From: Octopus vulgaris
Lineage: Eukaryota
NCBI GenBank assembly: GCA_951406725.2
Contig: OX597814.1
Location: forward strand, 98,518,001 to 98,582,000
Length of the DNA: 64,000 nt
Reading direction: 5' to 3'
A model generated the notes under the pieces. It saw only the letters and a list, made by a program, of their open reading frames with translations, did no database searches and was not told where the DNA came from. The translations under genes were made by a program, and so were the position numbers. Shown in pieces: positions 1-64,000 of this stretch; positions within the stretch are counted from its first letter, which is position 1, and the number at the start of each line of letters is the position of its first letter.

Positions 1-644
1 AGAAGACCCATTTTTCGTCACCAGTCAAGAAGAGTGAAATGAGTTCGCGAGAATGGAGAGAAGAGCAGTGTCAACTCGTGATTTGCGGTTGCTTTTGGAC
101 AATCCATGAGACACCCATTTTCCAAATTTAGGAACCTTTCCAGATTGTTGAAGATGACGATGAATAGTTGTATGGTTTGAAATAAGCTTTATTGCCAATT
201 CTTCAACTGATAATGCAGTATTTTCTTCAAGTCATGCATCAAGGAGCTTATCATCAAACTCAACTGGACGTCCTGTTCGATCTTCATCTTTCAAGGCTGA
301 AATCTCCACTTCTGAATTTTGCAAACCATCTTCTGCAAGTTCTTTCATTCAAGCATTCTTTCCCATAAACTGAGTGCATGTTTCGAGTCGCTTCGGCTGC
401 AGAGTTTCCTTTATTGTACTCATAAAGCATTATGTGCCTTAAATGCTCTTTGGATACTTCTATGTTAGAAAAGGTTTTAATAAAATAAAAATTAATTCTA
501 TTATTCTGTAAAATAATATTTAATTAGTTTATATGTACACAAATGCATAAAAATAATTTTTAATTCCATTAGACATTCTAAAATACTATTAAATTTCATT
601 TACTTTTAAAAAAGGTAAAATCGGGCAGAACTTATGGGTTGACA

Positions 645-648
<4 letters not shown>
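1..648 (-). mobile_element. Mariner (Tc1/mariner) transposon, degenerate, running off the window's left edge
   Basis: Minus-strand translation gives HLRHIMLYEYNKGNSAAEATRN..CRRWFAKFRSGDFSL..RTGRP, GKWVSH and LTGDEKWVF with stops and frameshifts. A TIR-like end (cagaacttatgggttgacatgata) abuts (TA)n. Confidence 0.85.
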
Positions 649-707
<59 letters not shown>

Positions 708-891
708 TATAAAAATATGTGTTGTGTGTGTCTGTGTGCATGATTGAATATGTGCGTATGCATATCTGTCTATCTAGCCGTGTGTGTTTGTATGTATATA
801 TATATATATATCTATATCTGTGTGACTGTGTGTGCGTATGTATGTATGAATATATATATACATATATATGTATATTTCTGCATATATATAT

Positions 892-1282
892 TTACTCTTT
901 TACTTGTTTCAGTCATTTGACTGCGGCCATGCTGGAGCACCGCCTTTAGTCGAGCAAATCGACCCCGGGACTTATTCTTTGTAAGCTCAGTACTTATTCT
1001 ATCGGTCTCTTTTGCCGAACCGCTAAGTGATGGGGACGTAAACACACCAGCATCGGTCAAGCAATGCTAGAGGGACAAACACAGACATACAAACATATAC
1101 ACACATATATATACATATATACGACAGGCTTCTTTCAGTTTCCGTCTACCAAATCCACTCACAAGGCTTTGGTCGACCCAAGGCTATAGTAGAAGACACT
1201 TGCCCAAGATGCCACGCAGTGGGACTGAACCCGGAACCATGTGGTTGGTTAGCAAGCTACTTACCACACAGCCACTCCTCCC
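892..1282 (-). mobile_element. tRNA-derived SINE, family A (full length)
   Basis: The minus strand begins ggagtggctgtgtggtaag..ggttcagtcccactgcgtggca (A/B-box-like) and ends gcatggccgcagtcaaatgactgaaacaagtaaaagagtaaa. Near-identical copies at 8296, 27191, 38317 and 54081. Confidence 0.85.
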
Positions 1283-1664
<382 letters not shown>

Positions 1665-1761
1665 TTTGTGAAATTTGATTAAGTGTTTCTAAATTTAATT
1701 TTTCCCTGTAAGTTAGGAATAATATTCCCTCAAATAATTTTTATTATACATATATATATAT

Positions 1762-1829
<68 letters not shown>

Positions 1830-2214
1830 TATATATATATATACACTCACACATACACAACACAAACACACACGTATATATGCAGTATTTTGGTAAATGA
1901 GTAATACGTCAATTAGTGTGCTGATGTGTTGAGTAAAGCACTGGCACGGTTTGGGCTACTTGGCATTATCCACTGTTGGAGTATATTTCCGTTGGATCTA
2001 CTTCAGGAATTCCGCAGTGTTAGTTGATATAATAATCGATTAAGTAAGCACAATTGGTATAACTCTTTATTTTGTACAACGATCGCTTCGACCGACCCTG
2101 CGACTATCCTTTATGGATGGAATTTTTCTTCCACCGGTTTCATATCCCTTTCCACTCTCATTTACGTTCTTTTGGTAATTTTTTTCTTGTTTTTTCCTCC
2201 TTTCTTGTCTACAG

Positions 2215-2283
<69 letters not shown>

Positions 2284-2667
2284 TTTGTTATGGATATTTA
2301 ATAATAAAGATAATCGTAGCAATGCCTCATTCCCTAACTGAAGCGGGCAAATAGCAGCATGACTACCCAAACTCAAGATCTTTAGCGAGATATTACTTTA
2401 TGTATGAATGTACCTGATGTGACCCCAAAATTGATGCCACATAGTATGATGCACAGTATCCCACCCATAAAGGAGAGTCGAAACGATCGTCGTACAAGAT
2501 ACAGAGTTATACCAATTCTATCTTCTGTTTATTTAATTGAATATATATATATATATACATATATATTTATTTATGTATGTACATATATATATATATATAT
2601 ATCTATATATATATACACATGCATATATATTTATGTATATATGTATGTACATATGTATGTATACATG

Positions 2668-2733
<66 letters not shown>

Positions 2734-2770
2734 TATATACATACACATATGTATGCAAATATATGTGGTG

Positions 2771-3234
2771 CAAACTTTTCGGCTAGTTCCTAAACAGTTA
2801 CGATGGGATTTTGTTCCAGCAAGATTTACAGGAGGTCCTCGTCGAGCTCTACAGATCTTCCAGGACGAAGATCGTCTTCTAAGCTGTAGTTTCCAGCTTG
2901 GAATTTCGCGAACCACCGTTGACACATGCTTACGTTTATTGTCCGATCCCTATATACTGTATTAATATTCCTCGCACTTTCCGTTGCGTTGTTGCCTTTA
3001 TTGAACTCAAAAAGTAAAATATGCCGAATATGCTCCTTTGTCATTTCCATTATAGCTTTGAGAAAGTAACTGTTAAAATCGAATTGCATTCTTCGAAACT
3101 TGCACTAAGAATAAGTACAAGGTAAAATTTCTACCTGCTTTTATAACAAGTTGATGCAAGTAGTTTATCCCGTTCCCCTCCGACTTTTAGTTCACACAAT
3201 TGAAGAAATCGCGTTAATTATGGGATGACCTAAT
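2771..3234 (-). mobile_element. Mariner transposon 5' fragment (transposase HTH region plus TIR)
   Basis: ORF 2826-3089: [60 protein letters not shown]-like end ttatgggatgacctaata followed by TA repeats. Confidence 0.85.
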
Positions 3235-3403
3235 ATATATATAACCTTGTCTATCTTTCCCTTTCTCCCTATAGGTATAGTTTATATGTATGTGTATTTC
3301 TCTGTGTTCATGTATGAATCGATATGTATCTATATATTTTATGTGTTCGCGCTTATATGCAAATTTATCTTAGAATATATTTTATATTGAAATCTGTGAA
3401 CAG

Positions 3404-3565
3404 ATATGTCAAAGTGGAAAGACTCTAATATGAATTGTGTAAAAAATTCTCAGTCACCAATCAACATTGAAACTTCCAAGGCTGAATTGAAAGAATTAGG
3501 GGATTTTAACTTCTCTAAATATACGAAGTTGAGCAACGCTAAATTGTTAAATAATGGACATACTG
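3404..3565 (+). CDS. Alpha-carbonic anhydrase, first exon visible in the window
   Basis: cag|AT..ACT G|gtgag, phase 1-1. Encodes MSKWKDSNMNCVKNSQSPINI..LLNNGHT, containing the QSPINI motif, the NNGHT proton-shuttle His and the N-terminal disulfide Cys. Confidence 0.92.
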
Positions 3566-4373
3566 GTGAGTTTTCATTTGCTACTGTTTATCATTTTTAT
3601 ACTGTAACTATTTAAAATGCAGTCGAAATAAAAACGTAAGAGGGAAACTTAAATATTTTGGATTATTTAGTTAAATTCCTTTTATATAGATATCATGCAT
3701 CGCCAATTTCGATTTTTTTTTACCTTGTCATTTGTCGATTTTTGTCTTTCTATCTTTGGATTCAATTTTGATTTCCTCTATTGACTTTCCCATTAATTAG
3801 TGATTTATTAGAATTATCTCTACAGAATGTTTTGTAACTACTAAATGGTAATTAAGACCACATGATACGGGGAGATAATCTCAACAGTTAAGGATTCTCT
3901 ATTATTTACATTCCATTGAGATAAAGGACCGACTTAGAGTCTTGAGATAAGAGAACAGTCGTAGACGTGTGTTTCTAACTCAATAGCCGTCATAAAGAAG
4001 ACAGTTGTTCAGTCTCAATCCCTGTAGTCAAGGAACTTGGATTATACGAAAAGGAATTTAATATATTTGCGAGTGTTATACACACACACGCAACACGCAC
4101 GCACACACATACGCACACACATATGTAATTTAATGAGCTCTGGAGTTATACATGAGTGACAACTAGTTCTTTGACAATGCACTAATGGGACAGGCTTGTA
4201 AAGCATACCGTACAATCATTCACCGCACACTATACAAGCTTGTCTGATTATTGTTCTATCCGAGCATAAAACTTGCAATAGCTCACATATAACTCCTGCA
4301 GTCGTTAAATGATATTTATTCTTCGTAGATTAAGTACTTTCTTTGCTGATCGTTCCAACAAGTGAAAAATGGA

Positions 4374-4429
<56 letters not shown>

Positions 4430-4869
4430 ACGCACACATTGATTATATATATGTGTATATATATATATATACTATAAATGTGCTCTACTCTAGTTTCTAA
4501 CCTTGGTTATTTAGCTATTATTTCCTGTTTGGTTTTGGATTGCGTCAAACCACGTTAATTATTTCATAATTTTCTTATTACTATTTTGCGGAATCAGCCA
4601 CTGATTCTAATGGTAAAATCTATATATACTGACGGTGTAGAATTTAACTTTAGAATTACCGATAAGCATTAAAATTTCATGCAAAATTGGCATACCAATC
4701 TAATTCCCTGTCACTAAATAGACATTGTGCTTTCTGTAGCTAAAGAGTCCCCTGACTCTTATTTGACTCTTATGTTGGCTCTTATGTTGGTGCACCCGGT
4801 ACCCTTCGTCACATTTTTGCGACAGTGGATTATTTCCTTTTTGGCTTTGAACTGTGTCTAGCCACTATT

Positions 4870-4921
<52 letters not shown>

Positions 4922-5113
4922 TTATGAGAGGTAATGGTATCAAGAAGACCCAAAGGTGTCAGGTAATGCTGAGTAAGTGCTATGGACAGACGACAGACTA
5001 TAGTTAAGTTCCAGGTTCGGTGATTATGCGAATGAGGAGTCCAACGTAGGTGATATATCAGCATCTATATATATAAAAAAATTAACAGAATGAGATAAAA
5101 CTCCAAGACTGTG

Positions 5114-5701
5114 AAAGATTTCAGAACATTTATAAATAGGTCTTACAGCTATTTCCAAGATATTTTATATATCCCTTCATCGGCGACGGTGTGAAAAAAT
5201 GGTTAAGCAATAATTATTCTAGATAAGATATGAAACAGAGAGTGAAGTGGAAAAATGAAAACAGACGCGAGACATGCAGGGATATTGTATCTTCAATTCC
5301 ATTATTTAGGCAGAATGGTATACATATAATATTCCTGTACCTTGTAAGTAAGTTCCAATAGTATTTAAAATTGGTCATTCCAAACATATAGTTTATAAAA
5401 GGTGTTATTGAATCGAGTGTTTCTTTTGAAAAAAAAACCTCGATTTTTTAATACTATTGGAACTTACTCACAAGGTACATGAATTTTATGTGTAAGCCAT
5501 TCTGCCTAAATAATGGAACTGAAGATATACTGTCCCTGCATATCTCACGTGTATTTTCATTCCTCCACTTCACTCTCTATTTCATATCTTATCTAGAATA
5601 TTTATTGCTTAACCATTTTCTCACACAGTCTCCGATGAAGGGATATATAAAATATACCGGAAACAGCTGTAAGACCTTCTACTTATAAATGTTCTGAAGT
5701 C

Positions 5702-5704
<3 letters not shown>
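5114..5704. repeat. Diverged long inverted repeat (arms about 5114-5371 and 5443-5704), Penelope pLTR-like
   Basis: For example cagaacatttataa..gtcttacagctatttcc..cccttcatcgg on the left is the reverse complement of ccgatgaagggat..ggaaacagctgtaagac..ttataaatgttctg on the right. Confidence 0.85.
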
Positions 5705-5744
<40 letters not shown>

Positions 5745-6034
5745 TGTAAAGTCTGTAAAATCTGTTACATTAGTAGGAGTCTGAGTCTGATATATCTTTC
5801 GAATATACTTTAATAGCTTGCATCAAAAGAATATCGAAATTGCCATCAACTTTCCATGAAGAAAATATATAACAGACTAATGATATTGCTTGTACTTAAG
5901 CGAGTGATCCCAATAAAAATTTCAATTTAATTTGAAATCATTTTGAAATGTGTTTTTTTCTCCTTTGAATTGTTTTATTTATACAGAAAATATATTTAAA
6001 TCGATATTTATATAAACCATATTAATGATTCCAG

Positions 6035-6180
6035 TGCAATTAGAGGTTAAAGGACTTACTTTATCTGGAGGTAATCTGACAGGTACTTACGATACTCTCC
6101 AATTACATTTCCATTGGTCTGCAAATGTGACAACGAAAGGATCGGAACACACTGTTGATAAGAAAAGTTACCCACTAGAA
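6035..6180 (+). CDS. Alpha-carbonic anhydrase exon
   Basis: ccag|TG..GAA|gtaag. Encodes VQLEVKGLTLSGGNLTGTYDTLQLHFHWSANVTTKGSEHTVDKKSYPLE, with QLHFHW (two Zn-ligand His) and GSEH. Confidence 0.95.
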
Positions 6181-6446
6181 GTAAGCTAAGTAAAAGTTTT
6201 ATTTTTTCTAGTTTTGAGCATAGTCAAACTATCCGCTTATTTCAAATCTATCCGATTGTTTCAAAATGCTCATCTTGTTTTTCCTCAACCTTGATTAGGA
6301 TTATCATTTCTAATATATATTTTAATAATCATGTTGCAAAACTGACCCTTATATTATGGCCTACAGATCAATTATCATATGCATATATAATAATTTAGCT
6401 TGCACTTGAATTCCATTGTTATAAAATACAACTATTCTGCCTATAT

Positions 6447-6698
6447 GTCTGTGCACACTTTTCAATGCAATGTATGCCAGAAGGTTTGCAAATCTAACAG
6501 AAGCCTCAAAAGACATTTTAAGATCCACAAAGATCAGAACTTTCCTGCAGCTCTTGGTGGTCCAAATTGGATATGCAATCTATGTGGGTGTCTTTTCAAA
6601 ACATTGTCTGGTTTAAAAGGCCACATCAAATGCCATGATGGTTCTAAGGTGTAGGTACAGGAGGTGATCAAACTCTGCATAAGTAGAAAACCACCATG
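6447..6698 (+). mobile_element. Probable RTE-type LINE 3' end with two C2H2-like zinc fingers
   Basis: FQCNVCQKVCKSNRSLKRHFKIH and WICNLCGCLFKTLSGLKGHIKCH, then a stop and a short 3' tail into microsatellite. No TGEKP linker and no splice sites. The RTE end at 12853-13280 has a similar terminal finger. Confidence 0.5.
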
Positions 6699-6751
6699 TA
6701 TATATGTCTGTCTGTCTGTATATATGTATGCATGCGTGTGTGTGTGTGTGC

Positions 6752-6796
<45 letters not shown>

Positions 6797-6799
<3 letters not shown>

Positions 6800-7922
6800 G
6801 TTGGACAAAATAATGAACACACCTTAAAATTTCAGACAAATTAATTTTAATACGGTGTTGGATCGCCATTGGCAGTAATTACAGCTTGAATTCTACGAGG
6901 TATAGACTCGTAGAAAGTTTCCAAAGGAATTGAGATCTGGGGACTGTGGTGGCCAGACAAGATGTTCAACTTCACTAGAATGTTCCTCCTACCATTCAGT
7001 AACAACTTTAGCTCTGTGAATTAGTGCATTATCATCCTGAAAGATTGCGTTTCCCTCCGAAAACATTTTCGCAACCACAGGATGAATTTGATCTGAAAAA
7101 ATGCTTAAATAGTCTTGACTATTAATTCTGCCATGAAGGGAAACCCTTAGGCTGGCAGATTTCCAAGATATAAGCCCCCCAGATCATCACAGATCCTCCT
7201 CCATGTTTAACAGTTGGAAGAAGGCAGTCTGGGTCAAATGCTTTTTTTGGCTGTCTCCACACGTATACTCGGCCGGTGGTCGAAAATAAGGTATAGAATG
7301 AAAACATTCTTCCACTGCTCTAGGGACCGATTATGTAGGTATTTACTCCACTCTAAAAGCTTCGCAGCGTTTGTTTTTGAAAGTAGTGGTTTTCTGATTG
7401 CAGCCCTCCCGTGAAATCCGGCATTGTACAGCTCCCGGCGAACAGTTTTTGTGGAAACTGGGTTCTCGAGGTGGTCATTAAGCTCTGCCGTAATTTTTGG
7501 AGCTGTACTTTTTGTGATCCTTTCTAACAATTCGCGTAAGAGTCCGACGGTCCCTATTTGAAAGTTTTGGTTTTCTTCCGGAGTTTTGTTTCTATGAGGA
7601 GGTTTTTACCTCTTTCTTAGAGGCTGTCATTACTTTCGAGACAGTACTTCTTGAGAAACCAAACATTTCGGCTGTTTTCGTTACGCTAACGTCTGACATA
7701 CGAGCACTAACAATTTGCCCTCTTTGAAAGTTCGATAATGAATTTTAATTACCATTTTCTGATGATACCTGAAAAGAAACAGCAATTTTAGTAAAACATA
7801 TTAAGCAACACTAATAATAAATAAAAAAAATATCAAAATAAACAAGCTTTTGACGGTTTTATAGATATTTCAAAATTATGATGGTATGATGCTAGGTGTT
7901 TCCATTATTTTGTCCAACTCCC

Positions 7923-7923
<1 letters not shown>
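6797..7923 (-). mobile_element. Tc1-like DNA transposon, internally deleted and degenerate
   Basis: TIRs gggttggacaaaataatgaacacacct / aggtgtttccattattttgtccaactcccg, both in (TA)n. Transposase pieces: GRAAIRKPLLS, TVKHGGGSVMIWG, QDDNA, WPPQSPDL. Confidence 0.92.
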
Positions 7924-7995
<72 letters not shown>

Positions 7996-8295
7996 ATACA
8001 GACATACATATATTTTTAATAAAGAATATATATTTTTATGATCTACTAATTGCTTCGTGCGATGAAAACATCCTTACGCTGTGCTTACATGGCATAATAG
8101 ACTACAATAAAGCGATGGGAAGACAGAAAAGAAAACATTTTTTTCTCTCATCTTATCGTTTTGTTGTAGCCTGTAACACCATGTGGGCATAGTCTGAGGA
8201 TTGTGTGAACGCACCTGACCTGGCGTGTTAAAAAATGCTGTCTGGGATGTTTTTATCGCGTGAAACAATAGACAATAAAGAATGTATGCTGTCTT

Positions 8296-8450
8296 TGGCT
8301 GTGTGGTAAGTAGCTTGCTTACCAACCACATGGTTCCGGGTTCAGTCCTACTGCGTGGCACCCTGGGCAAGTGTCTTCTGCTATAGCCTCGGGCCGACCA
8401 AAGCCTTGTGAGTAGATTTGGTAGACGAAAACTGAAAGAAGCCCGTCGTA

Positions 8451-8497
<47 letters not shown>

Positions 8498-8712
8498 ATA
8501 TGTTTGTGTGTCTGTGTCTGTCCCCCTAGCATTGCTTGACAACCGATGCTTGTGTGTTTACGTCCCCGTCACTTAGCGGTTCGGCAAAAGTGACCTATAG
8601 AATAAGTACTAGGCTTACAAAGAATAAGTCCCGGGGTTGATTTGCTCGACTAAAGGCGGTGCTCCAGCATGGCCGCAGTCAAATGACTGAAACAAGTAAA
8701 AGAGTAAAGAGT
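8296..8712 (+). mobile_element. tRNA-derived SINE, family A
   Basis: Reverse complement of the 892-1282 element, with an internal (TA)/(TG) tract. Confidence 0.85.
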
Positions 8713-8915
8713 ATATATATGTGTGTGTGTGTGTGTGTATAAACACATGACCGACTTCTATCAATTTCCGGCTACCAACTACATTAACAAGGTTTCGGTC
8801 GGTACGTGGTTATTGTGTATGACATTTGTCAACAGTCTCATGGAGAGGGATTGTACCCAAGATCACATGACTGAGAAGCATAGCCATATTTGCACCTATT
8901 TATACAGGTGTGTGT

Positions 8916-9240
8916 GTGTGGTAAGAAGCTTGCTTCCCAACTCTATTGTTCCGTGTTCAGTCCCACTGCGTGGCACTTTGGGCAAGTGTCTTCTACTATA
9001 GCCTCCGGCCGATCTCGGGACTTTGTATCTGTTTTTGTCTCCCCCATAACCGCTTGACAACCGGTGTTGCTTTGTTTACGTCCCGGTAAGTTAACGGATC
9101 GGCAATAGAGGCCGATAGTATAACTATTAGACATAAAAAAACGTAAGTGCTGGGGTCGATTCGTTCGACTAAATCCCTTCAAGACGGTGCTCTAGCATGG
9201 CCGCAATCAAATGACAAACAAATAATAGAAAAAATAAAAG
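8916..9240 (+). mobile_element. SINE family A, degenerate copy
   Basis: gtggtaagaagcttgcttccc..ttcagtcccactgcgtggcactttgggcaagtgtcttc..gcatggccgcaatcaaatgac. Confidence 0.75.
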
Positions 9241-9309
9241 AAATATATACATACATACACACACATATGTATATAAATCCATACATATGTGTTTATATAT
9301 ATATATATA

Positions 9310-10153
9310 CTAGCAGAATTGCCCGGCGTTGCTCGAGGCTGAATTGCTTGAAAGTACTGTTAATGATTGCACTGAATTATGATGATTATTCAGGCAAATA
9401 TTGATATAAGCTTACGGTGGGAGATAAGGACTTAACGATCAAACGTGTGCCATTGCATTGTTTTGGGGGAACCAAATTTCTGATGAGCATTATAGGGGCA
9501 CCAACTTTAAGTTTGAGAAAGTGTGGTGGTAGTCCGGGGTGCTCAAAGGAATTGAGTACCTCTATTGGATAGTTGATGACGTCCTCTGGGTCAGGAGTTG
9601 TATCGATAGACTGATATACATAGACTTCCCCAGGAATGAGTTTTAGCATTTCATCATTAATATGGTGAACAGTTTTATTCCTCGGGGCCAGTATAGCCTT
9701 TTTGCCAATCCAATCCATATTCTGATAATTAGCTTGTAGATCTGGGAACACTGCATCTCTGAGATCAGAAGGCGTCTTAACAATGGTACAAATGGAATCG
9801 ATGGCAATATTACCATTTTCATCCCCTGGTATTTTGCCTTCGCCAAGTGCATGGAGGGTGTGAGGAAATGCTGCTGATGTGATATTACGTCGCATATGAG
9901 CACGCATATTGGTGTGAAGTTTGAGAGTTACTTCCGTTTATTTTTAAAATATGCATTAAAATGGAAAAAAATGATGGTAAATTATTTGTAAAATCATAGA
10001 CTCATCGTAGACGCGCGCTAATACCCAGAAGGGCTCGATATGAATCACGACTATAAGATACCCGGTTTTGGTTAAACTGCATCGCAAAATGTGGGAGTAG
10101 TTAGGAATCTAAATCGGAGTAGACAGACACACAACCTTTCTTTTATATATAAA
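9310..10153 (-). mobile_element. Internally deleted Helitron carrying a PIF1-helicase fragment
   Basis: ORF 9386-9907 has AILAPRN..INDEML..YQSID..LNS..PGLPPH.LKLKVGAPIMLIRNL...CNGTRL. The minus-strand 3' end is a GC-rich hairpin (cgagcaacgccggg) plus CTAG followed by T; the 5' end is a|tttatatataaaag. Confidence 0.9.
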
Positions 10154-10640
10154 TATTTTCGTCCTAAAAAACTTTGTATGGATTGAATGGTTACCTCTAT
10201 GGAAATATATACACGCACATTATACATACATGTGTGTATAGATGAATATATAAATACATTTAAATATCTATATACACTTTTGGGCGATCTTTCTGTTTCT
10301 TAGAGATAACTTTAGATCTTATTTTCGTGCTAAAAAACTTTGTATGGAGTGAATGGTTACCTCTATGGAAATATATACACACACGTTATACATACATGTG
10401 TGCATAGATGAATATATAAATACATTTATATATCTATATACACTTTTGGGCGATCTCTGTGCTACTTAGAGATAACTTTAGATCTTATTTTCGTCCTAAA
10501 AAACTTTGTGCGGAGTGAATGGTTACGTGTATGGAAATATATACACACACATTATACATACATCTGTGTATAGATGAATATATAAATACATTTAAATATC
10601 TATATACACTTTTGGGCGATCTTTCTGCTACTTGGATATA
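10154..10640. repeat. 166-bp tandem repeat, about 3 copies (a partial fourth resumes near 11092)
   Basis: tattttcgt(c/g)ctaaaaaactttgt recurs at 10154, 10320 and 10486. Confidence 0.93.
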
Positions 10641-10642
10641 GG

Positions 10643-11081
10643 GGCGATGTTTCGCTTGTCGTAGCACACGTTTCCGTCGATTTCCGTAAAAAATGTAAAC
10701 ACTGAATCGGCCATACATACATACATACACACACACATACATACACACACACACACATACATGCATACATACATATACACATAAACCGAGTAAAAAATTT
10801 CAGTTATCTCTCTCTTTCACACATTACTCTCTCTGTCTCTTCACACACACTAACAGAAGCACTTCACTTACACAACATACTGTCTGTCTCCCACACTCCA
10901 TCAAACACACACACACACACACATGTACATCAATGCGTCCCATGCACGGTAACTTCAAAAGAACTTCCCTCGTCATACAATCGCTTTCTCTTAGTCTCTT
11001 TCGCTCTCATTACTTATGTAAAAAAATAATTTTTTTACGGAAATCGACGGAAACCTGTGCTACGACAAGCGAAACATCGCC
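10643..11081. mobile_element. MITE, 439 bp, 51-bp TIRs, 8-bp TSD GATATAGG (Merlin- or MULE-like)
   Basis: ggcgatgtttcgcttgtcgtagcac..ccgtaaaaaa (10643-10693) is inverted at 11031-11081 with 1 mismatch. gatatagg lies at 10635-10642 and 11082-11089. Confidence 0.88.
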
Positions 11082-11379
11082 GATATAGGTCTTATATTCG
11101 TCCTAAAATACTTTCCTGTCACACACTCACGCACACGCACGCACACACACACACACACACACACACGCAACACACACGCACACACACACTCACACACACG
11201 CACGTTAGCTTACAATTTTATTTATATATTTGCGTGTCTATGTGTGTAAAGAGGAAGTGGCAGACTGAAAGAGTCACTCACTACAAAAGGTGAATTACTT
11301 TCATTTTATTCCTTGCACACTGTGTGTGTGCGTGTGCGTGTGGTGTAAAACACATTAAGAAAAGCATTTGACATACACA

Positions 11380-11565
11380 CCAGAATGTGAGTTTTCTGTA
11401 AATTTTGCTTAATTGGAGTTTAAATTTTAAAAAGTGGACCTGGCAAAACCCGATGCATTCTACTCTTAAAAATGCTAAGTAAATTGTAATTGAAGAAATC
11501 CTATATTGTAGATTTCTATAACTGACAAAGGGAGGCAGATAAAATCTGCCTTTTATAATAAGAGA
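11380..11565 (-). mobile_element. Probable Helitron 5' end
   Basis: The minus strand reads A|TCTCTTATTATAAAAGGCAGATTTTATCTGCC: TC start after A, with a subterminal hairpin ggcagat/atctgcc. Confidence 0.5.
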
Positions 11566-11619
11566 TATAAATATGTATGTATATATATTTGTATATATAC
11601 ATGTGTCTATATATATACA

Positions 11620-11660
<41 letters not shown>

Positions 11661-11663
<3 letters not shown>

Positions 11664-12206
11664 GTTTATATAATGTTGTGCAAGATTTTATATGTGAAGT
11701 CGTGTGTTGAAACAGATATTGTTATATTTCGGAATAGTCATTTTGCCAGTTTAGCCAATAAAATCACACGCACTATATATTTGGTGTTACTTTGCTTAAG
11801 TGTTATTTATTTTTTACATTAATCTTAATCTTATTTCGGCCAGAGTTCTTTCGTCACACTCCTGTGACCGCATCAGTGGTCCTTTGTTTTCTTCTTTCTT
11901 ATTTGTGTCTCTCCTTACTAACCGTCAGCCATTTTGTATTTCGGTTAGTAAGGAGAGACACAAATAAGAAAGAAGAAAACAAAGGACCACTGATGCGGTC
12001 ACAGGAGTGTGACGAAAGAACTCTGGCCGAAATAAGATTAAGATTAATGTAAAAAATAAATAACACTGAAGCAAAGTAACACCAAATATATAGTGCGTGT
12101 GATTTTATTGGCTAAACTGGCAAAATGACCATTCCGAAATATAACAATATCTGTTTCAACACACGACTTCACGTAAAAAATCTTGCACAACAAATATATA
12201 AACGTA
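11661..12206. repeat. Near-perfect palindrome with arms of about 264 bp and a 17-nt spacer
   Basis: Arms 11661-11924 and 11942-12206 are reverse complements with only a few mismatches, which explains the mirror ORFs 11577+ and 12044-. Confidence 0.95.
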
Positions 12207-12452
12207 CTAACGTGAGCCATAGCCAGGCTTGCAAGATTTGTTGCTGATAATAAACTCTTATTCACTTCAAATATTCTTTTCTTTTTTCTTTACATAAACG
12301 TAAACTACAGTTTATATACAAACCTATTATTTTAAGGAAATCAATCCCCGCCCCAAAATATAAGGTATTGAACCAATATTTCCTCGGATGACGCCATCTC
12401 TTAATGTGGCTAACATAACCTCTAACTGAATTATATATATATGTGTTTGTGC

Positions 12453-12518
<66 letters not shown>

Positions 12519-12727
12519 GCATGTTAGTGTTTTTTCCTCTCTCCATTTTTTTCACTCTCTCTCCATTTTTCCTCTTCTTCCGTTCCGTCGAAGAGCGTAG
12601 GCTCGAAACGTCAAAGACTTTTCTATTTTTCCCGAGTGTTAAACTAATACACTTACTTGTTGTTCCTACACCTGTCTTCGTCTTTTGTTTTTCTGTAAAT
12701 TTGAACTATATACATCTATCTATCGAT

Positions 12728-13280
<553 letters not shown>

Positions 13281-13301
13281 AGATACATACACACACACAT
13301 G

Positions 13302-13376
<75 letters not shown>

Positions 13377-13464
13377 ATGCGTTGTATAACTCACCTTTTA
13401 ATATTAAACTGTTTCAAGAGATAGCCTAGCTAGCTTTTGCACACTATAGTAAATATTTTGTTTA

Positions 13465-13529
<65 letters not shown>

Positions 13530-14039
13530 GCGCTCACACAAGCGTGTAAATACACACACACATACACAGAGACACACAGACACACACAGTAAACTAAGGA
13601 TTTCAGATAGAATCTGGTACTTGAAAAGATATTCACTAGGTAGGATTGGATGAAGCTGTGGTTCCGGCCTATGTTTGGTAAGTATCAAATATGATATTCC
13701 GGCTGTGTACACAGAAAACCAAGCCAACGAGTATCTAGCGCTTAGGGTCTGGTCCAAAGCACACGTTACGTTGAATTGTACGTTGTAGATATATACAATG
13801 GTGTCCGACAAGTTGTAAATCCCCTCGATGTATTATACACAAATGGATAACAGATGATGGATAATTATCAGCTCATTACAACTGTTTCTTACGTATTTTT
13901 AACACAAGAATGAGAACATTACCTCATTACAAAAAACCGTAATCAGATGAAACGTAATTTTACAAACAACAGAATATCTCAAGAATACAGTAGGGATGTA
14001 GCAGAAGTCTGTCGAGGCTGACCATGAAATGGGAGAATG

Positions 14040-14296
14040 ACTGGATAGTTGTCATGGCATACGTTGATGAGACATCTAGAAGCATTTCGGAGAGACTAAA
14101 TGAAAATTTGAGACAATATGATGACAGAAAACAGTCCATACTCTACCAACATGCCAAAGACCAACATGGAGGCACACGGGGTCGATTTGACATCCGTATT
14201 TTATCCAAGCACCCGAAGGTCCCAATATTCAGAAAAATACAGGAGTACGTCCTCATAAATGAAACATCCCCTGCATTGAATAGGAGATATACGTAG
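14040..14296 (+). mobile_element. Penelope-like element GIY-YIG endonuclease remnant
   Basis: AYVDETSRSISERLNE..QSILYQHA..RKIQEYVLINETSPALNRR matches the YIGET.R....R..EH..S....H..R...E...I.....P.LN pattern. Confidence 0.75.
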
Positions 14297-15191
14297 AAGC
14301 TAGTGGTACCCCAATACTCACAGTTTACACTTACACAAGTAGATTTGTTAGTAGGCTGTTATGAAGACATGTGTCTGTATATATCCACTTCACACGCATA
14401 CACACAAGGACACATATGGAGACACACATCCATACATAACAGACGCACGTGCATAGTTACACAAACCCATACATATACGCACACTCAAACACGAACATAC
14501 AAGGAGACAGATGTATACACAAATACACACACACAGAAATACACACGCACACACACCCACACAAATACACACACACACAGATACACACGCACACATACAC
14601 CCACGCAAACACACAAACATGAACACACAAACACATGAAATCTCATGCAAAATACATACAAACGTATACACACGCATAGATATATATGCATACATACAAG
14701 TATGCATACATACATATGTGTATAAACATGCACACTTACGCACACACATGCTCGCAAACAAATAACCAGACAAAAAAGAACGCAGCTCCGATAACAGACA
14801 GAGTGAACGGCTATTGAAAAGGTTGCAAGAAGAGCGATAATTTTTAAAAATATAGATAAGTAAATAAGTGGAAATCGAAGCTATGATTGTGTTAACAAGG
14901 TATTAGAACAGAATGACTCTGCTCAGACACAATAAAGTATGCTTCAACACACAAATTCACATGAAGAATCTTGCAAACCAAATACAAAAACGAAATACAC
15001 ATACACACACACACATATGTCTATACATATATATATGTATATATATATAATATTTGTGTGTGTGGGTGGGTGGGTGCATGTGTGTATGTATGTATATGTA
15101 TATAACAATAATATTAGGGAGTATAACTCCAAACTTACAGGGAAAAACTCAATTAGTATTAGATCAAATTTCATAATATAAATACATAATA

Positions 15192-16418
15192 CGAGGGGCG
15201 TTCAATAAGTAATGCCTCTGACCCACTTGCAGTTGTTTGATCTAGCTGAAATTTTGCATGTGCACTTATTTATACCTCTATAGATTAAGTGGCGAATTAC
15301 AGCTCTGAGTCAAGTGTGAAATGGAGCCTGTTGAGTGTCGAGCAGTGATCTGGTTTTTGTATTTGAAAGGACGCACACCACGGGAGACTTTTGATGAAAT
15401 GAAAGTAACTTATGGTGATGATGCCCCATCATATAACCTTGTAAAACGCTGGCATTGTGAATTCAAACATAGTCGGAACTCTGTGGAAACAGCTCCCAGA
15501 TCTGGTCGCCTCCTTCTGCCGTTGATGAGACGTCTGTCCGTGAAGTTGAGGCTGCCATTTTGGAAGGTCAACGCATAACTATTCGCGAAATAGCCCATGA
15601 GGTCAAGTTTAGTACCGGGTCTGTGGAAACTATCATTCATGACCATTTGCATATGCAAAAGGTGTCTGCCAGATGGATTTCCAGGTTGCTCACACCTTTC
15701 CAGAAGCAAGAACTCGTTGAGTGCTCGAGGATGAATTTGGAGATGTGCCAAGAAGATGAGTCAAAACTTTTCAAAAGACTGATCACACAGGATAAAACCT
15801 GGGTCCATCACTATGATCCAGAGACCAAAGCCCAGTCAATGCAGTGGACACACCGTGACTCCTCCAAAGAAGGCAAGGGTGCAGCCCTCTGCTGGCAAGG
15901 TCATGCTCACAGTCTTCTGGGACCAGGACGGAGTACTGATGACAGATTTCCTGGCAAAGGGTACCACAATTACAGGAGCCTATTATGCTTCACTTTTGAG
16001 GAAATTAAGAGAAGCTATCAAAATCAAGAGGCGGGGCAAGATCAGCAAAGGCATCCTCCTCCTGCAGGACAACGCTCCGGTCCACAACTCGCGTGTTGCC
16101 AGATCAGAAGCACAGGCGTGCAGCTATGAACTCCTCCCCTTGCACCCTCTGATTTTCACCTCTTCCCAGCCATGAAGTTGATTTTGAAAGGAAAGCGTTT
16201 CCCAGATGATGCAGCCTTGATTTCTGAAGTCACGTCGTGGTTGGAGGACCAAGCTGGGGTCTTCTACAAAAACGGTCTCCAGAGCTGTATCAAACGATGG
16301 CAGAAATGCATAACTCTGGGTAGTTCCTATGTAGCAAAAGACTAATAACTGTACCAAGTGTCGTTGCTCTACCCCTATGGGAAGTGGGTCAGGGGCATTA
16401 CTTATTGAACGCCCCTCG
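15192..16418 (+). mobile_element. Near full-length mariner transposon with a frameshifted transposase
   Basis: TIRs cgaggggcgttcaataagtaatgcc(t/c)ctgacccactt at both ends, flanked by TA. The transposase from 15321 to about 16345 is split over ORFs 15321/15560/15813, with ARWISRLL, ITQDKTWVHHYDPETK and QDNAPVH. The YSPDL region is partly deleted before LAPSDFHLF. Confidence 0.96.
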
Positions 16419-16747
16419 TATATATAAATTAGCGAAAAACCACTATTATGTAATTCAAATAATGATAGACATAAACCATATCATAAATAGAAAATAAAAT
16501 ATATGATAAAACATTTATCTAGATCACAAAAAGTACATAATAATAAATAAACAGTATATAATAAGTAAAAAGACATACTAGATATATATGCATACATACA
16601 AGCATGCATACATACAAGCATGCATGCATGCATGCATGCATACATACATACATACATACATACATACATACATACATACATACATACATACATACATACA
16701 TGTGTGTATACACATGCACACTGGCGCACACAAAATAGTAGTTTTTC

Positions 16748-16782
<35 letters not shown>

Positions 16783-17263
16783 TGAGAAAGTTGGTATGTG
16801 AAAGCACGTGGTTGAATATATAGAAAATAGTAAAAAGTGAAAAAACTACAGAAGGCTTGTTTTAGAAGGTTAAAAAATATATATTTGAGTCAATATGTCT
16901 GAAGGATGTTATAAATTTTTTTCCTACAATGACATAATTTTTGAAGAAATGACCGGTTTCGCGTTCAGCTTTTCAAATTTCTTACATCGTTATGTTTACG
17001 TTGAGAAGAGTTATCGTTATGTCTATGTTGAGAAGAGTTCCTAAATTTAATTTGGGATTTTATGGGAGCAACTGTCTTCGAAGACTCATATTGTCGTTGA
17101 AGGTTCGAAAGGAGGAGCAGATAGACAACCGGTAACTAATGAGGGGTCATTCTCTGTTACTTGTCCTGTTTAGCATTTCTTGTCTCGTTGCTTGCGCATT
17201 TAACTCGTTGTTTTCGAACTTCATGTTGTTTACACTACTGGTGATGTCCTGTACCCATATATG

Positions 17264-17330
<67 letters not shown>

Positions 17331-17559
17331 CTGTGTGTGTATGTATATGTATATATGTATGTATGCATATATATATATATATATATCTATGTATGTATAT
17401 ATGTATGTATATATATATATATGTATGTATATATGTATGTATGTATATGTATATATATGTTTGTGTATATATATGTATGTATGTATGTATATATATGTAT
17501 GTATGTATGTATATATATATATGCATGCATATATATATATATATATATGTATATATATG

Positions 17560-17598
<39 letters not shown>

Positions 17599-18353
17599 AT
17601 AAATATATATATATATATATCGGAACAAGCATTGTTCATTTTGAATGAGGCTATCATGGTTCTTCATCACTAAGAAGACCAAATCAGCTTGCAAACTCTT
17701 GTGTGACGCTCTGTCGGCGTTCTGGATGTAGTTCTATGTCGATGATTTATTCTGTCTCTGAAATAAAATAGAGCTAGTGCAGTTTCATGTTTTCATATAC
17801 AGTACATATGTTGTACACACAGGTATTGTAATCTATATGTGTATGGTCAGAGAGACAGAGCACTACAGTAAAACTAAATTGATTAGATATTGAACAAATT
17901 TTACGCTATGTAGGGCATTTTGTATATATGTATGTATTCACCAGTACCGAAAAATAAGGACGATATCCTTAACATTATTTCATTCAGTTAAGTTAGTTAA
18001 TAGTTAATGGGAAGTTTTGAGCTTGTTTTATTGATTTGGTGGGAACGCAGTATATTTGTTAATTAGATTAGATTTACTTTTAAATATTTCTAGTTATTGT
18101 ATAGAACAAAGGTTATAGCAACTTCTGCCTTTGTCTGAAAGCACAATATGTTTTATTGCCCACAATATTGTGTAACGAATATTAATCGTTTCGAGGTTAT
18201 TTAGAACCTCAATGAAATAAGGTTAGAGACAGCGTAAGAAAGACTATGTAGTAATACACTGCTACCTCTTTGAAACCTTTTGCTTCTATTCCTACCTACT
18301 TATCTCGCCTTTTATAGAATATACACATAAATTAAACGGTTTCTAGCCTATCC

Positions 18354-18434
18354 TTGGGGGCCTGGCTGTTTGGGGCCCTGGCTCTTTATCACTTGGGACC
18401 TTGGCTGCTTATTATTTGGGGCCCTGGCTCTTTA
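18354..18434. repeat. Short degenerate minisatellite, 4 x ttggggccctggct
   Basis: Four GC-rich units separated by short AT-rich spacers. Confidence 0.7.
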
Positions 18435-19099
18435 CAATAGATTTAGCGTTAACAATCTAGAGTCTTTTATCGAGTGAATTTCTGCTTGCGTAACAATCTA
18501 TTGTTTTATGCTTTATTGCTTCTATACTCTTCTCGTCTTTAAATAGAATAAAATGCTAGCTATGAAAAACTATACCTTGTTCGGTGTTACAACCGTAACT
18601 TAAACCTGAAGAAAACTTAAAAGAACTTTCATTTAATATCGTACGGCTTTACGATGATTGATGTATATGATATATAGATGGCCATTGTAATTTAAAACTA
18701 CCTCATTTGTGTTCACTGGATCTTTGTTCAGCCGTACGAATATCTGTAACATTAGTGAGTGCTTCTTATATTGATGGTGACGAAATCTTATTTAAGAGAT
18801 ATCACCTTGGGGTAAATACCGCAATAGCTGGCGTGTCAACGGTGTATACGCATTAAGTATGAGACCCATATGTATACACGAGTATGTGCGCGCGCGAGCG
18901 TGTTTCCGGGTATAGGCTAACCGACAAAGAGAACGATACAACTATTGGTTAAGCAGTGTCGCATTACGGGGTCAGTGCACAACGTCCCAAAACAAAGAAA
19001 CCCAACTGTTCGAACATCGGATAAATTTGTGCAGCAGTCTCACATAAGCAGGATGTCACGCCAACAGCTGTTGAAAATTTTAAAGTTAGGCCATATTAT

Positions 19100-19980
19100 T
19101 TCACAAGTTTAAGTAGATGGCAAGAGAAAACGAGTAAATTATTGCTCATGGTTCTTTTGAATAGCATTGTTAATGGTGAACTACACCCATTCCGGTGCGA
19201 AAATGAGTGACGAGGCATGACTTCATCCCTCCGGTCACGTACATTCTCAAAACACATGGTACAGGACGCTGGAGAATCCTTACCTTCTTGGAATAGAAGA
19301 TCCAATTGCCTTTTGAAAACACCTCCATCCACACTATATAAATTTCTAAAGGCTTTCGGTAGGATATTGAAAGCTGTAAGCGTTAGAACTCTAAGCTAAT
19401 GCAGTAACTGGTCTTTGTAGAGGATGGAATCTTTGGTGCTATATTGTGCTTGCCATATTCGTGGATTAGTGTAGCTTTCACTGCCAACATTTGATGCACT
19501 ATCTTCCAGAATCTTCCAGACATTTACATATCTTTCCTGTCTATGTTGTAGGAAGTAGAGTGTTAGTCTTTTCAACCTTGCTCAATATTTCGTTGAAGCA
19601 ATCTTCTTTGTATAGCGTCGCTGAATAGGTTCAGTTTTCGCCATTAATTCACGCTATGTGGTGATCATAATTGGGAATAACAATTTAGACGACTGAGAAT
19701 AAATAACCACATAGAAACATCATGGCTTCCGTCCTCTTTTCCCGAACATTCTTTGAATCTTTCTGGCTACCCGTCTATATTTCATTGTCATCTTAGTAAT
19801 ATGCATATGAAAAGCTGCACCATTGCTCGTGCTAATGTCCAAGTCATGTACTAATTGTTGCTGTAGGACTGTAACCCTCCTTCTTTCAAGGTATTATATC
19901 TGCATTGCATTTAATTTTTGCAAGCTGATACAAGATGGTTTGCAATTTTTCAGTATTAAAATGTTATTTTCTTCAACTCA
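19100..19980 (-). mobile_element. Old CR1-group LINE ORF2 3' remnant
   Basis: Minus strand gives RLKRLTLYFLQHRQERY and GVFKRQLDLL, homologous to [17 protein letters not shown] and FKKSLDRFL of the 35457-36878 element. Many stops. Confidence 0.7.
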
Positions 19981-19991
19981 CTTATATATAC

Positions 19992-20046
<55 letters not shown>

Positions 20047-20374
20047 TGAGTTGTGTGTGTGTATGTATATATGTATGTATATATATATATGTATGTATAT
20101 AAATATATATATCATTTAACTCATGTTGCGGATTTGTACGAATGTATGTCTGTAGGGATATGTGCGTGAGTGTGTGTGCGTGCGTGTGCGTCTGTGCGTG
20201 TGCGATTATGTGTGTATGTGTTTTCATGTCTATAAGTATGCATATATGTATGTAAGCTTGTATATATGTATATATGTGTGCGTGTGTATGTGTGTGTATG
20301 CGTACGTGTGTATGCCTATACATATAAATACCTTAATTTTGTAATATTAATTCATTCTATATTCTTAATTCTAG

Positions 20375-20467
20375 ATGCATATTGTACACGTGAACCCAAA
20401 ATACCATAATGCATCTGTGGCCCTAACGAAACCCGATGGTTTAGCTGTTCTTGGTTTCTTTTTCAAG
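20375..20467 (+). CDS. Alpha-carbonic anhydrase exon
   Basis: ctag|ATG..AAG|gttag, phase 0-0. Encodes MHIVHVNPKYHNASVALTKPDGLAVLGFFFK (third Zn-ligand His in E-MHIVH; DGLAVLG motif). Confidence 0.95.
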
Positions 20468-20565
20468 GTTAGTTTTTACAAAATTCATAAATGCTAATGT
20501 TTTTGATTTTAGTAGCAAGTGATACTTTATGAAATAGCTAAAACAAACACCTTTTGTTGTTACAG

Positions 20566-20623
20566 ATTGGAGATGAAAATCCTCAATTAAAGACAATCAT
20601 ACCATACGTTGGCAACGTTACGA
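20566..20623 (+). CDS. Alpha-carbonic anhydrase exon
   Basis: tacag|ATT..ACG A|gtgagt. Encodes IGDENPQLKTIIPYVGNVT; phases join the neighbouring exons in frame. Confidence 0.88.
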
Positions 20624-20633
20624 GTGAGTATTG

Positions 20634-20698
<65 letters not shown>

Positions 20699-21516
20699 AA
20701 GAATATGTTATATCTACATTTTATTCCGCTTATATTGAGGAGTTATCGTCTTTATAAACGGGCATATGTACAACCCATTGGTCAAATAAGGAAGAATGTA
20801 TGGCGCGTGAAAGAACCATGAATCATACGTGGACCTGGAAAACACTGGAATGGCACAGTATTACACAAAACGTCTGATTGCACATCGGTTTTCGTGATAA
20901 AGTAGAATAGTTTGTTGATTTCCTACATGAATTTTACTAAACATTTGCAAAATGGTGTGTGTGTGTTGTTCTTAGCCTGTAGTAATTTTCAACCAAGAGG
21001 ACAAAGTTGTTCGTAGTTTAGTGCAAGTTAAGACATGTGTTACAAAAATTAGAAAAATATTTCAAACGGGTTTACTTCTTAAATTTCTGTAAATGATCAG
21101 TTTTGCCTTTTACTTTATACGTGATGCTGAGTTATTAAGGACCCTCACTTACCACAAGAGGGTGTATTTTTTGGCTATTTACGAGTAGATATTTTTAAGA
21201 AATCACTCCGATTTGAACCAGTTGTACGTAGCACTCTTAAGTAAAAATATGACTATCAGTTAAGTAGAATTATGTAGAACTATCAATCAGTTAAAATTAC
21301 ATCAAGATAACAGTATATTTTAAACACCAGTTATATATACAAAAAGAAAACTTGTTTTGTGTGTGTATTTGTTTGCTAAACCTCACAACCCTAGATGAAG
21401 CAAAGTACGGAACCTATTGAGAAATGTCAGCACATTTTACATGTATTTGTTGAAAATAATGCATTTAAAACTCCTTTGGTTTGTAGAATATATAAATTCA
21501 TACTTTACTTTCTTAG

Positions 21517-21680
21517 GTTCGGGAAAGAATATTAAAAGTTTCGATCTGAAGGGCTTGATTTCAGAGGCAACTAAGTCTGACAAATATTTCCGATACAGTG
21601 GAAGCCTTACAACTCCTCCTTGCTCTGAAGCAGTCATATGGACCGTTTATGAAATGCCACTCAAAATATCTGAGAAGCAG
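21517..21680 (+). CDS. Alpha-carbonic anhydrase exon
   Basis: cttag|GT..CAG|gtaag. Encodes [47 protein letters not shown] (GSLTTPPC motif). Confidence 0.96.
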
Positions 21681-22704
21681 GTAAGCCAACTAAAATCACA
21701 AACAATTTTGCCAATGGATATTTTACTTAATGATTTATGACTGTAGCTGCAGATTGATGCTGCAAGAGAGCTACTCAATTTGGTGTGCTATCTTAATCCT
21801 GTAGCATTTAAACTGGCCATATCCGGCTCAAATATTTTAGCTGTTTTATGTTGAAACTGGTCAGATCACATCTATTCTATAGTGTCATTCTAAAAATAAG
21901 AAGTCTCGTCATTGAGATTATGAAGCTAAAAGATAATGTATGATTTAGTTTGAATAGCATGAGTAATCCGAATGCTAATGGGTTAATTTTAGAAAAATGA
22001 CTTAAAATTTCAAAAGCAAAAAAATCCACAGTAATGTAAAATAATCTAAAGCAGCATGATAAAAAGAGCAGCCAACAATAGATAATTACCTTTCTTTCAT
22101 AAGGCTATTGTCAATTGTTCATATTGCAGATTACTTTTTGGATCAGCTGAGTTCACTTAAGAAATTATTTATATCTCGAAAAGTAGTTTAAGGATATAAT
22201 ATTTTAGGTTCAGTTTGTAAATCCTATCATATTTATAGAAACAATCCAATTAAAATATTGATACAAGTAACTGGACATGCTATTTACATAAATAAGATAA
22301 TTTATGTAAATAGCATGTCCAAGTGTACTGATCTTTGTACATCTATCTACAGCATCTTATGGAATGAATCTAGAACTAGTTTATATAAACGCATTTAATT
22401 TTTAAAAGAGAGCACATAAGCAGCACCCAGATCACTAATTTGAATCGTTGTTTTTTCCCTTATAGGTAGACAGGACTCCTGTAATAGACACTGGTGTGAG
22501 TGTAAATAAACAGTGTAAATAAACTAGAGACAATAATTATAGACAAGCAGATATTCTTCAGTCGAGGATGTTATCACTTTAAATTCGATACGAAAGGAAA
22601 GGATTAATTAGTTAATTGCATAATGTTTTCCACCATTCTCAAAATTAACTTAAATTACAGTAACATTAATATTTATAAACATTCTCTCTTGTAATATTTT
22701 GCAG

Positions 22705-22881
22705 CTGAACGTTTTTTGGAGTGCTGAAGATGGTCATGGAAAGAGAATAACAAATTATCGACCAGTTCAGTCATTAAATGGAAGAAAAGTCTTTAAGAAC
22801 AGCCCTGGCTCTGGCTCTGGTATGACTAAAGCATTCTCAGTATTGGTTGTCTTTTCCGTTGTTTTATCCTATCTTAGTTAA
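22705..22881 (+). CDS. Alpha-carbonic anhydrase last coding exon, with GPI-anchor-like C-terminus
   Basis: gcag|CTG..TAA. Encodes LNVFWSAEDGHGKRITNYRPVQSLNGRKVFKNSPGSGSGMTKAFSVLVVFSVVLSYLS*: NYRPVQ.LNGR motif, small-residue spacer, hydrophobic tail and no cytoplasmic segment. Confidence 0.93.
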   Translation: MNVFWSAEDGHGKRITNYRPVQSLNGRKVFKNSPGSGSGMTKAFSVLVVFSVVLSYLS

Positions 22882-24575
22882 TTAACTAATGTTGTTTACA
22901 TTACATTTTATATTTTATGATATAATTTTATAATATAATTTTCTAAAGAGAATTTAGAGCTATAAGTATGTTCGTTTATATAAATATATATTCTAAACAA
23001 TATACGAAAATGTATTTACAAAATACTAAAATGCGTTATTATTATTCTCAGCAACGTTTGTCCCACCGAACAATAAAGAAAGTTTTCAGTATTAGTTCCT
23101 GTTCAAAACTAATGAAGGTCACAAGACCGAAATTAGTTATGGCTCTAAATGACTTTCACCAATCAATTGGCACTGAAATTAGTTGTCAACGTTTCAGGCA
23201 GTATTGTTTTGATTTATGAATTCTCACAATTTTTAGACCGGCTTGATTTGAAACCACAATGTAACACAATGAATAAAAATATTATTCTAACAGTAATTAA
23301 CAGAACCAATTCCCCTTCATGCTATATGCATGTAGGTTCTGTCGAAATGCAAATTTCAAGCGATGGTTCTCTGCAAAACATTGGTTGTTACTAAAATTAA
23401 TCATTTACAGGAAATTAAAAAAATGGGATGAAATCATAGACAATATTTACAAGAGCGATTGCCTTAAGAAAGATTCATTGTTCTCCATAATTAGCATTTA
23501 CTTAGATGTTTCATTAAACAGAGCGATTATAAATAATTTCACCAGAAAGGTCTTTATTTTTATTGCTGATTTTTTAAAATCCCTTGGAACTAAATAAATA
23601 TGTTGGTATGTTCTTTTTAATGGTGCAGTTTTAGTTTCAAAAATTAAATTGAAACGTACTGCTTAAGAATAAGAAAAGCCCTACAATTCTGTATTACTAA
23701 TATTTATTCCGTTTAAAAAAATATATATACAGTGTTTTTTTTTTTACTTTATAACAATTTTCTCATCTTTATTTTTTACTCTTTAATTTTAAAGTTTTTT
23801 ACGAACATTTGAAAAATAAATTTTTTAAAAATATAAATTGATGTCACTTGTACTTTTTCATATTAGTTTTAAACCTAACGAGCTTTAAAATATTGATATG
23901 TTCTTTAGTTTCTTTTAGCTAAGATGACCAAGGCCATTTTAAGACACTGCTTTTCATGTTGCATATTAGACACTCTTCACAAACATAAATTTTACCTAGT
24001 TTAAAACTGAGATGGAAATAGCTGAAATATTTTTCGCAATATTTAACATGTTGCCTCTATTATTTGATTAATAAAAATATTGCTGTTTTTCTTTCAAGGT
24101 TAAAGCGTATCAGTCTAACAGTGAGTATTTCTGCATGAAAATAATGTTTATTTCAAAGGTTTAAGAGGTCATTATTATATACGTGGCAAAATTATGGGTT
24201 ACTTTTGGTTCTTTTTTTTCCGTACTTCATTTTCACCTCGTTATCATCAAATAATTATATATAATTATTTCTTAGGTGAAACTTTACAAATTGGTCTTTC
24301 GAATTTCACAAATTTGAGATAAATATAGGAATGGATATCTTGAATTTCTTCATGTAAGATTTAGCAAAATAAACTCTAAGCTAGAAATATGGAGTGTTGT
24401 GCTAACATTGTTGGCAACGAAAGAGTTATTTTAGCAGTTTAAGAACGCTTAATACTCTCTCTCTCACCAACACACACACATACATACGCATAGGCACACA
24501 CACAGAGGTACACACACACGTACACACACGCACGCGCGCACACACACACACGCACACACACACACATACACATAT

Positions 24576-24796
24576 ATTTCTTTACTACCCACAAGGGGCT
24601 AAACACAGACGGGACAAACAAGGACAGACAAACGGATTAAGTCGATTATATCGACCCAGTGTGTAACTGGTACTTAATTTATCGACCCCGAAAGGATGAA
24701 AGGCAAAGTCGACCTCGGCGGAATTTGAACTCGGAACGTGACGACAGACGAAATACAGCTACGCATTTCGCCCAGCGTGCTAACGGTTCTGCCAGC
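24576..24796 (-). mobile_element. SINE family B with tail type 1
   Basis: Minus strand gctggcagaaccgttagcacg..gagttcaaattccgccgaggtcgactttgcctttcatcctttcggggtcga..gccccttgtgggtagtaaagaaat. Multiple copies in the window. Confidence 0.85.
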
Positions 24797-25092
24797 ACAC
24801 ACATACACATAGGTACACACACCCACAGAGGCACACACACACGTACACACGCGCATGCACACACACATACACACACGCACATATCCACCGAGTTCCCAGA
24901 TACAACAGTTGGATTTGTAATATTTTTCCACAACCTCTTCAATTCTCTACATCATTTGTATACTAAATCGGGCCATTTTATATAAAACTTTTGAATTTCA
25001 GGTACTTAATATACTTTATATATTGAGCTTTCAAAAGGTCGTATGTATTGTTGTTGTATTGTTGTTGTTGCTGTTTGTTGTTGTTGCTGTTT

Positions 25093-25392
25093 GTTGTCAC
25101 CGCTCCTGTTCCTCGTCGTGCTGGACTGGGTCACCAGGACGGCCTACGCTACCTCCGGGAAAGGTTTTCAGTGGACACTGATGAACAAGCTGGAGGACTT
25201 GGACTACGCAGATGATCTCGCGCTACTGTCACATCGCCTGCAAGACATGCAAGATAAGGTAGACCACCTGACAGAAACTTCACGGCGAGTGGGCTTGAGG
25301 ATCAGCCGGGAAAAGACAAAAGTGCTGCGTATCAACAACAAGCAGGAAGAGCCAATCACAATCGATGGGGCACCTGTAGAGGACGTTAAAGA
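25093..25392 (+). mobile_element. RTE-clade reverse transcriptase internal fragment
   Basis: LSPLLFLVVLDWVTR..QWT..LEDLDYADDLALLSH..MQDK..RVGLRISREKTKVLRIN, open reading frame, lying between (GTT)n and (TA)n. Confidence 0.9.
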
Positions 25393-25407
25393 TAAACACA
25401 TCAACAC

Positions 25408-25501
<94 letters not shown>

Positions 25502-25503
<2 letters not shown>

Positions 25504-26765
25504 GTTCTTTATTACCCACACAAGGCTTCTCACAGACGGGACAAATTACAAAGTAGAGCTTTTCTTGGTGGGGGGGGGGGGGTAGGCTTTCGATCAAAAG
25601 GGGTCGTAAAAGCAAAGAAAAAAACGATCAATAGGGATCGTGTATCACAGAAATGTCATGATGCAAAGTGCAAAAGGGGAAGCAGATAAGGTTTATCCGT
25701 GGAAAGAAAAGCCTACGGAAAAGACCACGGTAACCTCGGTCAATAATGTCACATGTTAACACATTTATTTGCAAGTTGGTAACTCTCTATTTAAAATTTT
25801 TCCAGGTTCATAGGATTATGCTCAAGGTGGCTTCGTCATTCATACGTGCCATCCTTGCTACATTCACCCATCTTTTTTTGAAACATTCGCTAAACAAAAC
25901 TTGCCTCTCTCCTCTCACTTTCCTTTTCAAGTGATACTTGAAGAAGTTGATGAGAGATTGACCAGAGAGGAAAGTGCTTATCTCCAATCCTTTCAGACGC
26001 GTCCACCAGATACATTCTTTCGCCATAGTATGTTGAAAATAGCTCTTCCCGTTTGAAGGAAGGAGGCGTGATGATATTGACGATAGACGGCTGATAAACC
26101 GACACGTCCCACACTTGACAGCCGTCGTTCGACATAAGCCCACAGGTCGGAAATGGTTGGACACTGCACGAGTGCGTGCAGAACAGTTTCGTCGCTCTGA
26201 CCACATCTCGGGCAGGCCGGCCCCGTGTTTCTCGAGCCGTGTCTGTAGAGCTTATCCCGAACGGGTAGCACTTCTCGGTTGCACTGCCAGGCCAGGGATC
26301 TCTGGAAGTTGTCCATGGGTCCTGGCCCGAAAGTCGTCTTGAACAGGCGGATCAGGTATTCCTCGTCGACGTCCATGTTCGCCCCGAGCTCGTCGTCGTA
26401 CCTCCCCTCCACTAATCCCCTATAGAATGCTTTGGTTGTGTTGAAGTCGCTCAAGGTCGACCCGGGACGGCATAGTTGCTTGAGAACAACGCGACACTCG
26501 CGATGCCATTCGCCCTTCCTCGGTCTCTTTTTGATCCATGACTGCAGTTCGGTCATAAAGACGAGTTGCGGGAAAGCGTGCCTCACAAACGGTGACCACA
26601 TCTGTTCACCGTCGTCTACGTAGAGCCGGAGATGTCGCAGTCTCAGCGCGTGACTGTGCATCATCAACCACGGCATGACCAGTCCTCCTTTTAACGGGTG
26701 TTGACAGCACATGGATCGCCTGACCATCGGGGCGCATCCTTTCCACAAGAAGTGGAAGAGAATGC
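25502..26765 (-). mobile_element. Tx1/L1-clade LINE, 5'-truncated (ORF2 C-terminus and 3' UTR)
   Basis: FLWKG..HPLKGGLVMP..LPVRDKL..CPRCGQSDETVLHALVQCP (zf-RVT-type CCHC). GC-rich; the 3' end aataaagaacatt abuts (GATA)n. Confidence 0.85.
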
Positions 26766-26895
26766 GGGGCTTCTTTCAGCTTCTGTGTACCGAATCCACT
26801 CACAACGCTTTGGTCGACCTGAGGTAATAATAGAAGACACCTGCCCAAGTAGCTACGCAGTGTGACCGAACCATGAGAGAGAGAGAGAGAGAAAC

Positions 26896-26964
<69 letters not shown>

Positions 26965-27127
26965 TGTGCAGGCGTGGCTGTATGATAAGAAGCTTGCCTC
27001 CCGACCACATGGTTACGAGTTCAGTCCCGTGCGTGGCGCCTTCGGCAAGTGTCTTCTATATAGCCTCAGACGGACCGAAGCCTTGTTAGTCGATGGTAGA
27101 AAGAAACTGATAATAATCCCGTCGTGT
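26766..27127. mobile_element. Two partial SINE family A copies in opposite orientation around a (GATA)n tract
   Basis: 26766-26873 matches family A on the minus strand; 26966-27127 matches the family A head on the plus strand. Confidence 0.7.
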
Positions 27128-27130
27128 TAA

Positions 27131-27189
<59 letters not shown>

Positions 27190-27190
27190 T

Positions 27191-27572
27191 AGGCGCAGGA
27201 GTGGCTGTGTGGTAAGTAGCTTGTTTACCAGCCGCATGGTTCCGGGTTCACCTTGGGCAACTGTCTTCTACTATAGTCTCGGGCCGACCAAAGCCTTGTG
27301 AGTGGATTTAGTAGACGGAAACTGAAAAGAAGCCCGTCGTATATATGTATATATATGCGTGTGTGTGTTTGTGTGTCTGTGTTTTTCCCCCTAGCATTGC
27401 TTGACAACCGATGCTGGTGTGTTTATGTCCCCGTTACTTAGCGGTTCGGCAAAAGAGACAATAAGTACTGGGCTTACAAAAAGAATAAGTCCTGGGGTCG
27501 AGTTGCTCGATTAAAGGCGGTGCTCCAGCATGGCCGCAGTCAAATGACTGAAACAAGTAAAAGAGTAAAAAG
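27191..27572 (+). mobile_element. tRNA-derived SINE, family A
   Basis: aggcgcaggagtggctgtgtggtaagtagc..gactgaaacaagtaaaagagtaaaa. Confidence 0.85.
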
Positions 27573-27575
27573 AAG

Positions 27576-27641
<66 letters not shown>

Positions 27642-28416
27642 TGCATGTATGGGTACGGACATCACCGACGGTGAAAATAACAGGAAATACGTAAACAACG
27701 AGAAAAAATGGAAAAAAGGACAAGTAAACACAGAGAAAGGCCCCTTCATCAATTGCCGGCTGTCTATCTATTTCTCATTTCGAGCATTCAATGACAATAT
27801 AAGTATTCAAAGACAGTTGCTCTCATAAATTCTAAAATAAAATTTACGATTTATGGAAGGTCAAAGTTAGGAACAAAAACATAGCAGTGGAGACATACAA
27901 GGAAACCGAACGATAAATAACGTGGTGAGACGTTAGACCAGAACGAGAGAAAAATAGTGAACAGTTTTTTTGAAAAGAGAAAAGATAGAAAAGAGAGAAA
28001 AAGAAAAATAGTCCGCTCTTTTGAACGTCCGTGTAGGTAAAGAAAGATGGTCACATGAGGAAAAGAAAAATGGACGATGGTCATGTGTGAGCAACGAGAG
28101 AGAGAGTGAGAAAAAAGAGAAAAGGGGAGAGAGAGAGAGAGAAAACAGTGAAGGGAGGGAGAAAAGGGGAATTAGAGAGGGTTTGAGGAAGAAAATCGCA
28201 TAGAGTAGAGAGTCGTATCAAAAAGGTGAAGATAAACTTACTTGGAAATGGATGCGTCGCGTTCAGTAAAATAATAAATATCATAATATATATATATATA
28301 AAATATACACAAGAGAGTAAACAAACAAATGAGAAAGGAACTCATACACTTACTAGTATTTAAATATATAACTACCGATAAATATAAGTCGTATGAAAGT
28401 TGATCAAACTGTTTTA

Positions 28417-28447
<31 letters not shown>

Positions 28448-28700
28448 GTTTCAAATTTTGGCAAAAGGCAGCAAGTTCGGGGAGGGTTAAAAGCTGATTA
28501 CATGGATCCTAGTGTTTTCGAGCCCGAAAGGATGAGAAGCAAAGTCGACCTCGGTGGAATTTGAACTCAGAACGCAAAGACAGACGAAATACCTCTATGC
28601 ATTTTCCCCGTAATGCTAACGATTCTGCTAGCTAGCCGCCTTAAGTAATAATAATAATAATAATAATAATAGTAATAATAATAATAATAATAGTAATAAT

Positions 28701-28748
<48 letters not shown>

Positions 28749-28925
28749 CCTTTCTACTATAGGCACAAAGCCTCAAATTTGGGGAAGGGGAGTAGTCGAT
28801 TATATCGACTGGTACTCAATTTATCGACGTCGAAAGGATGAAAAGCGGAATTTGAACTCAAAACGTAGCGACGGGCGATATACCGCTAAGCATTTCGTTA
28901 CCGATTCTGTCAGCTCGCCGGCTTA
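28448..28925 (-). mobile_element. Two tandem SINE family B copies with tail type 2, embedded in (TAA)n
   Basis: Both carry ggatga..aaagtcgac/ggaatttgaactca..gattctg..gctcgcc, and + strand tails tttcaaattttggca or tttctactataggcaca next to (TAA)n. Confidence 0.75.
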
Positions 28926-28943
28926 ATAATAATAATAATAATG

Positions 28944-28976
<33 letters not shown>

Positions 28977-29399
28977 GTTTCGAATTTTTCCATAAGGGCA
29001 ACAATCGAATTGTTAGGGACCATGTGAGAATGCAGTTGTGTGGGGTAGAGTAAAGATTAAAGGAAGAGGTGAGTGTATAGATATGCGTATTAGATGTGTA
29101 TCTGTGACTGGAAACAGCCAGAAGAGAGACTATTGTGCATGTTGAAGTTTAGTGGCATTGGTTAGTTTGGTATGGGGAGGTTTATGTACGTGTAATTGTT
29201 GGATAAGTAGTGTAAAAGAGATTGCGTGTGGAGGTGAGAGCTTGTGAAAGTCCGTGGGTATAAAGCAATATGAAGTTGTTATTGATGAGTGTGCAAGTAC
29301 AAGAAAAGGAAAAGCTTAAACTATAAATGAAAAATAAGAGAAAAATTTTGAATTCCGCAACCAATAGATAAATCAAAGAAATTAGTATCATCGCAAATG

Positions 29400-30875
29400 C
29401 ACAAAGCAATAAAATATTAGATACTAAGCAAAATTTAGTTTTGATTTCAATTTGTAACCATTTTGAAAGATGAAAATATTGCTTAGAAAAGACGAAATAA
29501 AAAATCCCTATCTCGATGATATGTCCTAAACTGTGCATCCATGATCCCTGTAATGGGAATTAAAAATTATTCCTTAAAGTTTTCATCGCTGCAAATATTA
29601 ATTTCAAAATTTGGTACAAGGCCCACAGTTTTGGGGGTGAGCTAGGTCGATTAATACTGATACTTATTTTATCGAACCTGAAAGGATGAAAGGAAAAGTC
29701 GACCTCGGCAGAATTTCAATTTAGTACGTAAAGACGGACTAAATGCTGCTAAGCATTTGACCCGACATGCTAACGGTTCTGCCCGCTCGCCGCCTTCATC
29801 ATTGCAAAACAAAAAGTGCATTTAGCCGCTGAGGAAATCTAAACAGATGACTGAAACTAGTTCGGCTAGTCTCTCTTTATGACAGCGAAAATATTTCATA
29901 TAACATGGTGCTTACACCTGTCTATACAGTATAGGCTAATCAATGGATATTAGCCAATAGAAGAAAAACTAAAATATTAATATTCGTAGGTTTGGATGTG
30001 TACTAAGACGTTTGCTTCCTAGCCATATGGCTCCGATTTCAGACTTGTGGTGTGGCACCTTGCGCAAATGCCTTCTACTCTAACCTCATGCTGGCCAAAT
30101 CCGTCTGAGTAGATTTGGAAAACGGAAGCTGAAAGAATCCTGCCGTATATGTATATAGTTTACATAATTTTGATATATTTTAAAATATATTTTATAAGTG
30201 AAAGAGTATTGTGTTTGTCGACTGGTTTCACTTTCGCTGATCATGACACTGAAATTATTGTAATTTCGTATTTTCTTAAGGAGATTTTAGTCCATGTTCT
30301 TGGAAGGAAGTTTGTGAATTAATCAGCAAATAGAAAAGTTTAAAGGACGGTAATTGGTGATCGTTATTATTCGGTACAGGGGAGGCAATTGCTCATTTTT
30401 GTGAGGGTAATAAATAATTATGCAAAAGCACAAAAGTTAAAGTAGTAAGATGAAATATGTACACCAATATTTGTCGTTAGCATATCAGGCAAAATGCCTT
30501 GCGGTATTTAGTCTCTCTTTAGTACAAAGTTTAAATTTTGCCTAGGTCGGATTTACCTTTCATCTTTTCGGGGTTGATAAAATAAGTACCAATATGTTTA
30601 ATCGACTTAGTCCAGCACCCCAAAACTGCATGCCTTGTGCTAAAATTTGAAATCAATATTTGCAGTAATGAAAACTTAAAGAAATAATCTTTAATTTCCA
30701 TACTAGTGATCGTGAATGCACAGTGTATGAGATATTATAGAGATAGAAATATAGGGTTTTTGTTATTATTTTGTCTTTCCTAAAGAACATTTTCATGTAA
30801 ACGAAAGGCAAAATGTTCTCAAATTGAAATCAAAACTAAATTTTGCTTAGAATCTAATATTTTACTGCTGTGTGT
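29400..30875. repeat. Diverged inverted duplication (arms about 29400-29790 and 30470-30875), each containing a SINE-B copy
   Basis: 29405-29454 versus 30820-30869 are 48/50 reverse-complement identical. Similarity continues through non-SINE sequence (aatatttgcag..gaaaact..tgcacag) into the SINE. Confidence 0.8.
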
Positions 30876-31959
30876 ATTTACGTACGTGTCTCTTAAGGAT
30901 TTTGAAGGTGATGACAATAATTCGAATAAAACTTGTTTCAAGAGATAATTAAATGCTATTTTTCCTGATGGTTTAGTTTACATTGATTTCTATTGTGCAT
31001 CGTTTTTGTTGTTTTTCTCTTTTTTCTTTTAAGCTTATAATACTTTCGGTATACGCATTTTATATAAACCAATTTCAGAGATCGTCTCTATTTCTCACTG
31101 TCACTCCCTTCTCTTCTCTCTCTCTTTCTCCCTCTCAAATCATGGCGGGCGTTTTATTTTATCATGGGTGAAAGAACTTTTGAGGTATAGTTTATACTGG
31201 ATTTTAATCACACACATTTTTTTTCGCATTTAAATTCTAAATTATCTGTCTCTTAAATTTGTAATATGGTTGCATTGGTAGAACAGAGCTTCATACTACA
31301 TGCCTTGTGTCACTTTGTCTTTATTAAATTCTGGGCTTAAATCCAACCATGCCTTCCATCTTTCCCAGGTTGCTGAAATAAATACCAGTTAAATACTAGT
31401 TTTTGCGTCCATGTGTATAATCGATCAAAATGTGTAACTTCGCGCCAATGTAAGAAATTGAAATTTCTGATATAGTTATCACTTTGAACCATGCACGTAG
31501 TGAGTTCTGTACTATAGGCGATAAACTTCAGGCCGTTTCTATCAACGAGCTAGTTTCGATCACATTAATGCGCCTAAGAAAGGCAAATGAGTCAAACTTT
31601 GCTGGGCATTTTTTAAAAATATGAAGCTCTGTTCTCATCCGCTTGAATCTGCATAAATTACATTATTATTTAGTCAATTTATTTCTTTGTATTTACTTTA
31701 AAAAATATTTCCAAATTTATATAGATATAAATCACATAGAATTTCGAATTTGTATGAGGAAAAGTGTGCAAAGAAAATGCTCTGTAGGTTACATTTCAAC
31801 ACTGCTTTTGCTTTTATCTTTGAGAAAGAAAGTCCTTGGAAACCATATGCCATGATTTAAAGAGAGAGGGTAGAAAGAAACTTTGAAATCTCACATCGAA
31901 AATACGCAGAGAAATTCATTTGCATTTAGCCCAAGATCTATGAGTTGACATTCCCTTAG

Positions 31960-32160
31960 TGGAAGCACTCCGTCGGTTACGACGACGAGGGTTCCGGTTG
32001 ATCCGAATCAACGGAACAGCCTGCTCGTGAAATTAACGTGTAAGTGGCTGAGCACTCCACAGACACGTGTACCCTTAACGTAGTTCTCGGGGATATTCAG
32101 CGTGACACAGAGAGTGACAAGGCCGGCCCTTTGAAATACAGGTACAACAGAAACAGGAAG
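31960..32160. mobile_element. Probable SINE 3' fragment (GC-rich interspersed repeat)
   Basis: GC-rich island ggaagcactccgtcggttacgacgacgagggttcc..gaaatacaggtacaac in AT-rich flanks. Recognised from memory as a cephalopod repeat; single copy here. Confidence 0.45.
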
Positions 32161-34212
32161 TCGTCTAAATCTCTTGAGTTTTCCAAACAACTTTTCTGAT
32201 TTCGGTAGAGCTTTACATCTAATGCACTTTACTAACACTACAACTTTGCTGGTAGACTTCATACAATCAGACCCTAATTTTGAAAATTTGTGTTTATATT
32301 CTACGCCTATATATATTAGTTTGCGGCTGTGTAGTTAACAGATCCGAACCATTAACATGACTAGCACATACCCTATCAAGCGCCGAGGGATAAAAATCGA
32401 AGGCGGCTACGTTCGACACTACTTGAACTAAGAATGGGACAAAATGCCGGAAGCTTCTACTGTTTCTCTCACTCAGCTACCTTTACCAATTTAAATGACA
32501 GTCGTTGACAATAAACAGACCAGTCCTCAATTTTTCTTTTTCCAGCGAAACCATTTGGTACTAGTGCTTATTCAGTTGCTGATGCTGCATTGTATTTCCA
32601 TATACATGGAAACTGTGAGAAGGACTTGTACTAAAGCCTACATATTATTTTGGTTGGAATTCACAATTGGATATATCACAGACTACATATAGAAAACAAT
32701 ACAGAGGAGAGTGGTTATAAAATATTTAGTTATACTATCTTATGCACGTCTCATTGACAAAGAGTTATTATTAGTTATATAATGGAAATTATATAATCAG
32801 ATCACATTGTAAAATTTGCAGAGAGCCGTAACTCTCATTCGTAATAACACTGGGATAGTAACAGCGTTTCTATGCAAGTTACACATCTCAGAAGATCTGT
32901 CAATGCAAATTGGTTGTAGAAATTACAATATAATTATTTTGTTAATGAAACGCAAAGTGGTGTAAATAAATATATTATAAACTATCTCGCCTCTTTTGTT
33001 TTGTCACATATATATATATATATATATACATACATATATATATATATATGGGTGTATGAGTGCGCGTGTGTGTGTGTGTGTTTATATCAAACTCTTAATT
33101 ACAGAAATATTATTAAGTGTTCATTTTCCGTTCCTGCCTTTTACACATTTCAAGTTATGGATTTTTACATGCTGAGCTTTTAGGCCAAAGAAAGAGATCA
33201 ACTTCAATGCCATTTTCTTACTGTTCCAGTTTTAAAGCAAGACTTGTTTTATGGTTTAATGGTGGAAAAAGCACTGAAGAAAGCTGCATTAAGAAAAGCT
33301 TCGTATTTAATAAAATTACTATAAAACATTCTAAGCGTCTCTCATTTTTTTTTTATCTTAGTAATTCTGACTCTTCAGCAATACTGTTTGAGGGAATGAT
33401 TAATTTCTCTTAATGACTAAAGTACATTATTTGAATTATATAGTTTGACCTCATAATGAATTACCATATATTTTATAAAATTCATTGAGACAGAGTAAAA
33501 AAAATCATGGTTATGTAGATAAAAGCAATGTGATATGAAGTGCCGATGCAACAGGTTAAAGAATTTAACCCACCAATGTACGATCAGAAGCTGAAATTCC
33601 TAACCATTTAACCACGGGTATTCATTATACAATACATATAATTAATTAAATTCAAAAGTGAGAGATAAAAGTATTTACTCCATATATTTATAATTGTTTC
33701 GTATTCTGTTTTCAGTAATATTATCGCCCCTAAAGCGCCCTACATACATATAAATATACATACAGATGTATGGACATACGTGTAATTTAGAACAAGGAAT
33801 AAGATTTCTCATAAGAACATTTTATGGGCATTAAATAATTGGGTCTATCGAATTAAGCTGGGTCTATTCAATATATACAAATTGACCTGGGATTTATTAG
33901 CTAACGACGCAACCTTCTTAAATATAAGAAACGCTCAATTTAGAAACTCCGGTAAATACAACGAAAGAATAAAGTAGATAAGATAAAATATGTAAAACAA
34001 AATAAAATTTTCTTTTACTTATCTTCACTCTCCACCATTGTGACACCCGGAGTTTCAGAAGCACGCTGACGTTAATTTGATACCCTAAAAACAACTGTCT
34101 TCTTGATGGCGAAATACTCTACGAAGAGCTTACCGTGAGTATTGTTTGATTCTTTGAGTCCCTATTTCCGCTTGTACATGCATATATATGTGTGTATATG
34201 TATATGTATATG

Positions 34213-34293
<81 letters not shown>

Positions 34294-34334
34294 ATTTTTC
34301 TGAGAAGTTAGCATATAAGGAAGACTTATAACCT

Positions 34335-34830
34335 CCACGCGCGCACCGGAAGAGGACCAGAAAGAGAAACATAATTGGTTGTTCAATCCTCCATTTGACC
34401 AAAAAGTTTTCATTAATGTAGCTTTGAGCTTCCTGCCGTTGATTTAGAAATAGTTCCCCGGGGCCATAAAAACTGTATGCTTTTCAACCCCTGTAACCTC
34501 ACGGTGAGCTCCTCCTGCTTAGACAACATCGCTTCTAAGGCTACACGCCACAACAGGCGCAAATATGCACCCACACTAACTCCAAACCCAACACTTTAAT
34601 TTTCGAAACCCTACTAGCTGCCCTATAAGAGGATAATGTCTCTCAAGGGCTGTACTGTAAAAACCCATCCTCACACCATCCGATAGCATCACAAGGTACT
34701 ACAAGAGCATGAAGGCAATGACTTCAAGGGACGGTACTCACCAAATATGCATTCGCATATTCCACTGAAATTAGGTAAATAATCCTTGCACTGAAATAGG
34801 TATTCCACTGAAATTAGGTAAATAATCCTT
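34335..34830 (+). mobile_element. Penelope-like element remnant (RT-to-endonuclease linker)
   Basis: Frameshifted translation [41 protein letters not shown] resembles the PLE WFNPP..NV...FL.L....FP...SYSC..N.....HN segment. Confidence 0.6.
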
Positions 34831-35205
34831 CGAACAGACAGTCAGCAGCGACGCCTGTCGGGTTCGGCTACTCATTGATAAAGGGAAAATATCCTGAAAC
34901 ATGTCTGTAGATGCCTGACCAGCAAGGGGAAGCAGCTGATCTCCCCTGTTCGAAGGTTATAATGGACACATATTTGTATGTCATATAGAAAGCTAGAGGT
35001 GATGGCCTCTTGAATCTAATCAACGGCAGCTTTCGTCCTATATTTATGGACTGCAATATTAGCTTGGCGATAACTGTTAACATCCAGTACCACTGCTGTA
35101 GTCTCCTTTAGAGAGACTTAGAAATAATAATATTTATATATATATGGCGGTGCCCCAGCTTGACCACAGCTCATGAGCTGAAACTGGAAAAATCAAAATC
35201 AAAAT

Positions 35206-35295
<90 letters not shown>

Positions 35296-35306
35296 ATATA
35301 CATATG

Positions 35307-35445
<139 letters not shown>

Positions 35446-35456
35446 GTATATATATA

Positions 35457-36875
35457 TCATATCATCAAGGTATTTGAGAGGGTGGTGAGATCTCGAATAA
35501 CCCAATTTCTGGAAAGCAACAGACGGCTGATCTCCAACCAACATGGGTTCCGTAATGGAAGGGACTGCCTAACGCAGCTCCTGCATCACTTTGAGGACAT
35601 TTTGAGAGCTTTGGGAGAGGGCTCCAACACCGATGTCATCTACCTTGATTTCAGTAAGGCCTTCGACAGGGTCGATCACAAGATCCTATTGAAAAAACTA
35701 TCCAGCATTGGTGTCTCTGGAAAGTTACTGAAATGGATCAAGTGTTTCCTGACAGACAGATCTCAACATGTTGTAGTTGAAGGGGTAAAATCAAGCCCAG
35801 CCAAAGTCAGTAGTGGCGTTCCGCAAGGCACTGTGCTGGGCCCACTTCTTTTCATCATTTACATTAATGACATTAATGACATCATCAAGCACAGCAACAT
35901 AAAAATCTTTGCAGATGACTCCAAGCTACAGAAGGTCATAAATGAGGCGAGTGACCGGACATGCCTTCAGTCAGATCTATTGGCTGTTATCCAATGGGCA
36001 GAAAAAAACAATATGCTGCTGAACGAGGATAAATTTGAGCTCATCCACTTTGGAAAAGAGGATGCCCTGAAACTCCCATACTCCCTTCCTTCAGGCGAAA
36101 CTCTCGCGGCGTCCAACAACATCAGAGACTTGGGAGTAATTGTGGACAACAACATAAGCTGGGCCACTCATATAAACACCAAAGTTGACATGGCCCGCAG
36201 AATGTGTTCCTGGATTCTCAGAACTTTCCAGTCGAGAGATATCCACACCATTATCCTTCTCTTCTCCACTTTTGCCCGACCCCACCTTGAATACTGTTGT
36301 CCACTGTGGTCTCCCCACACAATACAAGGTATCATAAAAGTTGAAGCACCTCAAAGGGCAATCACAAAAAAGATAGATGGCATGACAGGACTCGACGATT
36401 GGGGTCGACTAGAAAAGCTAAAACTCTATTCTCTCCAACGTCGTCGTGAGCGCTACATCATCTGCATGATGTGGAAAATATTCCATCAGCATTGCCCAAA
36501 TGATGTTGGCATCACCTTTAAGGTACATCCAAGGCTTGGGCCCCGTGCCATCCGCCCAAAACAAAAATCGCACTCTCATCTCATAACAACAATACGGCAC
36601 AATTATTTCACCTCAATTGGCCCCGCTCTCTTTAACATTACACCAAAACACATTAAAACAGAAACTGGCCCTATAGGGTTCAAGAAGTCTTGGACAGATT
36701 CCTTCAAGAAATCCCGGATAAACCCCCTACACCCGGATATGTCTCTGTAAACAATAACTTTCTACTTGAGTGGGCCATAGTGCCCAAATTCTGACTTGAA
36801 AGACTTCACCAAGTGGTGCTATTAAGTTAGACATGGCCTGGGCCAATAATGGCCGAAACCTATCAAAGTATCAAA

Positions 36876-36878
<3 letters not shown>
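35457..36878 (+). mobile_element. CR1-group LINE, 5'-truncated, with a nearly intact RT domain
   Basis: [55 protein letters not shown], open for about 410 codons. One frameshift near 36690 ([13 protein letters not shown]). 3' tail tatcaaagtatcaaagta; (TA)n on both sides. Confidence 0.95.
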
Positions 36879-36967
<89 letters not shown>

Positions 36968-36976
36968 ATGTATATA

Positions 36977-37010
<34 letters not shown>

Positions 37011-37020
37011 CGTATATATA

Positions 37021-37088
<68 letters not shown>

Positions 37089-37122
37089 TATATATATACA
37101 TATATATATGTATATGTATATA

Positions 37123-37161
<39 letters not shown>

Positions 37162-37808
37162 GCGCATACACCGGAGGAAAGCACTTCTGTAGGCAAGGAT
37201 ATACATTCTCCCAGACAAACACGCACTCATTCGTTCGTACGTATACAAATGAATACTGGAATCCACATACCCACGTTCACCTATCATACTTACGAATATA
37301 TACCCATACATGCATTCTAAGTAAGAAGGCACCATACACATATATACAGCAGGCAATAACGGACATGCATTCTCACACTCACACACCAATACACCTGATA
37401 CATATGCAGCTGATATACACAGCTGATACAAACACCCACATATTTGCGCACGTGAGAACTCATACATGACTGATAAGCGCCTGCACCCATACGTATACAC
37501 ACTCTAGCTAACACGCACATATGTACCAACAAGCTGATGCCATCAGCTACCACCTACATGCCAGCTTACACACATACACACAAGAAAAGCAAGTAAACAC
37601 GCATAGGCGTCAAACACCTACATTTAACCACTCATACATCTAGTACACACATACATGCACAAACATGTGTGTGTGTGTATATATATATATATATTCACTA
37701 ATATAAATAATGTATATAAACTAATGTACGATAAATTTTTTTTCGGGAAAAAATTTTTATCAATGGCCAGCATATCAAAAAATACCTTTAAAGGTTAAAT
37801 TTATAAAT

Positions 37809-38041
37809 AATTTACAAAACAAGGGCAAAAGAAAAATTCTAATGCCAAATATGCCCCAAAAATGACAAAATTGTCAAATAACCATTATAATTTATGCGTC
37901 ACGAAACAAACCGATAGAAATCTCTTTTTTTAGAGATTTCTATCGGTTTGTTTCGAGACGCATAAATTATAATGGTTATTTGACAATTTTGTCTTTTTTC
38001 GGCATATTTGGCATTAAAATTTTCTTTTACCCTTATTTTGT

Positions 38042-38046
<5 letters not shown>
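37809..38046. repeat. Palindrome with arms of about 115 bp and a short T-rich spacer
   Basis: taatttacaaaac..cgaaacaaaccgatagaaatctc (to 37924) is mirrored by gagatttctatcggtttgtttcg..ttttgtaaatta. Confidence 0.9.
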
Positions 38047-38080
<34 letters not shown>

Positions 38081-38316
38081 CGAGAGATTTTTTCCCCACG
38101 TGTAGAAATATAAGAAAAATAGAAGTTGAAAATGCTCTGAGAATAGTTAAATATTTTTATACAATATATTTAAAGGTTTAACCGGTTTCACGGATTTTCA
38201 AAAAGTTCAAATAAAAAGACTTGGCTTATGTCGCAGCTGTCTTGCTTCTGACTAGTGGTTAAACCTTGCGCTATTTTTTTATAGGGAGTTCATAGGGAGT
38301 TTATAGGGAGTTCTTG

Positions 38317-38842
<526 letters not shown>

Positions 38843-39839
38843 CTTGCGGTTGTTTCTTTCTGAAATGTCTTTTTAGTTGATGGTGACTATAATTTCCATA
38901 TTTGGGTGTTTGATTAATCTGTGGCGAATGGGGTTTGTGGATTTTAACTTCCTTCAGGAATGGGTTCTCGGTAGAGTACTCGTTTTCTAAATGAGATTCA
39001 TAATTGGAGAACAAAAGAGAACTTCTCTCCCATCGTTGAAGATATGTTAATTCCTTGTTTTCACATTTTTCTGCCTAAAGTTTAATATTGTTTTCTCGGC
39101 TTTCGGATGTTTTTGAAATTTCTATATGCATTTATGCATCAATCGTTTTAAAATTTTTTTCGTTGGAATTTGCTCTTAGCCGTAATAGCTGGGTTTCCAT
39201 TCTGAATTTGTCGTGAGCCATTTTTTCTCTAATTTTTTGTTGTTGTCCTGGTTCATTAGTGACAGGTTTTATTTGCAGTTTCTTTGGGAGGATGATCGGT
39301 GCTGAATTAAGTCATTTTTCATATATATTTCCACTTTGCCATTATTTTTAATGAAGTTCCAAAAGGCTAATTTATGGGCAGTGAAGTCTAGGTTCCATAT
39401 ATGTTTTATAGTGTTTTCGATTGCAAAGGTTTCTCGTTGCAGGTTGATGTTATCTTCTTCAGGTTTTGGATTTTGTTTCACCTTCTGGAGCATCACTGTT
39501 TTTATAGCTTTACATAACTGGTTGAGGGTTTGGACAACTATTTCTTCCGTTTTTCTTCTTCAATCATCTCCTAAGAGTTGGTGTGTATCTCGTCGATTTT
39601 GTTGGATAAGACTGTGAGCTTGAAGATATCTTTCAGTTCTTTTAGTATAATTCTTTTAGTTATAACCAAGAAGTACCTTGATTTAGACGCAAAATATGAG
39701 GCTGTCACAAACCTAGCGGGAAGCGTACAAAAGGTTCTAAACTTAATCATGAGTACATTCCCTACAAACACTTGACAGAAAACATACAGGCCATTGATTG
39801 TTTAGACATGTTCAGTCAACCGTGTCAGCCTTAACTTAC

Positions 39840-39996
39840 GACGCCAAATATTGTCACTTGATACTCAGTTATGTGACTATTCTCTACCAATCAGATTTGA
39901 TTGGTAGAGAATAGTCACATGGCTGATATCAGAAATGTTTGAAGGTTCCCGGCTATGTCCGTGTGTTAGTATCAAGTGACAATGTCATTATGGCGT
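39840..39996. repeat. Nested hairpin
   Basis: Inner stem atgtgactattctctaccaatca / tgattggtagagaatagtcacat (39871-39920). Outer arms gacgcca..attgtcacttgatact / agtatcaagtgacaat..tggcgtc. Confidence 0.8.
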
Positions 39997-40085
39997 CTAA
40001 TGTCCCGAAGCATGTATACACACGCACTCATACACACATGTACACGTATACACACGCACGACCACATACAGCACATTGCACATAA

Positions 40086-40320
40086 TACCTATTTCTTTAC
40101 TACCCACAAGGGGCTAAACACAGAGAGGACAAACAAGGACAGACAAACGGATTAAGTCGATTACATCGACCACAGTGCGTAACTGGTACTTATTTAATCG
40201 ACCCCGAAAGGATGAAAGGCAAAGTCGACCTCGGCGGAATTTGAACTCAGAACGTAGCGGCAGACGAAATACCGCTAAGAATTTCGCCCGGCGTGCTAAC
40301 GTTTCTGCCAGCTCGCCGCC
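40086..40320 (-). mobile_element. SINE family B, full monomer with tail type 1
   Basis: Minus strand ggcggcgagctggcagaaacgttagcacgccgggcg..gttctgagttcaaattccgcc..gtgggtagtaaagaaataggta. Confidence 0.88.
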
Positions 40321-40710
40321 TATACCATCATACACTCTCATGCCGTTGCTCACACATTCACATACATATACCAGATTCACAGTCGACTCCCTTGCCACCC
40401 ACGCTTCCAGTTGCCCTTGTTACTCACGCCTTAGCGATCTCTACCATTCGGGTCATTCCAGCATGCACTAATTGTCCTATTGAGACATGTAAATTATATT
40501 CTCTCTATATTTTCCTCTCCTCTCCAATTCTTTCTGCTCTCTATCTTCTTCGTCTTTGTGTTTATAAATTTTACGCGATATATATATGTGTGTGTATCTA
40601 TATATCTATATGTATGCATGTATATATGTATATATTTATATATATTTATATATATATATATACATATTTATACATATATATATATACATATATATATATA
40701 TGTGTGTGTG

Positions 40711-40742
<32 letters not shown>

Positions 40743-41897
40743 CCGGAGTAAGCACATAAATGTGAAACAAGGTGGAAAAAAGTGCTCAAATACCAGAGGC
40801 AGAGTAATATGCTTTATTTAAAAGCAGAAGAAATATAACAAAAGCTGGTACTCATAGTTTCACGTTCCCGTTCGTCGGACAGTTTTGTTAAAATAGAACA
40901 TAAATAACGATATGATAAAAACTACTTGAAGGATACACCTTAAAAATGGATTTGTTTCATTGGTCCTTTCAATTAACGGTCTTAAGCATGCAATGAACAA
41001 AATAAACAAAATAAATGAATTCAATATAAATTCATCCTATTATAAAAAAAGCCTTGTGAGTGGATTAGGTAGACGGAAACTGAAAGAACCTCTCGTGTAT
41101 ATGTGTGTGCACGTGCGTTTGTTTCCTTCCCCGTTTGACAACCGGTGTTGGCGTGTTTACATCCTAGTACTTTTGCGGTTGGGCCAAAGAAGCGAGAGAA
41201 TAAGCACCAGGGTGAAAAAATAGTTCTGTGGCCCGATACATTCAACTAAAAATTCTGCAAGGCGGTGCCCAGTAGGGGTAGAGTCTAATGTCTAAGACAA
41301 GAATCTAGTCTATTCCTGACAAAATGATTTGACAGATGGCTTCCGATAAAATAGATAAGAACATTCTGAGTGTAAAGCATCCCAGTAAGCGAGCAGCATA
41401 TAGGTATACTCATTTAAGAGTATAGCTAACTTAGTATCGTGTGACAAGGAACGTGTTTTTTCTACAAAACTAGAGATGTGATTCAATTCTTTTTTAAGTG
41501 GGTCTGGCAAATGTTATATATCATATACATACATATATACAAACAGGCATACATGCATACATACATACATACATACATACATACATACATACATACATAC
41601 ATACATACATACATACATACAAGTTTACTTTTTGATAATCTTTCTAGACCACTGAAAACATCTAAAAGTGTCACGTTTTGTAAATGTGAAATAAAATGTG
41701 ATATACCGTTTTATTTTTAATTAAAACATTTTTTGATTCATTTTCTAATTAACAAGGAAAAAATAACAGAAACTGCTCATTGGAACAGTATGTTGACTAT
41801 ATAATAGTGTTTGCCTTCAAAATACAAAATAAAATAAAAGATCTTTGAAGTGATATTGGAGACACTTTATTATAAAATATACAAAAAATATATTTAG

Positions 41898-41937
<40 letters not shown>

Positions 41938-41990
41938 TTGTGGTGGGGAGGGTTCGCGAAAGCGTAAAATTTTTTTCGGAATTTAAATGT

Positions 41991-41996
41991 TTTATT
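41991..41996 (-). promoter_or_regulatory. Candidate polyadenylation signal of the Pif/LamG-like gene
   Basis: AATAAA on the minus strand about 185 nt after the stop at 42180; an alternative lies at 41866-41871. Confidence 0.35.
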
Positions 41997-42179
41997 GAAA
42001 CAAAAAGAAACATACTTTTATCACCGATATTGAACCATTTAGCACCAACTTCATTGGATAAGAAAGTTGTTAATCTGAGACATTATTTTCCTATTATAGA
42101 AAACTGTAAAAAAATTTCGTCGTTATATTCCGTTCAAACTTGTCTATATTTGTCTTTAAACTCAAAGCTGAATTTCATC

Positions 42180-42212
42180 CTATGGATCTGGGTTGCATTG
42201 GAAAAATCTCAC
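42180..42212 (-). CDS. Pif/LamG3-like protein, last coding exon
   Basis: tttctttctcattgtag|GTG AGA TTT TTC CAA TGC AAC CCA GAT CCA TAG = VRFFQCNPDP*. Completes FRGEIDY|VRFF, the typical LamG-like end, in phase 0. Confidence 0.8.
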   Translation of the reverse strand: MRFFQCNPDP

Positions 42213-42477
42213 CTACAATGAGAAAGAAACGTACAAAATGTGAACGAGTTACAATATGGCTTTGATACATTCATTTATTCATTCATTCTTCCTCTCTTTA
42301 TTTTCTTATTTCTTTCTCTCGTTCTTTCTTTGTCTTATTTTTGTCAGTTTTATATGAAAGAGAAACCAATATTGGATAGGAATAAGAATGAAATTATCAA
42401 TGCACGTGTGTATATATAGGATATCATATGTGTATGTATGTGTGCGTGTATGGATTCATATATATATACATAAATAC

Positions 42478-42540
<63 letters not shown>

Positions 42541-42544
42541 CATA

Positions 42545-42612
<68 letters not shown>

Positions 42613-44874
42613 GTATGTATTCACATATATTCACATACACACGTACATACATAGAATGAGGTGGGGAGAGGTAATCATGCAAATAAACACGTTTGGACTT
42701 GATATAGAAATACACACACACACACACATTTATATGTATATAGGGATAATACAAAATAGAATATAACAAGATTCCTGTATGAAACGTCTAAAGTTTTACT
42801 GTACAAGTTATCGGTCACTAACTTAATGATGGTGGCTATTAACCTCACTTTTAAACTATATATTTAAGATATAAGCATTTATATTGCGTAAACGAGCCGG
42901 TTATTTAACCTAGATCATTGTACATCTTCAGATATAACATATCTAAAGACATTCGATGACAGATCCCAAATAAAAGCAGTATAGGTATAGTCTCTTAAGA
43001 TTAACTTAATATTTCAAAAATGATCATCTTAAGATTTCCTTTACTGCATACCTTAAAGCTGGTTTCATAGGGTCAAAGATCAAAACAGAAGCTAAAGCTA
43101 AGAAATAGAAGAGGAGATTATTAACAGTATATATCAGAAACAAGTAATTCAGAGTGAACAGACATTCACGGTTGATTTCCGATTCAAGTACATAAAGCAT
43201 TAGTGAAGAGACTTTTAATTGACTGTTTTGTATTTGTGTAATTATAAAAACAAAAAATAATTCGAACATGAATAGACCAACCGATAGTTGGATTAACGTC
43301 ATTAGTCAGATGTAAAGCACAGCTGTTCTGTTATATGTAAGAAAACATACGAAACAATTTCTTTGCTTTACCTCAACATAAAAGAACATATATTCCGGGG
43401 CCGTTTTAACAACATTAAGAGCCACAGAGCAAATCAACTCACTGGGCACGATGCGTATATTTACTTCTTGATATCAAGCTACAGCAGAGATAGATCAGAA
43501 GTGCCCAGTGTTCACATGCCTTATGACGGCTCTGTATAATATTTAACAACTCACTAAAATTTCCATTGTAGAGAGCCGGAAAAAAATAGTTTTATCTATA
43601 AGAAAAACATCACACGCGCAATGAACAGGACTCCGAAATCGAAACTGAATGTCTGTATGCAATGAAGTGTGAGTTTGAGTTTGTAAACTACAGTGACAAC
43701 GTCAGATATGTTTTAGATTATGTAAAACCTTTTCAGTAATAAAGTAGAAACTATGCATATTTGACAATAGAAATGAATGACAAAATGGGTTGATTTTTAG
43801 CAAAACATATAAAATGTTAAACAATTTAAAAGAATTTCCTGTGCGTAGTCTTCTGCGTAAAGTACACATGGTTAAAGTGGGAAATACTAAATGAAGTGAG
43901 CCAAAGAAGTCTAAGAAAACCGTAACAAATTGTGTCACTGAAATTATTGGAAAATATTTATGCGCGCGTGTCTGAGAGCACATGCATGTGCGCATGTGTG
44001 CACAAGTGCGTGCGCGCGTGTGTATATATATGTGTGCGTGTGCATGTAAGTATATCTATATGTGTGTGTGTGTGTGTTCGTACAGGTACAAGGTGTGTGT
44101 GTGTGTGTGTGTGTACGAATATGTGTACGATGTACACGTGTATATGTATATTTTCCTTGCATCGGTCTCTCAACTTGTGACCGAATTTCATGGTCACTGT
44201 CATGACTTCATCAAAGCCTGGTGGACGTCATCCCTATCCAGGTCTAACAACAACAGATTTCTTGCAGAAAGAACCAGAGAAAGATAGAAAGAGACAAAAA
44301 TATTGAGCAAAACATTAAACTGGTATTCTGTTTCATTGACACCGAAAGGATGAACGGTAGGGTTGCTCTATGTACGATTTCAACTAAGGGTTCAGGGAGC
44401 CAGGACTATTACTGAAAGACTACTATCTAGTTCTCTAAGTAATGAATACCAAAAGAACAAGAATCACGAAATCTCTGTAACCCCTGCTCTTTTTATCATG
44501 CATTAATTGATAATGTTCTGTACTCTCCTGACGTTTTACTCTAATCTAAATAGATATAGAAAAGAAGATACATTGTGCGTTTGTGGACGTATGTATGCGA
44601 TTGTGCTTTCTTCCTACATATCAGTGTATATCTTCCTACATATCAGTGTAAATCGATACTTCGAGTTATAGAAAGGTAATGTATGGTAATTGAGAAGGCA
44701 AAAATTTGGTGATTTGATTAAATAAAGAACAATTAAAGAAGAAATTAGCATTGAGAGCCGATATTATCGATTAAGTTCCTTCGGTGTAGTGCTCCAACAT
44801 GACCTCAGTCGGATAAGTGAAACCAGTCCAAGGATAAAAGCAATAAGCAAATATATTATAGCGCTGATATTATA

Positions 44875-45075
44875 GGGTGAAATGCGTAGCAGTATTTTGT
44901 CTGCCGTTACGTTCTGAGTTCAAATTCCGCTGAGGTCGACTTTGCCTTTTACCCTTTTGGGGTCGATAAATTAAGTAGAAGTACCCAATGAGGTCGATAT
45001 CATCGACTTAACCCATCTGTCTGTCCTTGCTTGTCCCCTCTATGTTTAGCCCCTTGTGGGTAGTAAAGAAATAGA
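44875..45075 (+). mobile_element. SINE family B with tail type 1
   Basis: gaaatgcgtagcagtattttgtctgccgttacgttctgagttcaaattccgc..gccccttgtgggtagtaaagaaata. Confidence 0.8.
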
Positions 45076-45427
45076 ATACACAGCAATTGCCTGCTAATTC
45101 AATCAGTAAGTAATGCAGGTGATTAAACAACTAAATACCTAAACACTTATTATCGCAATAATCAGTGATTTATTTACCAGATTACTATTACAGCATCGGT
45201 TATAAATAAATACTTGCAGGGAATAATAACTGTATGTATTTAGTCTCACTGTGAAACTAAGGCTCATGAGAGCAAGCGCAGTAGATTTAAGCGGATCCCG
45301 ATACAGTGTTAACTAACAATGAAACCAGTCATTTCGACCCCCATCCCAAGCAACGAGAAATGCCCTTACAAGACCTAATTTTGCAGAGAGATGTGATACA
45401 TTCCCATATGACTCCAAGTATTTATGC

Positions 45428-45781
45428 AATATTCTTTTCTACTCTAGGCACAAAGCCCGAAATTTTGGAGGAGGGAGCCAGTCGATTAGATCGATCCAGT
45501 ACGCATCTGGCACTTAATTTGAACTCACAACGTAACGGCAGACGAAATACCTATTTCTACTGCCCACAAGGGGCTAAACACAGAGAGGACAAACAAGGAC
45601 AGACAAACAGATTAAGTCGATTACATCGACTCCAGTGCGTAACTGGTACTTAATTTATCGACCCCGAAAGGATGAAAGGGAAAGTCGACCTCGGCGGAAT
45701 TTGAACTCAGAACGTAACGGCAGACGAAATACGACAACGCATTTCACCCGGCGTGCTAACGTTTCTGCCTGCTCGCCGCCT
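45428..45781 (-). mobile_element. Dimeric SINE family B (monomer with tail 1 fused to a headless body with tail 2)
   Basis: Minus strand head-body-..gtgggcagtagaaata|ggtatttcgtctgccgttacgttgtgagttcaaat..ccaaaatttcgggctttgtgcctagagtagaaaagaatatt. Confidence 0.8.
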
Positions 45782-46271
45782 TAATATCTATGCAATATTC
45801 ATGCAATTCTGTTATTCTTCCTTCTATTTCGAACGAAGGAAAATGATGAATAACGTTATATATATTTTCTAAGAATTCAGGTATTTGTCAATCTACTGAA
45901 AAGGCCTCTACCCTCTATATGTAGTTTTCTCAGTTCGCTGGCAATACGCTTCTGACAAAATTCAATTTACTTTCTTAAACTAATTTCAAATTTTGGCATA
46001 AAGCCAGTAATTTTGGAGAAGGGGATAAATTGATTACATCAAACCAAGTATTCAGTTGGTACTTATTTTATCAACTCCGAAAGGATGAAAGACAAAGTTG
46101 ACCTCGGTTGGATTTGGACTCAGAGCATTTTACAGCTAAGCATTCTGCCACTAAGCATTTTGCCCGCTGTGCTAAAAATTCTTGCTGCTTTTTTACATTT
46201 CCTGTATTAAAACCAAAACTTTTATTGGGAGAATATAAGAAAGAAGTGGAAAATAAGATGTGATAAATTAC

Positions 46272-46351
46272 ATAATCTATTTCTCCTCGGAAATTTTCAT
46301 ATCCATAACCAGCACCAATTACCAAACTATTTGACTTTCCTTCAATTGTTC
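46272..46351 (-). CDS. Pif/LamG3-like protein exon (LamG-like domain)
   Basis: ttttcag|GA..TAT|gtaatt. Encodes GTIEGKSNSLVIGAGYGYENFRGEIDY (L.IG....F.G.ID motif). Confidence 0.88.
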
Positions 46352-46708
46352 CTGAAAAATGCAAAAGTAAATAACATAGATTAAATCCAATTCATTAAGA
46401 TTCGTTCCAGTTTATAGGACTGTATATATCTTTATACACGAAACAAGATATTTTAAAGAGAGGACTTGAGGACTTGGGATACGCATTTCTTTATAGGAGG
46501 ATTCTTGATAAATTAATGAAATGGATAAAACTGATTGGTAAATATCTCAACATTTGATCTCTTAACTGTGCTTGTTTCCTATAAAGAATAATTGATCGAT
46601 TAGACAATGCTTATGTTTACAGATTGATATGTAATTTTCTTTTTAAATGAATATTTTTTTCCTTTTCACACTTATTAATAACATCAAAAGAAATAATGAC
46701 AATATTAC

Positions 46709-46799
46709 CTGATACTGGTGTCTTCTGAACATAATCACCAACCTGGGCAATAAGTTGATTACCATCATATATCCACCCAACATTTTCCCAATCAGAACC
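46709..46799 (-). CDS. Pif/LamG3-like protein exon (LamG-like domain)
   Basis: ttttag|GGT..TCA G|gtaata. Encodes GSDWENVGWIYDGNQLIAQVGDYVQKTPVS (W..V...YDG..L...V motif); phase 0-1. Confidence 0.88.
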
Positions 46800-47773
46800 C
46801 TAAAACACAAGGCATTGAAGGAATATATAATAGTCAATTTACTGATTCATAAGGCACTGGGATGAAATAAAAATTCCTTTCCTATCAATATTATTGAAAA
46901 AAAATTATTATTAAAAAAAAGTAACATAAAATGAAGTTAAATATCTATAAAAATTTCATTTTAAAACCGTTATGAACATTAAGTGTAAATAGACTCTTAA
47001 AATGGTTTCATATTTTAGTACATAGTCAACAGTTTGAAAAGACGAGGAGTCACCGATTACATCGATCTCAGCATTTGAATGGTTCTTTATTTTATCGATT
47101 CCGTAAGGATGAGAGGTAAAGTTAATTTCGTGATATTTGTACTCAGAAACTGTTATAATTGCGGTTCCACAGCATGGATTCTGTCTCTGGGCTACTACAC
47201 ATAAAAAGGTAGAAGTAACATCCACAGTTATTTGCTTAGGTCATTTCACTTTTATCTTTTATCCATCAATCAATCAATCTATCCAAAAAAATCGACGGCT
47301 TGAAGATATAGAAACAGTTGAACATAAAAACCTGTAATGACAACTGAACCTTTATTTTTATTGTCTGTCTCAATATCCTATTATATTACATTTAAAATAA
47401 TGTAACTGCTTTCCACGACTGCGCTCCCTTCAATCAACGCTCACTCTCCCTCCCTCCTTCTCTCCTTCTCTCCCCCTTTCTCTCTCTCTCTCTCTACCTC
47501 TCGCTTCAATTATACATGTTCCGGTACTTAACATGTTTGTACCCTCTCTACTTTCCTCTTCTTTCTCTTACCTCTCAGCACAAACACACTTCTCCCTCCC
47601 CCTCCCCCTCCCTTTGCTGCACCCTTAAACTAACTAGCATCAAACATTCGACTTTAGCGTAATAACTATTATTTCTCCCTATTTTACTTTCTTAACACTT
47701 CCTTCTCCCTCTTCTCCCCTCACTTTTTGCCTCTCGGTTCAACTAGCTATGTGATAGCGTAACGCATTTACCA

Positions 47774-47827
<54 letters not shown>

Positions 47828-48073
47828 TTTTTGAGATTAATACAGGTTTATGCTATTTCTTTCTACGTATGTCTCACCATCGTGGTTGTTTGGAGCTCTG
47901 CATTGAATATTCCAAATCCAACTGGATATTTAAGCACAAAGGATTATCAGGGAACACTTTGTTGCATTGTCACAAAGAATTAAAATAAAAATCAAGTCAT
48001 GCTTACGAATGCGTGTTGCTTTTATCATAATGTTAATATACATGAAGATACATATAGAAAATGTTTAACTTAC

Positions 48074-48438
48074 TGAAGCTAAAATCTTGATTGATTTGTA
48101 ACCTTGTTGTAGTGTTCGAATTCCGAATTCTATATAGCTTGATGTGGCTACGATTAAAATGGATGGTGACTGCATGTTATTACTGTTGGTTATAAGAGCG
48201 TATGGTTTCATACCCAATTGGCTCTTTTCTAGGCGGTATCGAAGTGAAATGGCTATTGGAGGAATGGTATTTCCGAAATTGAATTTCGTAAGAAGTATTT
48301 GGCAATAACCATCGAACACTCCAGTGTAGTTATCTTCAGCTTCTGTGTTGTATCTAGTTGTAACGCCTTTTACGTGTAGGAATCGCGAATTGGTCTGGTT
48401 AAGACTTCGAAAGTTAATATTCACAGTTGGTTTGCAAT
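48074..48438 (-). CDS. Pif/LamG3-like protein exon (start of LamG-like domain)
   Basis: aaaag|AT..TCA|gtaagt. Encodes DCKPTVNINF..GVFDGYCQILLTKFN..IAISLRYR..ALITNS..PSILIVATSSYIEFGIRT..KILAS; phase 1-0. Confidence 0.88.
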
Positions 48439-48529
48439 CTTTTCAAAGTAAGAATTAAAAATAAGACAAAATGAAAGGATGAAAAACAAGAATTACGAAG
48501 GAATGTCTTGACATAGAGAAAACTTACAT

Positions 48530-48620
<91 letters not shown>

Positions 48621-49059
48621 CATACACACACGCACACACACTATATATATATATGTACACAAACACACACACACATATGAGTGCGTATATATATGTAGGT
48701 AGGTAGGTACGCGTGTATGTATGTATATATGTCATTATTCAGTTTTATTTCAAGATTTCTTGTCAGTAGAGGAAGAGCCGGTTTCAAGCCTAGATCCAGA
48801 GCTCCTTCATTGGAATTTCAACAACATCAACAGGGTATTTTTGCATGTATGTGCGTTTTTATGTGCAGTATTTGGAGTCAGTGTATGTGCAGACTTGTAT
48901 ATTTTGTTTTATGTATGTATTCTCATGCATATAGTTGCATGTCTAGACATGCACATATATACTTAAACGATAAACGTATAAAAAGTTTTACAAATATTTA
49001 GAGTTCCAATGATGGCTTGGATCTACAGTTTTCGAATCAGTCTTCTCCTATTTGGTTTT

Positions 49060-49330
49060 GAGACACCTAATTTCTCAAGATAGGTACTTAGGCAGTATGT
49101 TATACATACCAGTGCCCCAATAATGACAGGTATAAACTCTGGGTAGAGTAACTAATTTTTTCGATAGTTCAGCGTAGGTAGTTCCTTTTTCATTGGATCT
49201 TAGTCTTATGTTAACATTTGCTGGGCAGCTAATTTCTACTACTGTACAAAGTTTCTCTTCTTTGTCCCACATCAGTATGCCAGGTCCATTATATTCACAT
49301 TTTATGAGGCATTCACTGGGACATTGCACT
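49060..49330 (-). mobile_element. R4/Dong-clade retrotransposon endonuclease remnant
   Basis: NGPGILMWDKEEKLCTVVEISCPANVNI..NEKGTTYAEL resembles the RPD..D/E..P..EK..KY..L restriction-like endonuclease motif. Confidence 0.7.
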
Positions 49331-50964
49331 AGTAATCTAGATCAGTATGACTTCTACATACTGTGAGTTCTTAGTTCCATGTATGTATGTATGTATGTAT
49401 GTATGTATGTATGTATGTATGTATGTATGTATGTATGTATGTATGTATGTATGTATGTATGTATGTATGTATGTATCTACGTATGCATGTATGTATTCGG
49501 TTGTGCTGACTTCTACTTATAATCTAGTGACGAAAAGATGAAATATAGTTCAGAAATAGATGTTATTTACTCATGAGGCTCATGCCGAGAATCTGAAATA
49601 GCATTTCTATTCGTTCTCGATATATTCTGTCGTGGTCGAGCGTGAATATCTAATCGCTGTTAGTCGTCATTATCAGAGAACATCTCCCTTGAGACGCTAT
49701 ATGTTCATAACACACGTGATTCACCGATAAAACAAGACTTTGAGACACCACCTTCTAGAGTGTGCCCTCAGTCAAAGCTAACCCACCGGACCAATAAATC
49801 TAACGAGATTACTGACTTTGAAAATGAATACAAAAGTTACTGCTTGTTACATAATATATTGGTCTAGGCATTTTTCCAGCACTAATTTAATGGCTTTAAT
49901 GCTTCAATCCCATGTATTCAAAGAAAGAACCCTGCTTTATATTCAATCCATAGAACTTGGGTACGCTTTAAAGCTACACCTCCCTTTTCTTTCTCTGTTA
50001 CAGATATAGTCCCTGCTGCTTTCGACTACATATTCCCCCGTTTCAAGCCAACGAGGGAGACTTTACTTGCCTGCTTGACCTTGTGGAAGTAGCAGTAAAA
50101 TTTCCCTCAAATCATACTCGACTTAAAAACAATGAATATATTGGTTAATACTGGCCAATTGACACTATGTCAACAAAAGACAAAATTATCGAGTATGGAG
50201 CATTTCCAATAATAGAATTGTTGAATCAGGACTTGCCGATAACAACAATAACTGACACGTTAATTACACAACTATAAACTTGTATCTAATCTTCTTCACC
50301 TATGCTTTGTAAAGGTGAAACCTAAATCGCAGGACTCACTACTATACCTGTACATATTTTTTTTAGCGAGCACTCTAAAACTTTCTATGAATTGAAGACT
50401 TGATGACAGTTATCAATTGTTATTTAGATCTATCAATTGAAAACATAATAAACTATTCAGATCTATCAATTGAAACCACAAACATTCTCATGAATCCTAA
50501 CAAGACCACGGGTGTTACAGGGAAGAAATCATTAAAAATCCAAGTATTAGCGATAACAAGTCATGCCAACAAAGATAGTGATTAGATTATAAAATCAACA
50601 CATCTGATAGCGTGATTTACCTCCATTGTCTTAAGCAAATGACAGCCACCTAATATAGTTCATATTCTTTCACTGAGTGGCTAAAGGAAGTTCAATTTCA
50701 GCTAGCTCTAAGTCGGTACCACGAAGAGATAATGTTTACGGTTACTAATATAAATAGTACCATAAAACTGAAGAATGTCTCGTTAGCCTCGACAGGTTGT
50801 CGGGGCCTCGGAGATGGTAAAGGAAGGAAACTTACTCAATTGGTCACTTGAAGATAGGCCTTTCTGGGTGCCCTAATAACTCGATACATTAACCGAATAA
50901 CTTCTATCAGTAGGGGATAAATTAAAATTTGTATATAAAAAAAAGGATATGGAAAATAATATAC

Positions 50965-52985
50965 CTAATCCTGTTGGTCGTACTGGTGAATCTGTAGCGG
51001 TTCTTGTACAGATGCATCTTGTATTGTCTAAACGTTCTCCATTCTGACAAATTGGAGCATTTGGACAGAAGACATTAACACATCTACAGTTAATGAGATC
51101 AAGCTGCTCACCAGGTGTACATACTGGTGGCGTAATGCACTGAGTGATACATCGGCATTGCACATAATCAAATCTTTGGTTTGCATTGCAGTTGCTTACC
51201 ACGGAACAACGACTTTCACAGCGACAAGTATCGTAGTTTATTCGTTCCTCATTTCGGCAGGTTGGCAAATAATTACATTTATTTTCACATTGACATGTAA
51301 TATCATTGAACCGTTGTTTATTGACGTCACAAATTCTCACAGTTTGGCATCGAGGCTCACAGCGACAGGTATCATAATTAACTTTTTCATTTGCTCTGCA
51401 GGAAATTGCATAACCGCATTTTTCTTCGCATTGGCATGTGATATCGTTGAACTTTTGAGAAATACCACAAGACTGTACGTTTCGACAACGAGGCTCACAG
51501 CGACAGGTATCATAATTAACTTTTTCATTTGCTCTGCAGAAACTGCATAACTGCATTTTTCTTCGCATTGGCATGTGATATCGTTGAACTTTTGAGAAAT
51601 ACCACAAGACTGTACGTTTCGACAACGAGGCTCACAGCGACAGGTATCATAATTAACTTTTTCATTTGCTCTGCAGGAAACTGCATAACTGTATCATGAT
51701 ATCGTTGAACTTTTGAGAAATACCACAAGACTGTACGTTTCGACAGCGAGGCTGTATCATAATTAACTCTTTCATTTGCTCTGCAGGAAACTGCATAACT
51801 GCATTTTTCTTCGCATTGGCATGTGATATCGTTGAACTTTTGAGAAATACTACAAGACTGTACGTTTCGACAACGAGGCTCACAGCGACAGGTATCATAA
51901 TTAACTCTTTCATTTGCTCTGCAGGAAACTGCATAACTGCATTTTTCTTCGCATTGGCATGTGATATCGTTAAACTTTTGAGAAATACCACAAGACTGTA
52001 CATTTTCGACAACGAGGCTCACAGCGACAGGTATCATAATTAACTTTTTCATTTGCTCTGCAGGAAACTGCATAACTGCATTTTTCTTCGCATTGGCATG
52101 TGATATCGTTGAACTTTTGAGAAATACCACAAGACTGTACATTTTGACAACGAGGCTCACAACGACAGGTATCATAATTAACTTTTTCATTTGCTCTGCA
52201 GGAAACTGCATAACTGCATTTTTCTTCGCATTGGCATGTGATATCGTTGAACTTTTGAGAAATACCACAAGATTGTACGTTTCGACAACGAGGCTCACAA
52301 CGACAGGTATCATAATTAACTTTTTCATTTGCTCTGCAGGAAACTGCATAACTGCATTTTTCTTCGCATTGGCATGTGATATCGTTGAACTTTTGAGAAA
52401 TACCACAAGACTGTACGTTTCGACAACGAGGCTCACAGCGACAGGTATCATAATTAACTTTTTCATTTGCTCTGCAGGAAACTGCATAACTGCATTTTTC
52501 TTCGCATTGGCATGTGATATCGTTGAACTTTTGAGAAATACCACAAGACTGTACGTTTTGACAACGAGGCTCACAACGACAGGTATCATAATTAACTCTT
52601 TCATTTGCTCTGCAGGAAACTGCATAACTGCATTTTTCTTCACATTGGCATGTGATATCGTTGAACTTTTGAGAAATACCACAAGACTGTACGTTTCGAC
52701 AACGAGCCTCACAACGACAGGTATCATAATTTATCTTTTCATCATTACGGCAATACAATGTTGGGCATTTGGAAACACATTGGCATGAAATCAAATCAAG
52801 AGTTTGCGAACCACTGCATGGCTGAGTAAAAGGACAAGCTTTTTGGCATCGGCAACTTGTAGTATTCAGTCGTTCATCAGCACCGCAGTTTGGTGGATAA
52901 GCACATTTCGGCAAACACCGACAATTTTGATAATCAAGGGTTTCAGAAATTTGGCATTTTGGTATGGGAAAGCAGCGTTGCGATG
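50965..52985 (-). CDS. Pif/LamG3-like protein, giant Cys-rich repeat exon (frame broken in this sequence)
   Basis: ttgtag|CA..TTA G|gtat, phase 1-1. About 29 modules of C-x5-C-x10-C-x-C-x3. The length of 2021 nt is off-frame, matching indels of +1 (~52004), -11 (~51753), -17 (~51692) and -1 (~51539). Confidence 0.85.
51367..52735. repeat. Coding tandem repeat, 10 x 138 bp (46 aa)
   Basis: Anchor aggtatcataatt at 51367, 51505, 51642, (51752), 51890, 52029, 52167, 52305, 52443, 52581 and 52719. Unit: CRNVQSCGISQKFNDITCQCEEKCSYAVSCRANEKVNYDTCRCEPR. Confidence 0.97.
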
Positions 52986-53827
52986 CTACAAATTAAAAAT
53001 ATATAATACCATTATTTATAATAGACTCAAACTGTGACATTTTATTTTTCTATAACAAAATTATACATATATTCGTTTCAATGTTTGACACTAGGCCAGC
53101 AATTTCGGTGCGGGTGTTAGTCTCAATCGGTACTTAATTTATTGACCATAGAAAGGATGAATGACAAATTCGACCCCGTAACAATTTGAACTCAGAAAGT
53201 AAGACTGGACGAAATATCACTAAGCATGCTAACGATTCTGCTAGCTCGCCATCTTATGCATACATTGAAATACATTTTAATATATACTGTGTCTGACTAA
53301 GTATCGGGCAAGTTTCATACTGGAAATGGTCCGGATTTCTGGATTTTACTTGTAGAGACAGTTGAAATATATACTTAAAATGTATGATAAACTATATAAA
53401 GTAAAGGACAAAACTGTATTCACAAGTCAAAATAATATACTTCTAAAGCAGGATCTGCCTCATAATTATTAAACCACTTTAAAGTTTTAAAGTATATCAT
53501 ATTGCACCATGTATACGGTATAATGCTTATAGGATGAAAATTAATCCAAGACAAATTTAATAGATACAGGTACAAATTAATACACTTCTAAAACAGAGTG
53601 TTTAATCTTTTTCTATCTACTTAAAATGTAAACAACAAAGCTATTTTTAACAAACCGTATGCAAATTGACTAACAAAGCAGCTGCACGGCAAACTAGGGC
53701 TGGCGCGTGAAATTCAAAACTAGCTAATTTCAAAAATAGTCGGGTTTTGGTAATTCCGGATGTCTGGAAGCCGGATAAGACGTCGATACTGTATTACATT
53801 TAATTTAGAGACCCAAAAATATCTTAC

Positions 53828-54025
53828 ATGGAGTAGTCATACCATAGGGTGTACATTCTCGGGAATCAAGGCAAGATCCTAACATCGAATGATAAGTTCC
53901 TGAAGCTTTCAGGTCTGCACAAGGTTGAATAGAAGTTGTTATTCCATAGCTGCAGACTCCCCACATTAAACATGATGTAGAATCTGTTTGATAGACGGCA
54001 GGATTTCCCAGTGTTTTGCATTTAT
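53828..54025 (-). CDS. Pif/LamG3-like protein exon (divergent six-Cys chitin-binding-like domain)
   Basis: tttcag|AT..CCA T|gtaaga, phase 1-1. Encodes DKCKTLGNPAVYQTDSTSCLMWGVCSYGITTSIQPCADLKASGTYHSMLGSCLDSRECTPYGMTTP. Confidence 0.82.
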
Positions 54026-54080
54026 CTGAAAGAAAAGATACATTAAAATATCAAGGATAACTTTGCATTTGTAAATATAT

Positions 54081-54307
54081 ACTCTTTTACTCTTTACTCT
54101 TTGACTTGTTTCAGTCATTTGACTGCGGCCACGCTGGAGCACAGCCTTTAATCGAGCTACTCGACCCCGGGACTTATTCTTTTGCAAGCCCAGTACTTAT
54201 TCTATCGGTCTCTTTTTCCGAACCGCTAAGTTACGGGGACATAAACATACCAGCATCGGTTGTCAAGCAATGCTAGAGGGACAAACACAGACACACAAAC
54301 ACACACA

Positions 54308-54344
<37 letters not shown>

Positions 54345-54506
54345 GACGGGCTTCTTTCAGTTTCCGTCTACCAAATCCACTCACAAGGCTTTGGTCGGCC
54401 CGAGGCTATAGTAGAAGACACTTGCCCAAGGTGCCACGCAGTGGAACTGAACTCGGAACCATGTGGTTGGTAAACAAGCTACTTACCACACAGCCACTCC
54501 TGCACC
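54081..54506 (-). mobile_element. tRNA-derived SINE, family A
   Basis: Collinear with 892-1282; intronic. Confidence 0.85.
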
Positions 54507-56087
54507 TATATATATGATTATATATGTTTTACTAAATGATTTCGTGCGATGGTGACAAATAACTCTAGCAATCAGTAGAGCCATTGAATTGCTGCTAAAC
54601 ACGCATGTCTGCCAGTTCCTGTGGGCTGTATTCTGTTTTTTTTTTTGTCTTCAATACTCTCATTCATTCAGTTTTTCTATATAGCATGTTATCCTCCACA
54701 ATTTCCGCCTTTTGCATTCTGATTAAACATTCACTCGATCTTTCTCAACTTCAAAACGAAAAAAATATATTCGAAATCAATTAGACATGAGTTGCTTCGT
54801 TACCTATATTTGTCACCTTGTCATCAACAATGAGCTCGTAACTCCCTTTAAGATAGTAGTAATTCTTGAAAGAAAATACCTCACGAATTACCGAAACCCT
54901 TTTGGGAGCGATGTTGATTGGGGGAAATTCCAAAACATTCCTTTCAATACATCGCCGTAAAATTTGATGATATACGAAATTATATGCCTCGTTGATTTGG
55001 TATTATATAAACATAGAAACTGGTTTAAATCCACCTTCCATCTGTATGTATAAGCGTCGATGTTTGCTATTTGCTTAAGAACAACATTACCATTTCTCAT
55101 ACAATCTTTACCATTTTCTGTAGAAAATGCATAAAAAACAACCTGTATCTTAGGTCCCCATGGGCTAAAACATTGAAGAGTCAAGAAAAGAGCAGTAGAG
55201 AGATTGAAATGCAGTTGTTGAGTTGGAGCGAGTTTTAATGAGATACATAAAGTGTTGTCAGAAAGGCACAGCGAATTTTTGTTTTCATTCTCTTTTATCA
55301 TTTTATAGTCTTTCATCCACTAAAGACACTCACACAATCTCTCTTCCATCTACCCATTTTGTATAATACATACACACACATACACACACATACTCACATT
55401 CATTCACACTCATATATATACACACACACACATAGAAACAAACTCATGTACATAGACACACACATATATACATACATAAAAATAAACACACACAACAACA
55501 CATAAGAAAATCATTTCCTTTCATACTTACGCTTGTTTGTATTTGTGAAATACACAGGTGTTAATTTTTATAACGTTTATATAAAATTCATTAGTACTAC
55601 TGAATATTTTAGAAACATGAACACGTTTAAACGTGAAACAATTAAAGAATATATGTTCAAATATTTTCCATGATTGTCAAAAGTACATACTAAATTTTCG
55701 AAGACATGACATTTTTAAATAAAGAATTTTAATGATGATTGTATACTAACATTCCAGCGGGCGACACGTTTAAAGAAACTATGTCTAGCCACTTAGAATA
55801 AAGAACTCAAAGATAAGTCTGAGAGTGAACGTTTACCATATATTTTGGGTGGAAATCTAATGGTCTCCCGGTATTGTTAGTGTTACCGAGAGAACCCTTT
55901 AACCCTTTAGAATTTTGATTACCTTGTAAAATGTAAGGCTTATTTATTTACATTGATTTGTATTATGCAGCTTCGAGACTTTGATGATGTGATTATTTAT
56001 TTTTAGAATAACATTCAAGGGTAGGAGTATGAGATTGGATCTGGCTGGTTTGAACACAAAACAGGTAAAATATTTGGGCCAGATGTG

Positions 56088-56415
56088 GCCAGCATGGCTC
56101 AGTAGTTAGAGCGTTGGGCTCACAATCACGTGGTAGTGAGTTCGATTCCCGGACTGAGCTGTGTGTTGTGTTCTTGAACAAGTCACTTTATTTCACGTTG
56201 CCCCAGCTGTAGAAATGAGTTGCGACGTCACTGGTGCAAAGGTGAATCGGCCTTTGCCTTTCCCTTGGACAACATCAGTGACATGAAAAGGGGAGGCTTG
56301 TATGCATGAGCGACTGCTGGTCTTCCGTAAACAATATTGCTTGGACTTGTGCCTTGGAGGGTAACTTTCTCGGTACAATCCCATGGTCATTCATGACTGA
56401 AAGGGGTCTTTACCC
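56088..56415 (+). mobile_element. tRNA-derived SINE, third family
   Basis: tggctcagtagttagagcg (A box) and gagttcgattccc (B box), followed by gtgttgtgttcttgaacaagtcactttatttcac rather than a tRNA acceptor stem. A related degenerate copy lies on the minus strand at about 59340-59520. Confidence 0.75.
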
Positions 56416-57348
56416 TAAGTAAATATAATTTGATATCACTATATACACATTTAAATGTAAAACAATGAAAAACTATTGGTGTAATGACCTTCTCTAGACA
56501 CAACATAATAAAGAAATTGTTTCCGATAATCCATATTATTTGAAACTATATACTAACTTTTTGAAGACGGCTCTGGAACAATGCTGATAGTCGAAGTTCA
56601 TTTCAGAGCCCTACACCAGTTGCTTGCTATGTCTGTGCAACATACCATGAAGTCATTTACGTTTACCAAAAAAAAAAAGATAATAATAATAATGAAGCAG
56701 TTCCTCCAGGGTCTGCACCCGTTGTACGTCAGGTGAGAAAGCAACTTCATAATGTTAATGTGATTCAAAGTATTTGTTTTTACCCTTTCTTCCAATTTCT
56801 TTCATTCTTTCATAGATTTCAGCCAAAAGGCTGCAACCATGCTGGAGCACCGTTAGTGTAGTCACCTTTTCAATGGCCATTCTTATACGATTAACTTTTA
56901 GTGAAGTAGTGTGTTTGACGTTGCTAGCTTCTTTTCAGTTTCTTACCGTGACATAGGTTCATCTAAGACCTTGGGGAGAAAGAAATCTAGTTGTTTCTTC
57001 AAAACAAACATCTACTCCTACTAGAAGATCCCTCAGATGTTTTGGCAAGGCATTACATAGCTGTGGGCCCTTGAATCCCAAGCGTTTGCAGTACATGGTC
57101 CTCACTCTAGACGGAGTAGATGAGACCTTTGGCCAGCATATTCACTTTTAAAATACCTGTTAAGTCTTTGTAAAATAAAAATACACTTTTGTTAAACAGC
57201 TTATCAATTATCATACGCTTCCTAACACTCATACCACTGTCTTAGGTAAATAATCATCATTTCTATAATATGCGTTCACCATTGTTAAATGAGCCGACAA
57301 AGGAAACTCAATGATATCGTTAGATCTGCTAGAAACTAGTCATATCTC

Positions 57349-57803
57349 GGATCTTTTCGGTTTGAACGGCAGTTTTTAACATAATTTCTAGGTAACTAAA
57401 AAATTTTAAACTTCGTATACTGGTAGAACGTGTTTATAAAATATCTTTTTCTCTTGGCTTTATTGAGAAAATTCTATAGTTTGTAAGATATTTGGTCTTT
57501 AATTTCTTGCATTTCGACAATTTCAACCAATCAAAGACCGTCTATTGAGGTGAAAACATTCTGTGCCGTATGAATATGTCCCTCGTTTAAGAAACAGATT
57601 GGGTTTATTTACATTTGTGAAGAAACAAATATACCCTTCCCCCCACCCCTAACCCTAACCCTAACCTTAACCCTCACTAACCCTAACTAACCCTAACCCT
57701 AAAACAGATTGAAGTGCAATAGATCGATTCTAGGGTCATAATTATGGGTGACAATTTCATATGACACCGCTAGAAAAAACTGCCGTTCAAACCGAAAAGA
57801 TCC
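57349..57803. mobile_element. MITE, 455 bp, 29-bp perfect TIRs, 8-bp TSD, internal (CCCTAA)n
   Basis: ggatcttttcggtttgaacggcagttttt / aaaaactgccgttcaaaccgaaaagatcc. Flanks catatctc and cacatctc. Telomere-like hexamers at 57647-57702. Confidence 0.9.
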
Positions 57804-59590
57804 CACATCTCTCAGAAATATGCTCTATCGTGTTAAACAAAGGTACCCGTTGGATAATGATAATGTATTCCATGCGCTACCTATGTCCCCTACACATAGA
57901 GAACAGGCAGGATGGTCTCGGCTAAAATGTCTTTAATCATAGGTCTGTTTATAGTAGTCTTTATATGCATTTACTATTTGCCTATGTATGTGTACATTCG
58001 TTTTGAGCGCGTGCTTGTGTGTAGGTGTATGTGCGAGCGCATGAAATTGAAGGCGTAAAAGTTTCTCTTTTATATTCGCATAGACCGTATGTTGCTACCC
58101 TACCTTTGTATGAGCTAATGAATTTTTTAAACGTTTTGACCTTGGTGACATTTCTCTCACAAACCTTTGTCTTGCTACACCTCATTTTAACCACCACTCT
58201 TCCCAGATCATTTCCTACCTCACGTACTTTTCTGTGTTGTTATGACATAGTATACTTATGTGCAAGCGTAGACATATGCATATGTATTCATATATACGCA
58301 TCTGTATATGTCAGATGCGTTCGTAAGTGTGTTTAAGTATTCGAATGTCTACTTATGTGTGCGTGCGTGTGTGTATGTGCGAATGTTGGATATGTGTGTG
58401 CATATATACATAATGTCGTTTCTAAGTAACTTGTCAACGGCTTTTCCTTCCTCTCTATTCCCTGTTACTCTTGTCTTATGACGTACCACCATTCTCTCTA
58501 CTTGATCTCCTGTCCCTACATACGCCGTTTCTATATTTTTCAGACATTCATATCATATCTATTTTCTTTCTTGACGAAGAAGACGAAAAACACTTTTGGT
58601 CAAAGTGCTTGGATTTATTTTATTTTTTTTTAATGTTAATAATCTCATTCTTATCGACTGAGAGCGTCACTAACTTCGTTTCACTTTAATACTTAAGTTT
58701 TTTTTTAAAAATCTAAATAGAGTTATAAGCCTACATCGCATCAAAAAATACTTCAACTCTTACTAGATATTAACCTTTCCTAAACATGTAATAAGACCGC
58801 CATTGGAGTAGATCTTCTCTTGCTTATGAGACAAGTGCCCATTGTTACACCCTGTAAAGCGTTCTACATCATATCCAAAATAAGGTGATGCAGTTGATTA
58901 ATAAAGATCAACTCACCAGCATGCTACAATCCCAGCTAAAAAGGAAGTTTCTTCTTTCTATCTTGTCTACAATACTACAATGATCTCAGTTTGTTTAAAC
59001 TAGCAGGCGCAGCAGACCACCTTTATCCAAATAGATCAGACAATTCACTCTCTTGCTCCTAAGTTTTTTTTTTGTTTTTTTTTACTGAGTTTCATCACAT
59101 CTTGGTTCCACAATACACATGTTACACAGTCATTCCTCTACAGAGCTGCAGCCCTTCAAATTCCTTCTTTCCGCTCGTTCTGCTTTTAAATATACGAAAA
59201 AAGAACTGAACATCAACCGCGGAGAGCTTGAAAATGTCATTTATTCACTATCCTTCCTCTCCTGTGGCTAAGTAATGGACATTATTGTTCCAAGCCCTTT
59301 GACTCGTAATTTCAGTTACCCAGTTTCCTTGACATATTAGTTACTGAGATCACAACGTCTCCCTTGAACGGGATGCTTCTCCATTGCATCGTTACTAATT
59401 TACGGCGGAATGGACGGGAGCAACCTAAAATGAAGTGTTTTGCTCAAGAACACAGCGGTCCACGAACCGAAACCACGATCTTGTGATCATAAATGTAAGA
59501 CCTTAACTACTAGGTTACGCACGTCCATTAAATAATAATAAAGGAGTGCTAATATACAAATAAAAACAGTAAATAAGAAATCATACTTAC

Positions 59591-59785
59591 CGTTAGCACA
59601 GTTAACGTTCCATGGGTAATCGCATGTGAATGCTTTATCATTCCAAAAGCGGCCTCGGGCACAGGACATGACGACACCTAAATAATTACCACTGCTCAAC
59701 TGGCTACATGATACATATTTGGTGCAATCGGACGGATGAGCATTGTAATAAATCTTGTTGGAAAATCGGTTACTGTCACAGGCAT
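59591..59785 (-). CDS. Pif/LamG3-like protein exon, chitin-binding peritrophin-A (ChtBD2/CBM14) domain
   Basis: ttaacag|AT..AAC G|gtaagt, phase 1-1. Encodes ACDSNRFSNKIYYNAHPSDCTKYVSCSQLSSGNYLGVVMSCARGRFWNDKAFTCDYPWNVNCAN (HP.DC.KY..C..M.C..G..W.....CD.P..V.C). Confidence 0.93.
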
Positions 59786-60189
59786 CTGTTAAGGAAAAAA
59801 AAACACTTTTGTATTAAATTTTTGAACTTACACTCTGTACTTGTTTATACTCTTACTAATTTAGCTTAAATATGATTTATTCTAAAACAGTTATGCTCGG
59901 AGAAATAAAATATCCATAAAATTGTATTGAGTTTCGTAGAAAATTGAGATGAAAAAGGCATTAATTAATAAACTTGGAATCAATTTACTAAATGCGTTTC
60001 AACTTCGAAATAGTATGATTAAATGTTACGTTTTGCTCTATAAACAGTGATTACTTCGTTTGATTAAAATAACAGTCTACTTGAGAAGTAAACAATACCA
60101 CCAGAAGACTTTTGGCTATTACAAATAACTGCTAAAACACACACCGTTGATCTGGAAATAAATAACAATAACAATAACACATTTTGATA

Positions 60190-60800
60190 CGAGGAATTGT
60201 TTTTAACTTGGGAAAAATCAGCAATTTTGATGGAATGGAGTACAGTCGATAATATAGATACCAGTACTTAATTTTATCGATACCGAAAGAATGAAAGCCA
60301 AAGCTGATCTCCACGAGATATAACTGCAGAATGTAGAAAGCCGGAAGTATATTTGATATAAAGAATAGTTTCAATTTTTGACTCAAGGCCAACAATTTTG
60401 GGGAAGAGGGTAAATCGATTACATCGACCTCAGAGTTCAACTGATACTTATTTTATCGACCCGGAAAGGATGGAGAGCAAAATTGAACTCGGCAGAATTT
60501 GAACTCAGAACGTGCACACGGACGAAATACCGCAAAACATTTTGGCCGGCGTACTGACGATTCTACTAGGTTGCCGCCTAATATAATAATAATCATACTG
60601 ATTTCAAATTTTGGTACCAGGCCAGCAATTTGTGGCGGGGGAGCTGAGTCGATTATGTCGACCTCTCAACTACTACTTATTTAATCGATCCCGAAAGGAT
60701 GAAAAACAAAATCATCTTCGGTGGAATTTGATCATGCAAAGAACCGAATGCCGATAAGCATTTTGCCTGGCGCGCTTACAACCCTGCTAACTCGCCACCT
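60190..60800 (-). mobile_element. Three head-to-tail degenerate SINE family B copies (tail type 2)
   Basis: cttaattt/ttttatcga..cgaaaggatg recurs at about 60270, 60450 and 60680, with tttcaa(a)ttttgg..ggcca(g/a)caattt tails. Confidence 0.7.
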
Positions 60801-60965
60801 TCACATTTGATATAAATAATGATTTCTAATATTCAATCTTTATCATTCAAAGAAGCTAATTCAACTATAAGACAAAATTAAAATTGCTATATGGTAAAAC
60901 CTGCCCCAAATGAATAAACATGCACTTATGTAGCCAATATTTCTGTGAAATGAATGTCACACATA

Positions 60966-61182
60966 CGAGGGATACTGAAAATATCCTGGCTTTAAGGATA
61001 TCGAGAAAGGCCGGGGTGGCGGCCCAACCTTCCGAGTTCTTTTACAGGGCTTAGAAAAATTGAACTACCGCTGCAAGAAGTGTGTGAATCTGAGAGGAGA
61101 ATATGTTGAATTAAATCATAACTGACTGATTCTCTTGTATTTTGTTTTTGCTCAGGACCAAGAACTTTTCAGCAGCCCCTCG
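60966..61182 (+). mobile_element. Short mariner deletion derivative
   Basis: TA-flanked TIRs cgagggatactgaaaatatcctgg / ccaagaacttttcagcagcccctcg. Retains the transposase C-terminus GLEKLNYRCKKCVNLRGEYVE. Confidence 0.8.
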
Positions 61183-61303
61183 TATAGATATTATTGCCAA
61201 ATAACTAAAAGATACCTCTGCCTATCATTTAGTAAAATTGTACATAAAGTTACTCCATTACTCTTTTAGATAAAATCTCTCTAGAATTATCTTATCATTT
61301 TAG

Positions 61304-61320
61304 CAGTAGTTGTTGTTGTT

Positions 61321-61408
<88 letters not shown>

Positions 61409-61418
61409 CAGCAGCAGT
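61304..61418. repeat. (GTT)/(TAG)n/(CAG) trinucleotide microsatellite
   Basis: Directly visible. Confidence 0.95.
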
Positions 61419-63116
61419 AAATTTGTGCTAATTCAATCAACTATATATCTTCACAAGCAAATGTTAATATGTTACATTTTCTGTGAAGGTCATGCTATAA
61501 GATTATTTCATAAAAATATGTTTTCATGCACACATACGCACACACACATACGCACACACACACACGCACATACATAAAAGAGAGAGAGAGAGAGAAGTGG
61601 GGACAGAGGTGGGAGGAATAGAGCATCTAGGTGTGATTGCTACATGTAAGACAAGGGCATTCAATGCCAGGCTGGAAGAGTTTATCATAATATAGCAACA
61701 TATTCCAAATTATATGAAAAAGGAAAAGGAGAAAGAAACACTCTATAGTCAATATCTCGCATGATATCCTATCAAGGAAGTAACCCAAACTGAAAGTTAA
61801 AAATAGGGTCTTATCGTAGCTGCAAAATTCCCAGCCCCCCAAAATTAAAATTACAAAAAAAAAATACAAAAAAAACACACAGCATTATAGAAAAACTATG
61901 CTAGCATCAAACAGCATGCTAATACCAAGCACTCCAAACCATCCACGTTAGTATCAAGTTAGCCATCTTTAGTCCTCTGCTTCCGAGCTGAAATAGAAGT
62001 GCTACTGGAAAACCGCATCTTTTTGGAATCGGTTAGCTCAACCCCACAGCAATTCTTTCGGCTGTAGCTTTGTTTCTACACTGCTCCTCTCAAACTCAAA
62101 GTCATTGACTGTCTTTTTACTGTTGTGTTTCAGTGCACGGGCTTGCTGCACGAACGACGCTTTCTTCGCGTTTTGCATTGAAAAAACTGGGACAATTCTC
62201 TCCCCGAGCTAGTTTTTAGTGATGCCTCTACTATGCACTTGTTTACTAATTTCTCTTCTACTTTATTGTTCTCTATCCATACTTAGCTAATACTAACGGA
62301 TGCAGATCTAATTTCACTCTTTAGAAAGGGTTACAGTTGTGAAAGATACATGCAGTTTCTGGTAACATAGTTCCTCCTTATTGTTCTTATTGACTGCACG
62401 GATCACGATTTTGTAGCCTATGCGGTGAACATCTCGAAGTTAAAGAAAGCTTACACTAAGGTATCGGTTAAACCAAGTAAAACCTCTCTTTTAAAATATA
62501 GACCCTCATGATTATCGAAGTCCTCATTGGCGCATTGCCAAAACCAAGTATCTCATAAGAAACTACCTCAAAAGACTTGTGGGTTTTTTGTTTTGCCTTC
62601 CTCTGGTGACAACTCTCAGACAATCCCCACCTGCTGTCAATGTATCAATTCAGTCATCCACTAACTTTAATAAGGGAGATATTCCAAAGGATATCTCTAG
62701 ACATCCAAAGAAATCAGGCCGTCCAGTTACTGTCGAGGGCTAAGCTGCCACTAATGTAAAGCCAACAACTGTTGGAGTCCAAAACCACCAGCTTATGCAA
62801 GTCAAGGAAATCGTACTTGTTACTTCATTCAAGCTTTTCCGAAAAAGAGCACTTCCTTGCCACTAGAGATTTTGAACAGTTGTTACTGCTTCTACGCTGA
62901 TCCCTGGTCACATTCATTTTAACAGCGTCTTCTTAGTCTGAGCATCTTAAAGTGGGGAGAAGATAATATCAAATATGAAAACAAATATATCCTGCACTAA
63001 CGTTAATCTTTTACTATACCCTTGGAAGAGACCTACAACAACTTGTCTAGAATATTTTATAAGGCTCCGAAGTCATGTAGAAAGCCTTTTCTCCAAGATC
63101 CAACATTCCTGGAGAC

Positions 63117-63350
63117 TTAATCCGCTGTCTGTCTTTGTTTGTCCCCTCTGTGTTTAGCCCCTTGTGGGTAGTAAAGAAATAGGTATTTCGTTCGTCTTTA
63201 TGTTCAGAGTTCAAAAATCTGCCGAGGTTGACTTTGCCTTTCATCCTTTCGGGGTCGATAAAATAATGTACCAGTTGAATGCTGAGGTCGTTGTAATCGA
63301 TTTGCCCGCTTCCACAAAATTGCTGGCCTTATTTCAAAATTTGAAACCAT
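63117..63350 (+). mobile_element. 5'-truncated dimeric SINE family B (tail 1, headless body, tail 2)
   Basis: ttaatccgctgtctgtc..gtgggtagtaaagaaata|ggtatttcgttcgtc..gagttcaaa..aaaattgctggccttatttcaaaatttgaaacc. Confidence 0.78.
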
Positions 63351-63551
63351 TTATTATTATTATTGAGTGAGAGAGCAGCACACGCCATCAAAGTGACGCT
63401 GGGGTAGAAATATACGAAGCCCAGTATATAATCATCATGACTACTCGTCTGATAAGGGCATCCATCTACGAAATTCCACAATTACACTCACAGTATAAAG
63501 CTACCCCATTACTCTTTTAGATAAAATCTCTCTAGATTTATCTTATCATTT

Positions 63552-63587
<36 letters not shown>

Positions 63588-63599
63588 CAATAATAATTA

Positions 63600-63960
63600 T
63601 AATAAAATCAATATGAGAGGTATAGAAAAAATAGCAAAGTACCAGGACCAAGCCATTGATTTACAGAGACTAGGACCATGCCATTGAGTTACAGAGTTAC
63701 AGAGACTATGGAAAGTGCGGGTAAAATATATCCCAGTAGTTGTAGGTGCATTAGGAACTATCCCTAAAGATTTGAACAAATGTATAGAGAAAAGAGGCAT
63801 AAAACCCAGTTTAGTACAGCTCCAGGAAACAGTGCTATTAGGGAAAGCTACGATATTTAGGAGGGTTCTCGGCATCTAAGGTTACTTGTTGTAGCCTGAC
63901 GTTAGGAATCTTTCTTTTCCAACAGTCTAATTTGTTGTGTGTACATGTATAATAATAATA
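63600..63960 (+). mobile_element. R4/Dong-clade retrotransposon 3' end
   Basis: EKIAKYQD..RLWKVRVKYIPVVVGALGTIPKDL..LQETVLLGKATIFRRVLGI*, then a 3' UTR ending in (TAA)n. It starts at a (TAG)/(TAA) tract. Confidence 0.85.
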
Positions 63961-64000
63961 CGTATCTCTATAACTCAATTTCATAAAAGAGTTTCGAAAG

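What the first reader, a model, noticed from the sequence alone, without database searches (positions are those of the whole stretch)
42180..59785. Pif/LamG3-like chitin-matrix protein with an inserted array of about 29 silk-like Cys modules
Seen: seven phase-compatible exons give ChtBD2, a divergent six-Cys domain, about 670 aa of C-x5-C-x10-C-x-C-x3 modules (about 116 Cys) and a LamG-like C-terminus. Established: chitin-binding domains followed by a C-terminal LamG-like domain is the architecture of molluscan Pif/BMSP/LamG3 matrix proteins. C-x10-C-x-C-x(1,3)-C is the Balbiani-ring-3 / VEGF-C,D silk-homology (CXCXC) motif. Inference: I do not know a Pif-family protein that combines these. 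It could be a disulfide-rich rod or cross-linker for a chitinous structure such as beak, radula, sucker cuticle, stylet or statolith matrix. The ORF track shows it only as fragments.
Basis: partly seen in the sequence, partly recalled or inferred. Interest (0 to 1): 0.75.

Follow-up and report, generated by a model that had tools for sequence, protein, structure and literature searches.

The report
Octopus chitin-matrix protein with silk-like spacer
An octopus gene of the mollusc shell-matrix Pif/LamG3 family is spliced into one message in which the usual third chitin-binding-type domain is replaced by a variable run of cysteine-rich silk-like repeats, so the protein likely acts as a stretchable tether between chitin and another partner.

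Summary
The gene is real. All seven exons sit on the minus strand and are spliced together in RNA-like contigs. Two more coding exons (signal peptide, NGGxxT[QR] heptads) lie upstream of the window. Exon 3 is not phase-compatible as assembled: its 29 modules carry four indels inside near-identical 138-bp units, most likely assembly errors. Open-frame orthologues in Octopus bimaculoides and Argonauta hians have 15-19 modules and are auto-named 'balbiani ring protein 3-like'. Domain order, LamG fold, intron phases and a tree place it in the Pif/BMSP/LamG3 family. The array replaces the third chitin-binding-like domain; that domain's closing C-x10-C-x-C motif stands at this place in 36 of 38 relatives. 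A whelk (Nucella) Pif protein also carries a CXCXC array and the same heptads, in another order, so the combination is not unique. Nine literature searches found no description. Likely role: a disulfide-stapled, variable-length tether on chitin; tissue and binding are untested. The scan had not noted this gene on other DNA. Verdict: new variant of a known family.

The parts
59591..59785 (-). Exon: chitin-binding domain 1 (CBM_14/ChtBD2), phase 1-1
   Evidence: Pfam CBM_14 E 1.1e-9; spliced to 54025 in 4 of 4 runs laid; 59/64 identical to O. bimaculoides
53828..54025 (-). Exon: second, divergent chitin-binding-like domain of the Pif family, phase 1-1
   Evidence: No Pfam hit; aligns with the second domain of Pif relatives; family profile E 4e-13, though that profile held the orthologue in its seed; donor 53828 in 4 of 4 runs
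50965..52985 (-). Exon: array of 29 C-x5-C-x10-C-x-C-x3 modules, phase 1-1, in the place of the third chitin-binding-like domain; four indels as assembled
   Evidence: Pfam CXCXC; both ends spliced; one beta-hairpin per module predicted
51380..52731 (-). Near-identical tandem core: ten units of nominally 138 bp (two modules each), 7 of 10 intact, differing by 1-6 bases; holds all four indels
48074..48438 (-). Exon: LamG domain, first part (phase 1-0)
   Evidence: 116/121 identical to O. bimaculoides, 93/121 to A. hians; joints in 3 of 3 RNA-like runs, none in the fourth, DNA-like run
46709..46799 (-). Exon: LamG domain, second part (phase 0-1)
46272..46351 (-). Exon: LamG domain, third part (phase 1-0)
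42180..42212 (-). Last coding exon: final 10 residues and stop
   Evidence: 10/10 identical to both orthologues; loose contig ends at 46270 read this exon in 3 of 3 RNA-like runs

Best explanation
This is a spliced, single-copy octopod member of the Pif/BMSP/LamG3 matrix-protein family whose third chitin-binding-like domain is replaced by 15-29 tandem four-cysteine modules; it is likely secreted, likely grips chitin with its N-terminal domain(s), and the predicted disulfide-stapled hairpin array would hold the LamG end at a species-specific distance as an extensible tether in a chitin-containing epithelial matrix. Shown: exon joints, domain order, family placement, LamG fold model, loss of the third domain, module-number variation. 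Inferred: secretion (hydrophobic N-terminus read by eye, no predictor run), chitin binding, disulfide pairing, spacer mechanics, the LamG partner, the tissue, and that the four indels are assembly errors.
For: Splicing: three joints in 3 of 3 RNA-like runs and 0 of 1 DNA-like run; two joints in 4 of 4 runs plus loose ends that read the upstream exons in 2 of 4. Within each run the 5' and 3' contigs have similar depth (984/1016, 319/348, 487/544; a hint only). Orthologues: open frames of 776, 822 and 882 aa with 15, 17 and 19 C-x-C modules. Family: 83 hits to the LamG domain; of 37 scanned, 27 carry CBM_14; all 17 named among 20 looked up are molluscan, including Lottia proteins reported as Pif/BMSP-like shell proteins (PMC3374290 passages). 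Tree: inside a 45-row clade at 100/100 and a 31-row subclade at 96/90. Fold: pLDDT mostly 80-94 over the LamG part; best Z 17.5 (rmsd 2.9, 178 aligned), laminin/neurexin LG domains Z 12-13. Domain 1 keeps the family's C-x-x-G-x-x-W-N-x5-C-D-Y hairpin. The own-genome paralogue on C8 has the same LamG intron phases and a phase 1-1 third-domain exon where this gene has the array. Analogy: octovafibrin, lectin-29 EGF-lectin, gains toughness from its disulfide-constrained repeats (PMC10336842, abstract and passages). Indel at 51539: contigs with the extra base make up 4589.8 of 4593.9 depth in X1 and all of it in X11.
Against: No tissue label, proteome hit or binding assay was obtained. The runs are only guessed to be RNA. 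No contig bridges the repeat. Three of the four indels were not tested with reads, and at the fourth, other units map to the same place. The second domain lacks one cysteine of the family's CC pair and its last cysteine and has no Pfam hit, so it may not bind chitin. The array has no Trp. The array model has low pTM (0.42), so rod versus flexible chain is open. The branch is long (1.51) and its subfamily is unresolved. Many Pif/LamG3 genes have no known function (PMC10543319 passages).
Confidence: 0.55

Rival explanations
1. Function rival: a self-assembling fibre or cement protein (egg string, adhesive, mucus thread) that works like octovafibrin or BR3-type adhesive proteins, with chitin binding secondary.
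For: Same layout as octovafibrin: glycan-binding-type end domains around a disulfide repeat array. BR3-like cassettes occur in barnacle, byssus and sea-star adhesives (PMC12817120 passage).
Against: [quoted passage not shown] The CBM_14 domain is well conserved.
Confidence: 0.15
2. Function rival: a mineral-matrix protein (statolith, stylet, argonaut eggcase) as for canonical Pif/LamG3.
For: A canonical LamG3 is in the A. hians eggcase proteome (bioRxiv 2021.07.10.451900 passages; PMC9635652 section 8). A carbonic anhydrase gene is the neighbour in the window.
Against: That eggcase protein is described as three ChtBD plus LamG3, without an array. The array is not acidic (K+R 47 vs D+E 41). The carbonic anhydrase search gave 33 exon matches on 8 contigs, so adjacency means little.
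Confidence: 0.12
3. The indels are real: the sequenced animal carries a broken allele, or the long form is decaying in this species.
For: Four indels in one exon, net out of frame. The public model matching the window (P0004) is 392 aa and starts inside the array; the current O. bimaculoides model is also short, 421 aa.
Against: All indels lie in the near-identical core. Other exons have no stop and are 92-100% identical to O. bimaculoides. Transcripts are correctly spliced on both sides. The -1 form is not seen in two runs.
Confidence: 0.15
4. Origin A: the array arose in place by tandem amplification of the C-x10-C-x-C hairpin that ends the third chitin-binding-like domain.
For: 36 of 38 relatives carry a C-x10-C-x-C motif before LamG, most 7-21 residues from it; the last module lies 16 residues from it and its three cysteines align with that motif in at least 90% of 25 rows. 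A complete third domain is missing from 144 kb around the gene, while both paralogues have it. The exon has the same phase 1-1 slot. A hydrophobic residue followed by N/D is shared; similarity beats column shuffles (1 of 300 reach it).
Against: Mean score to third-domain ends is only -2.2 against +3.9 to Nucella modules. A third-domain profile scores the modules at 2.2 bits or less. Nucella has an array and an intact third domain.
Confidence: 0.4
5. Origin B: a BR3P/CXCXC array was brought in by exon shuffling, possibly shared with the Nucella proteins in an old Pif sub-lineage, and displaced the third domain.
For: Octopod modules resemble Nucella modules more than third-domain ends (0 of 300 shuffles reach the score); the last Nucella modules have octopod-like spacing. 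NGGxxT[QR] heptads occur in 5 of 101 proteins held: three octopod and two Nucella. An octopod+Nucella clade is not rejected (AU p 0.535).
Against: The clade is not supported either; both are long branches. Domain order differs in two places. No second array was found in the own genome. Low-complexity repeats converge easily.
Confidence: 0.5

Closest known systems
LamG3 (Pif-like) proteins of molluscs, e.g. argonaut and octopus LamG3, Lottia 236718, chiton 'protein PIF-like'
   Same: Chitin-binding domains then one C-terminal LamG, no VWA (definition in PMC10543319 passages); homologous first and second domains; LamG groups with them.
   Different: Third chitin-binding-like domain absent, replaced by 15-29 four-Cys modules; N-terminal NGGxxT[QR] heptads; long branch, only 23-35% identity in LamG to the other hits.
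PifCCP (Sushi-repeat Pif) and TSP1-repeat Pif proteins
   Same: Pif-family proteins lengthened by an array of small disulfide modules (PMC11291548 passages; P0019, P0086, P0024, P0069).
   Different: Their arrays are Sushi or TSP1 domains upstream of the chitin-binding block, and the third domain's motif is kept.
Nucella lapillus KAL8620138.1 / KAL8584787.1 (hypothetical proteins)
   Same: Pif core plus CXCXC array plus NGGxxT[QR] heptads.
   Different: Two VWA domains; array before the chitin-binding domains; mostly 19-residue C-x10-C-x-C-x-C period; third domain intact; heptads at the C-terminus. Database entries only; no description found.
Balbiani ring protein 3 / VEGF-C,D silk-homology (BR3P, Pfam CXCXC PF03128)
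   Same: Motif C-X10-C-X-C-X(1,3)-C (PMC10328876 passage) is met; Pfam over cut-off.
   Different: 23-residue period with a 5-residue link; no growth-factor domain; bracketed by chitin-binding and LamG domains. The database name 'balbiani ring protein 3-like' reflects the repeat only.
Octovafibrin (O. bimaculoides egg-tether protein)
   Same: Lectin-type end domains around a long array of disulfide-constrained repeats.
   Different: EGF repeats with three disulfides and C-type lectins; an analogy of layout, homology not tested.

Membership tests
Pif/BMSP/LamG3 family | CBM_14 chitin-binding domain | tested here: met
   E 1.1e-9, over cut-off
Pif/BMSP/LamG3 family | C-terminal LamG/ConA-like domain homologous to the family's | tested here: met
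   phmmer hits, ESM features 0.97 to Laminin_G_3, fold Z 17.5. No Pfam LamG hit on the protein itself.
Pif/BMSP/LamG3 family | LamG groups with family members against prokaryote-type LamG3 | tested here: met
   45-row clade 100/100 among 58 rows
Pif/BMSP/LamG3 family | Shared intron positions and phases with a canonical paralogue | tested here: met
   C8 paralogue, LamG exons 1-0, 0-1, 1-0; boundaries read from DNA, not from transcripts
LamG3 subgroup | Chitin-binding plus LamG domains, no VWA | tested here: met
   No VWA in the full-length orthologues
LamG3 subgroup | Three consecutive chitin-binding-type domains (as in argonaut LamG3) | tested here: not met
   Third-domain profile finds it in both paralogues, not in this gene
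LamG3 subgroup | Orthology with published cephalopod LamG3 (Aargo013232, Ocbimv22010162m) | not tested
   Those sequences were not fetched; subfamily unresolved
Pif (Pif97-type) and BMSP | One or more VWA domains | tested here: not met
Pif/BMSP/LamG3 family | Present in a mineral or chitin matrix; binds chitin | not testable with these tools
   No tissue labels; supplement look-ups gave nothing usable
BR3P / CXCXC repeat | C-X10-C-X-C-X(1,3)-C repeats; Pfam PF03128 over cut-off | tested here: met
BR3P / CXCXC repeat | Common descent with BR3/VEGF-C repeats rather than origin from the third chitin-binding domain | tested here: inconclusive
   BR3 and VEGF-C sequences themselves were not compared
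Antistasin protease-inhibitor repeats | Antistasin fold and six-Cys unit (unit size recalled, from no call) | tested here: inconclusive
   Only Z 2.3, rmsd 3.1 over 41 residues; no Pfam hit; modules have four Cys

The most novel reading that the evidence does not exclude
The silk-homology (BR3P) module, whose origin a review calls unknown (PMC5816233), is a stripped-down chitin-binding-domain hairpin. This octopod gene records that birth: the end of the third chitin-binding domain was amplified into a 15-29-mer whose hairpins each keep weak glycan affinity, giving a multivalent, extensible chitin zipper that octopods tune by repeat number, with a parallel or shared invention in whelks.
Probability: 0.15. 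Interest if true: 0.75.

Novelty: new variant of a known kind. Interest (0 to 1): 0.48.

Why it matters
Shell-less octopods keep Pif-family genes for unknown reasons (PMC9635652 section 8). This one has been rebuilt into a tether-like protein that public annotation hides: it is named after its repeat and is cut short in two public gene models. It is a concrete candidate for a soft chitin-matrix or biomaterial component, can be compared directly with octovafibrin mechanics, and gives a testable handle on where the BR3P repeat came from. It does not define a new kind of system: Pif proteins with module arrays are known.

Tried and rejected
Word-based homologue searches: the LamG exon found 2 of 195 candidates, the chitin-binding region 2 of 35, the array 3 of 1099, the third an unnamed JGI CXCXC protein. 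No squid, cuttlefish or Nautilus orthologue appeared; these searches miss distant relatives, so octopod restriction is suggested, not shown. PDB sequence searches: nothing significant for LamG, 0 hits for the array. Array fold searches: no Foldseek match at E<=0.001, one VIA row at Z 2.3; no CBM14 structure was listed, which neither supports nor excludes origin A. ESM Atlas for the array: best 0.77, a cluster with 22% CBM_14, at chance level. Pfam CXCXC search of the own genome rang nowhere, not even at this locus, so it is uninformative. No holder was on record as RNA and no tissue was given. Summed contig depth in the repeat was not used as a copy number. Neurotoxin binding domains at the top reflect the shared ConA-like jelly-roll at 7-13% identity; a toxin reading was rejected. 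Pfam hits Macscav_rec, DUF538 and Epiplasmin on the array were rejected as repeat artefacts. Identity with octovafibrin was rejected on size and domains. Literature searches found no paper on this protein; accessions gave 0 papers. One skin-mucus proteome supplement could not be read and the bioRxiv argonaut eggcase supplements are closed; either could list this protein. Rows left out of trees: P0003, P0005, P0089, P0031 and hits covering under 100 profile columns; only 27 rows with both regions.
Full report
Observation. The region holds a minus-strand gene in an AT-rich, microsatellite-laden animal genome of 2.8 Gb. Exon 1 scores as CBM_14 and exon 3 as CXCXC, both over the Pfam cut-off; 3 of the 7 pieces scanned had a hit over cut-off. 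Exon 3 holds 27 intact and 2 damaged modules of the form C-x5-C-x10-C-x-C-x3. It is 2021 nt long and carries four indels, all within ten near-identical units of nominally 138 bp. As assembled the reading frame does not run through, which is why the ORF track shows fragments.

Splicing and extent. Twenty of 24 listed runs hold the exon; none is on record as RNA, 16 of the 20 are guessed to be. I laid five of them. On 46200-51560, three RNA-like runs from three studies show the three expected GT-AG joints and loose ends that read the last exon; the large DNA-like run shows none. On 52700-59900, four of four runs show both joints in a single contig. Loose ends in two of these runs read a 21-nt microexon and the exon before it. 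These lie outside the window, about 70350 and 71824 in window-equivalent numbering, and encode a hydrophobic N-terminus and NGGDQT[QR] heptads. The gene therefore has nine coding exons. No contig bridges the repeat core. At the one indel covered, nearly all depth in two runs carries the base that the assembly lacks, but other units map there too. The other three indels were not tested. With intact flanking exons I put assembly error at about 0.85.

Orthologues. O. bimaculoides XP_014775857.1 and XP_014775856.1 (776, 822 aa) and A. hians GAB1597588.1 (882 aa) have the same domain order in open frames with 15, 17 and 19 modules; all are auto-named 'balbiani ring protein 3-like'. Two further public models are short (421 and 392 aa) and start inside the array. 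No other copy was found in the own genome. No decapod orthologue appeared in three word-based searches, and none was recognised among the 20 profile-library hits looked up by name; this is weak evidence of absence.

Family. The C-terminal 189 residues find 83 proteins. Of 37 scanned, 27 carry CBM_14, many with VWA, Sushi or TSP1. All 17 named among 20 looked up are molluscan, three of them reported as Pif/BMSP-like shell proteins of Lottia (PMC3374290, passages). The AlphaFold model of the domain is confident and matches ConA-like/LamG folds, best Z 17.5. In a 58-row tree it lies within the Pif-family clade (100/100) on a long branch; a 27-row tree with the chitin-binding region added did not resolve its subfamily. 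The own genome has two paralogues that keep three chitin-binding-type exons before LamG, on C8 (with VWA) and C14 (upstream part not examined). The C8 gene has the same LamG intron phases. By the definition 'CB and LG domains, no VWA' (PMC10543319, passages) the gene is LamG3-type; by the three-ChtBD layout of argonaut LamG3 (bioRxiv 2021.07.10.451900, passages) it is a variant.

What is different. In 36 of 38 relatives examined a C-x10-C-x-C motif stands shortly before LamG, in most with the preceding cysteine about 26 residues upstream: the end of the third chitin-binding-like domain. A profile of that domain finds it in both paralogues and not in this gene. The array exon fills the same phase 1-1 slot, and the last module aligns with that motif. 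So the array replaces the domain. Each module is predicted as one beta-hairpin (pLDDT about 77, pTM 0.42), with no known fold matched. Among the 83 hits one other protein has such an array: Nucella lapillus KAL8620138.1, with a paralogue, where about 18 CXCXC modules lie between VWA and the chitin-binding block and the third domain is kept. These two and the three octopod proteins are the only 5 of 101 held proteins with NGGxxT[QR] heptads. Octopod modules resemble Nucella modules more than third-domain ends (+3.9 vs -2.2). A joint clade is neither rejected nor supported (p 0.535). Origin by import or sharing (0.5) and by in-place amplification (0.4) both remain open.

Mechanism. Inferred, not shown: the protein is secreted, binds chitin by domain 1, which keeps the family's aromatic hairpin, and presents LamG to a glycan, protein or a second copy. 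Between them the four-Cys hairpins, presumably two disulfides each, form a spacer whose length differs between species. Octovafibrin, an unrelated-looking octopus protein with lectin ends and 29 EGF repeats, shows that such arrays add stiffness and toughness (PMC10336842, abstract and passages). Canonical LamG3 is highly expressed in argonaut arm and mantle epithelia, which favours an epithelial matrix, but no tissue data exist here for this gene. Fibre/cement and mineral-matrix roles are the rivals.

Novelty. Module arrays in Pif proteins are known (PifCCP; PMC11291548, passages). The BR3P motif is known and its origin is called unknown (PMC10328876 and PMC5816233, passages). Passages read in five cephalopod and mollusc Pif papers (PMC9635652 section 8 and passages; PMC13076209; and the three above) do not mention this architecture, and nine searches found no paper on it; subscription papers and two unreadable supplement sets were not covered. 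The scan's own notes had nothing on it by words or sequence; three notes on other octopus chitin-tailed proteins with variable rods are a parallel, untested here. Verdict: new variant of a known kind, interest 0.48.

Noticed in passing
window ~3406-3594, 6034-6192, 20372-20473, 21522-21698 (+): Exons of an alpha-carbonic anhydrase gene, convergent with the Pif-like gene; one of many such loci in the genome.
   Followed up: partly
P0040 / P0088 (Nucella lapillus): Pif-family proteins with two VWA, a CXCXC array, three chitin-binding-type domains, LamG and C-terminal NGGxxT[QR] heptads; no description found.
   Followed up: partly
L023-L026 (G000:C8:48.72-48.74 Mb, -): Canonical paralogue VWA-CB-CB-CB-LamG, 52-82% identical by exon to A. 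hians 'protein PIF-like'.
   Followed up: partly
L027-L029 (G000:C14:56.54-56.56 Mb, -): Second paralogue with three chitin-binding-type exons and the start of LamG.
   Followed up: partly
P0047 (Bradybaena similaris): LamG3-type protein with the third domain apparently tandemly triplicated (motifs at 312, 365, 416), showing that this slot is prone to duplication.
   Followed up: no
P0091 (unnamed JGI protein): A CXCXC array in an unnamed protein without chitin-binding or LamG hits.
   Followed up: no
window 57647-57702: Short degenerate CCCTAA (telomere-like) run inside the intron between exons 1 and 2.
   Followed up: no
window ~15473-16170, 25996-26775, ~35182-36750; L002, L006: Transposon remains: mariner-like transposase frames and LINE reverse-transcriptase frames, named by eye except the zf-RVT hit.
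   Followed up: no
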